From an uncultured virus (IMG/VR IMGVR_UViG_3300042898_002828) (taxonomy: Duplodnaviria > Heunggongvirae > Uroviricota > Caudoviricetes > Crassvirales): a DNA stretch of 64,000 bases. Location: IMG/VR virus record IMGVR_UViG_3300042898_002828; one strand, written 5' to 3'. Below, one piece after another: positions 1 through 64,000 of this stretch (the stretch's first letter is position 1; the number at the start of each line of letters is the position of its first letter). Below the pieces are notes generated by a model. The model worked only from the letters and a program-made list of their open reading frames with translations. It was not told the origin of the DNA and did no database searches. The translations under genes and the position numbers were made by a program.

Positions 1-459
1 TCTGTTTACATAGCTTACAAAGATTCAGAAGGCTTCAAAATAGGTAACATTCAATTTACAGGTTCATCTTTAGGCGGGTGGTTTGAGTTTCGTAAAGAAA
101 GCAAAAACGATCTATATTCAAAAGCAGTACAGTTAACCGGTAAAACTGAAGCTAAAAAAGGGGCAACAAAATATTATGTTCCAGTCTTTAAGTTGATTGA
201 TGTAAGTCAAGAAACGGATGATATTGCAGGCAAATTACAAGAGGAATTAAAGGCGTATCACAAGGAGTATTTCAGCAAAACAATTCCCGTTGAATTAGAA
301 AAAGAATTAGATAATGCTAAATCGGAAATAGAGCAACAAAAAGAAATAATGGACAAGCACTTTACGCAGCATATTCCTGACGATGGCTATATAACTAAAA
401 AAGATGATGGACATTTAGTAAGTGCAACAACTCCCGAAAACGATACCGTTCCTTTTTAA
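1..459 (+). CDS. 5'-truncated putative ssDNA-binding/recombination protein
   Basis: Frame 1 is open from base 1 (SVYIAYKDSEGFKIGNIQF...). Acidic C-terminus ending ENDTVPF is typical of SSB tails. Lies upstream of an ATPase. Confidence 0.5.
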   Translation, partial: SVYIAYKDSEGFKIGNIQFTGSSLGGWFEFRKESKNDLYSKAVQLTGKTEAKKGATKYYVPVFKLIDVSQETDDIAGKLQEELKAYHKEYFSKTIPVELEKELDNAKSEIEQQKEIMDKHFTQHIPDDGYITKKDDGHLVSATTPENDTVPF

Positions 460-543
460 TTATGAGCTTAATTAAAGAATTTTATTTTAATCAAATTAAC
501 CAATTAGAAGAATTGGAATTACCAATTGAATATTTAAACAATT

Positions 544-1770
544 ATGATAAAGAAAGTCCAAATAAAAGAATTTAAAGCCATCAAAGATTTTGATGAAAGT
601 TTTGAGAATAATATTATCCTTTTAAAAGGTGATAACGGAGTAGGCAAGTCAAGCGTAATTCAATTTATTGAAATTGCGCTTGGCAAACAAAAGAACATAC
701 CGCCAAATGCCACAGGAGAAGGTGAAGTAATAGCAGACTTTAAAGGCAACCAATACTTATTCCAGGTATCTTTTAAAGATGGTAAACCAATTGTGACCAT
801 TACAGCACCTGACGGAATGAAGGATAATAAAAAATCAACACTTGCAGGGATAGTAGGGGCTATTGATTTTGATATTGACAAATTTGTAGAACAATCTAAA
901 TCTCTATCTGGAAGGAAAGAGCAAATAGAAACCTATAAAAAGTTTCTGGATAAAGAAATAGTTGAGCAAATTGAACGTTACGAATCAAATGTAGCTATTA
1001 ATTACGAGCAAAGAACTATTGCTAATCGAGAGTTAAAGGCTATTGATGGGGCTATTGCTTTACACCCAATGAAGGGAGAAAATCTTAACATTGAACCTAT
1101 AGATGTGAGTGATGTATTTCAAAAACAAAAAGAAGCAAACGAACATAACTCAAAGATAGAAGTTGCCGAATCTACCCTATTGCAATTGAAGCAAGAAAAT
1201 GAAAGATACGATTCAGAAATTGCTCGTCTTATGGATTTGGCAAAAGTAAATAAAGACCGTATAGACAAGGGCGAAGCATTCTTAAAGTCAAATACAAAAA
1301 TTGATGTTACTGAGTTTGAAACTAAACTACAAAATGCAAATGAAATTAATGCCCAGGTATCACAGGCAAAAGAACTTAAAGCTAAATTAGCTGAAAAAGA
1401 AAAGCTAACTAATGACATAGGTGAAATGACAGCTTTGATTGATTCGACACGCCAGGTTATACAAGATGCTATTCGTGATATGGATAGTCCAATAGAGGGG
1501 CTCGGATTTGATTCAGATCAACTATTATATAAAGGTATTCCTGTAAATCATGATTCGCTTTCTAAATCTGAAATAATGGAATTAGGAATTAAGTTAAAAA
1601 TAGCTGAAAATCCTGATGCTGGTGTATTGTTCATTCAAGAAGGTGAAAGTATCGGTGCAAAGCGTTTAGAAGAAATTAAAGAAATTGCAGCTAAAAATAA
1701 CTTTCAAATCATAATGGAACAGGTGGAGAGAGGTAATGAAAAACTCACTGTTGAATTAGTTTCAAAATAA
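544..1770 (+). CDS. SMC/SbcC(Rad50)-like P-loop ATPase with central coiled coil
   Basis: IKEFKAIKD start, Walker A GDNGVGKS, long coiled coil, signature-like SLSKSE, Walker-B-like LFIQEGE. Confidence 0.8.
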   Translation: MIKKVQIKEFKAIKDFDESFENNIILLKGDNGVGKSSVIQFIEIALGKQKNIPPNATGEGEVIADFKGNQYLFQVSFKDGKPIVTITAPDGMKDNKKSTLAGIVGAIDFDIDKFVEQSKSLSGRKEQIETYKKFLDKEIVEQIERYESNVAINYEQRTIANRELKAIDGAIALHPMKGENLNIEPIDVSDVFQKQKEANEHNSKIEVAESTLLQLKQENERYDSEIARLMDLAKVNKDRIDKGEAFLKSNTKIDVTEFETKLQNANEINAQVSQAKELKAKLAEKEKLTNDIGEMTALIDSTRQVIQDAIRDMDSPIEGLGFDSDQLLYKGIPVNHDSLSKSEIMELGIKLKIAENPDAGVLFIQEGESIGAKRLEEIKEIAAKNNFQIIMEQVERGNEKLTVELVSK

Positions 1771-1784
1771 CACTATAATAAAAA

Positions 1785-1815
1785 GGGGGTTTACAGTTTC
1801 ACAACTAAAACCCCC
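1785..1815. terminator. hairpin terminator between convergent early and late blocks
   Basis: GGGGGTTT...AAACCCCC inverted repeat preceded by an A-run (U-run on - strand). Confidence 0.6.
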
Positions 1816-1847
1816 AAACAATTAAACTATAAAAATTATTATTTATT

Positions 1848-2120
1848 TTAACAATTCCATTTCCTAAGTGCCAATGCTTTCCTTGTAGGTCTCCCCTTTT
1901 CGTCTTTCATTGGCCCGTCAACCCCTGACATTCTAGCACAAAAACTTTTCCTTCTTTTAGCATCTTTGCTATCAGGATCAAGTTTTGATGGTTTAGTAGT
2001 AACAGCCATTTTTAGCTTGCTTCCTGGGTTTTCTTTCCTATAAGAAGCGATACCTTTAGCATTTAATCCCCCGGATGGGCTTTTTCCTTCTTTTCTTTGC
2101 CAGCTTGGTGTCTTTGCCAT
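1848..2120 (-). CDS. small basic conserved phage protein (DUF6321-like)
   Basis: WQRKEGKSPSGGLNAKG...RRKSFCARM...ALRKWNC pattern recalled from aquatic phages. Confidence 0.6.
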   Translation of the reverse strand: MAKTPSWQRKEGKSPSGGLNAKGIASYRKENPGSKLKMAVTTKPSKLDPDSKDAKRRKSFCARMSGVDGPMKDEKGRPTRKALALRKWNC

Positions 2121-2251
2121 TATTTTTTAGATTTAATCTTTTTTTCTTGTTTAAGCATTTCTTTAGTAGGTTTTTTACCAGAACCTTTATTTTCTCTGAT
2201 ATTATTCCATAAAGAATTTTCTACACCTAATTTATTTAATTTCTTTTTCAT
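2120..2251 (-). CDS. 43-aa Lys-rich hypothetical protein (not in ORF track)
   Basis: MKKKLNKLGVENSLWNNIRENKGSGKKPTKEMLKQEKKIKSKK*; stop overlaps next start (TAATG). Confidence 0.6.
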   Translation of the reverse strand: MKKKLNKLGVENSLWNNIRENKGSGKKPTKEMLKQEKKIKSKK

Positions 2252-2255
2252 ATAG

Positions 2256-2516
2256 TTATAATTTACTATCTAATAGTTTAAGTATGTTTAACCAATTATG
2301 TTTTGTCTTAAAGTATATTTCCATTGTTGTTGCTCCACCCTTTTCATTCATCAAATAAATATCAATGCCATATAAATCTGTGTCATCTTTGTAAGAATAA
2401 TAACCCTTAAAATCTATTTGATTAAAAGTGAACATTACATAACCATCTACATACACTTTTATTCTTCCGTTGAATATAACTAAGTCATAGTCGTGATTTT
2501 TCTCTTTCTTTTCCAT
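2256..2516 (-). CDS. hypothetical protein
   Basis: Tightly packed ORF in operon. Confidence 0.55.
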   Translation of the reverse strand: MEKKEKNHDYDLVIFNGRIKVYVDGYVMFTFNQIDFKGYYSYKDDTDLYGIDIYLMNEKGGATTMEIYFKTKHNWLNILKLLDSKL

Positions 2517-2517
2517 A

Positions 2518-3075
2518 CTATCTTATTAAACTGAAGCTAACTAATATTGCTGCCACTATTCCTGCTAATAATTTATTTCGTTTAGTATTTGCATTAATCT
2601 TGTCGTATTCATTTAGTAATTCTATTTTTTGTTTTAACAATATATCTACATACCCTTTGTTTAGTTCAACTTGGTTTCTTAAATTCACAACTTGGGAACT
2701 ACACGCATCTAAACTACGACCTTGTACTCTAATTAATGTATCTTGACTTAATATTATAGCATTTGCCTGTTCTACTACTTCGCTACATTCATTAGTAGTA
2801 ACTACTGAATCTGACCACACTTGAACTATTTTAGTTTTATATATTGTTTTAGCCGTTTTAACGTGTTTATTTAAGTATTCTATACTATCATACAACTTTA
2901 TGATTTGATTGCTGTATTCGCTTTCTAAATGGTCATAAATAGCATTTGAATCCGCTACTTCATTAATCACAATCGGTTTGTCTTTGTATTCAGGGTTGCA
3001 ACCGAATTTAAACACTATTAAAAACAATCCAACCGCTAAAAAAACATTAAGGTAATAACTAAATTTCTGATTCAT
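2518..3075 (-). CDS. putative spanin-like membrane/coiled-coil lysis protein
   Basis: N-terminal hydrophobic stretch followed by FGC (possible lipobox), coiled coil, C-terminal TM; directly downstream of endolysin. Confidence 0.5.
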   Translation of the reverse strand: MNQKFSYYLNVFLAVGLFLIVFKFGCNPEYKDKPIVINEVADSNAIYDHLESEYSNQIIKLYDSIEYLNKHVKTAKTIYKTKIVQVWSDSVVTTNECSEVVEQANAIILSQDTLIRVQGRSLDACSSQVVNLRNQVELNKGYVDILLKQKIELLNEYDKINANTKRNKLLAGIVAAILVSFSLIR

Positions 3076-3077
3076 AA

Positions 3078-3542
3078 TTAATCTTTTAATTCAAAATGCA
3101 TCCAATCGTAATTCTTCTCTACTCCCAATGAAATAAAACCACGCAAATAAAATATATCAATCATTTTTTGGTATTCAGGTCGGGCAAATCTTGCCGTTGC
3201 TTTAGTTTCTTTTAGTTGGTTTCTTTCGGGGTCTAAATCTATTGCTATTCCCCAACTATGTCGGCTGTAATCAGAACCTCCACGCATTGCACGGAAGTTA
3301 AAACAACCTCCAAATAAATCTATTCCCAGTTCAACTATCTTTTCATATCCGTAATGGTTGAGTAAATCTTGGAATACTAATTGAAAACGGTCGGCTGCCA
3401 ATTTATGACATCGCATAGTTGTAACCTTAGTATTTTTATCCCAAGCTAATCGCATTGGATATGGCAACTTAATAGAAACTAAATAAGTTCCTTGTTGGTT
3501 TGGTTTGCCGTACTTCTTTGTGGCTTGTTCCGTTGTTATCAT
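3078..3542 (-). CDS. endolysin, M15-family Zn peptidase
   Basis: SRHSWGIAID (SxHxxGxAxD) and DWMHFE motifs. Confidence 0.85.
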   Translation of the reverse strand: MITTEQATKKYGKPNQQGTYLVSIKLPYPMRLAWDKNTKVTTMRCHKLAADRFQLVFQDLLNHYGYEKIVELGIDLFGGCFNFRAMRGGSDYSRHSWGIAIDLDPERNQLKETKATARFARPEYQKMIDIFYLRGFISLGVEKNYDWMHFELKD

Positions 3543-3579
3543 ATTGCGTGGTCAGGAAACCAATCGTTATCTTCATCCA

Positions 3580-3843
3580 TTATTTGGTCACTCCAAACAT
3601 CTTAGACAAGGTAAACACAAACATATCTACACCTTTCAAGTAAACACCTATTTGAACCTTTAAATTATCTTCAATACTTGGGTCACTTGCAATAACAAAT
3701 GTTGCTACACCCGTGATGGCAAATACTATTCTAAATGTCCACTTCGCCCAATCAGGGGTCTTACTTACTATTGCCTTTCGGGTAAAAGGTCTTATTGCTT
3801 TACTGCTCATTTTTAACTGCTTTTTCAACATGGTTTGGGTCAA
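3580..3843 (-). CDS. putative holin
   Basis: Two hydrophobic segments, adjacent to endolysin; the true start is probably later (MSSKAIR). Confidence 0.5.
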   Translation of the reverse strand: MTQTMLKKQLKMSSKAIRPFTRKAIVSKTPDWAKWTFRIVFAITGVATFVIASDPSIEDNLKVQIGVYLKGVDMFVFTLSKMFGVTK

Positions 3844-4153
3844 TTTTATTTAATATCCAAGCAATGGCTAAACCTAAAGGATATAGTGTTCCTTTGGCTT
3901 TGTTCATTCCTAATACATAACTTACCGTTTCATCAGGGTTGCCGCATCTGTGACCGTTTGGCTTTATCATAAAGTCATTAAATAGAAATTGACATACAGT
4001 ATTTCCTGTTTGGTCTATGCTCAAAGCACATTGCCAAAAGTAATAACTTAATCCTTTGTGAAAAATAGAACGAATTAATCCGTACAATAAAGAAATCGGC
4101 ATTAACAAAAACGCCATTAAACTGGCAATTATTAGTAATATTAAATTTATCAT
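3800..4153 (-). CDS. membrane protein of lysis region
   Basis: N-terminal TM; SIDQTGN...GNPDETVSYVLG...IDPNH pattern common in phages. Confidence 0.55.
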   Translation of the reverse strand: MINLILLIIASLMAFLLMPISLLYGLIRSIFHKGLSYYFWQCALSIDQTGNTVCQFLFNDFMIKPNGHRCGNPDETVSYVLGMNKAKGTLYPLGLAIAWILNKIDPNHVEKAVKNEQ

Positions 4154-4154
4154 A

Positions 4155-4331
4155 TTATTTCTTTAAAGTTGCTTTGTATTTTTTATATTCGTTAAGAGTT
4201 CTTCCTAATGTATATATTATTGTAGCTAACAATAAAATTGTCTGCAATAGAATATTTAGGTTAGCCGTATTTATCGTTATAAAACAAAGGACATTTGCCC
4301 CAAGTACTTTTAGGTCTTCTAATTCTATCAT
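4155..4331 (-). CDS. 58-aa holin-like membrane protein (not in ORF track)
   Basis: MIELEDLKVLGANVLCFITINTANLNILLQTILLLATIIYTLGRTLNEYKKYKATLKK*; TGATG overlap with upstream gene. Confidence 0.55.
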   Translation of the reverse strand: MIELEDLKVLGANVLCFITINTANLNILLQTILLLATIIYTLGRTLNEYKKYKATLKK

Positions 4332-4672
4332 CACAAAGTAATAACTTCTATGTTATCTGCCCCGTATATAGGAGTTAATGTTTCTACTACAGATTCTATT
4401 AGCATAGTTTCTGCTGCCTCAGTTTCGTACTTTGTTACTGACAAATTCCCTGATATTGTTGTGTTGAAATCTGCTACATTTGGAATTGAAACTTTACCAT
4501 CAGCAATAGCTTGTTCGTTTTGATACAATAAGGTTGCTACCTGTGCTGGGATTAAACCATCCTTTTGACTTTTGTTATCGGTGTAAGCTTCTGCTATTAC
4601 TAAAACACTACCACTTGCTACTATCATACCGCTAGACAAGTTTACTTCTGAATTAATTTTTACTGCTTTCAT
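4331..4672 (-). CDS. hypothetical tail-region protein
   Basis: ORF in late operon downstream of fibre genes. Confidence 0.55.
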   Translation of the reverse strand: MKAVKINSEVNLSSGMIVASGSVLVIAEAYTDNKSQKDGLIPAQVATLLYQNEQAIADGKVSIPNVADFNTTISGNLSVTKYETEAAETMLIESVVETLTPIYGADNIEVITL

Positions 4673-4706
4673 AATTTGTTTTTATAATTTTATTTATTTG
4701 TATTAT

Positions 4707-4955
4707 TTATTGATTTGGTGGGAATGGTGGTGATGTTACTTCAAATTCTGTTGGTTCTCCAAGTATTAATAATAGGCTATTATCATAAATTATATACCAA
4801 AACTGTGGGTCATCATATTCCGCAAATTGATAGGCAACCCAATTCTGAGTTATATCGTCAGGTGAAACGGGAATGCCGTAGTAAGCATTACAAGCTTCCT
4901 GGGCATTTATTGCCTCTTGTTCTGTGTCGTATTTATATCCGTTAGTATATGCCAT
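4707..4955 (-). CDS. hypothetical tail-associated protein
   Basis: Likely start MAYTNGYKY at 4955, overlapping the upstream gene's end. Confidence 0.5.
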   Translation of the reverse strand: MAYTNGYKYDTEQEAINAQEACNAYYGIPVSPDDITQNWVAYQFAEYDDPQFWYIIYDNSLLLILGEPTEFEVTSPPFPPNQ

Positions 4956-5805
4956 AGTATGAGTTAACATTTCCATTAATTCCGCTAACATTAGCAGTTT
5001 GATCGGTTTTATACCAAATTAATTCTTGACAATTCATTTCAGCATACACGTTGTTTTTTGCAATAGTTAACCCATTGGTTACATTAGCTATTGCCCCAGC
5101 AGCACTTGTAACAAATGCACCATTATTTTTAGAAATTGATATGTTGTTAGAAACTAATGTAATAAATGAAGTATTTTGGGTATTGGCTGTAATTGCAACT
5201 AATGCTAATTTCTGACTGGCCGTATAAATCGCACCAACTAATTGTCCGCCACTTGTACTCTTAAAGTATTCGCCTACATATCCTATGCCATCCATCCAAA
5301 CACAATCGTTATTTTCCATATCAGCAGTATTTGTAGCTAATGAAATAGGGTTGAAAACTGCAATATTAGAAAAAGTTGATGCAGTAACAAAATTACTAAT
5401 TGCACTTCCACTTAAAAAATCATTTGTTCCATCATATTTAATAGTTGGCTTTGAATTTTGAGTTAGCAAAACCCCAGCACTAACAATGATTGGTTGACTA
5501 ACTGCCGTTGTTTGCGTTGCATTTTGTGCATTTCCACTTTGGTCATACCAAGTAGTTATAAATCCATTATCTAAAGCACCTGTACCCGTGAAAGATAATA
5601 ACGCTGCAGTATCAAGATTCCCACCGCTAAACCCAATATCTTGCTCAGTTAAGTCAGTACGTCTTACTCTTATTGCACTACCCGTATATGCCGTTCTTAA
5701 TTTTCTTACTGAATATGCTGCCGCTGCTGATGGGTATGTATCTAACAATAATGCTGATGCACTTTGAATTGAACTTGCTATTATTCCGTTACTTGCTAAT
5801 ATCAT
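4942..5805 (-). CDS. tail/receptor-binding protein with ConA/LamG-like lectin domain
   Basis: AYSVRKLRTAYTGSAIRVRR...WYDQSGN pattern typical of phage lectin-like fibres. Confidence 0.6.
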   Translation of the reverse strand: MILASNGIIASSIQSASALLLDTYPSAAAAYSVRKLRTAYTGSAIRVRRTDLTEQDIGFSGGNLDTAALLSFTGTGALDNGFITTWYDQSGNAQNATQTTAVSQPIIVSAGVLLTQNSKPTIKYDGTNDFLSGSAISNFVTASTFSNIAVFNPISLATNTADMENNDCVWMDGIGYVGEYFKSTSGGQLVGAIYTASQKLALVAITANTQNTSFITLVSNNISISKNNGAFVTSAAGAIANVTNGLTIAKNNVYAEMNCQELIWYKTDQTANVSGINGNVNSYYGIY

Positions 5806-5808
5806 AAT

Positions 5809-7227
5809 TTATGTTGCTATATCGCCAAAAAGATACCATTCGTCTGTGGCTATTTTAATTAAAGTTGCACCCGAATATTGAGCATTTAATTTTAATTTAC
5901 CACCACTACTTCTTATTGTCACTCCACTCGTTGCTACTACCGTTGTTTGTCCTGCACCGTATTGTGCCAAAAGTATTTGTGTACCCGTTGCAAATGCCAC
6001 ACTTGAATTTAAAGGTATAGTCAAATTATTAGCACTTGCATTATTTACTTCAACTAATTTGTTGGCATCTGTAATAGCCAATGTGTATGATGCTGTCTGT
6101 CTATTAGTAATAACTAACTTTGTATCTTCCCAAGCAGTCCCATTATAATAGTTAACTGAATTTGTTGTTGTATTATATATTGAAAGCCCCGTTGCAGGTG
6201 TTCCTATAGCATCTCTTTGGGTGGTTGTCATACGAGGCATTAAAAAGCCTTGCGTAGTGCTACTGATATCTAATGCTGCTGTTGAAACTGGAGTTAATGT
6301 TCCAATTCCAACATTTCCACTACTTTGTATTACTAATTTAGGAGCATCTGCTATACCAAAATAAATAGGATTTGCACTCCCCGTTGTTGCAATTCTTAAT
6401 ATATTCTCATTATTCCCCCAAGTTATATAAGCCCTATTTGCACCAGCACTATTTTCTTTAAAATTTATTCTTGCCTGACCATCTGCGTTTAAATTTCGTA
6501 CATCTAAATTATATAGTCCACCAGCGCTGTTGTTTTGATTGTTAGTTATTGAAAGTGCGGCAGTTGGACCAGTAGTGCCTATCCCTACAAAACCATCATC
6601 TCTTATAAATAAGATTGAGTTAGCACTACTATCGGTAACATTTAAAGAACTTGTACCGCTTGTTATGCCAGTGCCTTTAATGTGCAACCTTGAAGTTGGA
6701 ACATTAATTCCAACTCCCAACCTATTATTTGTGTCATCCCAAAAAAAGTTAGTTGCATCACTTGCTAAGGCACTACCATCAGAAAACTGAACCGAACCAC
6801 TAACGCCACTTGGAGCAGCAGCAACAACTAAATTTCCACTACCCAAAATGGATGTGGAATTTATGGTCTTAATGTTTGTGCCGCTTACCAAAGTAGCTTG
6901 CACTGCAACATCTCCTGAACCAAGTAATGAAGTTGAATTAACAGTTTTAATACTTGTTCCGCTTACCAAAGTAGCTTGCACTGCAACATCTCCCGAACCA
7001 AGTAATGAAGTAGAATTAACAGTCTTTATGTTTGTGCCGCTTACTAAGGTAGCTTGTACTGTAACATCTCCTGTACTAGCATTAACAGACTGAACTGGAC
7101 TCTGTGCCTTAATCTGTGTAATATTTATTTTCTTCGTGATATTATCACTGATATCCACAATAGGTAAAACATCATCACTTGAAATGGTTTCTATTTGGAC
7201 TAAGTCAGTTATTTTTTGATTTGCCAT
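5809..7227 (-). CDS. tail fibre protein
   Basis: ANQKITDL start, 26-aa tandem repeats, FFWDDTNNRLGVG and GNVGIGT fibre motifs. Confidence 0.75.
   Translation of the reverse strand: MANQKITDLVQIETISSDDVLPIVDISDNITKKINITQIKAQSPVQSVNASTGDVTVQATLVSGTNIKTVNSTSLLGSGDVAVQATLVSGTSIKTVNSTSLLGSGDVAVQATLVSGTNIKTINSTSILGSGNLVVAAAPSGVSGSVQFSDGSALASDATNFFWDDTNNRLGVGINVPTSRLHIKGTGITSGTSSLNVTDSSANSILFIRDDGFVGIGTTGPTAALSITNNQNNSAGGLYNLDVRNLNADGQARINFKENSAGANRAYITWGNNENILRIATTGSANPIYFGIADAPKLVIQSSGNVGIGTLTPVSTAALDISSTTQGFLMPRMTTTQRDAIGTPATGLSIYNTTTNSVNYYNGTAWEDTKLVITNRQTASYTLAITDANKLVEVNNASANNLTIPLNSSVAFATGTQILLAQYGAGQTTVVATSGVTIRSSGGKLKLNAQYSGATLIKIATDEWYLFGDIAT
6830..7070 (-). repeat. three 78-bp tandem repeats in fibre gene
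   Basis: Unit start GCTTAC(C/T)AA at 6883, 6961, 7039; encodes VQATLVSGTNIKTVNSTSLLGSGDVA-like units. Confidence 0.9.
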
Positions 7228-7373
7228 TATGTTGTTATTATTATCTTACTTAAATCTTGTTGTAACAAAAAACTCCCATCTTGTTTGAGCAAATAAAATT
7301 CTGTTGCTGGCGGTATAGCTAAATTGCCACCTATTCCAATAGCAGTTCCTATTGCTAATATAGTTCCATTCAT
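7227..7373 (-). CDS. 48-aa hypothetical virion protein (not in ORF track)
   Basis: MNGTILAIGTAIGIGG...FYLLKQDGSFLLQQDLSKIIITT*; fills the gap with TAATG overlap. Confidence 0.55.
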   Translation of the reverse strand: MNGTILAIGTAIGIGGNLAIPPATEFYLLKQDGSFLLQQDLSKIIITT

Positions 7374-7374
7374 A

Positions 7375-7848
7375 TTACCAAAGAGCTAAAACTAATGTTG
7401 CTGTAGTATTTGTTGAAAGTAATTTTACGAATTGAACAGGGATAAATGAACCTGCCAAAATACCCGTAAATAAAACAGTATCTCCGGCAGCTGTCATTAC
7501 ACTTAGGTCTCCTGCTCCTCCTACATATAACACGCATCCTTCGTTTGGGCTTTCTGCATCATAAATAATATACGCCTTTGACCCTGCCGTAAATATATTA
7601 GCATTAAGCGTAAGCGTAGTTTGGTTATCTACAGCTAATACTGTTGCTGCTGTTGAGTCTGTTATATTATAAACAATGTCCTGTGGCTTTACGTTTGCAG
7701 TTATAAATGTAGCACCCGAGTCTATCAGTTTTGTTGAAGCTGCTGACGTATTAGTTCCTGATGTTACTTGAGCGGGAAATGGAATATTAGCATCATCTGA
7801 CTTAATTACAGCTAAGGCTCTTGATGGTTGTAGTTTTTGACTTGGCAT
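7375..7848 (-). CDS. putative structural protein
   Basis: Beta-rich; LYVGGAGDLSV...GSFIPVQ motif common in phage virion proteins. Confidence 0.55.
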   Translation of the reverse strand: MPSQKLQPSRALAVIKSDDANIPFPAQVTSGTNTSAASTKLIDSGATFITANVKPQDIVYNITDSTAATVLAVDNQTTLTLNANIFTAGSKAYIIYDAESPNEGCVLYVGGAGDLSVMTAAGDTVLFTGILAGSFIPVQFVKLLSTNTTATLVLALW

Positions 7849-7853
7849 GATTT

Positions 7854-8057
7854 TTATTTTTTATAAGGGAAAATTTCGTTAAGTTTTTGTTTCCTTTCGG
7901 AGCAACCGCAGTCTGTATTTAGGGTTTCTGATATTTTATCGACTACAAATTTAATTCCCGTTGCTTTTGTTACCTTTTCGATTGTATCCCCTAATCCTCG
8001 ACTTGGAACGGCTCGTTTAACACCTGGTGCATAATACTGAAGTTTAGTACCTGACAT
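7854..8057 (-). CDS. small conserved phage protein
   Basis: SRGLGDTIEKVTKATGIK...DCGCSERKQKLN; probable ATG start MSGTK at 8057. Confidence 0.55.
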   Translation of the reverse strand: MSGTKLQYYAPGVKRAVPSRGLGDTIEKVTKATGIKFVVDKISETLNTDCGCSERKQKLNEIFPYKK

Positions 8058-8066
8058 TTTTTTCTT

Positions 8067-8086
8067 TAAATTTGCATACAAAAATA
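8067..8086. promoter_or_regulatory. face-to-face Bacteroidota -7 promoter boxes
   Basis: + strand TAAATTTG 8067-8074; - strand TATTTTTG 8086-8079. Confidence 0.5.
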
Positions 8087-8106
8087 ATTAAATTAAATCT
8101 AATATA

Positions 8107-8571
8107 ATGCAAATTAAAAATACGGATTACTTAAAATATTACCGAGTAATTAAATTATTCTACAGAATTAAGCATAAACTAACCGATGACAAGATAGACA
8201 TGCTTATATTTTTATACTCAGAAGTTTACTTTACTAAGGACAAATGTAAGGAATATGAAACTTTGATGATGAGCAGAAGGGTGTTTTCATCGCTTCTTAG
8301 AGATGGCTGGATAAATAAGTTTAGATCAGGAATAGCATTTAAACGTAAAACACTATATTGTTTATCAATAAGGTCTAAAAATATGGTAAACTCGTTCTAT
8401 ATGAAATTGAACGGAGACGAAATACCTATCGACCCTGTAAATAATAGGTTATTTAGGAGAGATGTCGACCAAGTAAATGTAGCTTATAGGGATATGATAG
8501 TAAAAATGAATTACTACATAAAAGAAAAAAAGAGAAATAAAGATTTAAACTTAGTGGGTATTTATGATTAG
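8107..8571 (+). CDS. hypothetical, possible winged-helix DNA-binding protein
   Basis: Only + strand gene in the late block; basic; FSSLLRDGWINKFR...TLYCLS is wHTH-like. Confidence 0.45.
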   Translation: MQIKNTDYLKYYRVIKLFYRIKHKLTDDKIDMLIFLYSEVYFTKDKCKEYETLMMSRRVFSSLLRDGWINKFRSGIAFKRKTLYCLSIRSKNMVNSFYMKLNGDEIPIDPVNNRLFRRDVDQVNVAYRDMIVKMNYYIKEKKRNKDLNLVGIYD

Positions 8572-8825
8572 AATACTCCAACCACTTCGCGTAACTGTAT
8601 TATAGTAACGCTTAGTTTGTTTATTGTCATTGTAAAGCTATTGGTTCTGTCGTATAAAATAACATCACCCGACTTTACGGTTTCAACCTCATCACCAACT
8701 GCTATAACTTTTCCTTTGTAGTATCTTGATTTAGTTGAGTCATCTGCCGATAAAAGCATACCTGAAGATGTTTCTTCGTTCTCAATAATAGTTTCTAATG
8801 TTATATATTTAGCTATCGGCTTCAT
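8568..8825 (-). CDS. groES: co-chaperonin GroES
   Basis: MKPIAKYI...ETSSGMLL...GKVIAVG..VKSGDVILY; adjacent to groEL. Confidence 0.85.
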   Translation of the reverse strand: MKPIAKYITLETIIENEETSSGMLLSADDSTKSRYYKGKVIAVGDEVETVKSGDVILYDRTNSFTMTINKLSVTIIQLREVVGVF

Positions 8826-10393
8826 GCTCTTTGGATATTTATAGATGCGTTTGTACTTAGGATTGTAATTGCTACTGATATAGCATTCTGTAACGCCACT
8901 CTTGTTACTTTGAATGGGTCTATTACGCCCATTTCAATTAGATTACCGTATTTGCCAGTTTTAAGATTGTATCCTTCGCCTTTAGGCATAGAACTACCGT
9001 ATATAGACATAGCATCAAGGTCGGCATTTTTTAGTATTTGCATTAAAGGAACTTTAATAGCATTCATAATAATAGTTTCAGCTACTGTTTGCTCATTGTT
9101 ATCTCTGACTGTTTTTAAATCTATCTCCCACAATGCTTTTCCTGCTCCGCTTATAATACCTTCTTCTATTGCAGACTTAACAGCCAATACCGCATCTTCA
9201 ACCCGGTCAAATAATTCTTTCTGCTCCATGTCGGTATTACCACCAACATAAATTATACCAATACCACCTATTAATGAAGCTATTCTTTCGTTTATGAAGT
9301 CCTTATTTATTTTTTTATCTGCAAGGTCATGCGCTATTCTTAATTGAGATACTCTTGCGTCAAGCAATTCTTTGTTGCCTCCACCTTCAAGTATTACAGT
9401 TTTATTGGAACTTACAATTACTTTTTTAGCAAATCCTAAACTTTCAAAATTAATCATGCTTAGATTATCCCCTGTTTTTTCAGAGAAATATGTTGCACCT
9501 ACTGAAAGGGCTATATCTTGCATTAATTCATGTTGCTTGAATCCAAAATTAGGAGGTGAAACTATACATGCGCTTATTCTGCCATCTCTTACATTCGCTG
9601 AAAGTGTGTTTATTACATTTTGGCTACACGGTGCAATTATTAATAGTTTTTTTCTCTCAGGTATTATAACTTTTAATACTTCCTCTATTTGAAGAAAATT
9701 AGTTATCTCGGTATCGCAAACTATAATAGATACGTTTTCCATTATACACTCTTCCTTTCCCCAATCATTTATAAATAACGGGGAGCTATACCCTCTTGAA
9801 ACTTTTAGGCCATTAATTATATCGGAGCGTGTTTCACTATCGTATCCTTTCTCGATTGTTATAATACCATCGTTTCCTACACTCTTATAAGCATCGGCAA
9901 TTATTTTACCTATCTCATGGTCGTTATTAGCTGAAATGGTAGCTACATCTAATAGAATTTTATCGGTACAAGTAATAACATCTTTCTTTAAGGTATTAAT
10001 TACTTCCTCAGAAATATCGGCCATATATTTCAGAACATTGGTTCTGTTTAGTTCAGGAGTTATCTTTTCAATAGCCTCAAGTATTAACGCCTCGGAAAGT
10101 ACAATAGCGGTACTCGTGCCATCTCCTGCTAACGTTGCTGTTTTTTCTGCCGCTTCTTTAACGATACGGACGGCCATGTTTTCAACAGGATTAGATAACT
10201 CTATTGAGCGTGCTACCGTTACACCGTCTTTTGTTACAGTTAGTCCATGGGTTTGGTGTACTGTTTCAATAAGCACAGTTCTACCGTATGGGCCTAATGT
10301 ACTTTTTACTGCTGAACTTAATTTTTTAATTCCTTCAACCAAGGAATCACGGCAATCGTCACCGAATAGCAAATCTTTTGTTAGAACTTCCAT
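8822..10393 (-). CDS. groEL: chaperonin GroEL
   Basis: TLGPYGRTV, VTKDGVTVA, AGDGTSTA, ATISANND, GVIDPFKVTRVALQNA. Confidence 0.95.
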   Translation of the reverse strand: MEVLTKDLLFGDDCRDSLVEGIKKLSSAVKSTLGPYGRTVLIETVHQTHGLTVTKDGVTVARSIELSNPVENMAVRIVKEAAEKTATLAGDGTSTAIVLSEALILEAIEKITPELNRTNVLKYMADISEEVINTLKKDVITCTDKILLDVATISANNDHEIGKIIADAYKSVGNDGIITIEKGYDSETRSDIINGLKVSRGYSSPLFINDWGKEECIMENVSIIVCDTEITNFLQIEEVLKVIIPERKKLLIIAPCSQNVINTLSANVRDGRISACIVSPPNFGFKQHELMQDIALSVGATYFSEKTGDNLSMINFESLGFAKKVIVSSNKTVILEGGGNKELLDARVSQLRIAHDLADKKINKDFINERIASLIGGIGIIYVGGNTDMEQKELFDRVEDAVLAVKSAIEEGIISGAGKALWEIDLKTVRDNNEQTVAETIIMNAIKVPLMQILKNADLDAMSIYGSSMPKGEGYNLKTGKYGNLIEMGVIDPFKVTRVALQNAISVAITILSTNASINIQRA

Positions 10394-10413
10394 TAAATTT
10401 TATTGAATTTTGA

Positions 10414-11181
10414 TTATGCAAAAATACCCAAAAGATTTAATATTTCTTCTGGTGTATATTTTATTTCAGGTTTACCATAGTGGTTAATTTCTTTTATTTC
10501 TCCCGATTTTAGTTTTTCTATTATTTCCGGCATGTCCATTTTTAATTTTACATCTCGGTTTATATGTGTAGATAAGAATTTCTTACCCCTATATAAAGTA
10601 GGCGGCCCCCATTTGTTATCAAAATCATTTTTTAAGTGAATAACAAAGTATTGGTATTCATTCACAGAAAAACGTGTAAGCATCATAGGTGTATCCAAAT
10701 CCGAATTGGAAGCATCTATTACTTCTATTGGTTCTGATGTGTAGTAGCGCTCTTTAAATCGTTCGTGGATTTTATCGTTTACGCCAAGTATTTTCTCTTC
10801 TCCAGTTATCCCGTGTTTATCTACCAGAATCTTGTTTCCTATATTAAAACTTCGGCAAAGCCCATTGACGGTTGTATGTTTAGATATGTAATGAAATGTA
10901 TTTACGGTGCGTATTATTTTTTCTCCATCAAATTCATATCTCTCTTCGGGTTCTCTATACCAATAATTGATATCATACCAACTTACATCAACATATCTTT
11001 TTAATCCTGCGCTTCTAAGACATTGGCTAAAAGCATATACTTTAGCTCCAGCTACAATTACTTTAGGTTTTTTAGGGCCTATTGCCTTGCCTCTACCAAA
11101 TTCTTTAGTTTTGCTGAAGCGTTTTTTTGACCGCCATACTTTTTTGCCTTTAAAATTAAGTTCACCCCTTACTCTTGGCAT
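10414..11181 (-). CDS. hypothetical protein with basic N-terminus
   Basis: 255-aa ORF in operon; no motif recognised. Confidence 0.55.
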   Translation of the reverse strand: MPRVRGELNFKGKKVWRSKKRFSKTKEFGRGKAIGPKKPKVIVAGAKVYAFSQCLRSAGLKRYVDVSWYDINYWYREPEERYEFDGEKIIRTVNTFHYISKHTTVNGLCRSFNIGNKILVDKHGITGEEKILGVNDKIHERFKERYYTSEPIEVIDASNSDLDTPMMLTRFSVNEYQYFVIHLKNDFDNKWGPPTLYRGKKFLSTHINRDVKLKMDMPEIIEKLKSGEIKEINHYGKPEIKYTPEEILNLLGIFA

Positions 11182-11182
11182 A

Positions 11183-14100
11183 TTATAATCCCTTTACTTC
11201 TTGAACTTCTTTTAATTCTTTTAGTTCTTTTATTGGACGATTAGATAAAGGCTTTGTTTTTTTATCATATACGTTTACTCCACCACCAAAAAAAGCATAA
11301 AAAGCTAATAGTCCGTCTAGCGCTGTGGGGTCATCTTGCAATAAATCTTTAACGGTATCCCAATAGATTGGATAAGAATTTTTCTTTAACTCTTCGGTAA
11401 TACTATATGGATTTCCCCATTGATCCACGGTCACTCCATTTTTCTCATGTGTAGTTAGAAATTTTTGAATCATAGATGCCGATGGTGCAAGTTTATTGGT
11501 TGCCTGTTCTCCTATTAATCCCAGTCTAGTAGGTGCTCTATAGGGCGTTCCAAGTTTAACCACTTCACCACTGCCTTTCAATATTGAGCCAGCTATCATT
11601 CTTGCAAGAAATACTATTTGCTGTATTCTTCCGCCCCAAGGGTCAACTCGCGTATTGCCTATTTTAATTTTACCAAAATCAGAACTTGTAGGGTCGGTTT
11701 CAACTCCTGTTTCATCATCATCGTCATCATTGTAATACATTGCCGCAGCAATAACTAATCCCATTGTTAATCCTATAAATTTAGAATAATCTAACAGTGC
11801 TATTTTATTTGCTATTGAAACACCTGGAGTGCCTGATTTATTTCTCCATTTATATAGTTGTCTTGGGAATAAAATAGTTTGTTTTAATGCACTTGCCCAG
11901 TTTCTAGGAGAAAAGAATACCTTAGTTAATGTTGGTGCTATCTGCTCTAATGGACCAATAGATGCTCTACCTGTAAAAGTATTAACAACATCTGCCAAAT
12001 CTTTAAATGCTTGCGGGTCGTTCTCAAATCTAATACCCCTTTCGTGTAGCATTTCCCTTCCGTCTAAAAACTTTAATACTCTCATTGTATCAAGGTACCC
12101 AACTGCCGCTCTTTCAAATGCCTTGAATGGGCTTTTGCGTTTCCAATTATCATAGGCAGATTTACTTTTAAGTTTTAATGCTGAACCTAAAATATTCCAA
12201 ACAAAGTTTGCTGCATCCGACAAAAATAACTCTTCTCTTGCAGTAGCCTCTCCTCGTGGTTCCGAAATAGAGAGTTTGCTTTGTCTCATCTCTGGATACC
12301 ACTCTTGAGACTTAATCATATTTAACCAATTTTCTGTCCTAGATTCACTACCAAAAAACTTCATAGCAGTCATAAATGATTTTAATGCGTATGTAGGATT
12401 AGATATTGATAGCACTAAACCTTGTATTCCCACAAATGAAAATTCACCGGTTGCTCTTAATAACCTTGTTAATCCCCATGCGTTCCATAAGGCGTCTATT
12501 GTTTTTTCAGCTTTGGTTCTATTGTTTAGTTTAGCTTTATAGATTTCTTTGTCGTATTCTTCGCGTAACCTTAACTTCTCGGCTTGCAAATTCAATAACT
12601 CAGAATCTTTTATTAATGGAGATTTCTCTTTTTTAGTAAAATCTTTTTCTTTTAATCTTCTCCTTAAATCGTTGATAGCACGCTGGCTTGCTTTTTTGGT
12701 TGCGTCTAATCTTTTTGCTTGTAAAAACGACTCATCCTTAAATATCTCATCGTGCTTGATTTTAAGTTTATCTCTTTTTTCTTTTAGATTAGTTAATTCA
12801 GCATCTTCAGCCATAGACCTTTTACTTAATGGAACTCTCATTCCTTTGTCTATTTCTCTTTGCAAGTCCTCTATCTGATTGGTGATTCTTTGCTTTGTGG
12901 CATCAAGAGCTGTTTTTTGTTGTTTAGCCTCTAATTCTGCATCTATAGGAAGTTCTTTCATTAACTCCCTTAATTCTTTATTTAATGCTCTTTCTTGAGC
13001 ATCTAACTTATCTCGCTGTAATCCGCTTCTAAGTGGTCGTTTCTTGTTATTTACATCTTCAAGTGCTGAAACAATTCTACCAATACGTTTTATTTTTCTA
13101 ATTGATGCGAGTATTTCATCTTTACTTAAATTTTTTATTTTTCCGTATTGTGTTATAGCATCTCGGATTTCCCTATCTGTAATATCAGGATACTCTTCTT
13201 TTATTACATCTTTAACTCCTTCAACTACTTCTTCTATAGTAGTAGCACCTTCTTCTACTAATCTCCTTATAAGCCCATTTGGTATCTTAATTGCTATTCC
13301 TGGTATTGTTTCCTTATTAACCCAAAACTCTGAAAATTGCTTTTCTGCTTCTTTTTTATCTGAATCAGACAAAGACTTGTACCAATCACTTTTTACAATA
13401 TGCTCTAATCCTTTAGCTATAGCCTCGGCACTTCTACCTGTTACTTTAATTGTACCCGCAACTATCTTAACAGCGCCATCCCAAACCAATGATGCAGGTG
13501 TGGCTGACAAGAACATACCGGGTCGATTCAACTGAGCTTCCTTTACTCTTGATACTATCCAATCTGTTTCTGTTCTTATCTTACTTGATACAGTAACCTT
13601 TTGTTTAGGTGTTCGTGCTGCGGCTTCTTGAATATTTTTTATTGCTAATTCACCTTCGGCTTTAATAGCACGTTCTTCTGCTTCTGCAAGTTTTTGCTTT
13701 ACTTCTTTATATTGAGCATCAAGTTCTCTGAATTTCTCTTCTACCTCTTCGGATATTTGACCATTATTTGCGTCTCTATATTCTTGAATTTTATTTTCTA
13801 CATTGTATCCAATATCTGAGTTTTGATATATGTCTGCCAATGCCGATGAAAAACGACCTCCACTTAATGCTTTCCTGCTAAATTCATTAAATAATCCAGC
13901 TTGCTCTTTTTCTAATTCAGCTAACTTAGTAGAGTCTTTTTCTTTAGATATTTTTCTATCTAATCTTTCAAGTATTTCGTTCCAAACGTATGCACCTGCG
14001 GCATCTGAAACGTCATTATTTCTAACGGCCTCTAATGCTGTTTCTACACCTACGGTATTTACAAATTCAATTGCTCTTTCTTTGGCTTCTTGTTGGTTTT

Positions 14101-17100
14101 CTACATCTCTTGTTAGGCCTAGTTTTTCAAGTTCACGTTTTACCCCTGCCCTAACATTTCCTTCATATACTCTTGAAGTTGCTATTGTTTTTTTGACCTC
14201 TTCTGTAGTTTCATCTACAACAGTAGTGGCTTTTTTGTATATTTTGTCAAACTGAGTAACTGCTAACTTTTCATTCAAATCAACACCAGGCAATTCGTCT
14301 TTAAACCTTTCAATAAATTCTTTTGCAGTAATAATACCATCGGCAATGTATGATTTAATCAATTCTACGAACTCAGGTAAGGCTTGGAATCCTCCTGATG
14401 ACATATTCTTTGACTTTTCAATAAATGCTTTCTTGGCAGCCTCTATTCGTTGTTTAGATTGTTCTTTTGGTGTTAATCCTTTAAATAATGGTATTCCACT
14501 TTCAACTGACTCTTTTAATTCGGGTGTTATGTCTATGGAGTATTGGGTGGATTCAGAATATTCGCCAACATTACTTCCTGTATCTTCAGTAGCATCTCTA
14601 AATTCTCGCAGTGCATCTTCTTTAGATTTCGTGTCAAAACTCATTTGGAATCCGCTTGGCGTTTCAATAATCCAATCGCCTTTTTTTAAGTAATCCCTAC
14701 CCATCATTCCAGAAACATCTTGCGTTCCGTCATATTGGTATGCTTTAAGTTTTTCGTTTTTACCTTTATTTATTTCAATAGTCTTCGGACTTTGCCCCGT
14801 TAATGACCTTGCAACTTCGCCAACGATTCCGAGTTTACCTTCTGTTGGTGAACCGTAAAAACCTTTCATTCCTTTGCCGCCGACTTTAAGACCTTCTCCT
14901 TCTAATCTTAAATCACCCTTTTTATCTGCTTTTACTTTTTCTGCTATATCCTTGCCAAACATATTTTCTATGTCTTTTAAAGATGTAGTACCATTATCGT
15001 CAAAAGCAATTCTTTTTGAATTTAAGTCTAATGCTTCATACTTATATCTATCTTCTCCTACTTTTATAAAATCAACTCTCTTTACACTCTTACTCAAGTC
15101 ATACCTGTCGTTCTGTTGTTCTCCTGTTGTCCATGCAATCTTATCAGCCCCTTGTTTAATCGCTTCTTTAAGTGCTACTTTTAAACCTAATTTAGTCCAA
15201 GCGTTTGTGTCCATTACAAATGGGGCAGATGGTATTGCGGATATTGTTTTTTTATCTGCACCTTCAAATATTTTGGACTCTAAAATAGCGTTGGTAGCTT
15301 CCTTTCGTGTCCTATACTCTCCAATTTTTGTTTCAACACCTTGTTCAGTTAATTGTACTGCCTCATATTTGTTTTTACCTATGTTTGTAACCCTACCTAA
15401 TGCTCTTGATATATTTGAGTTAGGTTCACTTGCTGATATTGATACACTATCCCAAAAATCTTCTTCTTCAATTTTTAAGTTCGGCAAATCTTTTACTTTA
15501 ACCTCTTTTGGTTTTTCATTTGTAGCAAACCCTTCTTTCTTACCTGTCTGTCCCCAATCGCTTTGTACTTCTTCAAGGAATAATACCTTATTACCCTGTG
15601 CATCTGTGCGGGTATTCATTCTTAAATGAACAAGGATATTTGGTTCGTCAAAGTGTGAAGAGCTAAAAGAACCTATTGTGTTTGCCTTTGTTGACATTCC
15701 TATCGTATCAATTGGCTTTATAAATTTGCTTCTTTTTTCAATATATTCTTTAGCTGCTTTTTTTGATTTTGTTATTTCTACAATATCATCAAAGGCAATT
15801 TTTTTCAATATGTCGTCATTTCTTTCATCTACGTATTGAATGTACACATAGTCCAAATCGTCTTCGGCAGTAATATCATTAAACCTTTTGTTGTTTGCGT
15901 AAAATTCATTCAACTCACGAATGCTATTTACATAATCCGCAAGTGTTTTTTTATCTTTTTCATTTATTGTTTTTTCTCTTTCGGTAACAGGCAACGTAAC
16001 AAATACCTCTTTGTAGTTTTCTTTTTGTCCTTCAAGTTGGTATTGAACAAACTTAGTGTCACCTGTTCCTAAATAATCTCTATCTCCATTTTCATTAGCC
16101 CAAGTAATCATCTCGGACCGTGACATATCAGATATTTCTTCGGGGTCTGCACCCATCTCATTTATTAAATGATTCTCAAGTCTAACATCTGTCCACCCTC
16201 TAAATGCACCTTCCGAAGCATCTATTTTTGTAACCTCGACTATTTCAATACGATTGGTTTTAAAATAATCAAGTAAATTATTCTTAGTGATAATATTATC
16301 GGAATTTTCGGTTAAATAATCAGCAACTCCCGTCCACTTAAGTTCATCGCTTTCGGTTTCGCCTTGAAGTCTTTTTAGCCAATCTCTTCCTGTGGCTTTG
16401 TCAAGTTTAGATTTAACGATACCGTCTTCTAATGGTGAATAAAATCCGTTAATTAATTCGGCAGTCGGCTTAGAATTATCTACTTCAACTTCTACTTCTT
16501 TACCATTAAGGGTAACTTTGTATTTGTCGTTTAGGTGTTTAGCAAATAATCCTTTGTTCCAATTTTTACCTACCTTAGAATCCACCCATTGAATTGCTTT
16601 GTTAATAGCATTACCAAGTTTAGATCCTTTTTCTACTTCTCTTGCTGCTATTTCTAATGCACCGTTGTAAATAGTTTTAGTAATACCAAAATCTAAATGT
16701 ACGCCTAATCCGCTAAGTTTCTTAGACCTTATTTTTGCGGCTAACTCTTTTATTTTCTGCTCTGAGAGTTCTTTTTGCTTACTTATTGGTAATTCTTTTA
16801 CTAAATTATCCTCTATGAACCCTACTACGGATTTAGCATCTGCAACACTATTAAATTCGCCGACTATTTTGCCATCAGCGTATAATAAGTATGTTTTGTA
16901 TTTTTTGCCATCTTTGTTTTTTCTAATAAGTCCATCTACTATTCTTACGTCAATACCATTTATATTTTTTGAAGCGTAAGGTTGGCTATAATTAAACACA
17001 TTTTGCCTAATATCTTGTGCCTCGCGAAATACGCCATTATCATCTAGGTATCCTTGTCCAAATATTATTTTACCCTTTGGAGCACGTTTGCTTATTATTT

Positions 17101-20100
17101 CTTTTTTAAGGTCTTTGGCTTCTTGTTCGTTTAATAACTTGCCTTCAACGCCTTGTTTTTTTATAGTAACATTAGTATCTTTAATAATAGCGGCTAAATT
17201 GCTTGAAATCTCGCTTTCAGTAACTTTATTTTGTTGCTTTTCTGAATCAAGCGGCTCAACTCTTTCTCTTGCCTTGCCGATTCCTTCAACAAGTAATTTG
17301 TTTCTGATCTTGTCAATTGTTCCGAACCTGAGAAGGTCGTTTGCTTGCGAGCTTGTAAGTTTTTCTGATGATTCTGCAATTCCATATTCTTTTAAAAAAG
17401 TGTTTATATTAGATTTTCCAAATTTAGCATTAATTTTTTTTACTTCCAAGTCTGTAATACCTATTTTACCTCCACCCCTTCCAACTGCAATAGCCGTAGA
17501 CCCAACAACAATACCTCCATTGTCTTCAATATAGTTTTTTAAATTATTTAAAGTGCTTCCGCTTGTGGCAACATCATCTACAAGGAAATATTTTAAACCT
17601 TTTTGTATTTTACCCAAAAACTCTGGCGGCGAAGTCATTCTTGCTAGCTTTGACTTACCGGTATGCTTTGGCTTGTTTGATTGATAAATATCTAAATCTA
17701 TTTTATTCCCAAATATTTCTGACATTATTTTTGCCATTGCTAACGGTATTGCATTTACTCCATCTTGCTCAATAGCCCTTACTGGTACTATTATAGCTGT
17801 AGGATTTTCTTTAAGAGGAAATAGCTTTTCTGGCTTTATTAAATCTACTGATAATAAATATGCTAATTTAACATTACCTGACTTAGCTTTTTTATAGTGA
17901 GGATGCCCTTTTAGTGTTTGAATATTAGTATGTAATAAAACTTTATTTATTGCATTCGCATCTATTATTTCTACATTTGGCTCACTAACAGAGTTAGTGC
18001 CATACTCTGTTTGAGTTTCTTCGAGCATACCTTCCTCTCCGAGCGACCTATAATATCCTACAACATCCGAACCGTTACTATCAGTTATGATATGGTCAAG
18101 AACATTTACGGACATCTTTTTTAGAAAATCTGACACTTCCCTTGCTTCAGATTCTCTTTGTTGGTTTCCGTAAAATATTACAGATGTGCCTATGCCTGAT
18201 TTGCCTATAAAATCTACACATTCTTGATATGTAATTTTATCTTTAAATACATAATTACCAATAATATCATTGTTCTGGCTTAATAATAACATAGCATTTT
18301 TAGGCATTGCAGTAAATCGCAATTGCTGTATAAATTCTGCTGCTGTTTTAGATGATGTTACTTTTGTTTGCGGAATGCTAATAACTTTTTGTTCGTTAAA
18401 AACATGAACAGTTAAATTGGAGTTATCCTCTAAATCCTTATTTCTATCTTCAACGGTAAAATCCGCATCTTTGTCTAATAGTACATATTTATTAGAATAT
18501 GTATCCATTATAACGTGCTCTAAGTCTATATCTAATTTCCCTAAAGCAGACTGTAGGGTTTGTGTTATAGATATATCGGGTTTAGATGGCACCAATGCCC
18601 CCGATGGGTGATTATGGACTAAATATACCTTTTTTGACTTAAATTTAGCTAATCCAGCAAGGACTAATTTAGAGTCAATAACAGTTCCTGTAGTTCCACC
18701 AACACTTAAATATTGTATATGGGAATTTCCTTTTGCATCAACGTGAACTGCAAATCCATGTTCAACATTTTTATTTTCAAGCAATCGCATAATATGGGCA
18801 ACATCTTCTGCGTTTCTTACTTTTGTTGTGCCTGTAAATTGAAGGTCTTTGGTTTTATTCCAAACGCCAATTATTGAACGACTATAACCTTGTGAGTTAT
18901 CTTCTTCCCGTTGTAAGTCTCCTTTTGTTGGGTAGTTGTCATTACCCGATTCTGATAAGAAGGGTAAGTCTTTGTTGGGTGTAAGGATGTAGTTGCTTTC
19001 ATTTTCTTTAATATTTTCTATTTCTTGTTGTCCAGTCTTTTCTTCTTGGCCAATTGGAGTGCTATCTCCATTTTTAGTAACTGCTCCTTTGAGTAAATTT
19101 TCTGTGTTTTCATTTTTATTTGATTCTAATTGTTGTACTTCATTGTCATTTGCTATTGCATCCCAATCTGTAATACCGTTTACGGTATATTTTTCAATAT
19201 TTTTATCAAGTTCGGCTAATTCCGTTTCGCTTAATTCGTCTACTATTGCACGTTCCTGTTCCCCTATTTGCTCAATAATCCATTCTCTGTTTGGAAAATT
19301 TTCGTTTCCTACAACTTCTAATAATTCGTTGTATGACCAGTTTATAGGGTCATCTAAATCTTTTGCCTCACCTACTAAATGTGTTTTTATTTCATCGTAA
19401 ACGCTCTGTTTGCCTCCTTGAAGTATTTCGGAAACCATAGTATTGAAATCGCCTTGGTCGAAATCTTCAAGCTGCAATTCATCCATTATGTTTTCGTACA
19501 GTTGGCTATACGTTCTACCATTTTTAGATATAAAGCCAAATAAATCTTCTGCGGCGTACCCTGTTTGACTTAATGCCCCATCTTGTTGTTTTGTGCCGTA
19601 CAAAACTTTACCACCCGTTGCAAAATACCTTAGTATCAATGTTCGAGGTGTTAATACATCTAAGTTACTGTATTTTTTAATAGTATTCGCTAAAACTCCA
19701 ATACCTTTTTTCTTTATTTCAGAGTGTTTTTTAGTAGTTACTGCACCTTGCTTAGTCTTTATTTCATACTCAAAGGAATTACCAACTTTACTTACGCTTA
19801 TTACAGTTCCTTGGCCTCTTTTACCATTTACATCTTTCCATATTACATCTTCTCCTTTATTTGCCCTTGGATTAGTTACAGGCTTTTCTTTAACCTTCTC
19901 TGCGGCAGTTTCTACTACCGCAGATTTAGGTTTTCCTTTTAACACATCGGCTTTCTTGGCTTTGGCTTTGGCTTTGGTTTCGGCTTCATTTTGTTTATTA
20001 ATTAGTGTGTTTAACTTTTTTTGTAAATCAAAAATAGCAGTATCTGCAATTTTCTGTAAAATTTGGCTTTTACCTTCTTTACCTTTTTTGATAGTTTCTA

Positions 20101-23100
20101 TCTTGTCTTGTAAAGAAGATATTTTAATTTGTAACTCAGTTGGTTTTACTTCCTCTTTAGTTTTACTTTCAGGGACGTTGACATCTTCCCCTCCTTTTTC
20201 TCGTTGGCCTTGTACTTTGCCGGGGACATTTTCATTTCCTTGCGTTCCTCTTTTTTGGATTCCATTTTCATTTTCTGTTTCATTATTTTGTTTTTTAATT
20301 GGTTTTGGATATATAATTTTAGATTCATCTAATACCACTATTTCATCTCCGTATGTCCTACTACCTTTGTCAACAATAGCATCATAGCCTAATTTTTTTG
20401 CAGCATCTGATATATGTTTTGATGGTATTTCATCTATTTCTGATAAATTTTCAGGGTCATACCTAAAATATGTATCATCTTCACCTAGCGTTAAATTATT
20501 CTTTTTACCGTATTCTTCATCAGCTAACCTTATAGCTTCCGATTCGACTTCGTTCCAATTTTTAGTATTTGTATATACTGGATTAGATAAATTTAATTCT
20601 AATTCCATTACATTATCACCAAACTCTCCTTCTACTGTTTTTTTATCCGAAGCTAAGTATATTCCTGTTCCAAATTGAGGAGCATTAGAAACTTTTAATT
20701 TACCTTCTATTTTAGATGGTGTTGCGTGGTAGAATTTAGTTTTGTTATCAATACTAAAAGGTTTTACTTCTTCTTTGGGTGTTTCTTTGAGGGATTGTTC
20801 TGTTGCTTTTGTAATGCCTGGCCCAGCAATATCATATTCGCCCAATACGGTATGTACAACTTCCTTATAACGCTCTTCTCCATTAAAATACCTTTCTGCT
20901 ATTGTAGAATAAAATTCTTCAATATTATTTTCAACATTAGCATAATTAATGCTAGATAATTTTTCTGTTAACGCTTTTACTTTATCTTCTTTTGTTTTTA
21001 GATTGTTAGTTAAATCTTCAACTATTACTTTACCGTTGTCTATTGTTTTAACTGCTTTCACATCTCCCCCTACACCAACACTACCTGCTATTTCTTTGGT
21101 TTTACCTTGTTCGGAAGTTTCTTGGGTGTCTCCTTCTCCCATTTCTTGCAATCCCATTTCGGGCTGTTGATTGCGTAACACGCTTTCCTCTGTTGTTTGC
21201 TCTTGAATGGCATCTTTTTTATTTTTAAATTGTTTAGATATTTCGGTTGCTAAATCAGCATCCTTATTTGTAATTACTTGTCCTTCTTTATTTCTTAAAG
21301 TAACCGATACTACATCTCCGTTGTCGTTTTTATTAGTAGAGAGTATATTGAATAATTCATCATCAATTTTGACGTTATTTCCTTTTACTTCAATTTTTGG
21401 GAGGGCAATAGCGTTTGCCATTTCATCTCCCTGGAGTTCTATTATTTTATTAGGTGTTTCAAATGTAAGTTTTCCGCCTTCGTCCTTTACTATTACGCCT
21501 TCTTCTCCTTGAAAAGAAACCTTTTTATCAATTAAATCTGCTACTGGAGTTTGGTCCTTAACTTCATTGGTTATTTTATCAAGACTTACTTTTAATTCAT
21601 TTATAGCAAACTTGTCTGCTTCGGTTTGGTTTACTTTTCCGTCTGTTTTGTTTTTTAGGTCTCTTAGTTTTTTAGCAATAGGTAATGCCCTTTTTATTTG
21701 TTCGGGTGTCATACCTTCTGTGTTAATGCTATTTAAAACACCTACTGATTCACGTGTATCATTTAACTGTTCTTCTGCTTCTATCGGGGTTAATTCACCT
21801 AAATTAACTTTGTTTTGCAAGTCCGTTTCAATCGCAGTTATTACATTTGCATCGTTACCCAAGTTTTTTAACACTTCGATTTGACCGTCTGTAACTTCAC
21901 TATAATTGTTAGTTTTCTTTGCTTTACTAAATGCTGATGGTGTACTTAAAATAAATCCACCAATTGCTTCTTGTAATCCTGCTTTTAATACTTGTTTTGC
22001 TCCTTCACCGAATGTATTAGGCGCTTGGAACATATCTTTACCTTTGGCGGCATTATAAATATCTTTAGTGGTTATATCAAGTAATTCTTGACTTGCACCC
22101 GTTTCAAACTCTGCTAATCCACCCGCACCTATTTTAATCGCACCTTTGGCTATTCTACTTTCAATATCTTGTTCGATAAATTCTTTAAACGTTTTAGTGG
22201 TCGTGCTTTTAGTTGATTTTCCTATTGCACTTGCCACTAAATCATTCAATAGCCCTTTTGTTCCTATCGCATTTCTAAAACCATAAGTTTCTAAAACCGC
22301 ACCTCCTACCATCATAGGAACTTTTAAAAATAACTTTTCGTTCTCGGATATGTTCTTAAAGTTAGGGTCTGAATCCATTTGAACATCTAAGTCATCAGAT
22401 ATTTGTGCTGCCATTATTAAAGGCATAGCTTCTGCCGCTAACATCGCTGGTAACGACTTAACTAATCCACCTACTGCACCTTCTATAAATCCTACGTTTG
22501 CCGCATATTCTTTAGTTGTGCTTTCTGATTTGGCGAAGTCTAACGATTCTCTTAATATCGGTTGAATCCATTTCTTAGCCGCCTTCTTTTCAGAATCGGT
22601 CATATTACTCGGAGCAAAGGCATCAATCATTAATCCTGCCGTTCCCGATGCTGCACTTGTCAATCCGTCCATTAATTGATTCCAAAGGTATTCAGACGTT
22701 TCCCCTTGTGAAGATTTCATAGTAACGTATTTACCTACTGAACTTGATAGGTCTTTTTTACTGCCTTCAATTAATGTTTGTTTCTTTTGTAGTTCGGCTA
22801 ACTTAGTATTGTATTCTTGTGTACCTTTTGGTGTTTTATAAAGGTCTTGAACGGATTTAGTAAACTCGTTTTGGTCTTGCTGTATCTTTAAAAATGATGC
22901 TTCAATTTCCTTTTGGTCTACAAATGTTTTATTGTAGTTTTCTTGATTTGTAATAGACTTCGCAAGTTTATCGTATTGACCTCCATTATCTTTTAAGAAC
23001 TTTTGTAAATCCCTATCGGCTGACCTACCAAGACTTATAGTTGTTCTTTTGCCATTAGGTGCAGTTACACTTACTGCATCCCCTAATCCTGTTTCCTCAA

Positions 23101-23698
23101 ACTTAAATCCAAAGTCTTTAAATTGGTAGTTTAATTGTGGTACGGTAAATTCCTCTTCTTTTCTTACTAAGTCGGGAGTAATAGTAGTTATACGTTTATT
23201 AAACTCTTCATTACTTAAAGTAAATTTAGATTCAACTTTTACTGCGGGTTTATTTGCTCTTGATTTAGGTGCAAGAACTTCCTCTGAATAAATATCGGGT
23301 TCGTAATAAACATATTCCTCTTTAGGTTTTATTTCAGGCTTTTTAACAATAGGTTTATTAGCCTTTGACGTAGGGGCATATTTTACTTCATTCCCACTAA
23401 ATGCTTCGGGAGCATAAGTAAATTGTTCGCCTGTTGGTGTTCCTAAAGATTTGTTGTCATTATTAGCATCTGCCTTAGACTTTGGTTGCACCAAAGAACC
23501 ATCCTTTGAAGGTAATTCCGTAACTTGTTCTTTTTTTTTTATTTCAGGTGCAGCCTCAGATATTACCATATCTTTATACACGGGGAACTTCTCAATCATT
23601 TTATTGGCAAGTTCCGTATCGGACATATCCTTGTATTGAGGATATTTGGTTTTTATCTTTTGCCCAAGTTGTTCTAATGTTAATTTTTCTTCTGGCAT
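11183..23698 (-). CDS. giant polyvalent internal virion (ejection) protein
   Basis: 4171 aa. ART-like ~20310-20740, JAB/RadC VHNHPSG ~18610, PRTase LVDDVATSGST ~17570, coiled coils. Follows the tail/ejection genes. Confidence 0.75.
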   Translation of the reverse strand: MPEEKLTLEQLGQKIKTKYPQYKDMSDTELANKMIEKFPVYKDMVISEAAPEIKKKEQVTELPSKDGSLVQPKSKADANNDNKSLGTPTGEQFTYAPEAFSGNEVKYAPTSKANKPIVKKPEIKPKEEYVYYEPDIYSEEVLAPKSRANKPAVKVESKFTLSNEEFNKRITTITPDLVRKEEEFTVPQLNYQFKDFGFKFEETGLGDAVSVTAPNGKRTTISLGRSADRDLQKFLKDNGGQYDKLAKSITNQENYNKTFVDQKEIEASFLKIQQDQNEFTKSVQDLYKTPKGTQEYNTKLAELQKKQTLIEGSKKDLSSSVGKYVTMKSSQGETSEYLWNQLMDGLTSAASGTAGLMIDAFAPSNMTDSEKKAAKKWIQPILRESLDFAKSESTTKEYAANVGFIEGAVGGLVKSLPAMLAAEAMPLIMAAQISDDLDVQMDSDPNFKNISENEKLFLKVPMMVGGAVLETYGFRNAIGTKGLLNDLVASAIGKSTKSTTTKTFKEFIEQDIESRIAKGAIKIGAGGLAEFETGASQELLDITTKDIYNAAKGKDMFQAPNTFGEGAKQVLKAGLQEAIGGFILSTPSAFSKAKKTNNYSEVTDGQIEVLKNLGNDANVITAIETDLQNKVNLGELTPIEAEEQLNDTRESVGVLNSINTEGMTPEQIKRALPIAKKLRDLKNKTDGKVNQTEADKFAINELKVSLDKITNEVKDQTPVADLIDKKVSFQGEEGVIVKDEGGKLTFETPNKIIELQGDEMANAIALPKIEVKGNNVKIDDELFNILSTNKNDNGDVVSVTLRNKEGQVITNKDADLATEISKQFKNKKDAIQEQTTEESVLRNQQPEMGLQEMGEGDTQETSEQGKTKEIAGSVGVGGDVKAVKTIDNGKVIVEDLTNNLKTKEDKVKALTEKLSSINYANVENNIEEFYSTIAERYFNGEERYKEVVHTVLGEYDIAGPGITKATEQSLKETPKEEVKPFSIDNKTKFYHATPSKIEGKLKVSNAPQFGTGIYLASDKKTVEGEFGDNVMELELNLSNPVYTNTKNWNEVESEAIRLADEEYGKKNNLTLGEDDTYFRYDPENLSEIDEIPSKHISDAAKKLGYDAIVDKGSRTYGDEIVVLDESKIIYPKPIKKQNNETENENGIQKRGTQGNENVPGKVQGQREKGGEDVNVPESKTKEEVKPTELQIKISSLQDKIETIKKGKEGKSQILQKIADTAIFDLQKKLNTLINKQNEAETKAKAKAKKADVLKGKPKSAVVETAAEKVKEKPVTNPRANKGEDVIWKDVNGKRGQGTVISVSKVGNSFEYEIKTKQGAVTTKKHSEIKKKGIGVLANTIKKYSNLDVLTPRTLILRYFATGGKVLYGTKQQDGALSQTGYAAEDLFGFISKNGRTYSQLYENIMDELQLEDFDQGDFNTMVSEILQGGKQSVYDEIKTHLVGEAKDLDDPINWSYNELLEVVGNENFPNREWIIEQIGEQERAIVDELSETELAELDKNIEKYTVNGITDWDAIANDNEVQQLESNKNENTENLLKGAVTKNGDSTPIGQEEKTGQQEIENIKENESNYILTPNKDLPFLSESGNDNYPTKGDLQREEDNSQGYSRSIIGVWNKTKDLQFTGTTKVRNAEDVAHIMRLLENKNVEHGFAVHVDAKGNSHIQYLSVGGTTGTVIDSKLVLAGLAKFKSKKVYLVHNHPSGALVPSKPDISITQTLQSALGKLDIDLEHVIMDTYSNKYVLLDKDADFTVEDRNKDLEDNSNLTVHVFNEQKVISIPQTKVTSSKTAAEFIQQLRFTAMPKNAMLLLSQNNDIIGNYVFKDKITYQECVDFIGKSGIGTSVIFYGNQQRESEAREVSDFLKKMSVNVLDHIITDSNGSDVVGYYRSLGEEGMLEETQTEYGTNSVSEPNVEIIDANAINKVLLHTNIQTLKGHPHYKKAKSGNVKLAYLLSVDLIKPEKLFPLKENPTAIIVPVRAIEQDGVNAIPLAMAKIMSEIFGNKIDLDIYQSNKPKHTGKSKLARMTSPPEFLGKIQKGLKYFLVDDVATSGSTLNNLKNYIEDNGGIVVGSTAIAVGRGGGKIGITDLEVKKINAKFGKSNINTFLKEYGIAESSEKLTSSQANDLLRFGTIDKIRNKLLVEGIGKARERVEPLDSEKQQNKVTESEISSNLAAIIKDTNVTIKKQGVEGKLLNEQEAKDLKKEIISKRAPKGKIIFGQGYLDDNGVFREAQDIRQNVFNYSQPYASKNINGIDVRIVDGLIRKNKDGKKYKTYLLYADGKIVGEFNSVADAKSVVGFIEDNLVKELPISKQKELSEQKIKELAAKIRSKKLSGLGVHLDFGITKTIYNGALEIAAREVEKGSKLGNAINKAIQWVDSKVGKNWNKGLFAKHLNDKYKVTLNGKEVEVEVDNSKPTAELINGFYSPLEDGIVKSKLDKATGRDWLKRLQGETESDELKWTGVADYLTENSDNIITKNNLLDYFKTNRIEIVEVTKIDASEGAFRGWTDVRLENHLINEMGADPEEISDMSRSEMITWANENGDRDYLGTGDTKFVQYQLEGQKENYKEVFVTLPVTEREKTINEKDKKTLADYVNSIRELNEFYANNKRFNDITAEDDLDYVYIQYVDERNDDILKKIAFDDIVEITKSKKAAKEYIEKRSKFIKPIDTIGMSTKANTIGSFSSSHFDEPNILVHLRMNTRTDAQGNKVLFLEEVQSDWGQTGKKEGFATNEKPKEVKVKDLPNLKIEEEDFWDSVSISASEPNSNISRALGRVTNIGKNKYEAVQLTEQGVETKIGEYRTRKEATNAILESKIFEGADKKTISAIPSAPFVMDTNAWTKLGLKVALKEAIKQGADKIAWTTGEQQNDRYDLSKSVKRVDFIKVGEDRYKYEALDLNSKRIAFDDNGTTSLKDIENMFGKDIAEKVKADKKGDLRLEGEGLKVGGKGMKGFYGSPTEGKLGIVGEVARSLTGQSPKTIEINKGKNEKLKAYQYDGTQDVSGMMGRDYLKKGDWIIETPSGFQMSFDTKSKEDALREFRDATEDTGSNVGEYSESTQYSIDITPELKESVESGIPLFKGLTPKEQSKQRIEAAKKAFIEKSKNMSSGGFQALPEFVELIKSYIADGIITAKEFIERFKDELPGVDLNEKLAVTQFDKIYKKATTVVDETTEEVKKTIATSRVYEGNVRAGVKRELEKLGLTRDVENQQEAKERAIEFVNTVGVETALEAVRNNDVSDAAGAYVWNEILERLDRKISKEKDSTKLAELEKEQAGLFNEFSRKALSGGRFSSALADIYQNSDIGYNVENKIQEYRDANNGQISEEVEEKFRELDAQYKEVKQKLAEAEERAIKAEGELAIKNIQEAAARTPKQKVTVSSKIRTETDWIVSRVKEAQLNRPGMFLSATPASLVWDGAVKIVAGTIKVTGRSAEAIAKGLEHIVKSDWYKSLSDSDKKEAEKQFSEFWVNKETIPGIAIKIPNGLIRRLVEEGATTIEEVVEGVKDVIKEEYPDITDREIRDAITQYGKIKNLSKDEILASIRKIKRIGRIVSALEDVNNKKRPLRSGLQRDKLDAQERALNKELRELMKELPIDAELEAKQQKTALDATKQRITNQIEDLQREIDKGMRVPLSKRSMAEDAELTNLKEKRDKLKIKHDEIFKDESFLQAKRLDATKKASQRAINDLRRRLKEKDFTKKEKSPLIKDSELLNLQAEKLRLREEYDKEIYKAKLNNRTKAEKTIDALWNAWGLTRLLRATGEFSFVGIQGLVLSISNPTYALKSFMTAMKFFGSESRTENWLNMIKSQEWYPEMRQSKLSISEPRGEATAREELFLSDAANFVWNILGSALKLKSKSAYDNWKRKSPFKAFERAAVGYLDTMRVLKFLDGREMLHERGIRFENDPQAFKDLADVVNTFTGRASIGPLEQIAPTLTKVFFSPRNWASALKQTILFPRQLYKWRNKSGTPGVSIANKIALLDYSKFIGLTMGLVIAAAMYYNDDDDDETGVETDPTSSDFGKIKIGNTRVDPWGGRIQQIVFLARMIAGSILKGSGEVVKLGTPYRAPTRLGLIGEQATNKLAPSASMIQKFLTTHEKNGVTVDQWGNPYSITEELKKNSYPIYWDTVKDLLQDDPTALDGLLAFYAFFGGGVNVYDKKTKPLSNRPIKELKELKEVQEVKGL

Positions 23699-25182
23699 TA
23701 TCTGATACCCAATGGGTCGTTAACTACTGTTTCTGTATTTGACACTCCGCCTTCTAATTCTAATTGTCCTGACTTATAAAGTCCCTTAATCTTATCTACT
23801 CCTTCTTTGCTTTTCGAGTAATCTACAACGATAGCGTTCATTAAGTCCTCCCTTGTATTTTGACTGAATGGAACTTTAGCGACTGTTATATTTTGTTTCC
23901 CGGTTGCAGTTGTGATAGTTTTATAAAGTTCAACATTACCGCCTCCAATATTTTTAACAGTATACCCAAAACTTCCTAATGCTGCTGGGTCTATTCTTCC
24001 GTCACGCCCGATTGCCTTATTCAGCACCTCTTTTATTTTATTTTTGAAAGGTTCGTAATAGTTCTCTTCGTCTGTGGTTTTCAAACCTGCCTTAAGTGCT
24101 TGTTCTGCATTGGTGTTGGCGTTTTTTCGTGCAATAGAAAGTTGTTCTTGATCTACTGCTGCCGATTGGAATACTTCTTTCTTAATTTTATCCTCAACTT
24201 GTGCTTTGGTTAGTTCAATTAAATAGTCTTTTGCAGTTTTTTTTTGTTTCTCTGAAAACTCGGGTTTAAATGTGCCGTGTGTGTCTATTCTTACTAAAAA
24301 ATTATGTTCAGGATCTAACTTTAATTTTTCTTCTGAGTAAACGGGATTATACGTACCTAAATCCTCTGAAAGAACAGATGATATATTGTAAGGATTAGTA
24401 AGAAATGAATTTACTCCGTCCTCTAACGCTTTTAATGTGTTTGGTTTTTGAAGCGCATCTTCAGTTGTTATTATCTCGCCTTTGGTTCCTATTCCTCCTG
24501 CTTTAATTTCTGTTCTTACGACACCTGCTAATAATTTTGCAACTCCAGCTGTTGCGGCTTTGCTGTCAAAATAATCGTATTTTTGAGCAACACTCTTATA
24601 TAGGTCATTTATGGCCATAACTTTTTTAGTTAATACTCTAATGCCATCCGCATTGGTTTCCATCATCCCTACGCTTATTTGGCCTGTTACAGGGTCTTGT
24701 ATTAGCTTTGAGTCACTAAGTTTTCCGAATCCCTCCAAGTAAGCCATACTTGTCCACTCAAGTGCTTGTGAACGTTTGGCGGGGTCTTGCGATTTCATCC
24801 TTTCCATTTTAACAGAAAACTCTTTTTGGAATAAATTTGCAACATTAAAAGCTTGTGTTGTGCCGCTTTTTGTATTTGCCATATACAAAGTATAATCTTT
24901 TACGGATGATTTTCCTGATTTAAGAAGCTTATTTTGCAATAATAATCCTTGAGTTAAATCATTTGCGGCATTTATAGTCCAGCTATTAACATCCGCATCT
25001 TCTCCTTTTGGGGAGTTTTGTAATATTTCAAGGTTTTTGTTTGTCTCCTCGTCAATTGCGGCTTTTTTCTTTTCGCGTAAATCTACAACCTCATTTAAAG
25101 TTTTAGTTACATCGCTACCTATTTTAGACCAATCTATCTGATTGCCCGCTTCTCGTTCTGCGTATGAATAAAATTCAGCCAT
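23698..25182 (-). CDS. putative internal virion protein
   Basis: Helical protein between ejection-type gene and giant gene. Confidence 0.5.
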   Translation of the reverse strand: MAEFYSYAEREAGNQIDWSKIGSDVTKTLNEVVDLREKKKAAIDEETNKNLEILQNSPKGEDADVNSWTINAANDLTQGLLLQNKLLKSGKSSVKDYTLYMANTKSGTTQAFNVANLFQKEFSVKMERMKSQDPAKRSQALEWTSMAYLEGFGKLSDSKLIQDPVTGQISVGMMETNADGIRVLTKKVMAINDLYKSVAQKYDYFDSKAATAGVAKLLAGVVRTEIKAGGIGTKGEIITTEDALQKPNTLKALEDGVNSFLTNPYNISSVLSEDLGTYNPVYSEEKLKLDPEHNFLVRIDTHGTFKPEFSEKQKKTAKDYLIELTKAQVEDKIKKEVFQSAAVDQEQLSIARKNANTNAEQALKAGLKTTDEENYYEPFKNKIKEVLNKAIGRDGRIDPAALGSFGYTVKNIGGGNVELYKTITTATGKQNITVAKVPFSQNTREDLMNAIVVDYSKSKEGVDKIKGLYKSGQLELEGGVSNTETVVNDPLGIR

Positions 25183-25184
25183 GG

Positions 25185-25952
25185 TTATTGATTTGGTTGC
25201 ATCCAGTTAAACTTAACTAAATTTTGATAATACTCTTTACCTTGTCCCGTTGTTTCACTTGGGGCACCATAAATTTTTAGAGCTTCTTCAAATGGCATTG
25301 GTTTGCCTACTTCATCGTAATATCTTGGAGCTAACCCATTCGCTTGTGCCGCTTTGTTGTAATTTAGATTTGCTTGTGCTAAACTACCTTCTTGAAATTG
25401 TTTTTCATATAATGGTGCTTGTGTTGCTAATTGACCAGCTAAACTTGTTACCCCTGAAAATCCTTGCATAATAGACTGATTTGCTAGTTCTTGATTATTT
25501 GCCGCTGCTAACTGCGCCCCCTGAACAGTACCTAAATCTAAATTAATTTTTTGTTGATTAAGAGCTTTATCTTCGCCTGCAACTAATTTATTCAAATTTA
25601 AAACATCCTGATTCATACTTGCAGCTATCTCGGCTTGGCTTAAATTTTGCATTGCTTGTACTCTCCCTGATACCCCCGCAATGCCTCTTTCGCTCTCTAT
25701 CCCTGCTTGAATAGACTGAGCGCCAGATGACAATAATGCTTCACGTTGCAATTTGTATGGTTCTTTATTTATACCAAGACCTTCATAGAAATTAACATCA
25801 AGTTTTTTTCTTGCCTCTTGCATAGCTTGTTCTGCCTTTGCTTCTGCTTCGCGTTGCATTTTCCTCTGTTGGCTTGCTTGATAAAAAGACATTCCAGCTC
25901 CTGCTGTTGTTGCTGTTATTGATGCTATTGTAGCTGCCGTTCCTAACGCCAT
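25185..25952 (-). CDS. putative ejection/pilot protein
   Basis: Ala/Gly-rich hydrophobic N-terminus followed by Gln-rich helices. Confidence 0.55.
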   Translation of the reverse strand: MALGTAATIASITATTAGAGMSFYQASQQRKMQREAEAKAEQAMQEARKKLDVNFYEGLGINKEPYKLQREALLSSGAQSIQAGIESERGIAGVSGRVQAMQNLSQAEIAASMNQDVLNLNKLVAGEDKALNQQKINLDLGTVQGAQLAAANNQELANQSIMQGFSGVTSLAGQLATQAPLYEKQFQEGSLAQANLNYNKAAQANGLAPRYYDEVGKPMPFEEALKIYGAPSETTGQGKEYYQNLVKFNWMQPNQ

Positions 25953-25955
25953 TTT

Positions 25956-26363
25956 TTATAAATATTTAAAAAGTTCTTGGTTATATGATATTCCTTTTGT
26001 GTATCCAAGTTTCTCGTAAATATCAATTAATTTATTATTTTTTATCAGGGCGTAACTATATTTACATCCTGAGTTTTTTGCTATGCCTGTAAGTGTTGTG
26101 ATAAGTAAATCTATTGCAAGTTTTCTTTCAGGTTTTTTACGATACTCCTTATTTGAGATTATCCAATCAACCCAAGCCACCTTTGAGTTTGTCAAGTAAA
26201 TAAAACCTGCACAAACAGGAGTATCGTCATCGTAAATCATAAGTCCACCTTTGCCGTCATCGGGTAAAAATTCCTTTGACACAGGCTCGAAACTCCATTG
26301 TTTCCACCACTTAGATAAATGTTGGTCATAATCGTTTTCGTTTAATGGAATCACTTTTAACAT
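25956..26363 (-). CDS. GNAT-like acetyltransferase
   Basis: PVCAGFIY, VAWVDWIISNKEYRK, LIDIYEKLGY; usual position before ejection proteins. Confidence 0.65.
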   Translation of the reverse strand: MLKVIPLNENDYDQHLSKWWKQWSFEPVSKEFLPDDGKGGLMIYDDDTPVCAGFIYLTNSKVAWVDWIISNKEYRKKPERKLAIDLLITTLTGIAKNSGCKYSYALIKNNKLIDIYEKLGYTKGISYNQELFKYL

Positions 26364-26385
26364 TTGTTTTACAAAATTAACTATT

Positions 26386-27261
26386 TTAAGGGTAACTTTT
26401 CATTACTTCACTTTCAAGTACAAATAATTCTATTTTACTTGTACTGCTGTTCTCCATCTCTATTAAAGAGTAATGTCCTAGCACCCCGTGACTTTCGGCA
26501 ATTTGATTTTTAATGGATAAAAAATAGTCTGATTGCCCAGGAGGAACACTACCTCCCGTTACCGTTGTGTTAACTTCAATATAGTTATCTCCACTAACAT
26601 AGTTTACGTTTATATCTATAACTTCTCCGCAATAAACAGGGGTAGTATAAGGTGCAACAGCATAGTATAACGAATCGCCTACACTAATAATACTTCCTAT
26701 TGATACGGGAGAATTTCCTATTGCAAAGTTAATGCGTGTTGCTGCCGCTATGCCTGTTACTGATGCGCTTCTGCCTATTCCATTTAATGATCTAAGTGGA
26801 TATTCAGTCACGCTTGCAGGAGTTGCGTTTGGATTTCTAACATAAGCAAAGTATGACGCCTCTTTCTTTTCAAACCATGCACTATCTATATATCCGCCTG
26901 ATTGTAAATCGGTACTTATGTCGGTAATATACCAAGGCGCATCTCCAACTATGCTTATGGTTTTATAAATTTTATTTTCTAGTGGAGATTCGTTGAACAC
27001 AGTAATTAAACTTGATGGTTCAAATGCGTTCTCGGGATGACCTTCTTGTACCCACCAATCATAATAAAATGTATTTCTTGTTTCGTTAGTATTGTGCCTG
27101 TAAAGATTACCTCCTTTAAAAGTATAAAGATAATTATTCATACCTAGTATCCAATCGGGAATAAAGCTATAATAGCTGGGCCACCCTTTTGCGCTCTCTG
27201 AAAATGTTATTGTATTTGACATATTATATACAACGTAAAACTCCTGTAAGTAATCCCACAC
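26386..27261 (-). CDS. tail protein (stabilisation-like)
   Basis: TITFSESAKGWPSYYSFIP motif; probable start MSNTIT ~27222. Confidence 0.55.
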   Translation of the reverse strand: MWDYLQEFYVVYNMSNTITFSESAKGWPSYYSFIPDWILGMNNYLYTFKGGNLYRHNTNETRNTFYYDWWVQEGHPENAFEPSSLITVFNESPLENKIYKTISIVGDAPWYITDISTDLQSGGYIDSAWFEKKEASYFAYVRNPNATPASVTEYPLRSLNGIGRSASVTGIAAATRINFAIGNSPVSIGSIISVGDSLYYAVAPYTTPVYCGEVIDINVNYVSGDNYIEVNTTVTGGSVPPGQSDYFLSIKNQIAESHGVLGHYSLIEMENSSTSKIELFVLESEVMKSYP

Positions 27262-28501
27262 TCGATACGGTAATCGATGTGTTTAATTCATAATATTGAC
27301 CGTCCACAGGAATACCAATATATAAAGATGCAATCTCAACACCTATATAAATAATAACTAACTCCATTTCGCAGCATGAAGGATATAGTGCATCAAAAGT
27401 AAACCCTAACGATATGTCATATATTCCACCATTAACAGCTACTGTTCCTGCTCCAGGGGCTACTGATGTAAATATTGTAGTAACACCAGATGTTGCTGTT
27501 AATGTTAGTGCCGTTATGCTTAAATCACAAGGAGCTCCTATATTGTTAGAACAGTTATATCCCAAGTTGTATAACGGAGGCGATGTACATAAACCAAAAT
27601 CTATTATGACTCCATTTTCTACTTGGTACCAATCGTTTCCTCCTGGCAAAGAAGCAGGAGCATAGTAATATCCATTTGGCAATACGTTTTGTCCGTTTGC
27701 ATCATAGAAAACCCAATCATATAAACCTAATGTAACACCATTCCCATTTACGGGTGCACTATAATATGTAAAACTTTCTGTTAGAGCACACGCAAAATAA
27801 TTTTCTGATGCGTTCCCTTTACTTGTAAATCCTGTTAATGCAGCAGGGCAAGATACGTAAGCCTGAAATGCAGATGATGTGCATGCGCTAACTATTTTAA
27901 GTTCTAATGTAGTTGGTGCAGCTACTGTTTTTGGTATTACCATTACACATTGCCCTGGTCCTGATGCTGTCAATGCTAATTGTCCTAAGTTTATATAAAA
28001 TATTTCAATTTCTCCTGTTGAAATATCAAATGTAGTTCCATTGTATCTATAAACTTGTAACTGATATGGACTTCCAGCTACTAATCCGCAGTCCGATGAT
28101 GTTTCACCAATATAGGTAACTAAACCTTGGGAATTAGCAGATAAATAACCATAGGTAGGCGAACTAAGCTCGTTGTATGCCACATTGTTGTATTTGGCAA
28201 TAACTCCCTTTGGAACCGTATAGGGTGATATATAAACAATAACAGCACCTATACCGGCTGTTAGGTTTATATTCATTATAAAATCTCCTTGACCGCCAGA
28301 GTTGTCTATTGTAACTCCGCAAGGAAAGGCGCATGCCGGGCAGATTTGTTGTGGCAATAACACACAATTTACCAATTCCCTAACAAGGCTATCTTCTTGA
28401 TAGTAACCATTGGGTGCGCAAATGGTTAAACCTTCATCAATGTATACCCCTGTTGCGGTTGCTAAGGTTGGGGCGTTTATGTAATATGTAGCTAAACTCA
28501 T
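27224..28501 (-). CDS. Cys-rich tail-associated protein
   Basis: Beta-rich, many Cys, tail-region context. Confidence 0.5.
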   Translation of the reverse strand: MSLATYYINAPTLATATGVYIDEGLTICAPNGYYQEDSLVRELVNCVLLPQQICPACAFPCGVTIDNSGGQGDFIMNINLTAGIGAVIVYISPYTVPKGVIAKYNNVAYNELSSPTYGYLSANSQGLVTYIGETSSDCGLVAGSPYQLQVYRYNGTTFDISTGEIEIFYINLGQLALTASGPGQCVMVIPKTVAAPTTLELKIVSACTSSAFQAYVSCPAALTGFTSKGNASENYFACALTESFTYYSAPVNGNGVTLGLYDWVFYDANGQNVLPNGYYYAPASLPGGNDWYQVENGVIIDFGLCTSPPLYNLGYNCSNNIGAPCDLSITALTLTATSGVTTIFTSVAPGAGTVAVNGGIYDISLGFTFDALYPSCCEMELVIIYIGVEIASLYIGIPVDGQYYELNTSITVSSVGLLTGVLRCI

Positions 28502-28512
28502 TTTTTAATTAA

Positions 28513-31500
28513 TTAAGAACAATCGTCTGTACACGTAATAAAGTCGATACTAATAACTCCTGACTGTCCGATTGGAGCATCTCCTGAGGTGCAAAACTCA
28601 TATATCCCAGGTGGGAATACAACAGATATTGGAGACCCTCCGCATGGAGTATATCCAATACTTGCCTCTGATATAACTTCTACACGGAATTTAGGACACA
28701 ATCCGTAACATCCATTACATCCACAAGCGTTAACTGATACAATAGTGGCTGTTCCTGTTTCTATTGTTGGAATATAGTTTGTATTTGAGCAAACAAAATA
28801 ACCGTTATAGGGCTCTATTGCCATTACTGTTATTTCCCCAGTATAGCAATCTCTGTAACTTAATGTTGTACTGCTGCTGCTATTTGACACAAAGTATTCA
28901 TTACATGATTCAACACAAGGTGTAGCACAATCACAACACGCATCATCAATATTGGTTGAATAACATAATGAAGCAGACTGAGGTGTTCTATAATCCCAAA
29001 TAAGATACAGATAATCTTTGATTGAATTTAATGTAAATTCAGCATAATTAAATGTTCCGCCACCTTGGTTTGGTGTAGCTTGAAATGATTCTGCAAGTAA
29101 TGCCCGAATATCAGTAGGTGTATTTGCATACAATGTATCTGATGAAAGGTATCTAAATTTATTTTTTGCAGGATTAAAATCAAATGTATCAAAACCAAAC
29201 TTATTGCAAATTAAACTTACAGTTGAATTTATAACAGGAATACTTCCTGAACTTATGTACCCTGTTGTTGCATTATACCTTGAAACTAGCGGGTTATCAA
29301 CGCCCGAACTAAATGTAACCAAATTAGATGTAATAGGAGATATATACGCTCCTTTTAAATACCTATATTCATTGTGAATATAACTCCCAGAATCAGAATC
29401 ATCGGTAACACAAACCTCAACAACAGTCATTAATTGAGCAGCAGGACAAGCAACTGTTATCTCAAGTACAATTGCACCCGTAGCGATAACTTGCATGTCT
29501 ACCGTCTTAACGGTTTGCGAATCTTTATTTATTACAATAGAGCCGTCTGTCACAACTTCATTTGATGTTGTTGTAGTGCCGTTATATATTCCGTTTACAA
29601 TAAACCCAAATGGGTATCCTATTGGCGTTACTTTCCAACTTACAATTACTTCCCCGATAAAACTCCCTACGTTTACACAGAAATTTAACGTTTCATCTTC
29701 TCCGATATTAAACGTTTGGTTTATTCCGCAATTAGTACATATGGTTTCTATGGGTAAAAGTGTATCATTAGAACTTAAAACATATTCATCCATATAAGGG
29801 TCATAACCTCCAATTTTCTGATAATTCAAATTGGCTATAAAGTCATCTCTAAACCAGGTTCTCATTCCTAATTCAGAAACAACTACAAGTTGGTCGTTGC
29901 TATATGAACTTCCTTTTAATTGTATTACCGCACCTCTTTTGGCATCGGTAAAATACCTGTCATATCCCCAATTAGCATAACTTTCAGGATTTGCGCTAAT
30001 ACCATATTTCTCTACTCTTGCTATTTGTGTTCCTAATACTTCAGGAACGGATGTAATTGCACCACCTGCGGACGCATCTGACAATAAATTCTTTCCTGCT
30101 AGCACATACGATATTCTATCCTCTTGTAAAACCAATATATCAGTTTCTCTCCCGTCAAGTAAATATATAGGACCAAATGAATCTTCTAATGGTTTAAAAT
30201 TTACTAACCCTAAATTAAATTCATTTAATTTATTAAGGTTTGACTCATCGTTATAAACGCCACTATATGTAAGGTCGGCAAAGCGATTAGCTTGTTTATA
30301 GTCTTGAGCAGATACAGATGTAACTTTGTTTCCAAGGTTAAATGTATTTCCTCCTATAGAGTCTCTTATTCTATAACTTTCTGCACCATTCCCAAATGTA
30401 TAACAATTGAAAAATTTGGTATCTATTATTGCGGGTGTTCCTGTGTAAAAACTTTGGTCTTGTATGTTCCCCTCATGGTTTCCGTCTATTATTGCAAATG
30501 ATAATTCATTTTCATAAAATATATCAGGTAACGTTTCGATGGGTTGTGTTTCAAATATAAATAGAGAATTTGCTCTAAACACATCAATAGATACCGACAC
30601 TTGAGACCTTCTGTTTTTAGTACTTCCGCAAGCAGCGACACCTTGTATAGCAAGGAACATCTCTCCGTCATACGTAAGTACAAATTGATAATGGTTAGAT
30701 AGGTTGCATGGAGCGTCCACACCATTAAATGATATAATTGGGTTATAATAATTTTCTTTATATGTACCTGTTCCTGTGTTAAGTATACTTTCAATATCAT
30801 CGCCATCCCACCAATCTTTAAAACTGTCATAATTTGAGTTAGATGTTAATGTTCTATCAAGATTATAAACTCGTTTTTCACAACGTGACCCTGAACCTAT
30901 TCTTTCAAAATTAAAATTTAAACGTATTTGACTTCCTTGCGGAATAGTATAATCTTCCCACGTAACACCATCTGGACCACGAACACTTACAGGATAAAAT
31001 ATAGTTGGGCAGTCGCCTGAAAATACTGAATCATCAGATATAGTCCCATAAGATACAACAGCATTTTCTTCAAATACTGTTGCAAAACTATTTGGGTTAA
31101 CTTTTGCATACACTCCAGCAGGTACAGGAATTAAAACAGCTGGATTTATTGGGCTTGGAACATTTATAAAATTTAACTCCTGAACTTTCTTTTCTAAAAT
31201 AGTAGCATAAGCGCAAACGCCAAGAACTCCGCTTGTATCAGCTTTTACTATTAATCTATCTCCCTGTTCTACCTTTTGAGCATTTTCTCCCTCTAAAAGA
31301 AAGTAAACCGAATTAGAATTTGGGTCTTTAAAAAATATTGAACAATAAATCGTTTCATAATTCTCCCTATCTGATTTTATTACAAACTTATATCGTGTTG
31401 CCCATTCAGGAGCAATTTGAGTATACGGAATAGTTACTTCTATTGAGTTTTGTTGTCCTGAGTTACCACAAGGGACAAAAACTGTATTATTTTGACTTAC

Positions 31501-33312
31501 TAAAGCAGTTGTTGATCGATTGTAGTCATCCATGTAAACTATTCCTATCTCATATCCTCTGTTAGAATGTAAAGATTTTGGGCTAGAAATTTTTTGATAT
31601 GTTACTTGAGCAAATGTTACTTTATAGTATTCGTATACAGTATTTGGACCAACATATTTCATTGCCACAAACTGCAACCCAATTGATTGGCTCGCGGGAG
31701 TTGATATTATTTTAATAGGTTGTCCAACTAACGAAATACCGCTTCCTGACTTAACGTACGAGTCTAGGTTATTTGGTATTTTGCAGTTAATTAAAGAAGT
31801 TAAATCTTGTCCATCGCAATAATCTGCCACTGTTGTTATAACTGGATCTCCGTGAATTGCATTCTGAAATTCAACACTTGAAGCAAGCGCAAACACAGAG
31901 GTATAAGATTGCTGCAAAAAGAAAGGAAATGTTATTTCAATATTATCTGTAACTTCTGATGGTACTGGAGACCCTGAAAATGACTGATGTGATAATGTAA
32001 CTTCAATGGTTATAGAGCCACCCGCAGGCAACGGTGTACCTGCTGTTATTCCTAATCCCTCTAAATTAATATTTAAAATAGAATCAGCAATTGTTTGAGC
32101 ATTGTCTATACTATATGTACCCGTACTTGTTGTGTCTGGTAAATTTTCTAATCCTATATCGGTTTCAACTAAATTTGCTATATATTCTAAACTCACAGGA
32201 TTTCCAAATGAGTCTACCATATTATACCCTTCGATATAGTTTCCGTAAACAAGCCTATTACCCATTAGTGTTTGGGCTTTTGCAAGCAATGGGACATTGT
32301 CATAAAGTCTAAATATTTCAGAATCTGGCAATACTGTAAATATTTTACTGTTATTAAATATGTACTCTTGAATTGAATTATCTACTAATCCACTTTCAGC
32401 CTTATTTATATTTTCAATTACCCTTATTAAGTTGCTTGCCGCTTCTTTAAATAATAAATCTATCGATTTGACAAGTGGCCCGCCTGTATTGTATTCTATT
32501 TTAACGGCATTATTAGCATTTACCATTCCTTCATTTAGGTAACTTTCTGTGCTAAAATTAAATGAACTTGCCGTAAATGCGGGCTCGCTGAATTGAGACA
32601 CTGCCGAATACTCGCCATTTTCGTATCTATACCTATATGCAAAACAAATAAATCTTGTTTCAATAAAATTCATTTGCCCAGGTGTAAGAAAGGTGCTTAT
32701 TGAAGGAGATTCTGTTGGCGGTTTTTTAATAACTAATATTGATTCTGCTGTAAATTGGTCAACGTTAGATACCGGGAATGGATAATTTTTTGTTGTATTA
32801 AAAGACCTTGGAGGGTTATAGTAGTCTGTAAAAAACACCAACCCACTATTACCTGAAATTCCTGTAATTTCAACCATATTAACTCCAGTTATCAAATACT
32901 GAGGATTAAAGTTTAATGTGGTATTTCCTATATCGTCAAAATTACTTATACTGATTATATGGTAAGTTAGTAAATCTGTAAATACATTGTACGACACAAT
33001 CATATCTAATTTACTTGTTATATCTTGATTAGTAAATTCAGGGTCATGAACAAACCAATAGATAGTTTCTTTTGCGCTATCTTCTAATGCGCCTATACAA
33101 ACAGCTTTTATACTTAATGGTGTTCCGTCAATATATTTTAATGTAGTTAAAGATGTGTTTCCTTTAGTGTTTTCAATTACTCCTATTTCAGAATTTTCTG
33201 TTGACCCCATTCTGATATTCATAGCATCAATATATTCGCCATTAGGAACAAGGCGTTGATCTACCACCTTATTCATTTTGCCAGCTATGAAGTTTCTTGT
33301 GTTTTTTGCCAT
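28513..33312 (-). CDS. tail stabilisation/nozzle protein
   Basis: NFIAGKMNK..DQRLVPNGEYIDAMNI start, FAYRYRY..GEYSA, YFTDAKRGAV as in crAss-like stabilisation proteins. Confidence 0.7.
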   Translation of the reverse strand: MAKNTRNFIAGKMNKVVDQRLVPNGEYIDAMNIRMGSTENSEIGVIENTKGNTSLTTLKYIDGTPLSIKAVCIGALEDSAKETIYWFVHDPEFTNQDITSKLDMIVSYNVFTDLLTYHIISISNFDDIGNTTLNFNPQYLITGVNMVEITGISGNSGLVFFTDYYNPPRSFNTTKNYPFPVSNVDQFTAESILVIKKPPTESPSISTFLTPGQMNFIETRFICFAYRYRYENGEYSAVSQFSEPAFTASSFNFSTESYLNEGMVNANNAVKIEYNTGGPLVKSIDLLFKEAASNLIRVIENINKAESGLVDNSIQEYIFNNSKIFTVLPDSEIFRLYDNVPLLAKAQTLMGNRLVYGNYIEGYNMVDSFGNPVSLEYIANLVETDIGLENLPDTTSTGTYSIDNAQTIADSILNINLEGLGITAGTPLPAGGSITIEVTLSHQSFSGSPVPSEVTDNIEITFPFFLQQSYTSVFALASSVEFQNAIHGDPVITTVADYCDGQDLTSLINCKIPNNLDSYVKSGSGISLVGQPIKIISTPASQSIGLQFVAMKYVGPNTVYEYYKVTFAQVTYQKISSPKSLHSNRGYEIGIVYMDDYNRSTTALVSQNNTVFVPCGNSGQQNSIEVTIPYTQIAPEWATRYKFVIKSDRENYETIYCSIFFKDPNSNSVYFLLEGENAQKVEQGDRLIVKADTSGVLGVCAYATILEKKVQELNFINVPSPINPAVLIPVPAGVYAKVNPNSFATVFEENAVVSYGTISDDSVFSGDCPTIFYPVSVRGPDGVTWEDYTIPQGSQIRLNFNFERIGSGSRCEKRVYNLDRTLTSNSNYDSFKDWWDGDDIESILNTGTGTYKENYYNPIISFNGVDAPCNLSNHYQFVLTYDGEMFLAIQGVAACGSTKNRRSQVSVSIDVFRANSLFIFETQPIETLPDIFYENELSFAIIDGNHEGNIQDQSFYTGTPAIIDTKFFNCYTFGNGAESYRIRDSIGGNTFNLGNKVTSVSAQDYKQANRFADLTYSGVYNDESNLNKLNEFNLGLVNFKPLEDSFGPIYLLDGRETDILVLQEDRISYVLAGKNLLSDASAGGAITSVPEVLGTQIARVEKYGISANPESYANWGYDRYFTDAKRGAVIQLKGSSYSNDQLVVVSELGMRTWFRDDFIANLNYQKIGGYDPYMDEYVLSSNDTLLPIETICTNCGINQTFNIGEDETLNFCVNVGSFIGEVIVSWKVTPIGYPFGFIVNGIYNGTTTTSNEVVTDGSIVINKDSQTVKTVDMQVIATGAIVLEITVACPAAQLMTVVEVCVTDDSDSGSYIHNEYRYLKGAYISPITSNLVTFSSGVDNPLVSRYNATTGYISSGSIPVINSTVSLICNKFGFDTFDFNPAKNKFRYLSSDTLYANTPTDIRALLAESFQATPNQGGGTFNYAEFTLNSIKDYLYLIWDYRTPQSASLCYSTNIDDACCDCATPCVESCNEYFVSNSSSSTTLSYRDCYTGEITVMAIEPYNGYFVCSNTNYIPTIETGTATIVSVNACGCNGCYGLCPKFRVEVISEASIGYTPCGGSPISVVFPPGIYEFCTSGDAPIGQSGVISIDFITCTDDCS

Positions 33313-34235
33313 TACTTAATTATTTTATCAATACCTCTCAAATTCATAAGTAATTTCCCTGGGTGTATTTTGCTTATTCTTATTTTGGCATTTAAGTATG
33401 CTGCACGTTTATCTTTTCTTGCTCGTGTTACAATATATTCTTGAACTCCTAATTTCTTATCAAGTATCTCATAATTAATATAGGCGTATATGTATTTCTC
33501 GAATAGTTTATTAACTGAAACCGAAGTATCATCTCCACCTTCCATTCCATCTGATATGTACTCTAAAATACATGATTCTTCCCTCATGTCTGAAGAAAAA
33601 TTAATTACACCTGCTTTATTATCTACCCTAAAAGTAGGATTAAAGTTTGCAGTTTCTGTATTAAGTCCATATCTCGCACCTATTGTGTAAGAAAAATACC
33701 ATGCACCATCAATGTTCCATCCTAAATTTCCGTTTTGTGGATTTGAAGAATTTAAGTAAATGCTTTTTTGCACCCCATCTAATCTATCTTCATTTAATCT
33801 TGAAGGGTCTATATAAACCACATTGTCATTTATATCAAATACAATAGTTCCGTTAATGTTTTGTTCGTACTGAATCGTTGACATAACTTGTATGTTTTCA
33901 GTAAGCGGCCTTATATAGCCATCTTTATACATAGAAATTCTTACCCAATTAACATAATTAGATGGAAGTATAAATCTAAGGTCATCAGATACCGTTAACT
34001 GGAGTGTTTTTACTTCTCTAAACGCATCGTAATTTAATTCTTGTATTGCACGTTTGGCGTGAAACAAAACCTTAAACCTTTCTTCATTATTAACTAACGA
34101 ATGATTGCCATTATACATCAACATAAAGTTATTTACAATGTCAAATAAACTTACATACTGATATGATCCGAAATTAGCATCTGTTGGCGCAACCCCGTTA
34201 TTAGTATAATATTTAAACTGTGATATGTATGCCAT
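33312..34235 (-). CDS. tail ring/tubular protein
   Basis: Position between ring protein and stabilisation protein; ILEYISDG motif. Confidence 0.55.
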   Translation of the reverse strand: MAYISQFKYYTNNGVAPTDANFGSYQYVSLFDIVNNFMLMYNGNHSLVNNEERFKVLFHAKRAIQELNYDAFREVKTLQLTVSDDLRFILPSNYVNWVRISMYKDGYIRPLTENIQVMSTIQYEQNINGTIVFDINDNVVYIDPSRLNEDRLDGVQKSIYLNSSNPQNGNLGWNIDGAWYFSYTIGARYGLNTETANFNPTFRVDNKAGVINFSSDMREESCILEYISDGMEGGDDTSVSVNKLFEKYIYAYINYEILDKKLGVQEYIVTRARKDKRAAYLNAKIRISKIHPGKLLMNLRGIDKIIK

Positions 34236-34259
34236 GGTTTTTATTATAATGTATTCATG

Positions 34260-35198
34260 TTACTTTGCGTCATTTTCGCGTTCTTCCATTTTAGCAAACT
34301 GATAAACTTCTGTTTCTCTAATTGATATTCCACAATACGCAAGTATCTTAATAATTAAATTTGGCTCCTCTTCTTGAGGCAATTCAAAATCTTGATAATC
34401 TGGCTGCGATTGGTCAAAACTCGGTTCACCACCGATTAATGAAACGTAAGTCCATTTGGGGTCTTTAGGGTAGCGTGTATACTGTGATAAAACCTGGCCT
34501 TTACTATTAACCGTGCTAGGATATACTGTAATAAAACTATTTTCTAATGTGTATGCCGGGAAAGTGTTATTTGGCATTGTTAAATTAGATGTGTTTAGCA
34601 TAGTTACTTTACCGTGAGTTACCTTTTCTGCTTCTTTTACAGAAGCTGATTCTAATATTAAATAATCTTCAGGCGCATAGGTAAATATATCTGCTGTCAA
34701 TGATATTACTGTTGCACTTACTACTGAAATTACTCTTGCAATGTCTCCTGTGCTTACATTTACAACTATATCATTTGCTACAATTCCTTTTGATGTAAAC
34801 GCTCCTGCTGTATCTACTAATTGATTAACTACAACTGATGAAGTATTTCCTGTAGCTAATTCATTTGTATAACAAAGAATTTTGCCTGTCATAAACCAAC
34901 TATCTCCTGTTGTAGATAAACTTGGCATATAAAATATGTTATTTGCGAAGTGTGAAAGAAAGTTAGTAGATGAAAAATACTCTATGTCCTCAGATATTTT
35001 CTTTACTAAGTTCGCATAATCTGTTCCTGATTGGCGAACATTTTCAAAGTTTATTTGCTTATTTATTTTAGAAAAATAATCTTCAAATATTTCTAATTGA
35101 GCTTGTTTGCAGTAATTATTAAAATCGGCTGGGCTTATATAACCAAAATTGTTTTTATTAAGTATTGATAATACTGTTGACCTTACTGAGTTTATCAT
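34260..35198 (-). CDS. head-tail adaptor/ring protein
   Basis: LNKNNFGYISPADFN..CKQAQLEIF...YTRYPKDPKW...DFELP. Confidence 0.65.
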   Translation of the reverse strand: MINSVRSTVLSILNKNNFGYISPADFNNYCKQAQLEIFEDYFSKINKQINFENVRQSGTDYANLVKKISEDIEYFSSTNFLSHFANNIFYMPSLSTTGDSWFMTGKILCYTNELATGNTSSVVVNQLVDTAGAFTSKGIVANDIVVNVSTGDIARVISVVSATVISLTADIFTYAPEDYLILESASVKEAEKVTHGKVTMLNTSNLTMPNNTFPAYTLENSFITVYPSTVNSKGQVLSQYTRYPKDPKWTYVSLIGGEPSFDQSQPDYQDFELPQEEEPNLIIKILAYCGISIRETEVYQFAKMEERENDAK

Positions 35199-35251
35199 CT
35201 GCTAAATCTTTTAGCAAAGTTATATTAAATTTAATAAAAAAATATATTGTT

Positions 35252-35386
35252 TTATTTGACTAACTTTATTTCGGCGTTACTCGGCAAATTGTAAATTCTC
35301 CTTTGTTCATTATCTAAAATTATCTTCCATTGTTCGGGAGTTAATTTTGACCATCTGCTTTCTTTTTGGTAGTAGTCGTTGTACAT
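35252..35386 (-). CDS. 44-aa hypothetical protein (not in ORF track)
   Basis: MYNDYYQKESRWSKLTPEQWKIILDNEQRRIYNLPSNAEIKLVK*; directly follows the 35389 ORF. Confidence 0.4.
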   Translation of the reverse strand: MYNDYYQKESRWSKLTPEQWKIILDNEQRRIYNLPSNAEIKLVK

Positions 35387-35388
35387 TT

Positions 35389-35667
35389 TTAAATAGTTAA
35401 AAGTCGTTCATTTGATATAATATAATATAAATCTTGTAATTGTTTAAAGTTTTTTAATGTACAAATGTTCACTAGCGTTGGCTTTAATTCATTTCTATAA
35501 CATTCTGATATTTCAACATCCCATCCATTTTTCCATTCTTCAAGGTGTAATGTTTTAATTATTCGCTCATAAACATCATCTCGATCAAATATAAAGTAAA
35601 TTTTACTCCAAACCCCATCTTTACATTTGAATCCATTTAATTGTAGTACAATTTCTGTTATTTTCAT
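35389..35667 (-). CDS. hypothetical protein
   Basis: KITEIVLQLNGF...LKNFKQLQDLYYII pattern seen in Bacteroidota phage small proteins. Confidence 0.55.
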   Translation of the reverse strand: MKITEIVLQLNGFKCKDGVWSKIYFIFDRDDVYERIIKTLHLEEWKNGWDVEISECYRNELKPTLVNICTLKNFKQLQDLYYIISNERLLTI

Positions 35668-35674
35668 ATTTTAT

Positions 35675-36430
35675 TCATTTTTGAACTATTACTATATTGA
35701 AGTAAGATACCCTGTTAGCTAATTTCTGATAAGCATATCCTTTCTTAGATAATAGAATACCACTACCTAAAGATAAAGAGTTAAATATTGTCTTATTAAT
35801 TTTTAACATATTACCGATATACTTAAATTGACTTTCAGATTTTATTAATCCTAATTCGTTTAAACTTTTTTGTAATCGTTTACCTGATGATTCTGACCTA
35901 TTACAAATATCACCAAATTTATTATTACTTATACTTGTATTTTTATCAAAAGATTTTTCATTGATTAAAAGTTTCTTCATCTTTCTTACATACTTAAATT
36001 CGGTGGATGTAATAAAAGACTTAGCTTCAATATTTATGATGTTTTCTTTGATTTTAATAGCTTTTTCTTGTGATTTAATATTTTGCACCACTAAAGGGTA
36101 TCTTAATAAATCGCGTTGTTTTTTCTTATTGGTAGATAAATAAACTGGAACTAAGCAAGATTTAAACTGTCTGCTTAAATTAGTTGCACCTACAAAATAA
36201 ATAAACCCTTTATTGATTGAAATTAGCCCATTGGAACGCATAAAAGACAAATGACGATACAAAGAACCGCTTGATAAATTTAATTGCTTACAAAGGGTTT
36301 TTATTGAATACTCACAATAAGGAGTTTTGTTGATTCTTAAACGGCAAAATGTGTTTAACGCTTCTAAAGTTCCGCTATTAACAGATTCTTTAATTAAATT
36401 TCTCGGTAGCCAAATTCTATTTTCTACCAT
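35675..36430 (-). CDS. basic HTH protein, possibly Rep-like
   Basis: Probable start MVENRIW at 36430; SIKTLCKQLNLSSGSLYRHLSFMRSNGLI wHTH and a second HTH-like segment near the C-terminus. Confidence 0.55.
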   Translation of the reverse strand: MVENRIWLPRNLIKESVNSGTLEALNTFCRLRINKTPYCEYSIKTLCKQLNLSSGSLYRHLSFMRSNGLISINKGFIYFVGATNLSRQFKSCLVPVYLSTNKKKQRDLLRYPLVVQNIKSQEKAIKIKENIINIEAKSFITSTEFKYVRKMKKLLINEKSFDKNTSISNNKFGDICNRSESSGKRLQKSLNELGLIKSESQFKYIGNMLKINKTIFNSLSLGSGILLSKKGYAYQKLANRVSYFNIVIVQK

Positions 36431-36549
36431 AACAACAAAAATTAATAAATGAAAAAACCTCACCGATTCCGCCAGTAAGGTTTTTTCCAAATATCGTATT
36501 TAGGTTGCTATTGAAGCCGTTTTCTGATGTTAGCGGAATTAACATAGGA

Positions 36550-36580
36550 CAAAATTACAAATACATTCTTAAATATACAA
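36550..36580 (-). promoter_or_regulatory. Bacteroidota housekeeping-type promoter
   Basis: TTG (36580-36578)-N20-TAATTTTG (36557-36550). Confidence 0.7.
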
Positions 36581-36593
36581 TACTAAAATAAAA

Positions 36594-36624
36594 AAAACTC
36601 TATCAAATTAATGATAGAGTTTTT
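36594..36624 (-). terminator. intrinsic terminator
   Basis: AAAACTCTATCA-AATTAA-TGATAGAGTTTT hairpin with U-run on - strand. Confidence 0.75.
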
Positions 36625-36642
36625 AATGTTTAATCTATTATT

Positions 36643-37398
36643 TTATTCTGCTGCTTTTACTTCAAGCATTTTCAATATCTCAATCCCTTCGTCAGATTGA
36701 AGAAATGAAGCTGTTGCATCATAAGGGTCTTGCCCGAATGGTATAGCAAGCATTCTTGTTTTGTTTGTTGTAAAATTAAAATGAACCGCTGTTTGATTAT
36801 TCCTAAATGCTAAGAATTTCTTATCAAAGAATGAACGCACACTTGATTTATGAGTCAATTCAGGGTCATTCATTGTGTTTAAAAACTCTTTTGGATAGTT
36901 CCTTGCATAAACTTTAATATCTCTTGCGATTACTCCTGAGTCCATTGTTGAAGGGTCTCTTCCAAATAGTATACGTATAAGGTTTTCCATTTGGTCTATT
37001 TTTAACCCCTTTGCTGCAATAATAGCATCTGCCTCTAAATCTAATTTTTCAATCTCTTTATTAGCGTCTTTTTCTGCATCAATTTCTTCAAATACATTTC
37101 CGTTACCTGGATGATAATGTAAGAACTCCTGTAATACAGGATTGGTTCTTCCTACATTTAAAAATCCATCCTCAAAGATAATTGGTGCAAGTATAAACTC
37201 ACCGTCTTGCTCATCCTCAAATGGACTTCTTTGGTTTACCGCATATCTTAATGGGCGATTAATGTTCTTTTTTTCATCAAAATACAATAATGAAAAACTC
37301 TTAGTGTTTCTTGCTGCCAATATAAAAGATTTTGGAGCGGTTTTACTTTTAAGCCTATAGCTTTTGTCCTTAGGACCTGTGTGTGTTACTGTTGACAT
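36643..37398 (-). CDS. conserved protein downstream of MCP
   Basis: 251-aa ORF; RPLRYAVNQRSPFEDEQ...IIFEDG. Confidence 0.6.
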   Translation of the reverse strand: MSTVTHTGPKDKSYRLKSKTAPKSFILAARNTKSFSLLYFDEKKNINRPLRYAVNQRSPFEDEQDGEFILAPIIFEDGFLNVGRTNPVLQEFLHYHPGNGNVFEEIDAEKDANKEIEKLDLEADAIIAAKGLKIDQMENLIRILFGRDPSTMDSGVIARDIKVYARNYPKEFLNTMNDPELTHKSSVRSFFDKKFLAFRNNQTAVHFNFTTNKTRMLAIPFGQDPYDATASFLQSDEGIEILKMLEVKAAE

Positions 37399-37417
37399 AT
37401 TTAATTAAATTAAAGTT

Positions 37418-37447
37418 AAAAAAAGCAGGGGATTTTCACCCCTGCTA
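37418..37447 (-). terminator. intrinsic terminator after MCP
   Basis: AGCAGGGG-ATTTTCA-CCCCTGCT with U-run on - strand. Confidence 0.85.
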
Positions 37448-37461
37448 TTATAAAAAATTTG

Positions 37462-38892
37462 TTACAATCCGTAACGGAATAACATAAAGTTGTTTGCACC
37501 TAAAGTACATAAGCAACGTTCTGAAAGGAAATTAACTTCCATTGCGTCTAAATCACTAGTTGCTGCACCACCTGCTGAACCTGTTATCCAAGTTTTGTAC
37601 TTACGATTTTCGGTTTGAGATGCACGGTAACGAACGTGTAAGAACGGACGTTTTGCATTTTTACCCAATACTTGATCGTAAACAGTTGTAGAACCCGCAG
37701 GTACCATAACTCCATTTACTGTACCAACAACACCTGCTGCTCCACCCGCAAACAAACCACCACGCATTGTAGGGTCGTTTAGGTATTTCCAGTCTTGCTT
37801 GTAGAAGTCATAAGAACCTCTACGGAAACCTGTAAATCCAAGGTCAAGAGACATTTGCTTGTCATTGTTAAACAATCCGTAAGATGTTCCACCTGCACCA
37901 TAGCTATTTTGTGCTGCAAGCATATCATCAACATCCAAAGAGAATGCACGATTTAAGAACAGTACGTTCTCTTGGATACTTCCTTGTTTGTCCATACGAG
38001 AAAGGATAGTATCAATATCAGCCATTGTGGTTGGATTACCCGCACCCCAAACGTTTCCTCTGTCATTGATAACATAAAACATACCTTCAGAACCTTTGTT
38101 ACCGTAAGTAGGATTTAAAGATGCGTTTGCAGCACCTGAACCAGTTTCAGCAGGAACAGCTTCAATCATTGATGTTTCAAGATAATCATCAAAGCGTAAA
38201 CGTGTTTCGTGTTCTGATTTCATATACCAAAGGAAACCTGTAGCTCCGTTTTCAGTAGTTATTTCTACCCATCCAATTTGAGCCATATCTGAACCATTCA
38301 CAGCATATTTATCTTTAAGGATAATTGGTGAATTTTCAAAAAACTCATCTTCAGCCTCTAAAGAACCAATCATTCCTTCGGTCCCTTTTTTAAATTCAGA
38401 ACCGTATACCCAAACTGTAACAGTTGAAGACACGGCAAATGTTTGTCCGCCAGCTTCGTAGTAAGCAACTGTAAATGTATTATAAGTAGTGTCTACTGAC
38501 GTTACAATACCTTTGTTTGCTTCACCAGTTGAGTTTTTGGATATATAAACGGTTTGTCCTGCGCGAATTGCAATTGCTGTAACACCTGTATCGCTTACTG
38601 TGATAGTAGCCGAATCCGCATTAATTGCTCCACTTGTAGAACAGTTTGTATACTTGGTATGCAAACGTCCTTGTTCTGCCCATTTTATCATGTCAGAGTT
38701 AGATGGCATTTCGGCTCCAACCATTCTTAAAAATCCTCCTACTGTACGATTACCATAACGTTCAAATTCCTTCTCGTATGTATCAGGTAGGTACTGATTC
38801 AAAAAGTCGAAATTGGTAATATAATTTGTTGAAAGGGCTACCTGTTCAGCACTTGGCTGTAATTGGTACCCTGGGGTTGCTAATACACTCAT
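37462..38892 (-). CDS. major capsid protein
   Basis: 476 aa after scaffold, biased codon usage, strong downstream terminator; IKWAEQGRLH, VWVYGSEFKKG. Confidence 0.8.
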   Translation of the reverse strand: MSVLATPGYQLQPSAEQVALSTNYITNFDFLNQYLPDTYEKEFERYGNRTVGGFLRMVGAEMPSNSDMIKWAEQGRLHTKYTNCSTSGAINADSATITVSDTGVTAIAIRAGQTVYISKNSTGEANKGIVTSVDTTYNTFTVAYYEAGGQTFAVSSTVTVWVYGSEFKKGTEGMIGSLEAEDEFFENSPIILKDKYAVNGSDMAQIGWVEITTENGATGFLWYMKSEHETRLRFDDYLETSMIEAVPAETGSGAANASLNPTYGNKGSEGMFYVINDRGNVWGAGNPTTMADIDTILSRMDKQGSIQENVLFLNRAFSLDVDDMLAAQNSYGAGGTSYGLFNNDKQMSLDLGFTGFRRGSYDFYKQDWKYLNDPTMRGGLFAGGAAGVVGTVNGVMVPAGSTTVYDQVLGKNAKRPFLHVRYRASQTENRKYKTWITGSAGGAATSDLDAMEVNFLSERCLCTLGANNFMLFRYGL

Positions 38893-38911
38893 TTTTTTTT
38901 AATTAATTTGG

Positions 38912-39994
38912 TTAAACTTTTCTAATACTTTTAATTTTCAATCCGTTCCCGGACTCTTGGTTTACCTCCCTTACCTTAACTCCACTTTGAGAAATGTTCT
39001 GAGGAACTTTTCTTTCGCCCATATTAATGTTTTTAATATTTGCCATAGTTCCTTCTGTTGCATCCGATATACCTTGTTCGTAAAAGAACTTAGCATACTT
39101 TTCAGGATTCATTGCCATTGATAACCCTCGGTGATAACCTGCTGCATCTTTAATCAGCCCGCTCTCGTCCATAAACTTATTAATAAAGTTTAATGGAGTA
39201 GATTGAAGTGATTTCAATTCTGCTGCATCACCAGGCGAAAACTTTAATGTTTTGTTATCATCAATTTTGAACTCAAAACCTTTGAACTCATTGCTGAATA
39301 ACTCATTTGACTTTTGGTCAAACCATTGTGCCTTTTTCGTGTTGGCCTCCTGCTCGTTTTTGGAGGTTTGGATATATTGTTTGTATAATGCAAATTCTTC
39401 TTTTTCTTCATTAGGAACAGATGCCTCACTTGACACAAGCGGCAACTTGTATTGTTCCTTTTGTTCGTTAAAGAATTTCTTTGCCTTATTTAAGGTCTTT
39501 TTTCTTTCTAGTTTCTTTTTATTTATTTCTTCATCTGTATCAATATCCTCATCGAAACTAAATTCATTCATCATTAATTCAATATCCTCAGGCTCCAGCC
39601 CCTCTTCTTTTAAAGTAAAGTACTCTTTTATTAAAGAGTCTCCATCTACCTTGTTGAAATCGCGATTTAATTTAACAAAATCATCAATCCCTCTGCCTGT
39701 TTCTTTTTTGTACTTTAAAAATGCAGATACGTCTTCTGGCAATATCTCTTTTTCTTTAACAAGTTCATCAAATGATGCGATTTGCTTATTAAATTTTTTC
39801 CCTAAATATGATAGTACATCTTCATCTTTAAGTTCAATTACATTTGGCGTGTCAAGAACACTCTTTTCAGGTGCTATTACTTCAGCGGTTTCAGTTGTAT
39901 CACTAGCAGTATGTTTTACTAATAATTCTTCTTCAATTTGCGCTTGACTTTTCTCTGATGGTTCTTCCACGCTTCTTACTTTAAATTCTGACAT
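38912..39994 (-). CDS. scaffolding protein
   Basis: Acidic/charged helical protein between portal and MCP; own TAATTTTG box at 40023-40016. Confidence 0.65.
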   Translation of the reverse strand: MSEFKVRSVEEPSEKSQAQIEEELLVKHTASDTTETAEVIAPEKSVLDTPNVIELKDEDVLSYLGKKFNKQIASFDELVKEKEILPEDVSAFLKYKKETGRGIDDFVKLNRDFNKVDGDSLIKEYFTLKEEGLEPEDIELMMNEFSFDEDIDTDEEINKKKLERKKTLNKAKKFFNEQKEQYKLPLVSSEASVPNEEKEEFALYKQYIQTSKNEQEANTKKAQWFDQKSNELFSNEFKGFEFKIDDNKTLKFSPGDAAELKSLQSTPLNFINKFMDESGLIKDAAGYHRGLSMAMNPEKYAKFFYEQGISDATEGTMANIKNINMGERKVPQNISQSGVKVREVNQESGNGLKIKSIRKV

Positions 39995-40055
39995 TATATT
40001 TTATTTAATTGGTTACAAAATTATACTTTATTTTTAATATTATGTTAAGTAGATT

Positions 40056-42491
40056 TTAAAGTGGCCCTATGTCATTAAAAGATATATCTTGTTTATTATC
40101 ATAATTAGACTCAAATCTCTTTGGTGGTAACTTTAATTCTCTTTGGTTAATAAGTTCTGATTGATTTGAACTTTGGATGTTCAATCTCTTGTCTTTAGCG
40201 TCTTCTTTCTGTTTATTTATTGATGAAATTGAATTAGCTTCTATGCCAGCTAATTGCATATTGTAACTAAACTCTTCTGCCATTAATCCTTTTTTGAGTT
40301 CCGATTCTGCTGTTAGGGTTCTTATATCAAAGTTAGATTCTGCTTCAAGGATTTGGATTTTAGCCTGTGTTTCAAGTTGTATTTTTTGCATAGCTGTTTG
40401 AGATGCCATTTCTTGAGACTTTAATTGCTGTTGAGAAATCATTGCTTGTTTTTGCATTTCCATCTTTTCAGCTTGATCTTGCTTTTTAAGACGCTTCATT
40501 TTTAAGAGCTGATTTGCAAGTTTGAGGTTTTTGATTTCTCTTATATCAATAGCATCTTCAATATCAATATTCTTTTGGGCAAGTGCAATTTGGATATTAG
40601 CTTCCAATTGAGCTCTTTCCTCTTCGTCTGGACTTACCTCAATAAATATACCGAAATCAGATGCGTACAAATCTTTAATATCGTTTAAGATAGATACATT
40701 GTATTTTCCAATCTTATTAGCAAAATCATCTTTAAAATCAGAGTATTCAAGTATATCTGCAACTCTATATGTTAAAGCTTCGGACAGTGACCTAAATATA
40801 GATAAACTTGCATCTAAAATGTGTCGTGTTGCTGTGTTTGAGTTTGCTGCTGCTAATTTTTGTACTCCAACTAATGCGTTTGGGTCAGGAGTAGAGCCAT
40901 CTCTTGCCTCATTTAATCCTGTAACATCTCTAATCATACCTAAGTAGTGATTATAGTTAGCAATAAGCATCTGTAACTTACTTGCGCCCGAATTAGATGT
41001 AAGTTGTGTTATTGGAACTCTTGCATTATTAAATTCGCCATCAGATGTATAACTACGTCCTACAACACTACCTGTTTGAAAATACAGTCTTAATGCGTCT
41101 TCGGGAGTATATGTTCCCCCTTCGCCCATATCAACCTCGTTTATACCATCAGCGTCTATAAATACACCATCAGGAACTACTTTAGCTACAACTTGCTGTA
41201 ACTTTAAGTGAGTAATTTGAATTAAGTCAGCAAATGGAATCATTCTTCCGGCTAAAGGTTCATAGTTTCCTTTATACATTCTTGGGGCACACGCTATATA
41301 ATTTGATAAAGCATGTTGTGAGGCGGATTTTGGTCTAACCATATTTTCAGCCAATTCCCATTTAAGAACTATATTGGTACCCATAACCATTATGCCGTTA
41401 TACCAAACGTCAATTACTTTTTCTATTTTAGTAAAACGACCTTCTTCCATCATTTCTACAGGCGGATTGAACTGGTCATCTTTTTGAATTACACGAGAGC
41501 CACCTCCTTCAAGTATTTTTTTCTTAAAAACTACTTTTTTTGAAGTCTTGTAATTGTAATAAAGCAGCGTGCAGGTATCTTTTCTAAATACACTATTATC
41601 GTAATACTGTGATGAGTTATAATAGTCGTACCAACTTTGCGAATATTGAGATATTTTTTCAATATCCTCGGGTGTTAAACTTTGGTCTATTTTGTAAAGT
41701 TCTGTAACAGGAACTGTTTTTACCTCTCCCCAATAAAATACATCACCAAAATTAGGGTCTTCTGTATAGCTATTAACTATATAAGCAGGGTCTACATAAC
41801 ACACTTCAACACCTGCACCTGGCAGAAATTCGTGTTTACATATACCTATTCCTATTGTTGTTAAATCGTAATCAATTCGCTTTCTTATGTCATACCATTT
41901 GTTTTCTTCAAGTATTGTATTTATAGCCTCTTCTTCTGCTATTTCTATTGCAGGCTTATAGTGAAGTTGCATATAAAGACTTAACTCTTCATCGGTTGCA
42001 GGTAATTGGTCTGGAGGCATAACAAATGGGTCAACTCCTGTGGAATTTTGGATACTTGTTAAAATATCTTTAGCTACCATTTGCCCCTCTACCATATCCT
42101 GATATTTACTTCTCTTAGCTTGAGACATTGCATCCTGGGCAAATGCTTTTACTTTAAATAACCTATCAGACATCCCATTTACAACTATATCTACAAACTT
42201 TGGTATAATTGGAACGGGTGTCCAATCTAAGTTTAGGTGAGATAAGTCACCATCAACTGCCATTTCGCTTTTATATTTTTCTATTGACTGCTCCCCCCTT
42301 GCATACATTCTTAGTCTATGGTACCTGCCCATTCGGTCATAAAATCTACAACTTCCTTGGTCTTTTGAAAACCACTCCCACTGTATAGAATTTCCAATCA
42401 TTAATCCGTATTCTACAGTTGCTTTCTGTGTGTCAGACACAAATTGATTTGGAAAAACGGTTGCAGGAATAGTTATTTCTACCTCTTTCAT
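40056..42491 (-). CDS. portal protein
   Basis: 811 aa after terminase; WTPVPIIPKFVDIVVNG, VTGLNEARDG, Gln-rich C-terminal barrel. Confidence 0.8.
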   Translation of the reverse strand: MKEVEITIPATVFPNQFVSDTQKATVEYGLMIGNSIQWEWFSKDQGSCRFYDRMGRYHRLRMYARGEQSIEKYKSEMAVDGDLSHLNLDWTPVPIIPKFVDIVVNGMSDRLFKVKAFAQDAMSQAKRSKYQDMVEGQMVAKDILTSIQNSTGVDPFVMPPDQLPATDEELSLYMQLHYKPAIEIAEEEAINTILEENKWYDIRKRIDYDLTTIGIGICKHEFLPGAGVEVCYVDPAYIVNSYTEDPNFGDVFYWGEVKTVPVTELYKIDQSLTPEDIEKISQYSQSWYDYYNSSQYYDNSVFRKDTCTLLYYNYKTSKKVVFKKKILEGGGSRVIQKDDQFNPPVEMMEEGRFTKIEKVIDVWYNGIMVMGTNIVLKWELAENMVRPKSASQHALSNYIACAPRMYKGNYEPLAGRMIPFADLIQITHLKLQQVVAKVVPDGVFIDADGINEVDMGEGGTYTPEDALRLYFQTGSVVGRSYTSDGEFNNARVPITQLTSNSGASKLQMLIANYNHYLGMIRDVTGLNEARDGSTPDPNALVGVQKLAAANSNTATRHILDASLSIFRSLSEALTYRVADILEYSDFKDDFANKIGKYNVSILNDIKDLYASDFGIFIEVSPDEEERAQLEANIQIALAQKNIDIEDAIDIREIKNLKLANQLLKMKRLKKQDQAEKMEMQKQAMISQQQLKSQEMASQTAMQKIQLETQAKIQILEAESNFDIRTLTAESELKKGLMAEEFSYNMQLAGIEANSISSINKQKEDAKDKRLNIQSSNQSELINQRELKLPPKRFESNYDNKQDISFNDIGPL

Positions 42492-44746
42492 AAGTTTCTT
42501 ATTATTTTAGAAGATGAACCTTCATTATTATATTTAGCAAAATTAATACTTATTTTCTCATTTTTTACTTCTGGCAAATACTCGTGTTTTTGATTTGCCA
42601 TAATACACAATCCTGAGCTAATAGAGGCATCAAACTTTGTTCGGTCATTTATATCAAACCGCGCCCAATCTAAAAGAGTGTTATTAAAAAGCATTGAGCC
42701 TATTTGATCACTACTTCTGTATGTTCCAGACATATCAAATCCAATATGTTTTTCTATGTAGGTTTCTATTGCGCTTGCGTGAGCTTGTTTAATATCTTCA
42801 GACGAGTTCGGTATACCTCCGAGCTCTCTTTCTGTTGCTGATAGTTTAGCAAATTTCTTATCGGGTCTATTCATACTAAATGCACGATACCCTCTATTTT
42901 TAAAGTGATAAAGCAGCCTTGGTTTGTTGTTTTCTGAAAGTATGGGCATACCGTAAAAAACACACGCCATAAGTACATCTTCAAAAAATATTTCTGCTGT
43001 TTGTGGTCTTGCTATATACTCAAGGAAAAACTCATTTATAGGTGCTTCGTCCATATGGAACTTAGTCATACCGTGTAGTGAACCATTAGAGCCTCTACCA
43101 CCAACTACTGCTGATATATCATAAGGGTCACACCCAAATGTTCCTAGGTGTTCATTGCAAGGCATACACTTATCGCCTTTTCTTATTACTCTATTTTGTA
43201 AATGTTTTGGCGGCAACCACCCTACCAAAAATCTACCCCTAATATCGGGAGACCAAATTACTGTTGTATCCTTAATACCATCTTTCCATGTAAACGATCC
43301 TCTTGTAACATGATGGTCTATTATTATTGAATCGTTATAATCAATCTGTTGATAAATTTTAGTTAAATTAAATAATGAAGCCTCACTTTTATCCCTAAAA
43401 GCATGAGAAATACTTCTTGGAAACTGTCTGTAAAATTCATTTAAAGCATCTGAGTCGCTTTTTAATGAATCTACTTCCGCTTCCCAATAGTCTATTGCTC
43501 CATTTTTAATTAGTTTTCCATCTATTCCCATTACGGGAACATGTGGTTTTCTAAGAACAGGCATACCATATTTATCAATAAACCCTTCCATATTCCACTC
43601 CATAGGAATAAATAAAGAATATAATCCTGATTTAGTTTGTCCGTTGGCATTTCTATTAAGCACATCGGAATCTTCATACATCTCTTTAAACTCTTCTCCC
43701 CCCTTTTTGCGTGCGTTTACAGTAGAACCCATTTTGCATTTGCCAATTATTCTGCTTCCTAATCGCAAACACGTTTTATGTACACGCCATAACCCTAAAA
43801 GACTAATTGGTTTTAAGAATTTACCTGCTTCGTCTATAGATAAAAATATTAACTTTTCACCGTCATACGAGTTATCATCTGTACTTTTCCAATCTATTGT
43901 AGTATCAAGTCCTTCTGTTCCGACATTACCTGCCGAGTACATGTTGTTTTTAGTTATTTTACTTGCAGGTACTTTATAGGATAATTCTGTTTTAGGTTTA
44001 TCCATACCGTCCATAATAGGTTTAAAATAGAATGGCAATTTATTATTGATTGGGACAACCTTGTCAGTAAACATTTTTTTTGCATCTGCCCCGGTTGTTG
44101 AAAGTAATCCTATACGGGCATTGTTTGCCAACGTTCCTGTTTCTACCGCATCAGATGATGCTTCAAACGAGTGCCCCGACCTTCTAATCTTAGTATAAAT
44201 TTGCCCAAAAGACCTATCGTCTGCCTTACATGCCTCCCAGTGTATGTATTTTATTCTGTTGGCTTCACGAAAATCAGGATAACCAACATCAATGCTTGCA
44301 ACCTGTAAATAAAACCAATGTTGTCCTGTTAGATAAGTAGAAACTCCATTATTTTTAAACCAAAACCCGTGCTCTCTACAATCAAATTGTTGGTCAATGT
44401 ACGGCAACCAATTATTTTTAAATGCCGCAGGAGCATCGTTCCATTGGCTCATTGATTTTATTCTACTTAATTCAGGTGGAGGTATCTCCCTTTCCCAATA
44501 TTGGTCTTCTCTTTTTTTACTTCGTGAATAAATTTCTTTAGGTTCTTTTGGTAGAGCTATTATTAAGTTTTGTATTTTGTAAATTTCGCCTATTTCACCA
44601 TTTTTAGAAATTATTACAACATCGTATTTTTCATCGTATCCGTATTTCCATGACTTTGTAGCATTACGTCTTTGTATAATGCTCTTATCTATATAATCGG
44701 GTAAAACTGAAAATATATTATCTTCCTTTTGAATTACGTTCTGCAA
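42488..44746 (-). CDS. terL: terminase large subunit
   Basis: Walker A KIRRSGHS, Walker B LSIDEAGK, nuclease FGCDPYD. Confidence 0.85.
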   Translation of the reverse strand: MQNVIQKEDNIFSVLPDYIDKSIIQRRNATKSWKYGYDEKYDVVIISKNGEIGEIYKIQNLIIALPKEPKEIYSRSKKREDQYWEREIPPPELSRIKSMSQWNDAPAAFKNNWLPYIDQQFDCREHGFWFKNNGVSTYLTGQHWFYLQVASIDVGYPDFREANRIKYIHWEACKADDRSFGQIYTKIRRSGHSFEASSDAVETGTLANNARIGLLSTTGADAKKMFTDKVVPINNKLPFYFKPIMDGMDKPKTELSYKVPASKITKNNMYSAGNVGTEGLDTTIDWKSTDDNSYDGEKLIFLSIDEAGKFLKPISLLGLWRVHKTCLRLGSRIIGKCKMGSTVNARKKGGEEFKEMYEDSDVLNRNANGQTKSGLYSLFIPMEWNMEGFIDKYGMPVLRKPHVPVMGIDGKLIKNGAIDYWEAEVDSLKSDSDALNEFYRQFPRSISHAFRDKSEASLFNLTKIYQQIDYNDSIIIDHHVTRGSFTWKDGIKDTTVIWSPDIRGRFLVGWLPPKHLQNRVIRKGDKCMPCNEHLGTFGCDPYDISAVVGGRGSNGSLHGMTKFHMDEAPINEFFLEYIARPQTAEIFFEDVLMACVFYGMPILSENNKPRLLYHFKNRGYRAFSMNRPDKKFAKLSATERELGGIPNSSEDIKQAHASAIETYIEKHIGFDMSGTYRSSDQIGSMLFNNTLLDWARFDINDRTKFDASISSGLCIMANQKHEYLPEVKNEKISINFAKYNNEGSSSKIIRNL

Positions 44747-44993
44747 ATCCCTGTGATGAATGTGATAATGTTCCTTCTGTTAAACTAAGTTGTTCTGCGT
44801 CTATCCTGGTAAGTATATCAAAAGCATCAAACACGGCTATTTTTTTACATTGAGCCGCATTTTTTAATCTATCTGAGCTAACATCATCTTCAGTATTTGT
44901 TATAATCGGCTCTTCAATTACCTTGATTAGCTCTTCTACGCCTTTTCTTCCTGCATCAATGATTAACTGCTTGTACTCTTCTGTGCTTTTCAT
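44718..44993 (-). CDS. putative terminase small subunit
   Basis: Small helical protein overlapping the terL start; position only. Confidence 0.4.
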   Translation of the reverse strand: MKSTEEYKQLIIDAGRKGVEELIKVIEEPIITNTEDDVSSDRLKNAAQCKKIAVFDAFDILTRIDAEQLSLTEGTLSHSSQGFAERNSKGR

Positions 44994-45556
44994 AGTTTAA
45001 TTACAATAGCGTGGTCAAACATTCGATAAAGTTTCTCTCCGTCAATTATAAAAGGATACTCCGATTCAGGCTTAAAGCAAACCTTATCTCCAGCAACCAC
45101 CCCCTTGGACTCTAGGTATTCATTACTGTATTTTATTACGCCAATTAACGGTTCTTCGTCAATGTGTTTTTTAATGCTTAAATTATCTATTACCGGAATG
45201 GGTTTTACAAAACAATACCTGCCTTGAGTCTCCCATTTATTCCCGTTGTTGTATCCAAAAAACTGTTCTTCATTAACAATAAATAAATCATCTTTTAAAA
45301 ATGAACCTGAGTTTTTGCGTTGACCGTACATGTCATTATAAAACTTCATTACGTTATGGTGGACTATCAATGTTGCACCTATTTCAATATCACCCTTATA
45401 TCCAATAGGCAATTCTATTACTTTGGCAAATCTATTAGATGCCAGGTGGTCTTCCTCAGATACGCTTGTTATTAATTCTACACCTGCAATATTTGTAGTA
45501 TTATCGTAGCGTTTTCCTCCAATTGGCTTTACTATAAAATTATCAGGACTTCTCAT
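44990..45556 (-). CDS. GroES-like protein, apparently two tandem GroES folds
   Basis: NFIVKP...AKVIELP..IEIGATLIV and YCFVKP...GVIKY..GVVAGDKVCF..IIDGEKLYRM. Confidence 0.55.
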   Translation of the reverse strand: MRSPDNFIVKPIGGKRYDNTTNIAGVELITSVSEEDHLASNRFAKVIELPIGYKGDIEIGATLIVHHNVMKFYNDMYGQRKNSGSFLKDDLFIVNEEQFFGYNNGNKWETQGRYCFVKPIPVIDNLSIKKHIDEEPLIGVIKYSNEYLESKGVVAGDKVCFKPESEYPFIIDGEKLYRMFDHAIVIKL

Positions 45557-45558
45557 GT

Positions 45559-45783
45559 TTAAAAGTCAATGTTAAATTCTATTGATTTGGGCACCGAGTA
45601 TGTAAATTCTTTCCATAGTACAACTTCGCTTAGTTTATTTATAATCCATATCTCTACCGATAGCGTTTCAGCTTCTCTTTTTATTAAGTGAATCTTATTG
45701 CTTCCTCCAAGGATTTCTTGCCCAACTGAATAGTGCATTCCGTCCTTATAATCTGGACCAATAGTTAGTTTTCTAATTTCCAC
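45559..45783 (-). CDS. hypothetical protein
   Basis: IRKLTIGPDYKDGMHYSVGQ; packed in operon. Confidence 0.6.
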   Translation of the reverse strand: MEIRKLTIGPDYKDGMHYSVGQEILGGSNKIHLIKREAETLSVEIWIINKLSEVVLWKEFTYSVPKSIEFNIDF

Positions 45784-46033
45784 TTGTCACTTCGCCTGTT
45801 TGGATATTTACAACGGAATTTTCTCCGTGTTTTTTTATGATTTTCTGCTCAAATACTTTTGATTCGTAAACTAATTCATCATAACGCTTTATAGTGCTTT
45901 GTTTTTGTAATTCTAAATCGCCGATATGAATTTTTATTCTTATTCTTTCGTTGTTTGAATTTTGCAATTGAGTTAATTCCTGCTCGGTTAATTGACCGAT
46001 AACTTCTTTAGGTGTTTCTTTTGAAATTTCCAT
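45773..46033 (-). CDS. small coiled-coil protein, first gene of late block
   Basis: Preceded by TACTTTTG box (46062-46055). Confidence 0.6.
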   Translation of the reverse strand: MEISKETPKEVIGQLTEQELTQLQNSNNERIRIKIHIGDLELQKQSTIKRYDELVYESKVFEQKIIKKHGENSVVNIQTGEVTSGN

Positions 46034-46163
46034 TTTATTTATATTTGATTACTTCAAAAGTAAAATATTTGCGTTTGATTATATGTTAATTAGTAAAAAT
46101 ATTTGCATAATATATGGAATAAGTTAGTAATTGCTTATTATTTTGTATATTTGTAATCTGTAT

Positions 46164-46319
46164 ATGATATACGAGCACGTAAAAAAATACCGATTAAATC
46201 AAATTGTGATAGCAGAGGCTTTGGGCTATAAAAATGTTCAATCATTTAGATGCTCTACTGCACATCGCAGAATTATGGCAGGAATAAATATTATTTTGGG
46301 AGAAATTAAAAAACCATGA
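46164..46319 (+). CDS. small HTH-like protein
   Basis: Start MIYEH after TATATTTG (46146-46153); LNQIVIAEALGY is HTH-like. Confidence 0.4.
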   Translation: MIYEHVKKYRLNQIVIAEALGYKNVQSFRCSTAHRRIMAGINIILGEIKKP

Positions 46320-46549
46320 AAATAAAATTAGGTCAACTTAAAAAAGTATCAAACCATAAAAGAAAGTTTGGTTCAGCATTATCTTACAATGCGGTTTATG
46401 TAGAGTTTGATAACGGTAACACCGTTGTGTTATTATTATCTGATGTTGAAATTGCCGATGCAATAAAACGTTCGGACAATAATTTAGAAGATATTCCTAA
46501 ATTGCATTTACCGATACTTAAACGTATTGCAACATACTTTAATATGTAA
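46316..46549 (+). CDS. hypothetical protein
   Basis: ATGA-coupled ORF. Confidence 0.55.
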   Translation: MKIKLGQLKKVSNHKRKFGSALSYNAVYVEFDNGNTVVLLLSDVEIADAIKRSDNNLEDIPKLHLPILKRIATYFNM

Positions 46550-46550
46550 A

Positions 46551-47192
46551 ATGATTATTAGTTTAATACACCCGTCTAGAGGTAGAGCTAAAAAGGCATT
46601 TAAAACGTATTCTGACTGGATGCTTAAATCTTCGTGCAGTCATACTATTGAGCACATACTATCTGTTGATTTCGATGACATTGAATTAAAAAATTATAAG
46701 TTTTTATTTGGTACTATTGAAATAAATGACAATAAATCAGTAGTAGATGCTACTAATATAGCTTGCAAAAAAGCAATTGGCGATATTTTAGTTTACCTTT
46801 CCGATGATTTTAATTGTCCTGATAATTGGGATGAATTAATAGTTGATGCTTTTGGAGATAAGATTAATGAGCCTTGTTGCATTAAAGTTGATGACTGCTT
46901 GCAAAGGTTTGATGTAGCGGTTCTTACAATACCAATAATTACTAAACATTTATATAATAAATTAGGTTATTTTTGGCATCCAGAATATAAATCTATGTTT
47001 GTAGATGAAGACCTTTTTTGGACATGCAATAATAATGATTGGTTATTAAAAGTCCCTTATTTAAGGTTTGAGCATCATCATCCTGCAAATGGTAAGGCAT
47101 TAAACGATGAGACGTATATACGTAGTGCTGCAAATTGGAACCAGGGTAAAGAGGTGTACTCAAAACGTAAATCATTAAATTTCCCGCTGTGA
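46551..47192 (+). CDS. GT-A fold glycosyltransferase
   Basis: ISLIHPSRGR, VYLSDDF, FVDEDL, FEHHH. Confidence 0.7.
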   Translation: MIISLIHPSRGRAKKAFKTYSDWMLKSSCSHTIEHILSVDFDDIELKNYKFLFGTIEINDNKSVVDATNIACKKAIGDILVYLSDDFNCPDNWDELIVDAFGDKINEPCCIKVDDCLQRFDVAVLTIPIITKHLYNKLGYFWHPEYKSMFVDEDLFWTCNNNDWLLKVPYLRFEHHHPANGKALNDETYIRSAANWNQGKEVYSKRKSLNFPL

Positions 47193-47746
47193 AATTATCA
47201 ATTCTAATACCTTCTTTAGAGATTCGAGCATCTCAGTTAAATAAACTGATTAAAAATTTAGAGTCTCAAAAAACTAGTGATGTAGAAATAATTTCTTTAG
47301 TTGACAATAAGCAAATGTCGACAGGCGCAAAAAGGCAAAAGTTATTAGAAATGTCAATAGGAAAATACATAGTTTTTATTGACGATGACGATACTGTGCC
47401 TGAATATTATGTTTCTGAAATGCTAAAAGGATGCGAAACTGGTGCTGATTGCATGGCTATCAATGGGTATATAACAACCAATGGAGTTAACCGTATTGAT
47501 TGGAGAATTTCAAAGGATTACGACAATATCACTATAATTGAAAGAGGTAGGAGTGTTTATCTTAGAAAAACTAACCATATTACAGCGGTTAAAAGAGATT
47601 TAGCATTGCAAGCGGGGTTCCCTGATAAATCTTTGGCAGAAGATAAGGCATACAGTGATTCTTTATCAAGATTTTTAAAAACAGAGCATAAGATTCTTTT
47701 AAATATGTATCATTACGATTTTCAAACTGCAAACAAACAATATTAA
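47189..47746 (+). CDS. GT2-family glycosyltransferase
   Basis: LSILIPS, GAKRQKLL, YIVFIDDDD, AED. Confidence 0.85.
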   Translation: MKLSILIPSLEIRASQLNKLIKNLESQKTSDVEIISLVDNKQMSTGAKRQKLLEMSIGKYIVFIDDDDTVPEYYVSEMLKGCETGADCMAINGYITTNGVNRIDWRISKDYDNITIIERGRSVYLRKTNHITAVKRDLALQAGFPDKSLAEDKAYSDSLSRFLKTEHKILLNMYHYDFQTANKQY

Positions 47747-48460
47747 ATGAAAAAAACAGTAGTATCATTCGCTGACGGTTCAGGTAACTACGCCAAGGCA
47801 TTAATGAGATTAGAACAATCTTTGCGCCAAGTAAATTTTGAAGGTCAATTTAAAGGAATAAACGATTACGGGCACATAGGTTCACCGCATCATAAAGGAA
47901 GCCCAGGTGCAGTACCTTATGCCTTTAAAGCACTTTCAATTAAAAAGGCTATAGAAGAAGGTGCTGATTTAATTCTATGGTGTGATAGTGTAGTTTACGC
48001 TACAAAATCAATAAATCCTATATTTGAGTATATAGAAAAAAGTGGGGTACTTTTATTTGATAATATAGGTTATTCCATTGGAGATTACACTTCTGATTAT
48101 TGTCTTGATTATTACAATATGACGCGAGAACAAGCTTTTAATAATAAAATGATAATGGCTTGCGTTATGGGGTTTAATATTCATAATCCAACTGCTAAAG
48201 AGTTTTTAGATCAATATATTTCTGCATCCGAATTAGGAGTAAGTTCTCCTTACAATGGAGATTGGAGTAATAATAATCTAGAAGTTTCAAATGATATGAG
48301 GGTAAAAGGCCACAGGCACGACCAAAGCGTTGCTTCTGTTCTTGCAGAGCAAATGAATATACCAATTATAAATGCTCAAAGCACCTTTTTCGCTTATGAA
48401 TCTCACAAAGGAATAGTACCAGTATCTAACAATGTATGTTTATGGTCAGGAGGAATTTAG
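47747..48460 (+). CDS. putative glycosyltransferase
   Basis: YAFKALSI, ILWCDS, HRHDQSV motifs. Confidence 0.55.
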   Translation: MKKTVVSFADGSGNYAKALMRLEQSLRQVNFEGQFKGINDYGHIGSPHHKGSPGAVPYAFKALSIKKAIEEGADLILWCDSVVYATKSINPIFEYIEKSGVLLFDNIGYSIGDYTSDYCLDYYNMTREQAFNNKMIMACVMGFNIHNPTAKEFLDQYISASELGVSSPYNGDWSNNNLEVSNDMRVKGHRHDQSVASVLAEQMNIPIINAQSTFFAYESHKGIVPVSNNVCLWSGGI

Positions 48461-49089
48461 AATACGCAAAACAAATAGCTTTTTCAAGCGAAGAAACATT
48501 AATGTTTTCTTACGAGTGTGCTTTAAACATGAAAAACACAGATGGAGATTATGTTGAATGCGGTGTTGCTGCTGGAGCTCAAATCATAGCAATGGCCACT
48601 GCTTCCCCAAATAAGATTATCCATGCTTTTGATTCTTTTGACGGTATTCCCTTACCTTCTAATCGTGATGACCAAATGCCTGGAATTAGATACTTAACTA
48701 AAGAAGAACAAAAAGATTTACCTAATGCCGGTGAACAAGAATTGGTATCAAGCGGAGCAACTGTAATTCCTTTGGATGGATTTATACATAATCTAATGAA
48801 ATGCGATATTAATTTAAGTAATATTACAATTCATAAAGGCTGGTTTGAAGAAACGTTACCTAAGACATCTATCGGTAAAATATCTATATTAAGACTTGAT
48901 GGTGATTTATATAATTCAACATTAGTTTGCTTGCAATACTTATTTAATAATGTAATTGAGGGCGGTATTGTAATTATTGACGATTACGAATTAGAAGGTT
49001 GCAAAAATGCTTGCGATGATTACTTTAAATCAATAGGCTACGAACCAAAATACAAAAAGATTTCTAACATATCATATTTTATAAAATAA
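48436..49089 (+). CDS. TylF/MycF-family sugar O-methyltransferase
   Basis: VECGVAAG, AFDSFDG, KGWFEETL, LRLDGDLYNST, GGIVIIDDY. Confidence 0.85.
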   Translation: MFMVRRNLEYAKQIAFSSEETLMFSYECALNMKNTDGDYVECGVAAGAQIIAMATASPNKIIHAFDSFDGIPLPSNRDDQMPGIRYLTKEEQKDLPNAGEQELVSSGATVIPLDGFIHNLMKCDINLSNITIHKGWFEETLPKTSIGKISILRLDGDLYNSTLVCLQYLFNNVIEGGIVIIDDYELEGCKNACDDYFKSIGYEPKYKKISNISYFIK

Positions 49090-49697
49090 TGTACTCACAA
49101 AACGCAGAAGAAAACTATATAATTGACTATTTTGGTAATTTTAAAGGAAGCCTACTTGATATAGGCGCTAACGATGGAAAAACATTTTCAAACTCTTTAA
49201 AATTAATAGAATTAGGTTGGAAAGCTACCCTTATTGAGCCTTCACCAAAAGCATTTAATAAATTATCAGAGCTTCACTTTGGAAATAACAATGTAACATG
49301 TATTAATACTGCAATAGGAACTAAAAATGGCACCATGATTTTACACGAATCAAGCCATCATAATAAAGACCAAAAAGACATAGCACTTCTTAGCTCTTTA
49401 AAAGAATCTGAAACTGAAAGATGGAAAAAATCAGGAGTAAAATTCAATCAATGCGAAGTTAATGTATCTACATACAAAAAAGTGTTTGAAACTAGTGTAT
49501 TTGATTTTATAACAATTGATGCAGAAGGTTACGATTTAGAGATATTACGTCAAATAGACCTAACAGACACTAAACTATTATGTATTGAGTGGAATACCAA
49601 CGATCAGGCTAAAGGTCAAATATTAGAATACACAATTAAATTTGGAATGAATAAAATAATTTATGTTTCAGGTGAAAATTTATTAATAGGAAGATGA
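49089..49697 (+). CDS. FkbM-family methyltransferase
   Basis: YSQNAEE, LDIGANDG, IEPSP, ITIDAEGYDLEIL. Confidence 0.85.
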   Translation: MYSQNAEENYIIDYFGNFKGSLLDIGANDGKTFSNSLKLIELGWKATLIEPSPKAFNKLSELHFGNNNVTCINTAIGTKNGTMILHESSHHNKDQKDIALLSSLKESETERWKKSGVKFNQCEVNVSTYKKVFETSVFDFITIDAEGYDLEILRQIDLTDTKLLCIEWNTNDQAKGQILEYTIKFGMNKIIYVSGENLLIGR

Positions 49698-50443
49698 CAC
49701 GATTAGCTGCTATTTATAATTGTTTTGCTGATAGTTCAGAATTACTACCATACAGTCTTAATTGCCTAATTGGTCATGTAGATGAAATAATAATAGTTTA
49801 CCAGGATGTATCTAACTACGGAGAGCCAATCCCATTTGAGAAACTATCAGACAAATTCATAAAAAATATATTTTCAAATTTTACATACGTTAAATATTCC
49901 CCAAACTTTAGTTTCTCAGGCACCGTAAACGAAACATTAAAACGTAATTTAGGAATACAATCAGCAAAAGAAAGTGGATGTACGCATTATTTCTGTTGCG
50001 ATTCCGATGAACTATGGGAAAACTTTAGTCTAGCAAAACAACAATACTTTGATTCGGGCCACAAAGCATCAGTAGCATCTATGTGGACATTCTTTAAAGA
50101 CCCAACCTTACGTTTTCAAAACAAAGACAATTATTATGTTCCATTCATTTGTGAGCTAACACCAGAGTCAAACGTAGGAAATAACCGATGTAAATACATC
50201 TGCGACCCTACTAGAAAACCAAACGAGCAAGACGTTATTTTAATAGAAGAACCTATGTGGCATTATTCTTGGGTACGCAAAGACATCCTACTCAAAGTAA
50301 GAAACAGTTCCGCCCAAGTAAATATAGGGAACTCAAATAGACTGCACGATTACAGAAACCCCGATTGTAAAGAAGGATATTATGTTAAAGACTTCCAACA
50401 AAAACTAATCAAAGTAGAAAACACATTTAACATTAACATATAA
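49694..50443 (+). CDS. putative glycosyltransferase
   Basis: VDEIIIVYQ, KRNLGI, FCCDSDE, MWHYSWVR. Confidence 0.65.
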   Translation: MTRLAAIYNCFADSSELLPYSLNCLIGHVDEIIIVYQDVSNYGEPIPFEKLSDKFIKNIFSNFTYVKYSPNFSFSGTVNETLKRNLGIQSAKESGCTHYFCCDSDELWENFSLAKQQYFDSGHKASVASMWTFFKDPTLRFQNKDNYYVPFICELTPESNVGNNRCKYICDPTRKPNEQDVILIEEPMWHYSWVRKDILLKVRNSSAQVNIGNSNRLHDYRNPDCKEGYYVKDFQQKLIKVENTFNINI

Positions 50444-50468
50444 AAAAAAGCACCCGGATAAGGTGCTT
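50442..50468 (-). terminator. terminator between convergent genes
   Basis: AAGCACC-CGGATAA-GGTGCTT with A-run. Confidence 0.65.
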
Positions 50469-50492
50469 AATTTGTGTGTTGGTTTAAACTTC

Positions 50493-50813
50493 TTAAGCTA
50501 TAGCTATAGAAGTAATAAGTTGTTGAGTAGATCCAACTAACGGCAATACAGGAACAATAATTGTGTCTGGATTAGATGCAGCGCTGTTAGCAAGAGCCAA
50601 AGCGTCAATTACTGCGTAGTGAGACTGATAAGTAGCATCAGCGGTAGTAAATGTAATTGTAATTACATCAGAAGCAGCGTGTCCCTCATAAAGGTGAAGC
50701 AATACAGTGCTTGTTGAAGGCATTGTAATAAAATAATCTGCATTAGCAGAAATTAAAGTCTTTGGCAATGCATTTGCTGCGCCAACTGTAAATTGTAAAT
50801 ATTTTCTGTTCAT
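50493..50813 (-). CDS. hypothetical, possibly virion protein
   Basis: Ala/Thr-rich; own TATTTTTG box at 50829-50822 and own terminator. Confidence 0.55.
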   Translation of the reverse strand: MNRKYLQFTVGAANALPKTLISANADYFITMPSTSTVLLHLYEGHAASDVITITFTTADATYQSHYAVIDALALANSAASNPDTIIVPVLPLVGSTQQLITSIAIA

Positions 50814-50858
50814 AGTGGATACAAAAATAGTAATTTTTTAAATAAAAAATAAAGCCCA

Positions 50859-51524
50859 TTAACCTTTTGACTTATTAGGAGTCTGAATACTATCATAAAA
50901 CCAATAATCTTCCCCCGCAACCTTTTCTAAACTAATCTTATTCTCTTTATACATACCTAACATATCAGTATGAAATCTTCCACCTACTTTACCAACACCA
51001 TGCTTAATACCTAAACAAATCATTTCCTTAGGTAAAAACGTTAACTTATTCTTAATATTAATCCATAAATGACTATCCGTATAAGGATAATCATCAGCAG
51101 GCCAACTAAAATCTAAATCCGCCTTAATTAACGTACTCATCATACTACTTCTTTTCTCATGACGAAAAACAAAATCCTTCCTTAGCCCCAAATGATAGTA
51201 AATAGTATAATTAGGCCCAAACAAATCAGGCCTACCTAATCTATCCCACTCAGAAACCATAACCTCAATATACCTAGGACTATACCAGTCATCACTTTCT
51301 ATAAACAAAATAACATCCAAGCCACAATTCCTAAGCTTATCATAACCATACCTATACCTAGGCGTTATATCACAATCATCACTAACAGGAGCATAATCAA
51401 CAACCTCTATAACCTCAGGTTTTAAAGTCTGCCTATCCATCATCCTATAATACTGTTCCATAAACAAAGGCCTATCACCTCTATCAGGAGTAATAACCCC
51501 AACCCTAATCTGTGTTACACTCAC
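50859..51524 (-). CDS. GT-A fold glycosyltransferase
   Basis: VGVITPDRGDR, ILFIESDDWYSPRYI; promoter TTG-N20-TATATTTG at 51590-51560. Confidence 0.6.
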   Translation of the reverse strand: MSVTQIRVGVITPDRGDRPLFMEQYYRMMDRQTLKPEVIEVVDYAPVSDDCDITPRYRYGYDKLRNCGLDVILFIESDDWYSPRYIEVMVSEWDRLGRPDLFGPNYTIYYHLGLRKDFVFRHEKRSSMMSTLIKADLDFSWPADDYPYTDSHLWINIKNKLTFLPKEMICLGIKHGVGKVGGRFHTDMLGMYKENKISLEKVAGEDYWFYDSIQTPNKSKG

Positions 51525-52540
51525 CAGTACAAATTATACAGTTACACTCATTCATGCCACAAATATAAATCTCACACACTTATATTGCAATCAATTAGAT
51601 AAAAAAGTAATGAGATAGATAGATGTGTGAGGTTGACCCCCCGTATTACAAACGTGGCCCGAAAATAAAAACCGATTTTTTTTGATCCGGGGGGGGTCTC
51701 GTTTTTAACTTTTACTGTGAAATTTTCAGCTTTTGCATTCCCGGGGGTTGTGCAGGTGCCACGGTCCTGTTGCTGGATGGTGTTTGTTGCGTTACATTCT
51801 GCAAAATAATTGCATAGAAGCATTTTAATAAATTATATATGTTACTCCTTATCTATGTAGGGGCAAAGGTAGATAATTGAACACGGGGCAAATAAACTAT
51901 ATCCTTTACCTTGTCTGTTGTTGTGTTGGATTGTTTTAATTTAATCCTACTTAACATAATGTAGATTATATAACTTTAACTGTTTGTTGTCGTTTGTTGG
52001 ATTTATTTTGTCTCCACCGTGTGGCGAAATTAGCTTATGCATATGTTCTGGGGTTTTTTGGGGTGGTTTGCATGGTCCCGGGGAGGGGTTAACCTCCCTT
52101 TAATCCCCTTTTAAACTTTCTTTTTTGCTCTGATCCTGAAAATATTAAATTTCTTTTTCTCTTTTTTTATTGGCTCCTATTGGGTTGTGGGTTTATTTTG
52201 CAAAAAATTATTTTTTTTATTTCCTTCTTTAGTCTTGTTATGTAGAACTATTCTAAATTGTTTTGTACATGTGGTTTTATTGGTAGTTTGGCACGGTATT
52301 AGCAAAGGTTTTTTTATGTCCTTTTTATTGGGTTTTTGATCTCTTTTTAGTCTTTGTTGGTTCCTTTGTTTTCAGGGGTTCCGGAGGTTATGTCTAGTAT
52401 TGTTTATTTTAGTGTATTATTTATTAGATTTTTAGAGTTTGGCACGGTTTGCTTGTTCCCTTTGTTTGCGGGGTTTGGCACGGTTTTTAATTTTTGGTAT
52501 TGGGTTTGTAATGTAAGTAGTACAATTAAACGAAAAACAA
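51525..52540. other. non-coding control region / possible genome end or replication terminus
   Basis: No credible ORF, strand-skew inversion, C6/G8 inverted tracts, divergent transcription. Confidence 0.6.
51949..51976 (-). other. dif-like XerC/XerD site
   Basis: - strand AAGTTATATAA-TCTACA-TTATGTTAAGT (11-6-11). Confidence 0.7.
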
Positions 52541-55500
52541 ATGGAACAGATTATTGAAGCCACCGTAAAAGAAGTTATTAGAATTTCGCATCTTATAGAA
52601 TCTAATACAGCAACTAAAAAAGATTTATTAAAACTTGCTATTCTTAGCGAATTTATTGAAAAAGTAAACAGGCATCTTATTTAATCAATAAACAGGCAAT
52701 TTAAACACAATTAAACAAACAATTAAATTATGAAAGTAAATTATTTAGCACCTAAACAAGCTTGGACCATCCAAGGCAAACAAATTGTTTTTCAGTCTTA
52801 TGATACTGTTGTATGTATTATTGAAAATTGGGAACATGGGAACCATCCAGTTATTAAGATAACGCCAGGACAGCCCCAAAGTCAAACCACGGCAAAGTAT
52901 TTAAACATGTTTTTAAAATTACATACACCTTTTAATAATTATAAAAACATATGAAAAATTTATCTTTTAACGGCACCTTATATGGGGAACGTTTGACCCT
53001 TAATCAAGTATCCAAAGCAACGGCCCGCAAACTTTATGAAGCGGGCCAGGCAGTCTACATCCAAAGCTCAAATTTTCACCCCTTCGGTGTTTGGAGCCAA
53101 GCGCACGAAATAGTAAAGGATGACGAACTACAAACCACGTTTGAAGCTATATGTAATAACTTTAGATATTACAACTGTAACAACGAGCAAGGCAAATATA
53201 TAACATTTTACAAAGCAAATTAAATATGAAAAATCAAATATCACAAGTCACCGGATACCCTTTTGTATCTCATGTAGATCAGAACCAAAGGCCTATTTTA
53301 AATAATCCTGCCGAATTTATTAAAAAGGTTTATTTATCTCCTTTTTATACCAATGCAGATAATATTTTCAAGTTTGGATACTATAAAAATATGGGTTATT
53401 TATTCGACCTCAAACCAATGTTAAAAAAGTATCTATTTAAACAGCACGGACGATGGGAGGAAATTTACGCACCTAATAAAACAGCAGTAAGAAAAGTAAT
53501 TTACGGTAAAATTAATAAAATAATTGAATTAAAATAAAATTATGACAAAAAAAGATAGAATAACACAGCTAGAATTAAATGAAAATTGGAAAATTTTTGT
53601 AGAATCTCAGGCCCTTAAAATTATGGAGGAATTATTAAAAAATTATGAATGTGGTTTTTATACTCCGCAAGAATTTGTGAACCTGAACCTGGAAACATTA
53701 AACAACGTAAAAAAACAATTTATAAAAATATCGTAATGGAAACAATATTAAAACAAATGAAACGAGGCCAGGAGGCCCGGGAACGTGAAACGACCAAACA
53801 AAGGTTAATAGGTGAATATGAGCAAAAATTAAATTATGCTTATGACTTCACCCCTCACAAAGTAGAATATTATAAAGAACTATTAAACCAAGCTAAAAAT
53901 TTATTCAAATGAGAAAAAAAGAAATAATACAGCATGTTTCACAGTATAAAAGTGAAATAAATAGAATCCTTTTAAAACAAGGGAAGGAGTATCAAATAGG
54001 TTTTAATTACCATGACTCTATAGACCTTTATTATTTTGGATCCAAAGATAAAAATATAATTAGGACCGTATACAATGCAAACAACGGCAAGGACCTATTA
54101 AAAGCAATTCAAATAATATATTACTCACAACAATGAAATACCAAATAATTTACAACAGCAACGACATCCAGGCAATTAAAAGCGCTGAGAGACAAAAAAC
54201 AATGTACGAAAATAAAGGATACAATTTAATAAATACTAAAATTTGTCCTAACGGCCTCGTTCAATTAACTTACTTAAAAAATTAAAATTATGACATACAC
54301 TAAAACAGCTTTTAAAAACTCAAAATTAACAATTATTCAAAAAATATATTTTAGGGAAAACGCCCTTTATTTTTTAGAATGGCAACAATACCATCAACTT
54401 ATTGAACTTAATAAAATAGTTTTGGCACCTTATTACAAAGGTATTTTAAGGGAGCAGGCGAAATATTGCCAGGATGTCCAAAATTTTAGAAATTTACACG
54501 ATGGGAAATGGCCCTATGAATATGAAAACAATATTTAGAACGATTATAAATAACAAAAGTCTTTTTTAATAGACAGTAGTTTAATATAAATTTGTATAAC
54601 AATTAAACACATAAAAACATGAACAAAAAATTTGAAATTATCGTAGAATCTTATTTTAACGGGAATATTTCTTGGGTAAAATCTGAAGTAAAAAAATTAT
54701 CTAAACAGGCCCGAAAGGAATTATTTATTTATTTCACGGATCTATACACAGATAAAAATCAAAATACTTTTTTCTTTAATCTAATTTAATTATGATACCT
54801 AATAAAAACCAAATTTTGACAACAAGGCAAAAAAGCACAAATATAGCCTTTAGAGATATAGCCGGAGGCTCGTTTCATGTTTATAGTTCACATCCTGAAT
54901 TACCACACATGCAACGAATATATAAGGCCCTAAAAGATTTAAAACATACGGGATGTATAAACATATACCTTCTGAAGAGAAACAAGCTAAGATTAATTAA
55001 AACAAAGGGATATTAAAAATAACAATTTAATCAAATAGAATTATGAAAAATTTAAAACAATTAACGGCAGAACTAAATCTATTCCAGTGTAACGACATAC
55101 CAGCACCATGGAAACAAAAACAGGTATTAAACGGATCAACGTTTGACTATTCAGATAAGGTATACAATGAATTTTATTTGCCTTCTGAGCTATTAAAAAA
55201 ATACGAACATGGTTTGTTCTGGGAATGTAAAAAACAGTATAAAAATATGGCTCCTGATGAAGTAGAACTTTATTATATTGAGCATTCAAGAATATTATTT
55301 TTAAGTCCCAAGGGAAACCTATTAAGACTGACAAAAAACAAACAAAATAAATATGATTTCCATCTTGATTGGTCCCACTATAGAGAAGTACAAAATATTT
55401 CACACTATAAACGCGAGGCAGCGATTAAAGAAAGTGGAATTGTGGAACCTAATTATATTGGAGTATTCACGGATAAAAAAATACTTGATTGGTGTAACTA

Positions 55501-57132
55501 TTGTGATGCAATGGCCGAAATAAACAAACAACTTGTTTTGGACTCAGCAGACAAAAATACTGAAATAGAAAAAGAGATCCAAAGTTTTATTGACTCGGTA
55601 AAGTGCCAAGTTCAAAGATGGGACAACAAAACAGATGTAACAACCGATTTTTTTCACGTTCGATTTACACATGACAAAGCAAGCCAATATTTAAGTAAAG
55701 CAGTAACCTTCACCGGGACATTAAAAGACATAACAAATTTAACCAATAAAAAATAATGAAAACAAAAATATCAATTTACGATTTTACCTTCACTCCTTCA
55801 GGATACGGACATTATAAAATAGTCTATGAAAGTCCCGCAACTGGTAAACAATGGAGCACAACTACAAACGATATGCCGTTAATAGATGCAACAAAAAACA
55901 GCGAATCTCCGAAAGTTAAAGACCTTAACACATTAAAAGAAATTTGTAAAAAATAAAATTATGAAACCAAAATACAAACCAACCAAAAAAAGAATCTACG
56001 AGAATAACCACTATGTTATAACTCTAGTAATTAATACCGGAGCTTATAAAGTGTCTCCCAAAGATAGTTTTAACGATAGTTATTTTAATACTTTAGATGA
56101 AGCAGCGAAGTACATCGGGACAACTTCCGACAATATAATGAATGCAGATAGTTTTACATCATGATAACAAGAAACGAAATTTTAGATCAGTTTGGGACCT
56201 TCTTTAAAGAATCAGACCAAACAACCGAGGATGCAACCATTAACATGCTAGACCTCGAGAGAATGAACGACAAGCAATTAACCCGTATTTATAACGCCTT
56301 TTTTAATTAAAACCATGAAACAAACATATAATATTCAAGACAGAGAAGCCGGAAACATAATTGTATCGGGCTTGACCCTTAAAAATGCACAAAACTTTTT
56401 AAGAGGTTATGAAGAAACAGACCGAGCAAACCACGAATTTACACCGAACTTTTACGAAATCGGGGAAGATGAAGAAATTGAAAAATCATATTTTGCCAAG
56501 TCCAAAAAAGAATATTACACTTTTCGAGCAACAGACAACGAAGATGCAAGGCACTGGATTATTAACCACCTTGACACGTCTCAAGAATGGAATTATGGAT
56601 TAGTTGTATATCCCTTACAAGAATCTTTTAATGTCTAAGGCCATGCTAACAAAGATAGAAATTAAGTTAATAGTTGAATCGTTGGAGATTCACGCGGGAG
56701 AATGTTTGGAAGCCTTAAAACACGCCCGAAAATTAAAGATAAGCGATAAGGCTATAGTATCAAAATACAAAAAGATTTACAAATTAATTGAAAAGCTATG
56801 ACAACAGAATTATTTAACATAATCAACACAACAACCGGAATAATATTGTGCTCAGGACTCACCCAAGACGAAGCAGAAGAAATGAAGCAAGAATATATTA
56901 ACCTGGACATCTTTAATTCAAACAAAGAAATTTATAAAATTATAAAATCATGAAAATTAGAAACACGCAAAGCGGGGGAGTAATGCTTCAGAGGAAACGT
57001 CAAAGTGAGTCATCATCCTTGTTTAAGGTTATAGATCCAAATGGGAACATTAGATATAAGATTGGCGATGAATTTTGGATTAAGCATTCAACAATCGGTC
57101 CAGGACTATTAAACGAACCAATTAAAGAATAA
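52541..57132 (+). other. cluster of ~20 small early hypothetical genes
   Basis: Densely packed + ORFs, e.g. 52541-52684, 52730-52954, 52951-53223, 53226-53537, 53542-53736, 53736-53912, 53909-54136, 54290-54538, 54619-54789, 54792-55016, 55043-55756, 55756-55956, 55961-56164, 56315-56638, 56798-56953, 56950-57132; A-rich leaders without Shine-Dalgarno. Confidence 0.7.
54533..54594 (+). promoter_or_regulatory. palindromic operator plus -7 promoter box
   Basis: ATTTAGAACGATTATAAAT, then TAAATTTG at 54587-54594. Confidence 0.6.
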
Positions 57133-57136
57133 AACC

Positions 57137-57568
57137 ATGACAGACGCAGAACAACTTAAAGAAGATAGGATGATTTTTGAATTAAAATGCCTCCTAGATA
57201 TTAAAGATTTTAAAATATTTCAAGACGAAGCAGAAAAAATATGGATTTTAGATAAGTTGAAAAAACATAATTTTAATGTCACTAAAACTGCTATTGAAAT
57301 TCGCATCCAGCGGAGCCATCTTTACAATAAAATCATCAAATACAAAATTCCAATAGATAGGAAACTAAAATACAGCTATTCAAATGGTAAATACATGGTA
57401 ATTTTCAATCCTAATGGGGATAGGTTTAATTTTATTATCAAAAATGAACCCGAACTAACGGAAACTATAAAAAGTGGCTTACAATTCGTTTATATACGAA
57501 AATCAAATTTAGCTTACATGGCCAAAAAAATATTCACCCGGATAGAAAATTTAACAAACGTCAATTAA
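57137..57568 (+). CDS. Fis/NtrC-type HTH protein
   Basis: EAEKIWILDKLKKHNFNVTKTAIEIRIQRSHLYNKIIKY. Confidence 0.75.
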   Translation: MTDAEQLKEDRMIFELKCLLDIKDFKIFQDEAEKIWILDKLKKHNFNVTKTAIEIRIQRSHLYNKIIKYKIPIDRKLKYSYSNGKYMVIFNPNGDRFNFIIKNEPELTETIKSGLQFVYIRKSNLAYMAKKIFTRIENLTNVN

Positions 57569-57583
57569 TTAATAAATGCATCT

Positions 57584-57644
57584 ATTTAGAATGATTTTAA
57601 ATAACTAAACCACTTGATTATTAAAATCAGAACAACGTATTTTG
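57584..57644 (+). promoter_or_regulatory. palindromic operator plus variant promoter
   Basis: ATTTAGAATGATTTTAAAT; TTG at 57614; TATTTTG ending 57644. Confidence 0.55.
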
Positions 57645-57660
57645 AACCAACAATTAAATT

Positions 57661-57930
57661 ATGAAAAAGACATTAGAACTAACATTATGCGAAAGTGAAG
57701 GAGTAAAGATTGAAGTATCTTGCGATGTGCTACGAATTGAAACTGACAATCCTGCTACACATCCCGATGACCCGAATCAAGCAACCATTACAGAGTATTG
57801 GTGTAAGACCATTAATAAATTAAAGATAAACGGTTTTGAGTTGGGAATTTACAACCATAAAACCTTAAAAGAAATTGAACGATTAGTGGAGGACCAGTTA
57901 GGATCTAACCCTGATTTATTTGAAGGATAG
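57661..57930 (+). CDS. hypothetical protein
   Basis: ORF downstream of promoter. Confidence 0.6.
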   Translation: MKKTLELTLCESEGVKIEVSCDVLRIETDNPATHPDDPNQATITEYWCKTINKLKINGFELGIYNHKTLKEIERLVEDQLGSNPDLFEG

Positions 57931-57940
57931 TATATAGCGT

Positions 57941-58525
57941 ACAATAATATGAGAAGTTGGGGGCTGTCGTGAGCAGTTGACAAAATGAGTCCTACCCCAC
58001 GGAGAAGATGCCGAAAATGACGGTTAAACATCGATTCCCCAATTTCTTATATTTATTGTTATAAAATCGTTTTAATGTTTTATAACGGCTGACGCTATAC
58101 GAAGGCAGGGGTTAAGATGCACTCCCTTTCAGCCTACCACAAATGATAAATAGATGCACACCGCTTGTATTAGCAGTAAAGCCCCTGCTTTTGTATAGCG
58201 TATGTTATAGGGCGTTTTAATTTAATTACAATGGAAAAGACTTACAGATTAGAATTTAATGAAAAACAACAAAACTTTCATTTAGACAACTTCACTCACG
58301 AAGAAGGAACGCACGGATGGTTTACGATTTTTGAGCATTGCACAGATATTGAGTTTAAAGTTTACGAGGCTTTTGTTAATCGTATCCCAAATAAAAAACT
58401 TACAAAAGAATACTTGCTAAAATGTGCAGTAGAAGTAAAATTATTTACTAATAATTTGTTGGAATACGGATTGGTTGTCGGTCGTTCTTAAATGCCCTAT
58501 AACTAATCGTTCAGTGTTATAAAAC
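57941..58525 (+). mobile_element. integron-like cassette array remnant (attC-like hairpins and core sites)
   Basis: Two long imperfect hairpins; GTTATAGGGC (58204) / GCCCTATAAC (58494) flank a gene; GTTTTATAAC (58077) / GTTATAAAAC (58516). Confidence 0.65.
58231..58491 (+). CDS. cassette-borne hypothetical protein
   Basis: Promoterless ORF bounded by core and inverse-core sites. Confidence 0.7.
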   Translation: MEKTYRLEFNEKQQNFHLDNFTHEEGTHGWFTIFEHCTDIEFKVYEAFVNRIPNKKLTKEYLLKCAVEVKLFTNNLLEYGLVVGRS

Positions 58526-58547
58526 TAAATATTAAACTTTTAAAAAT

Positions 58548-58682
58548 ATGCAAGTTACAATTAATTACAATTTGAAATGGCAGCTAAAAACAGCCCCGAA
58601 TTATCAGTTTACAGACAATGGAATCTGCATCAATACATTAAGAGGCAAGATAGTTAAAAAAGTAATATTGCAGCGTTACTAA
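58548..58682 (+). CDS. 44-aa ORF, possibly truncated
   Basis: MQVTINYNLKWQLKTAPNYQFTDNGICINTLRGKIVKKVILQRY*. Confidence 0.4.
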   Translation: MQVTINYNLKWQLKTAPNYQFTDNGICINTLRGKIVKKVILQRY

Positions 58683-58753
58683 CTTACACACCAATAACAC
58701 CGATACTTGGGTTAGATGATTACAATAGCACCCAAAAATTAGTAAATGCACCT

Positions 58754-58814
58754 ATTTAGAACGTTTCTAAATTACTTAAACCAACAAATAATTAAAACAA
58801 TATCTCTTAATTTG
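58754..58814 (+). promoter_or_regulatory. perfect palindromic operator plus variant promoter
   Basis: ATTTAGAA-CGT-TTCTAAAT; TAATTTG ending 58814. Confidence 0.6.
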
Positions 58815-58961
58815 AATAATGAAATTTAAAGCACTTAGGAAGTTCAGTAGGCAAGAGGTTGTGGGATACCTAAGTAAAATTAACAAAGTAAGAATTTATA
58901 CCATTGATGGGGTTGATTATACAATAACTGAATTTAAAAAACATTTTAATAATTTTGAAAT

Positions 58962-59135
58962 ATGACAAAGAAAGGAAAATATTTTTTTAGAGATATATCG
59001 CCAGGTACATACAATAAACACGAAGTTATTCCGGCCACTAGGGTTTGTTTTTGTTGCGGTAAATACGTGGAACCATTCAATATATTTTGTGATCCTTGTT
59101 ATGCAAAAAATAACCAACGAAGAACTAATAATTAA
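58962..59135 (+). CDS. small Zn-finger protein
   Basis: CFCC...CDPC; ATGA-coupled to ORF 58819-58965. Confidence 0.45.
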   Translation: MTKKGKYFFRDISPGTYNKHEVIPATRVCFCCGKYVEPFNIFCDPCYAKNNQRRTNN

Positions 59136-59139
59136 ATAA

Positions 59140-59391
59140 ATGAACATACAAAACATTTTTAAAAGTAAACCAAAATTTGAAACATGTACCTTGGCAATAG
59201 CCGACTACTTTAAAAGAAATGGTAGTTTAAGCCAGTTGGAGTGTTGCCAGTTATTCCTTAATTGGAATCTTCACAAAGTAGTGGACCGTCTAAAAAAACA
59301 CCACAATATGAATTTTGAGAAAACAAAAAAGCTTGTTAAAACCAGATACGGTAAAACAACTGAAATTGTAACCTATCACTTAATAAGATGA
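59140..59391 (+). CDS. winged HTH protein
   Basis: YFKRNGSLSQLEC..LF..WNLHKVVDRLKK...VKTRYG...TYHL. Confidence 0.6.
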   Translation: MNIQNIFKSKPKFETCTLAIADYFKRNGSLSQLECCQLFLNWNLHKVVDRLKKHHNMNFEKTKKLVKTRYGKTTEIVTYHLIR

Positions 59392-59579
59392 TTGAAGATT
59401 ATCCGTTATTTGCTGACTTTTGGAAGCTAACCAATAAAATTGGGAGAAAAGAGTTGATGGCAAAACGATGGCAGGTATTGCCACAATGGAAGAAGATTGA
59501 AGTTTTTAACAAAGCATTAAACGATAAAAATAAAAAGGGAGCAGAATTTTACCTAAACATAGGAAGATGGAAGAATTAG
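59388..59579 (+). CDS. small protein resembling initiator C-terminal domain
   Basis: FADFWKL..KIGRKELMAKRWQVL. Confidence 0.45.
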   Translation: MIEDYPLFADFWKLTNKIGRKELMAKRWQVLPQWKKIEVFNKALNDKNKKGAEFYLNIGRWKN

Positions 59580-59747
59580 AAAACATAAAATCAGAAATAG
59601 AAAGCATTAAAGATGAAATTGAAAATCTGTCCGACCAAATTAGAAGAGAACGTGACGGTTCTGTTGATAATCAACGAGATTTAATGAAAAAATCTATGGA
59701 GTTAAATTTAGCACGTAGAAAACTTGAATTTAAGCTAATGAGGTAAT

Positions 59748-59777
59748 TTGTTTTTGTAATAAGTTAAACTATATTTG
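59748..59777 (+). promoter_or_regulatory. Bacteroidota housekeeping-type promoter
   Basis: TTG-N19-TATATTTG. Confidence 0.75.
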
Positions 59778-59791
59778 TACCGCTCATCACG

Positions 59792-59893
59792 ATGAAAATC
59801 TTTAAAAATAAATCCCCATTCCTTACATTGCACTTTGCATATTCTATGCACGTGATGAGCCTTTGTATTGGATGGGGTTATTTTTATAAATGA
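59792..59893 (+). CDS. 33-aa leader peptide coupled to initiator
   Basis: MKIFKNKSPFLTLHFAYSMHVMSLCIGWGYFYK*; ATGA overlap with 59890. Confidence 0.45.
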   Translation: MKIFKNKSPFLTLHFAYSMHVMSLCIGWGYFYK

Positions 59894-60489
59894 GAGATTC
59901 CTGTATTTTTTACCGTAGTTTTTATGAATCAATTAACGAACTACCAGACATAAACAAATTAGAAATTTACAACGCTATTTTTAGCTATTCTTTGAACTTT
60001 ATTGAGCTTGAATTAACAGGTTTAAGTAAATCTATTTTTACATTAATAAAACCACAACTTGATGCTAATATCAAGCGTTTTAATAACGGTAATATACCAA
60101 AAGATAAGCAAACAAAAAGCAAAACAGAAGCAAAACAGAAGCAAAAAGAAAGCAAACGTGAAGCTAATAACAATGTAAATAACAATAACAATGTAAATGA
60201 TAATAAGAATAAAGAAGAAAAGATAAATTTTGATATTTTTTATAATTTATATGATAAAAAAGTAGATGGCAAGGATGCTAAATTAAAATGGGATAGATTA
60301 GATTTACAAACTCAACAACTAATATTATCGGTAGTTCCTAAATACATAAAATCCACCCCTGATAAGCAATTTAGAAAATCGCCTTTGGTTTACTTAAATA
60401 AAAAGGCATGGGAGGATGAAATTATTATAGAAAAAGAGTTTAACAAACCAGTACAAACATACAAAGAACCAATATCAAAATTATTATGA
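59890..60489 (+). CDS. replication initiator (DUF6291-like N-terminus)
   Basis: DSCIFYRSFYESI start, internal repeats, FDIFYNLYDKK...KSPLVYLNKKAWEDE; upstream of DnaB. Confidence 0.75.
   Translation: MRDSCIFYRSFYESINELPDINKLEIYNAIFSYSLNFIELELTGLSKSIFTLIKPQLDANIKRFNNGNIPKDKQTKSKTEAKQKQKESKREANNNVNNNNNVNDNKNKEEKINFDIFYNLYDKKVDGKDAKLKWDRLDLQTQQLILSVVPKYIKSTPDKQFRKSPLVYLNKKAWEDEIIIEKEFNKPVQTYKEPISKLL
60106..60210 (+). repeat. putative origin: 11-bp iterons plus AT-rich repeats
   Basis: AAGCAAA at 60106, 60117, 60128, 60139, 60150 and AAGCTAA at 60161; AACAATGTAAAT twice. Confidence 0.7.
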
Positions 60490-60710
60490 GAAAAATAAGA
60501 TTAGAATACTCAAGAGAGCAAGGATGTTTTCACTTTGAAAATGTTAATAAGGACAATAAAAATACATTTAGTTATTTTACAATTAAAAATGAGGTTGATA
60601 GTGATATAGCTTCTGAATTTGTAAAAATGTATGATAGTAAATATCCTAAAAGAAATATATCAATCCAGGCAATGAAAGATGAATTTAATAACTTTATCAA
60701 TGGAAGGTAA
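60486..60710 (+). CDS. hypothetical protein, apparent paralog of 58231-58491
   Basis: IRLEYSREQGCFHFEN versus YRLEFNEKQQNFHLDN. Confidence 0.6.
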   Translation: MRKIRLEYSREQGCFHFENVNKDNKNTFSYFTIKNEVDSDIASEFVKMYDSKYPKRNISIQAMKDEFNNFINGR

Positions 60711-62118
60711 ATTACCACCACAGGCAATAGATTTAGAAGAAATAGTAATAGGGGCTGCAATGCTTGAAAAAACGGCATTTGGTAAAGTATCAACTATTTT
60801 AGATAAAAAAGATTTTTATAAGGAGCAACATAGTATAGTTTGGGATATTATGAGTGAACTATATAATGAAAATTTACCAATAGATATTATGTCTGTTATT
60901 GAAAAGTTAAGGTCAAAAGGTAAATTAGATTTAATAGGTGGTGCGCATTTTATAAGCCAACTAACAATAAGGGTTGCTTCTGCTGCAAATATTGAATATC
61001 ATTCTACAATTATAAAACAGTTATCACTACAAAGAAATATTATTGAACTTTCAACGGATTATTTAAATAAAGCATGGGAAAATGGAATAGACCCTTTTGA
61101 ATTTAGTAAAGAATTTGCATGGAAACTTGAAAATATTACATCTTCACTTACTCCCGATATGAGAGATATAGGTAAAGTTGCTAAATTAACTTACAGTATG
61201 ATGCGTGAAGCAAGTTTAAATGAAAGTGATATAATTGGGTATCCAAGTTCAATAAGTGCCTTAAATGATAAATTATTAGGCTATTCTGCACCCGATTTTA
61301 CAATAGTTGCAGCAGGAACCGGAGAAGGTAAATCTACGTTTATGTTAAATGAAGTTAAGGCACTTGCAAAACAAGGCATTCCATGTGCTGTATTTAGTTT
61401 AGAAATGAACGATTATCAACTATTATGGAAAATGTTTAGTTCTGATTTAGATATAGATGTTAAAAGTATAAGAAAGGGTAAAATGGATGAAGGTAGATGG
61501 GATAGTTTAAGTGATAATGTTAAAGAATATGCAAAGATGCCAGTTTACTTTTATGATTCAGGGGGATTAACGATAGAAAAGTTTTGTGGTATTGTTAAAG
61601 AAGCTGTAAGGAAAAACGGTGTAAAAATGGTTTTTATAGATTATATACAGTTGCTTATGGTTCAAAATGCTAAAGACTTTGGTAATAGAGAGGGTCAGGT
61701 TAATTTTATATCTAAAAGGATTAAACGATTAGCAAGGGAATTAAGCATACCTATAATGGCTTTAAGTCAATTATCAAGATTAGAAAAAGGAACTAAAAGA
61801 AAATATAAACTTTCGGATTTAAGAGAATCTGGAGCATTAGAACAAGATTCAGATAACGTAATATTTTTATATAATCCATCTTATCATGGAGTTGAAGAAA
61901 TGGAATTTTATGATAAAAACGAAAACGGAAATTATGAGAAACAAACTATTGCATTTGATCATGAAGATTGTTTAATTTTGATAGAAAAATGCAGATTAGG
62001 AGAAACAGGAATAGTAAGATGTAAATTTAAAGGTAAATTTTCACGACATGAAGATTTACCAAATAGCCAACGAATACAAAAGACAGAAGATTTTAGTTTT
62101 AACGATAGACCTTTTTAA
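60700..62118 (+). CDS. dnaB: replicative DNA helicase
   Basis: GKLPPQAIDLEE, AAGTGEGKST, IDYIQL, LSQLSR, SDLRESGALEQDSD. Confidence 0.95.
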   Translation: MEGKLPPQAIDLEEIVIGAAMLEKTAFGKVSTILDKKDFYKEQHSIVWDIMSELYNENLPIDIMSVIEKLRSKGKLDLIGGAHFISQLTIRVASAANIEYHSTIIKQLSLQRNIIELSTDYLNKAWENGIDPFEFSKEFAWKLENITSSLTPDMRDIGKVAKLTYSMMREASLNESDIIGYPSSISALNDKLLGYSAPDFTIVAAGTGEGKSTFMLNEVKALAKQGIPCAVFSLEMNDYQLLWKMFSSDLDIDVKSIRKGKMDEGRWDSLSDNVKEYAKMPVYFYDSGGLTIEKFCGIVKEAVRKNGVKMVFIDYIQLLMVQNAKDFGNREGQVNFISKRIKRLARELSIPIMALSQLSRLEKGTKRKYKLSDLRESGALEQDSDNVIFLYNPSYHGVEEMEFYDKNENGNYEKQTIAFDHEDCLILIEKCRLGETGIVRCKFKGKFSRHEDLPNSQRIQKTEDFSFNDRPF

Positions 62119-62121
62119 AAT

Positions 62122-62394
62122 ATGATAAAGTGGATTAACAAACCTTACGGGAATTGTCCCGTACAAGCGGAAGGATATTTTTTGAATCATTATTTCTATT
62201 TTCGGGCAAAATGGGAATTTGTTGAGATAGAGTTTTACAAAACACAGGAAGACTTCTGGAGCAATGAACCTATAAAAGAATATCTTTTAATGAATACAGA
62301 AGAGTACAAAGCAGGATGGTTAAGCCACCGAAAATGTTATTTTTTGATAGTAAAAGGATTGATTAAATTTTCTTATTATATATTATTCAAATGA
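62122..62394 (+). CDS. hypothetical protein
   Basis: GNCPVQAEG...FYFRAKW. Confidence 0.6.
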   Translation: MIKWINKPYGNCPVQAEGYFLNHYFYFRAKWEFVEIEFYKTQEDFWSNEPIKEYLLMNTEEYKAGWLSHRKCYFLIVKGLIKFSYYILFK

Positions 62395-62544
62395 GTTGGA
62401 AATCTAAATATGAAGAAATATCAAAAAAGCGAATAGCTGAAATTGATAAATTAGAAAAAGAATTAGATGTATTTAATAAAAAGTACAGAGAGCTGGAGAA
62501 TAAATTAAGACAAGCCCTCGAACTTATCCAAAAATTAGAACCTA

Positions 62545-62877
62545 ATGATAAAAATAAATATTAAGCCTTTATCGGTTAATCAAGTTTGGCAGGGCAAACG
62601 ATTTAAGACACCTATTTATAAAAGCTATGAAACAAGTTGTTTATGGTTATTACCTACAATAGAAATACCAGCAGCACCTTATGAGTTTCATTATGAATTT
62701 GGATTTAGTTCTAAATTATCTGATTTGCTTAATCCTGAAAAACCAATTACGGATATAATTTGCAAACGATATGGAATAGATGACCGATATATTAATAGGA
62801 TGGTATTAGAAAAGGTTATGGTTAAAAAAGGTGAGGAATATATTAAATTTGAGATAACTCATGCAAAACCACGTTAA
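62545..62877 (+). CDS. RusA-like Holliday junction resolvase
   Basis: KPLSVNQVW, SDLLNPEKPITD, GIDDRYI. Confidence 0.75.
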   Translation: MIKINIKPLSVNQVWQGKRFKTPIYKSYETSCLWLLPTIEIPAAPYEFHYEFGFSSKLSDLLNPEKPITDIICKRYGIDDRYINRMVLEKVMVKKGEEYIKFEITHAKPR

Positions 62878-63136
62878 GGTTTACTTAAACCATTTCGGAT
62901 ATGGTGAAGATGATTTTATAAAATGTGAAAGACCCGAATGCAATAAAAGGGCAGTAGATATTATGCACCTTATACCACGTTCTAAGTTTGGTAAAAAAAG
63001 AAAAGATGAACAAGACCACATTACTAACCTTTTTGCAGGGTGTAGGTTATGTCATACAGCATTTGACGATGGGAAAAAATGGACATTAGAAGAAATGCAA
63101 AAAATACATTTATTTAATTTATCAAGATTAATATGA
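62861..63136 (+). CDS. HNH endonuclease-like protein
   Basis: CERPEC, DIMHLIPRS, NLFAGCRLCH. Confidence 0.7.
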   Translation: MQNHVKVYLNHFGYGEDDFIKCERPECNKRAVDIMHLIPRSKFGKKRKDEQDHITNLFAGCRLCHTAFDDGKKWTLEEMQKIHLFNLSRLI

Positions 63137-63906
63137 AAAAATACATATCATTTAGCGGTGGAGTTGAAAGTTCAACAATGGCAATACTTTATGGCAAAGG
63201 TGCTAAATTGATATGGGTAGATACCGGAGCAGAACATAAAGAACTTTATGACAGATTAGATATGTTTGAAAAATACATATTAGAACTACATAAAGGAGAT
63301 TGTGAATTAATCCGTTTAAAAGGTTCTTATTCTACTAAAGGTGTAAAAGTAGATAGTTTGATTGATGCGATAAGAATAGGACAATTTATGCCATCAGGCC
63401 AAAAAAGATTTTGCACATCAGCATTTAAAATTAAACCTATTGATAATTATTTAAAGTCACTTGGCGAAGTAGAACTTATGATAGGTTTTAATTTGGATGA
63501 AGAAGGTAGGACAGGAAACCTTGAAAAAATATCAAGTATTAATTACACATATCCTTTAATTAATGATGGCTACACAAGAAAAGACTGTGAAGCTATTTTA
63601 GAATTTCACGGAATGCACCCATCTTTTCCTGTTTATATGAATAGAGGAGGCTGTAAGATGTGTTTTTATAAGTCACAAAAAGAATACAAAGCAATGTATT
63701 ATTTAGACCGTGATACTTTTAATGAAATTAAAGAATTAGAAAATAATATTCAAGATAAAAGAACTAAGCGTTTTTCAATTATGGAATCAGGCAAATCAAT
63801 GAATCAACTAGAACAAGAGTGCAAAGAAGAAATACCATTTGATTTTACCGAAATTTATAAAGATAGGGAGAGCAATCGTTCTTGTGGAGCATTTTGTAGA
63901 AGATAG
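63133..63906 (+). CDS. PAPS-reductase-family (PP-loop) protein
   Basis: ISFSGGVES, VDTGAEH, RFCT..FKIKP, YPLI, GCKMC. Confidence 0.75.
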   Translation: MKKYISFSGGVESSTMAILYGKGAKLIWVDTGAEHKELYDRLDMFEKYILELHKGDCELIRLKGSYSTKGVKVDSLIDAIRIGQFMPSGQKRFCTSAFKIKPIDNYLKSLGEVELMIGFNLDEEGRTGNLEKISSINYTYPLINDGYTRKDCEAILEFHGMHPSFPVYMNRGGCKMCFYKSQKEYKAMYYLDRDTFNEIKELENNIQDKRTKRFSIMESGKSMNQLEQECKEEIPFDFTEIYKDRESNRSCGAFCRR

Positions 63907-64000
63907 TATGACATACAAAGGATTTAAAATAGAACTAAACGAGTATTACAATTGGCGATACCCAAATACAAAATATTTATATTATAGTATTAATGATTGT

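Follow-up and report, generated by a model that had tools for sequence, protein, structure and literature searches.

The uncultured tailed phage analysed here carries a 28 bp sequence that is very probably a site for the recombinases XerC and XerD, judging by its match to bacterial dif sequences. It lies at 51949-51976 on the minus strand of the window (the whole stretch of DNA analysed, 64,000 nucleotides) and reads AAGTTATATAA TCTACA TTATGTTAAGT, with two 11 bp arms, an inner 5 bp palindrome and a 6 bp centre in an 11-6-11 layout. We give even chances to the fuller proposal, in which XerC and XerD of a Bacteroidota host would bind and recombine the site and the exchange would be phage-with-phage, during the lytic cycle.

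Phage genome and strand-switch gap

The phage was placed by its terminase large subunit (42488-44746, minus strand), which is 70% identical to that of MW202828, 45% identical to that of Elemovirus and 33-37% identical to those of Pachyviridae and Pervagoviridae. Cultured phages of the latter two families infect Flavobacteriaceae. These identities suggest an Elemovirus/Pachyviridae-like phage of Bacteroidota, placed as related to those groups only. A relative with 98% terminase identity, G261, spans both ends of the window with only about 1.04 kb absent from it, so that the window represents about 98% of a genome of ~65 kb. All 24 runs listed as containing the phage DNA are lake metagenomes, and no RNA run is listed.

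The window ORFs include terminase, portal, capsid-type proteins, GroEL/GroES, an iteron-bearing initiator and DnaB. The replication initiator (DUF6291, phrog_270-like) is at 59890-60489 and the DnaB-like helicase at 60679-62118, both on the plus strand. No integrase or tyrosine recombinase was found among the 57 ORFs and 30 further small or gap ORFs of the window, which bears out an earlier statement, made from the sequence alone, that no integrase is visible; the same 57 and 30 ORFs include no recognised partition or repressor family. The GroES and GroEL pair is at 8568-10393, and a second GroES-like gene (44990-45556, minus strand) precedes the terminase, as in Elemovirus. Within the virion block, 11183-23698 (minus strand) encodes a 4171-aa protein in which residues 1628-1733 form a RadC-like JAB domain and which also weakly resembles phosphoribosyltransferases and WbsX; among the compared genomes it is common only to the window and G261, and it is possibly an injected multi-domain anti-defence protein.

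A gene-poor gap of about 1 kb, 51525-52540, separates the late genes on the minus strand from the divergently transcribed early genes on the plus strand, and it probably is the genome-end (terminal repeat) region. The dif-like site is inside it, so its claimed non-coding location holds. The 83-codon ORF at 51572-51823 is unlikely to be a gene, and promoter and terminator scans of the gap gave no more than the shuffle level. Three copies of an 11 to 15 bp repeat at 52286-52487, ahead of the first early gene, are kept in G261 and are candidate promoter or regulator sites. On its other side the gap is adjoined, at 46527-51524, by clustered genes for glycosyltransferase-like proteins and methyltransferases (GT2, TylF, FkbM) that may modify the phage DNA or the virion.

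A dif-like site in the gap

The two arms and the centre of the site can be assigned by comparison with host sites. The XerC-binding arm (51966-51976, minus strand), assigned as such from its position and its likeness to host sites, is identical in G261. The central region TCTACA (51960-51965, minus strand; TCTATA in G261) departs from the common Bacteroidota spacers at position 2, and its final three bases are host-like. The XerD-binding arm (51949-51959, minus strand) is canonical, unlike the degenerate arm of the TLC or GGI attP, and its G at position 27 occurs in 8 of the 30 host sites listed. Immediately past this arm is an AG (51947-51948, minus strand) that was outside every search pattern and is also found on host and other phage sites, following the XerD arm in 12 of the 30 host sites listed and in 14 of 21 representatives of phage flank clusters.

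The window contains no second place of this kind. Scored against a host profile, the site reaches 24.7 bits and the runner-up 11.0, the profile having been built from 26 Bacteroidota genome sites after four of 30 host loci (L320, L321, L322 and L326) were left out for their atypical spacers. No order-2 Markov simulation of the window among 300 reaches 24.7 bits and three reach 20; this test is partly circular because the seed with which the profile sites were collected overlaps the window site, and independent checks therefore weigh more. The sequence-only reading had reported an 11-6-11 dif-like site at exactly this position, and these scores confirm it. The short description on which that report relied (ATAA, 6 bp, and the XerD arm of E. 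coli with a single mismatch) carries little weight by itself, being matched in 14 of 100 shuffles of the 33% GC window.

Other DNA in one of the lake samples (run X3) carries a nearly identical dif word: a 31-letter contig with a depth of 37, where that of the phage is about 11, matches window positions 51947-51974 with one difference.

Likeness to Bacteroidota chromosomal dif

Comparison with chromosomal dif sites of Bacteroidota, which had been suggested as a check, identifies the sequence as a Bacteroidota-type XerC/XerD site with 24 to 25 of 28 positions identical to the nearest of them. The dif sites predicted for Cytophaga hutchinsonii and for Amoebophilus asiaticus each differ from it at 4 of 28 positions, and that predicted for Flavobacterium johnsoniae at 9 of 28; Dyadobacter fermentans dif is also among these predictions (Kono et al. 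2011, PMC3025954). We also searched 201 Bacteroidota genomes with a pattern and obtained 47 matches in 44 of them. This raw count barely exceeds that of the reversed control (about 30), and the evidence is instead the common left arm and spacer, which were outside the search pattern and which most of the 30 loci listed share; all 30 are non-coding. The closest host sites among those listed (L317 and L318) have three differences from the window site and come from an order-level sample around a genome titled Cytophagales. The nearest host sites thus appear to be of Cytophagales type.

Five host sites on long contigs could be placed on their chromosomes. The GC skew turns from plus to minus at four of the five, and KOPS point toward the sites 18 times and away three times, so the host sites tested behave as true replichore termini. 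All five genomes tested that have such sites encode a XerD above the cut-off together with a paralogue. One bacterial contig (L556), whose CysN is 44-51% identical to those of five Bacteroidota genomes, has a spacer identical to the TCTACA of the window.

Conservation, loss and spacer drift among relatives

The site is kept in a close relative and in a sister clade, and most relatives are without it; the suggested check of conservation in related phages thus came out in its favour in part of the group. In G261 it has the same place and differs at position 27 and at one spacer base, within surrounding DNA that is 86% identical; this retention is consistent with selection and is no proof of it. 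The site is not better conserved there than its flank. The 28 bases recur unchanged in another relative, which is 92-95% identical, and no variants inside the site are among the rows listed for four runs. The sister clade (G019, G292, G253 and G243; 63-65% terminase identity) carries the site in the same gap, and in an alignment of these four with 56% mean column identity the arms are the longest conserved block, while the spacers are CATCCA, TTGTCA and TTTGCA. G019 and G292 are only 0.03 apart on the terminase tree. The orientation differs, with the XerC arm facing the late block in the sister clade and the XerD arm facing it in the window.

When 20 sequence sets were scored with the host profile, seven reached 20 bits and 13 were at or below 17.2, with reversed controls reaching up to 14.2. 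The figure of seven in 20 overstates the frequency of the site because G253, G243 and G242 were found through the motif itself. At least six of the site-negative relatives contain the whole gap. The site is optional, and most relatives lack it. Three gains or losses are needed on a quick version of the terminase tree, from which G243 and G271 were excluded because their terminase is split over two pieces and in which G242 is a long branch.

No good intergenic match was found in the eight cultured phages searched; three of the four weak matches were inspected and all are in or overlap ORFs, the one in elemoA_7-9A being rejected as chance because it is inside an annotated gene. Among 18 matches in the search of relatives, 12 were inspected and only those in G261 and G292 are intergenic and canonical. 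Several broader searches were rejected as tests of conservation: blastn of the site against cultured phages returned chance-level rows only, 80 terminase-neighbour loci gave one weak match, 118 such loci gave 15 weak matches against 15 in controls, and 18 whole records gave four against 17. Many of the terminase-neighbour loci are fragments that do not include the strand-switch gap. Among the compared genomes we found no gene private to those with the site that would be a candidate Xer activator.

The motif in other viruses

A 22-base pattern has 28 exact matches in IMG/VR and none when reversed, and all 28 are outside ORFs. When any spacer length between 3 and 10 bases was allowed, the spacer was 6 bases long in 38 of 44 viral matches, 4 in five and 9 in one; the five with a 4 bp centre and the same arms are L605, L610, L611, L614 and L632. 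A looser pattern gave 125 matches at 120 loci, of which 46 are inside ORFs and which must in part be due to chance for that reason.

The 36 other site-bearing viral records range from 15 to 326 kb, apart from one 7 kb fragment, and 35 of them have a single copy. A tyrosine recombinase (PF00589) is encoded in two, 11 and 22 kb from the site, and is absent from 34. These two (L329 in G249 and L330 in G241) combine a dif-like site with a 280-aa XerA-like enzyme, and their terminases are about 30% identical to that of the window. The window's terminase has relatives in at most 16 of the 36, a count that includes some listed without a match, and in none of the large genomes among them. The motif thus recurs, intergenic and in single copy, in several unrelated phage groups that have no detected gene in common. 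At least two groups of large phages (L274, L276, L277, L278, L282, L288, L295 and L296) contain the same Bacteroidota-type dif once each, on contigs of 133-326 kb except for L278, an 89 kb piece, and no tyrosine recombinase was found in them. We also note tandem dif-like sites on two viral contigs, L092 (5001-5090; two, 64 bp apart) and L158 (4718-4819; several, 38 bp apart).

The 52 distinct sites fall into 21 flank clusters. Of 35 phage spacers, no more than 9 are also among the host spacers seen, and a single 13-member phage cluster has seven different ones. Spacer positions 3 and 6 are fixed, in 31 and 32 of the 35 respectively.

Genome ends and the proposed role of the site

Several observations suggest a connection between the site and the genome ends. 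The Pachyviridae relative Gundel, a Tenacibaculum phage, has predicted short terminal repeats (PMC8776804), and its annotated 322 bp repeats are in the strand-switch gap equivalent to that of the window, so that the gap, whose nature the sequence-only reading overlooked, is probably the genome-end region here as well. A clade-wide non-coding motif is located in the gap at 51637-51740 (plus strand), comprising a C6, A/T tracts, a G8 at 51689 and a TTTTCAGCTTTT-type block, and containing an inverted pair (I12). A pattern for this G-run motif finds it in 10 of 20 sequence sets and a profile adds G253, G003 and elemoA; it occurs once per genome at the late/early switch, in relatives with and without the site and in Elemovirus, and it is a candidate packaging or terminus signal. 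The profile has no match at the ends or repeat of Gundel. In all six clade members that have the site, representing two independent lineages, the site ends at most 288 bp from the G-run.

The site is within 1.2 kb of a contig end in 8 of the 36 site-bearing contigs where 2.2 would be expected; the records are not independent, and assemblies that break in variable DNA could produce such an excess. Contig depth is doubled near the site in one of four runs, which two strains would explain equally, and depth in the four runs shows no terminal repeat. A further case is in Escherichia phage Gotham (MT682716), in which a dif-type site with a host-like XerD arm is inside the annotated 459 bp end repeat. 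Gotham, a Vequintavirus, resembles the window phage in being a tailed phage with a single dif-type site, and differs in belonging to another host phylum and family and in having an annotated repeat, where that of the window phage is deduced.

The most likely scenario is that host XerC and XerD would bind the site and that the recombination partner would be another copy of the same phage site, since spacers differ between near-identical phages and often differ from host dif. If a short direct terminal repeat contains or adjoins the site, an incoming linear DNA or a concatemer junction would have two direct copies of the site, and Xer could circularise the genome for theta replication, or excise, unlink or multimerise genome units. 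A site inside the end repeat would serve to circularise the incoming genome, as theta replication by a phage with an iteron initiator and DnaB would need, or to process concatemer junctions; a site just outside the repeat would serve to resolve or unlink circular multimers. Relatives lacking the site presumably anneal their repeats instead, many of them having Sak and exonuclease genes. Because the arms are conserved, the spacers drift and no dif-flanked prophage has been found, phage-with-phage recombination is favoured over integration, and the joining or resolving of genome ends by host Xer would be our leading, unproven, model.

We put forward more tentatively a general form of this model, in which lytic tailed phages of several unrelated families, with genomes between roughly 30 kb and more than 300 kb in size and hosts in different phyla, would on repeated occasions have put into their terminal repeats a host-type dif whose spacer is private, where XerC and XerD of the host would circularise the incoming genome or process concatemers.

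Alternative explanations

The sequence-only reading proposed that the phage persists as a circular replicon or integrates via host Xer. The first of these, a carrier state in which host XerCD and FtsK would resolve dimers of a circular plasmid-like replicon at cell division, as they do for large plasmids, is unlikely. Large FtsK-dependent plasmids do carry 28 bp sites of this kind, in which canonical arms flank a central region peculiar to the site (PMC11724359), and the window does have an iteron initiator and DnaB. The proposal that the iteron-bearing initiator fits this picture stands as far as the iterons themselves, which are real 11 bp tandem units at 60098-60163, and fails in its link to the site, for the site-bearing G019 and G253 have a VapE-type primase (the label is taken from the annotation of MW202828) and an SF2 helicase in place of the initiator and DnaB, like relatives without the site. 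Since these two carry the site with a different module, the initiator is unconnected to it, and an association of the site with the initiator-DnaB module was rejected. Plasmid-like persistence is also poorly matched by the absence of a recognised partition or repressor gene and by the position of the site, which on the 65 kb circle is 8 kb from the iterons and not opposite them. As the site is neither opposite the origin nor tied to the iteron initiator, the lifestyle proposed earlier is a weak deduction.

Strand composition and KOPS bear on the same question. The skew does switch near the site, as had been claimed, with a local minimum at about 51600 and a global minimum at 45949, but the polarity is minus to plus, the opposite of that at a host dif terminus, and it tracks the divergent transcription. 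There are three KOPS in the window and the nearest points away from the site; a KOPS-type octamer, GGGNAGGG at 52080-52087 (plus strand), lies 104 bp off the site on the XerC side, points away and is missing in G261. Over 45 loci KOPS polarity appeared to favour the site, with 25 toward and 6 away, but this was gone after flank clustering and was rejected: of 21 flank clusters six are toward, four away and 11 tied, which is not significant. Two phage clusters do have KOPS toward the site, by 13 to 0 and by 9 to 0, in keeping with a carrier state. The former is a 13-member cluster (L272, L275, L281, L291, L293 and kin) in which the KOPS-type octamers are often less than 100 bp from the XerD arm, a polarity that offers a hint of FtsK activation in that group.

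Rather improbable is a role in binding without productive recombination, in which phage copies of the site would titrate XerCD or recruit topoisomerase IV and FtsK, and so unlink phage DNA or disturb host segregation. Conserved arms and a free spacer are predicted equally by binding alone, and the orientation of the site varies between clades. However, the fixed spacer positions 3 and 6 and the strict 6 bp length fit a catalytic synapse, and a decoy would profit from several copies where one per genome is seen.

Integration, in which the site would be an attP recombined with chromosomal dif by host XerCD and the phage a large tailed IMEX, we hold to be less probable again. No recombinase was found in the window, the spacers of the window (ACA) and of G261 (ATA) both have a host-type XerD half, and the bacterial contig L556 has the identical spacer; the host-like spacer end and this contig are what leave integration some probability. 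Prophages at dif, which had been named as something to look for, were absent from the terminase-bearing genome loci examined, although the true host may be unsequenced: a terminase scan of 185,579 species genomes gave 13 loci, and order-level genomes had matches in 4 of 351 and 4 of 301, none of those examined in either set being flanked by dif. The sister-clade spacers drift freely, and no joints or loose ends at the site are among those listed for four runs, contigs being prone to drop rare forms.

The attP signatures of known elements also differ from the window site. The CTX attP comprises two inverted sites. In other IMEXs the signature is homology on the XerC side only (VGJ) or a degenerate XerD arm (TLC, GGI) (PMC5357621). 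The window has a single site without a second inverted copy, with a mismatch on the XerC side and a canonical XerD arm, and it is of none of the CTX, VGJ, TLC or GGI types. The proposal of integration via host Xer thus gained no dif-flanked prophage and no known attP signature, and is opposed by spacers that drift among close relatives.

One nearly complete relative is embedded in a 3 Mb contig of a genome titled Saprospiraceae (G021:C33, about 4,500-56,000; L543, L544 and L210). It has no integrase or dif, is opened at the strand-switch gap and has an abrupt left junction with no dif or att repeat there, which counts against integration at dif; it may be a chimera or an unusual insertion. A second long-contig case (L217) was rejected as a prophage at dif, there being no dif-like match near the phage genes.

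That the sequence is not a Xer site at all, but an AT-rich pseudo-palindrome arisen by chance or an operator bound by some protein of the phage, is very unlikely: the low GC content, the shuffle matches to the short pattern and the two changes in 28 in G261, no better than an 86% identical flank, would allow it, but not the simulations, the 28 matches against none in the control, the agreement with published host dif predictions that extends to the asymmetric XerD arm and the AG extension, the presence in unrelated phage groups and the conserved island in the sister clade.

Comparison with known Xer systems

The window site shares with the chromosomal dif of Bacteroidota (PMC3025954) its 28 bp 11-6-11 layout, its single intergenic copy and its canonical XerD arm. 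It is unlike chromosomal dif in being on a phage, in its central region, in not being opposite the origin, in its minus-to-plus switch and in having no evident convergence of KOPS in this genome. The plasmid Xer sites (the 28 bp FtsK-dependent xrs of R27 and other large plasmids, and cer and psi with their accessory sequences; PMC11724359) are similar in having host-type arms and an unconserved centre on a second replicon, and in both plasmids and phages the unconserved centre can be read as recombination of self with self. Differences are that the window phage is tailed, has no sign of plasmid maintenance and has its site in a probable genome-end gap, and that sites of the cer/psi type are accompanied by about 200 bp of accessory sequence with an ArgR/ArcA box by the XerC arm, whereas the phage flanks are unconserved in the sister clade.

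IMEXs (CTXphi, VGJphi, TLCphi, GGI and the dif-type double-jelly-roll prophages; PMC5357621, PMC12715192) are likewise mobile elements with a dif-like site and no recombinase, and the phages described in these two sources are small, non-tailed and integrated at dif, whereas the window phage is tailed and no integrated form of it was found. An inovirus at dif has also been described (bioRxiv 10.1101/633727). The literature found on Xer use concerns plasmids, islands, inoviruses, gokushoviruses and double-jelly-roll phages; the parts of PMC3384302 consulted hold no Bacteroidota data, and our search for dif or Xer together with tailed, lytic, jumbo, crAss-like or Bacteroidota phages, in literature lying mostly outside subscription, found no such site in tailed phages.

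Hijacking of Xer has been described in plasmids, in genomic islands and in phages that are small, lack a tail and integrate at dif. Recombinase-free tailed phages with a host-type dif near their ends, repeatedly gained and lost, would point to an undescribed role of this core enzyme in circularisation, concatemer processing or carriage. If this is true, xerC, xerD and ftsK become candidate host factors for such phages; the arms may also provide a host-group marker for uncultured phages. Should the terminal-repeat reading be correct, mobile elements would have a third use for Xer, in addition to the resolution of plasmid dimers and the integration of IMEXs, with the private spacer preventing recombination between phage and chromosome.

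A close parallel to the proposed joining of genome ends is in phage P1, in which Cre/loxP circularises the terminally redundant DNA. P1 Cre/loxP resembles the model in that a tyrosine-recombinase site acts on the phage's own DNA. P1 encodes Cre itself, and its loxP is opposite the P1 origin (PMC11724359), whereas the window phage would depend on the enzyme of its host; the terminal-repeat reading, if true, would thus describe a Cre/loxP-like step with a borrowed enzyme.

What the first reader, a model, noticed from the sequence alone, without database searches (positions are those of the whole stretch)
57941..58525. Integron-like gene cassette with mutually complementary core sites inside a phage early region
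Seen: a promoterless ORF (58231-58491) is preceded by GTTATAGGGC (58204) and followed 2 nt after its stop by the exact reverse complement GCCCTATAAC (58494). The upstream element opens with GTTTTATAAC (58077) and forms a 20-bp stem (ACGCTATACGAAGGCAGGGG / CCCCTGCTTTTGTATAGCGT, two G-T pairs). The exact complement of that opener, GTTATAAAAC, sits beyond the gene at 58516. Recombination at G|TT between 58204 and 58516 would restore perfectly paired cores on both the genome and the excised circle. A second ~120-nt hairpin (57941-58059) and a 29-nt empty unit (58058-58086) lie just upstream. Known: this core/inverse-core logic (AAC...GTT) is the hallmark of integron attC cassettes. Inference: the phage acquires early genes via an attC-like ssDNA-hairpin system. 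No integrase is visible in the window, so it may be borrowed from the host or encoded elsewhere.
Basis: partly seen in the sequence, partly recalled or inferred. Interest (0 to 1): 0.85.

Follow-up and report, generated by a model that had tools for sequence, protein, structure and literature searches.

The report
Integron-like gene cassette in phage
A small gene in the early region of this lake-water crAss-like phage sits in a swappable unit bounded by a folding DNA hairpin site, one copy of a large integron-like gene-shuffling system shared by Bacteroidota bacteria and their phages.

Summary
The pattern is not chance: 2 GTT-started exact 10-nt inverted pairs against 0.03 expected.

The second hairpin (58077-58213) belongs to a very large family. 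Its anatomy is AAC, 5 nt, an about 20-bp stem with two fixed G.T pairs, an about 72-nt loop, the stem, 1-2 nt, GTT. I found it in more than 122 bacterial genomes, mostly Bacteroidota, and more than 126 viral contigs. The first hairpin is a decayed copy of a sister subfamily.

In bacterial and phage arrays, the bases after each GTT pair with the bases before the next AAC, across the cargo. This is the integron cassette footprint. Relatives swap modules at these triplets. Xer/IntI-like tyrosine recombinase genes sit at the same end of arrays in 12 of 12 cases.

The mobile unit here is hairpin 2 plus the 86-codon gene (58086-58502).

Clusters of attC sites without an integrase (CALINs) in lytic phages are already in print (Qi et al. 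2023, PMC9892861). This scan has also met the same system on other DNA.

The window encodes no recombinase, and activity is not shown. I rate it a new variant of a known kind, of moderate interest.

The parts
57933..58059 (+). Hairpin 1: decayed site of the sister subfamily (core GAAGTTGGGG ... CCCCAATTTC). Arms 57941-57962 and 58037-58059, loop about 74 nt. The left foot reads TATAGC where relatives have CTAAC.
   Evidence: Folds. The core pattern occurs in 20 viral contigs, spanning 91-94 nt, most with an AAC foot, a 2-5 nt spacer and GTT. L349, L361 and L364 carry the same hairpin with an intact TAAC foot. Model R1 does not hit it.
58058..58086 (+). Cargo-less unit: GTTATAAAA, TCGTTTTAAT, GTTTTATAAC. 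The arms pair and only 10 nt lie between them.
   Evidence: The same unit recurs with covarying arms and a constant middle in L070 (GTTATAGCA / TGCTATAAC) and in L357 and L367 (GTTATGTAA / TTACATAAC).
58077..58213 (+). Hairpin 2: intact attC-like site. Layout: foot GTTTTATAAC 58077-58086; spacer GGCTG 58087-58091; stem 58092-58111; loop 58112-58181; stem 58182-58201; spacer AT 58202-58203; foot GTTATAGGGC 58204-58213.
   Evidence: Model R1 gives 95.4 bits, E 5e-20. The DNA fold shows a 6-bp foot helix, a 5/2-nt internal loop and a 21-bp stem.
58086..58502 (+). Inferred mobile cassette: hairpin 2 plus ORF86 plus the right arm. It would be cut between AA and C on the + strand at both ends, which is G|TT on the complement.
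   Evidence: L002 holds 58074-58504 at 97.2% identity with unrelated DNA on both sides. Linkage of hairpin to GTT-side cargo is shown. The exact cut position inside the triplet is inferred.
58231..58491 (+). ORF86, the cargo gene, function unknown.
   Evidence: 85 homologues were found, with no Pfam domain and named only as hypothetical. No Pfam or PHROG hit. Homologues lie in 17 viral loci in varied contexts.
58490..58503 (+). Right arm AAATGCCCTATAAC. It pairs with 58204-58217 (13 Watson-Crick pairs plus 1 G.T).
   Evidence: (I8). The same arm pair frames different cargo in L239 and L213.
58504..58535 (+). Conserved backbone border: TAATCGTTCAGT, GTTATAAAAC, TAAATATTAAAC. This is the right edge of the variable hotspot.
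   Evidence: Present after the last AAC in all relatives of the hotspot, with 5 sequence variants. GTT occurs at the 58516 position only in the window type.

Best explanation
The stretch 57933-58503 is a short integron-type cassette array without its own recombinase (a CALIN), lodged in a variable hotspot of the early region of a lytic crAss-like phage. It has three parts:
- a decayed site (hairpin 1);
- a cargo-less unit;
- one complete cassette, made of hairpin 2 as its recombination site plus an 86-codon gene.

Proposed mechanism. When the + strand is single-stranded, the AAC and GTT feet and the long stem fold into a hairpin. The fold is strand-specific because three conserved G.T pairs become A.C mismatches on the other strand. 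A Xer/IntI-like tyrosine recombinase cuts at the conserved triplet and exchanges strands with a second site. That recombinase would come from the Bacteroidota host or a co-infecting phage. As a result, hairpin plus downstream cargo moves as one unit.

Shown here: the anatomy; membership of a very large family; stem covariation; the 'own-cassette' pairing of ends; module boundaries at the triplets; linkage of each hairpin to its GTT-side cargo; and recombinase genes at a fixed end of arrays elsewhere.

Inferred: folding in vivo; the exact cut within the triplet; which enzyme acts; and whether anything still moves in this phage.
For: 1. Family. Of what was fetched, 51 bacterial and 75 viral distinct copies have the AAC and GTT feet and a 90-97 nt core. 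Model R1 scores the window copy at 95.4 bits.
2. Covariation. 8 of 18 stem pairs have compensatory changes in 60 sequences. The other pairs were fixed by my search pattern.
3. Arrays. R1 hits in five bacterial genomes number 35, 5, 2, 18 and 10, clustered with up to 10 copies in 11.5 kb. The cargo is typical accessory genes: Arr-ms, glyoxalase, PIN, SnoaL, Abi_alpha.
4. Own-cassette rule. I scored the 11 bases after each GTT against the 11 bases before the next AAC.
   - Phage arrays: 8.9 of 11 Watson-Crick (n=18), against 4.3 across the hairpin (n=20) and 4.6 for non-adjacent pairs (n=164). There were 15 G.T and 0 A.C.
   - Bacterial arrays: 7.4 (n=24) against 3.9 (n=27) and 3.9 (n=194).
   - In the relatives and window, 18 of 94 GC-containing long inverted repeats start exactly with GTT. 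The next trinucleotide has 4.
5. Boundaries. L057 and L071 share 1053 nt at 99.8%, from TAAC-GGAATTGG to CATATAAC-GGTT, and are then unrelated. One hairpin alone is shared at 98.4% between L055 and L057. L002 and the window are as described under parts.
6. Linkage. In five phage hairpin clusters the bases before AAC are all different (9, 8, 6, 4 and 3 variants). The bases after GTT are identical in each cluster (1 variant each).
7. Recombinase. A 353-aa tyrosine recombinase directly adjoins an array of at least 9 sites in a Flavobacterium genome. Homologues lie within the flanks of 8 of 80 bacterial loci and 3 of 186 viral loci. In all 12 cases they lie 3' of the array on the G.T strand.
8. 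Strand. In bacteria the genes lie antisense to the folding strand, with both neighbours antisense in 21 of 33. This argues against an mRNA-only role.
9. Literature. Qi et al. 2023 (PMC9892861; abstract and section 3.4 read) report CALINs with methyltransferase cargo in lytic phages, including Polaribacter phage P12002L. They showed that IntI1 recombines one of its sites.
Against: - No recombinase is encoded in the 64-kb window.
- PF00589 is absent from 4 of 5 relatives' records, three of them complete. One complete 34-kb relative has ERF, NinG and GIY-YIG instead. Ordinary recombination could therefore do the shuffling.
- The recombinases next to arrays score below the integron-integrase cut-off (TIGR02249 203.7 against 265). 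The IntI-specific region (model positions 178-237) is not aligned.
- The stems show no extrahelical bases.
- In phages the genes lie on the folding strand (37 of 48). Some ORFs start inside the hairpin loop. An RNA role is therefore possible.
- Some breakpoints also fall at the GTT side.
- Hairpin 1 has a broken foot.
- No precise empty site or circle junction was found.
- The link to the P12002L sites rests on weak foot-only model hits (E 0.01-0.03).
Confidence: 0.7

Rival explanations
1. The hairpins and the end-pairing stems act in RNA, for example in mRNA stabilisation, processing or control of translation starts. Modules would then shuffle by ordinary homologous or microhomology recombination (Erf, NinG, homing endonucleases) at these conserved regulatory motifs. 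This is how PeSL cassettes shuffle in T4-like phages.
For: - In phages the folding strand is the sense strand, with both neighbours sense in 37 of 48.
- The conserved mismatches are G.U-compatible: 15 G.T and 0 A.C.
- ORFs start in hairpin loops and run through the 3' arm in L055, L079 and L071.
- Methyltransferase cassettes have a second inner repeat that pairs the leader, up to the ATG, with the 3' flank. It is 19 of 19 in L070.
- A complete relative encodes ERF, NinG and GIY-YIG and no integrase. An HNH gene replaces the cassette in L019.
- The PeSL precedent comes from PMC2839356 and PMC4122927 (abstracts read).
Against: - The same element family lies antisense to genes in bacteria (21 of 33).
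- Tyrosine recombinase genes sit at a fixed end of arrays (12 of 12).
- The shared identity at junctions is only 4-9 nt, yet the switches are abrupt after 99.8% identity.
- The one-sided linkage of hairpin to GTT-side cargo is what a single crossover point predicts.
Confidence: 0.15
2. The cassette is 58205-58516, with a 23-nt mini-site (GCCCTATAAC, 12 nt, G). It inserted by G|TT exchange into a once perfect site, GTTTTATAAC ... hairpin 2 ... GTTATAAAAC.
For: Both 10-nt pairs are exact. The predicted products would each have perfectly paired feet.
Against: - The GTT at 58516 is found in 1 of 5 right-border variants.
- TAATC... is backbone shared by relatives with other last cassettes.
- Hairpin 2 travels with ORF86 or with the GTTATAGGGC arm in at least 6 different upstream contexts, and in L002.
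Confidence: 0.08
3. The repeats are chance matches in AT-rich DNA, or plain terminators.
For: Exact 10-nt inverted pairs are common here: 4 against 1.98 expected. One terminator-like site lies inside hairpin 2.
Against: GTT-started pairs occurred in 0 of 1000 resamples. Family membership has E 5e-20. Covariation is shown. No T-run follows the hairpins.
Confidence: 0.02

Closest known systems
Integrons: attC-bounded gene cassettes, and CALINs (attC clusters lacking an integrase), including those in lytic phages (Qi et al. 2023, PMC9892861)
   Same: - Folded imperfect-palindrome sites with conserved AAC and GTT triplets.
- An unpaired spacer between the foot helix and the main stem.
- Site length of 137 nt.
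- Cassette ends that pair with each other rather than across the site.
- Arrays of small accessory genes.
- A tyrosine recombinase at one end of some arrays.
- DNA methyltransferases as phage cargo.
- Strand bias of the fold.
   Different: - There are no extrahelical bases. Three conserved G.T pairs make the fold strand-specific instead.
- The foot helices are 10-16 bp rather than 7.
- The spacer is 5 nt on one side and 1-2 nt on the other.
- The adjacent recombinases score as Xer/XerA-like, below the integron-integrase threshold, with the IntI-specific region not aligned.
- In phages the genes lie on the folding strand and may begin inside the hairpin loop. This is the reverse of the bacterial arrangement.
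- I could not run IntegronFinder or HattCI.
PeSL regulatory cassettes of T4-like phages (Arbiol et al. 2010, PMC2839356; Comeau et al. 2014, PMC4122927; abstracts read)
   Same: Repeated stem-loop motifs between small non-essential early genes in hyperplastic regions. Indels and replacements between close relatives occur at the motifs.
   Different: PeSLs are promoter plus terminator units that recombine by homology. They have no conserved AAC/GTT triplets, no cargo-specific paired ends, no bacterial counterpart arrays and no associated tyrosine recombinase.
pdif/Xer modules of Acinetobacter plasmids (PMC7399989; abstract seen in the search listing only)
   Same: Genes flanked by short sites for Xer-type tyrosine recombinases, behaving as movable modules.
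   Different: Those sites are double-stranded Xer binding sites of fixed sequence. They are not folded hairpins with cassette-specific paired ends.

Membership tests
Integron attC site | Conserved outer boxes ending ...AAC and starting GTT..., able to pair | tested here: met
   In the window these are 58081-58086 and 58204-58209. T, G, T of the TGTT foot are invariant and the remaining AAC/GTT columns at least 90% conserved in the 60-sequence alignment. The DNA fold pairs them.
Integron attC site | Inner imperfect inverted repeat forming a hairpin, with an unpaired spacer between the outer and inner helices | tested here: met
   The stem is 20-21 bp after a 5-nt / 2-nt internal loop. 8 of 18 pairs are compensatory.
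Integron attC site | Extrahelical bases in the inner helix that set strand choice (feature recalled, not from a call) | tested here: not met
   The stem 58092-58111 / 58182-58201 is continuous, with 18 Watson-Crick and 2 G.T pairs and no bulge. The family has fixed G.T pairs instead.
Integron attC site | Start of a cassette is complementary to the outer box at its own end, not to the box across the adjacent site | tested here: met
   In the window it is 13 Watson-Crick plus 1 G.T of 14. Phage arrays give 8.9 against 4.3 of 11. Bacterial arrays give 7.4 against 3.9.
Integron attC site | Detected by the attC covariance model (IntegronFinder / HattCI) | not testable with these tools
   No attC model is available here and Rfam has none. 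Qi et al. detected sites in Polaribacter phage P12002L with those tools. My model finds only weak foot-level matches there.
Integron attC site | Recombined by an integron integrase | not testable with these tools
   This needs an experiment. IntI1 recombined P12002L_attC2 in Qi et al. 2023 (section 3.4 read).
Complete integron | IntI-type integrase with its specific extra domain next to the array | tested here: not met
   There is none in the window. The array-adjacent recombinases elsewhere score TIGR02249 203.7 and 147.5 against a cut-off of 265. Model positions 178-237 are unaligned, and the best solved relatives are XerA.
CALIN (attC cluster without integrase) | Two or more sites close together with no integrase nearby | tested here: inconclusive
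   The window has one intact site (hairpin 2) and one decayed sister site (hairpin 1) 17 nt apart, with no integrase in 64 kb. Whether both would pass the attC model is untested.
PeSL | Strong sigma-70-like early promoter plus terminator stem-loop | tested here: not met
   The sigma-70 scan found 6 sites against 6.8 expected. Only one terminator-like site was found, and it lies inside hairpin 2. Bacteroidota-type promoters are not covered by the scan.

The most novel reading that the evidence does not exclude
Bacteroidota phages maintain their own pool of 'inverted' integron cassettes. In these the gene lies on the folding strand and is often fused to the hairpin loop. Strand choice is set by fixed G.T pairs instead of extrahelical bases. 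The cassettes are moved by Xer-like recombinases that lack the IntI domain, and some of these are phage-encoded (L239, L270, L213). That would be a parallel integron lineage, and a main engine of early-gene turnover in lytic phages. It would be far commoner than the 17 CALINs in 10,705 phage genomes reported so far.
Probability: 0.35. Interest if true: 0.8.

Novelty: new variant of a known kind. Interest (0 to 1): 0.55.

Why it matters
This would explain how lytic phages of Bacteroidota swap small early genes, such as anti-restriction methyltransferases and unknown host-takeover genes. The exchange would occur at exact points, without homology, between unrelated phages and possibly with their hosts.

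It would also widen the integron concept in three ways: to sites without extrahelical bases, to Xer-like enzymes, and to genes read on the folding strand.

For this window alone the gain is modest. It holds one intact cassette and one decayed site. The general idea is already in print for a few phages, and this scan has seen it on other DNA.

Tried and rejected
- Rfam: 0 matches over the whole window at gathering scores. Only 3 chance-level hits (E 3-6.5) at 57600-58900.
- tRNA and tmRNA: none.
- BLAST of 57600-58900 and of a typical family copy against 50,697 phage records: no match.
- No whole genome is held for the window.
- AACTAATC and CGTTTTAAT are not enriched window-wide: 8 against 4.2, and 4 against 1.5. 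The system occupies one hotspot here, not the whole early region.
- My first inverted-repeat scans at low stringency were swamped by AT-rich noise: 345 against about 185 in shuffles. I replaced them with the GC-filtered scan.
- The right-border 17-mer scan gave 53 loci, mostly chance. Only those with the TAATC context were kept.
- Predicted empty-site junction probe: 7 metagenome contigs matched, but none is related to the window.
- Predicted circle or tandem junction probe: 0 viral contigs.
- Sequencing runs: 18 lake-water DNA runs hold at least half of the sampled words. All runs laid were contigs, so they show neither circles nor RNA ends.
- Integron-integrase model TIGR02249 in five bacterial genomes: no hit over the cut-off.
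- In 4 of those 5 genomes the best recombinase is not beside an array.
- Complex prediction, structure prediction and the protein atlas were not used. The cargo protein has no bearing on the claim.
- Considered and dropped:
  - Invertible segments. The repeats differ from cassette to cassette, so one invertase could not serve them.
  - Transposons with terminal repeats. There are no target duplications: T precedes GTT, and G or T follows AAC.
  - Y-RNA or riboswitch-like RNA. There is no Rfam support.

Full report
**What is there.**

The window is an AT-rich phage contig of about 33% GC. It has a crAss-type muzzle protein domain and a 4171-aa ORF. No whole genome is held for it. Lake-water metagenome runs hold the stretch.

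The layout between the stop of an 89-codon gene (57930) and a conserved border (from 58504) is:
- hairpin 1 (arms 57941-57962 and 58037-58059);
- a 29-nt unit whose arms pair (58058-58086);
- hairpin 2 (58077-58213, 20-bp stem with two G.T pairs);
- an 86-codon ORF (58231-58491);
- the exact complement of the post-hairpin foot (58494-58503).

The + strand folds much better than shuffles and better than the - strand, both as RNA and as DNA. Two GTT-started exact 10-nt inverted pairs are seen where 0.03 are expected, and 0 of 1000 resamples reach 2. Rfam and the tRNA scan find nothing.

**The site is a mosaic hotspot.**

Proteins flanking the site recovered 28 related viral loci. Between the same left gene and the same right border (AAC followed by TAATC...), relatives carry quite different content. 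It includes N6 and C5 DNA methyltransferases, small Cys-rich ORFs, a three-gene block, and an HNH endonuclease.
- L019 is identical to the window up to 58082 and then diverges.
- L002 holds 58074-58504 at 97% identity, with unrelated DNA on both sides.

In an all-against-all comparison, identity switches on and off at (T)AAC followed by a G-started 5-nt spacer, or at T-GTT. For example, L057 and L071 share 1053 nt at 99.8%, bounded by these motifs.

Contigs from four lake runs break or diverge at 58042-58091, 58114, 58147, 58223, 58519, 58554 and 58654. All four carry a variant that leaves the window right after G58077.

**The hairpins belong to a very large family.**

The core of hairpin 2 was used as a gapped pattern. 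From the fetched loci, 51 bacterial and 75 viral distinct copies share the full anatomy:
- (T)AAC;
- a 5-nt spacer;
- a variable 9-bp outer stem;
- a fixed core with two G.T pairs;
- an about 72-nt loop;
- the return stem;
- 1-2 nt;
- GTT.

The bacteria are mostly Bacteroidota, including Chitinophagaceae, Flavobacterium, Chryseobacterium, Pedobacter, Saprospiraceae and Cyclobacteriaceae.

In a 60-sequence alignment, 8 of 18 stem pairs show compensatory changes. The rest were fixed by my pattern. A covariance model built from the alignment scores the window copy at 95.4 bits.

Hairpin 1 is not hit by that model. It has the core of a sister subfamily present in 20 viral contigs with the same anatomy. 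In the window its left foot reads AGC instead of AAC, so it looks decayed.

**Array logic.**

Five bacterial genomes hold 35, 5, 2, 18 and 10 model hits. These are clustered between small co-oriented genes of the kind found in chromosomal integrons: Arr-ms, glyoxalase, PIN, SnoaL-like, Abi_alpha, RibD_C.

The bases after each GTT pair with the bases before the next AAC, across the cargo. They do not pair with the bases across the hairpin.

| Arrays | Own cassette | Across hairpin | Non-adjacent |
|---|---|---|---|
| Bacterial | 7.4 of 11 (n=24) | 3.9 (n=27) | 3.9 (n=194) |
| Phage (two arrays) | 8.9 of 11 (n=18) | 4.3 (n=20) | 4.6 (n=164) |

In the phage arrays there is a conserved single G.T pair, with 15 G.T and 0 A.C in total. 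In the relatives and window, 18 of 94 long GC-containing inverted repeats begin exactly with GTT; the next best trinucleotide has 4. The window pair 58204/58503 follows the rule, with 13 Watson-Crick pairs plus 1 G.T of 14.

**Which unit moves.**

In five phage hairpin clusters the bases before AAC all differ (9, 8, 6, 4 and 3 variants), while the bases after GTT are the same. The hairpin therefore travels with the GTT-side cargo. The effective crossover is at AA|C on the folding strand, which is G|TT on its complement.

This gives a cassette of 58086-58502 in the window, matching the L002 block. If that cassette closed into a circle, its two feet would form a perfect 10-bp helix around hairpin 2.

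The GTT at 58516 occurs in 1 of 5 border variants, and TAATC... is shared backbone. The same hairpin 2 and the same arm pair frame different cargo in L239 and L213, and in one lake variant. This is what cassettes made in one 'factory' would look like.

**Recombinase.**

No integrase was found among the window's 39 ORFs of at least 100 aa that I scanned. PF00589 is absent from 4 of 5 relatives' records. A complete 34-kb relative has ERF, NinG and GIY-YIG instead.

Elsewhere, a 353-aa tyrosine recombinase directly adjoins an array of at least 9 sites in a Flavobacterium genome. Homologues lie within the fetched flanks of 8 of 80 bacterial loci, plus 2 fragments, and of 3 of 186 viral loci. In all 12 cases the gene is 3' of the array on the folding strand.

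These proteins score as XerA / 'integron integrase' (220.9 against a cut-off of 220 for one, 175.9 for the phage one). They fall below the integron-integrase model (203.7 and 147.5 against 265), and the IntI-specific region is unaligned.

**RNA or DNA.**

In phages the genes lie on the folding strand (37 of 48). Some ORFs start in the loop and read through the 3' arm and the GTT foot, so an RNA role cannot be excluded.

In bacteria the same elements lie antisense to the genes (21 of 33). This fits a DNA-level, strand-specific fold and matches the classical arrangement, in which the recombining strand is not the coding one. That last point is recalled knowledge, supported by the bottom-strand results in Qi et al., section 3.4.

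**What is known.**

Reviews list integrons in Bacteroidota (PMC8618304 and PMC9668308, passages read). Qi et al. 2023 (PMC9892861; abstract and section 3.4 read, supplements not opened) found 17 CALINs in 10,705 phage genomes. One is in Polaribacter phage P12002L, with methyltransferase cargo, and IntI1 recombined one of its sites. My model gives only weak, foot-level matches between that phage's methyltransferase genes.

My searches found no paper describing the G.T-pair site family, its abundance in phages, or the reversed gene orientation.

Earlier notes of this scan describe the same system on other DNA. I reached the anatomy independently before that look-up, and I took from it the lead to Qi et al.

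**Verdict.**

The integron-like reading is right in substance and wrong in its choice of crossover sites. The locus is a small, partly decayed, recombinase-less member of a widespread integron-like system. Activity here is not shown.

Noticed in passing
window 60486-60710 (+): A 74-aa ORF just upstream of the DnaB helicase gene is a distant paralogue of the cassette gene ORF86 (27% identity over 55 aa, E 7e-05). It is not flanked by the hairpin motifs.
   Followed up: partly
window 11183-23698 (-): A giant 4171-aa ORF. Its only Pfam hit is a RadC-like JAB domain at residues 1628-1733.
   Followed up: no
window 8822-10393 (-): A phage-encoded Cpn60/TCP-1 family chaperonin homologue (E 1e-48).
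   Followed up: no
window 57567-57626 and 58737-58797: An approximately 60-nt direct repeat (80% identity) brackets the 89-codon gene and the hotspot. In relatives the homologue of 58654-58772 lies upstream of that gene. Two lake runs have contigs joining 58753 back to 57607. This points to a local rearrangement or alternative gene order.
   Followed up: partly
L055, L065, L057/L071/L070 (3' flanks of methyltransferase and three-gene cassettes): A conserved GTGCGGTGG motif lies right after the stop codons. A second, inner inverted repeat pairs the A-rich leader, up to the ATG, with a T-rich 3' flank (19 of 19 in L070). A CCACAAATG-like motif recurs in hairpin loops and cassette flanks.
   Followed up: no
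L070 4758-5603: A 17-nt hairpin stem (16 Watson-Crick pairs plus 1 G.T) encloses about 810 nt that hold ORFs. Cargo can therefore also sit inside the hairpin loop.
   Followed up: no
L019 3460-3710: An HNH endonuclease gene occupies the place of hairpin 2 plus ORF86 in a contig otherwise identical to the window up to 58082.
   Followed up: no
window about 58042 (lake run X17): In one contig the 3' arm of hairpin 1 is preceded by what looks like the 3' end of a tRNA gene (a T-arm-like GGTTCGACTCC). Some relative therefore has a tRNA next to this site.
   Followed up: no
bacterial versus viral loci: Gene orientation relative to the folding strand is opposite in bacteria (antisense, 21 of 33) and phages (sense, 37 of 48). 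I have no tested explanation for this.
   Followed up: partly
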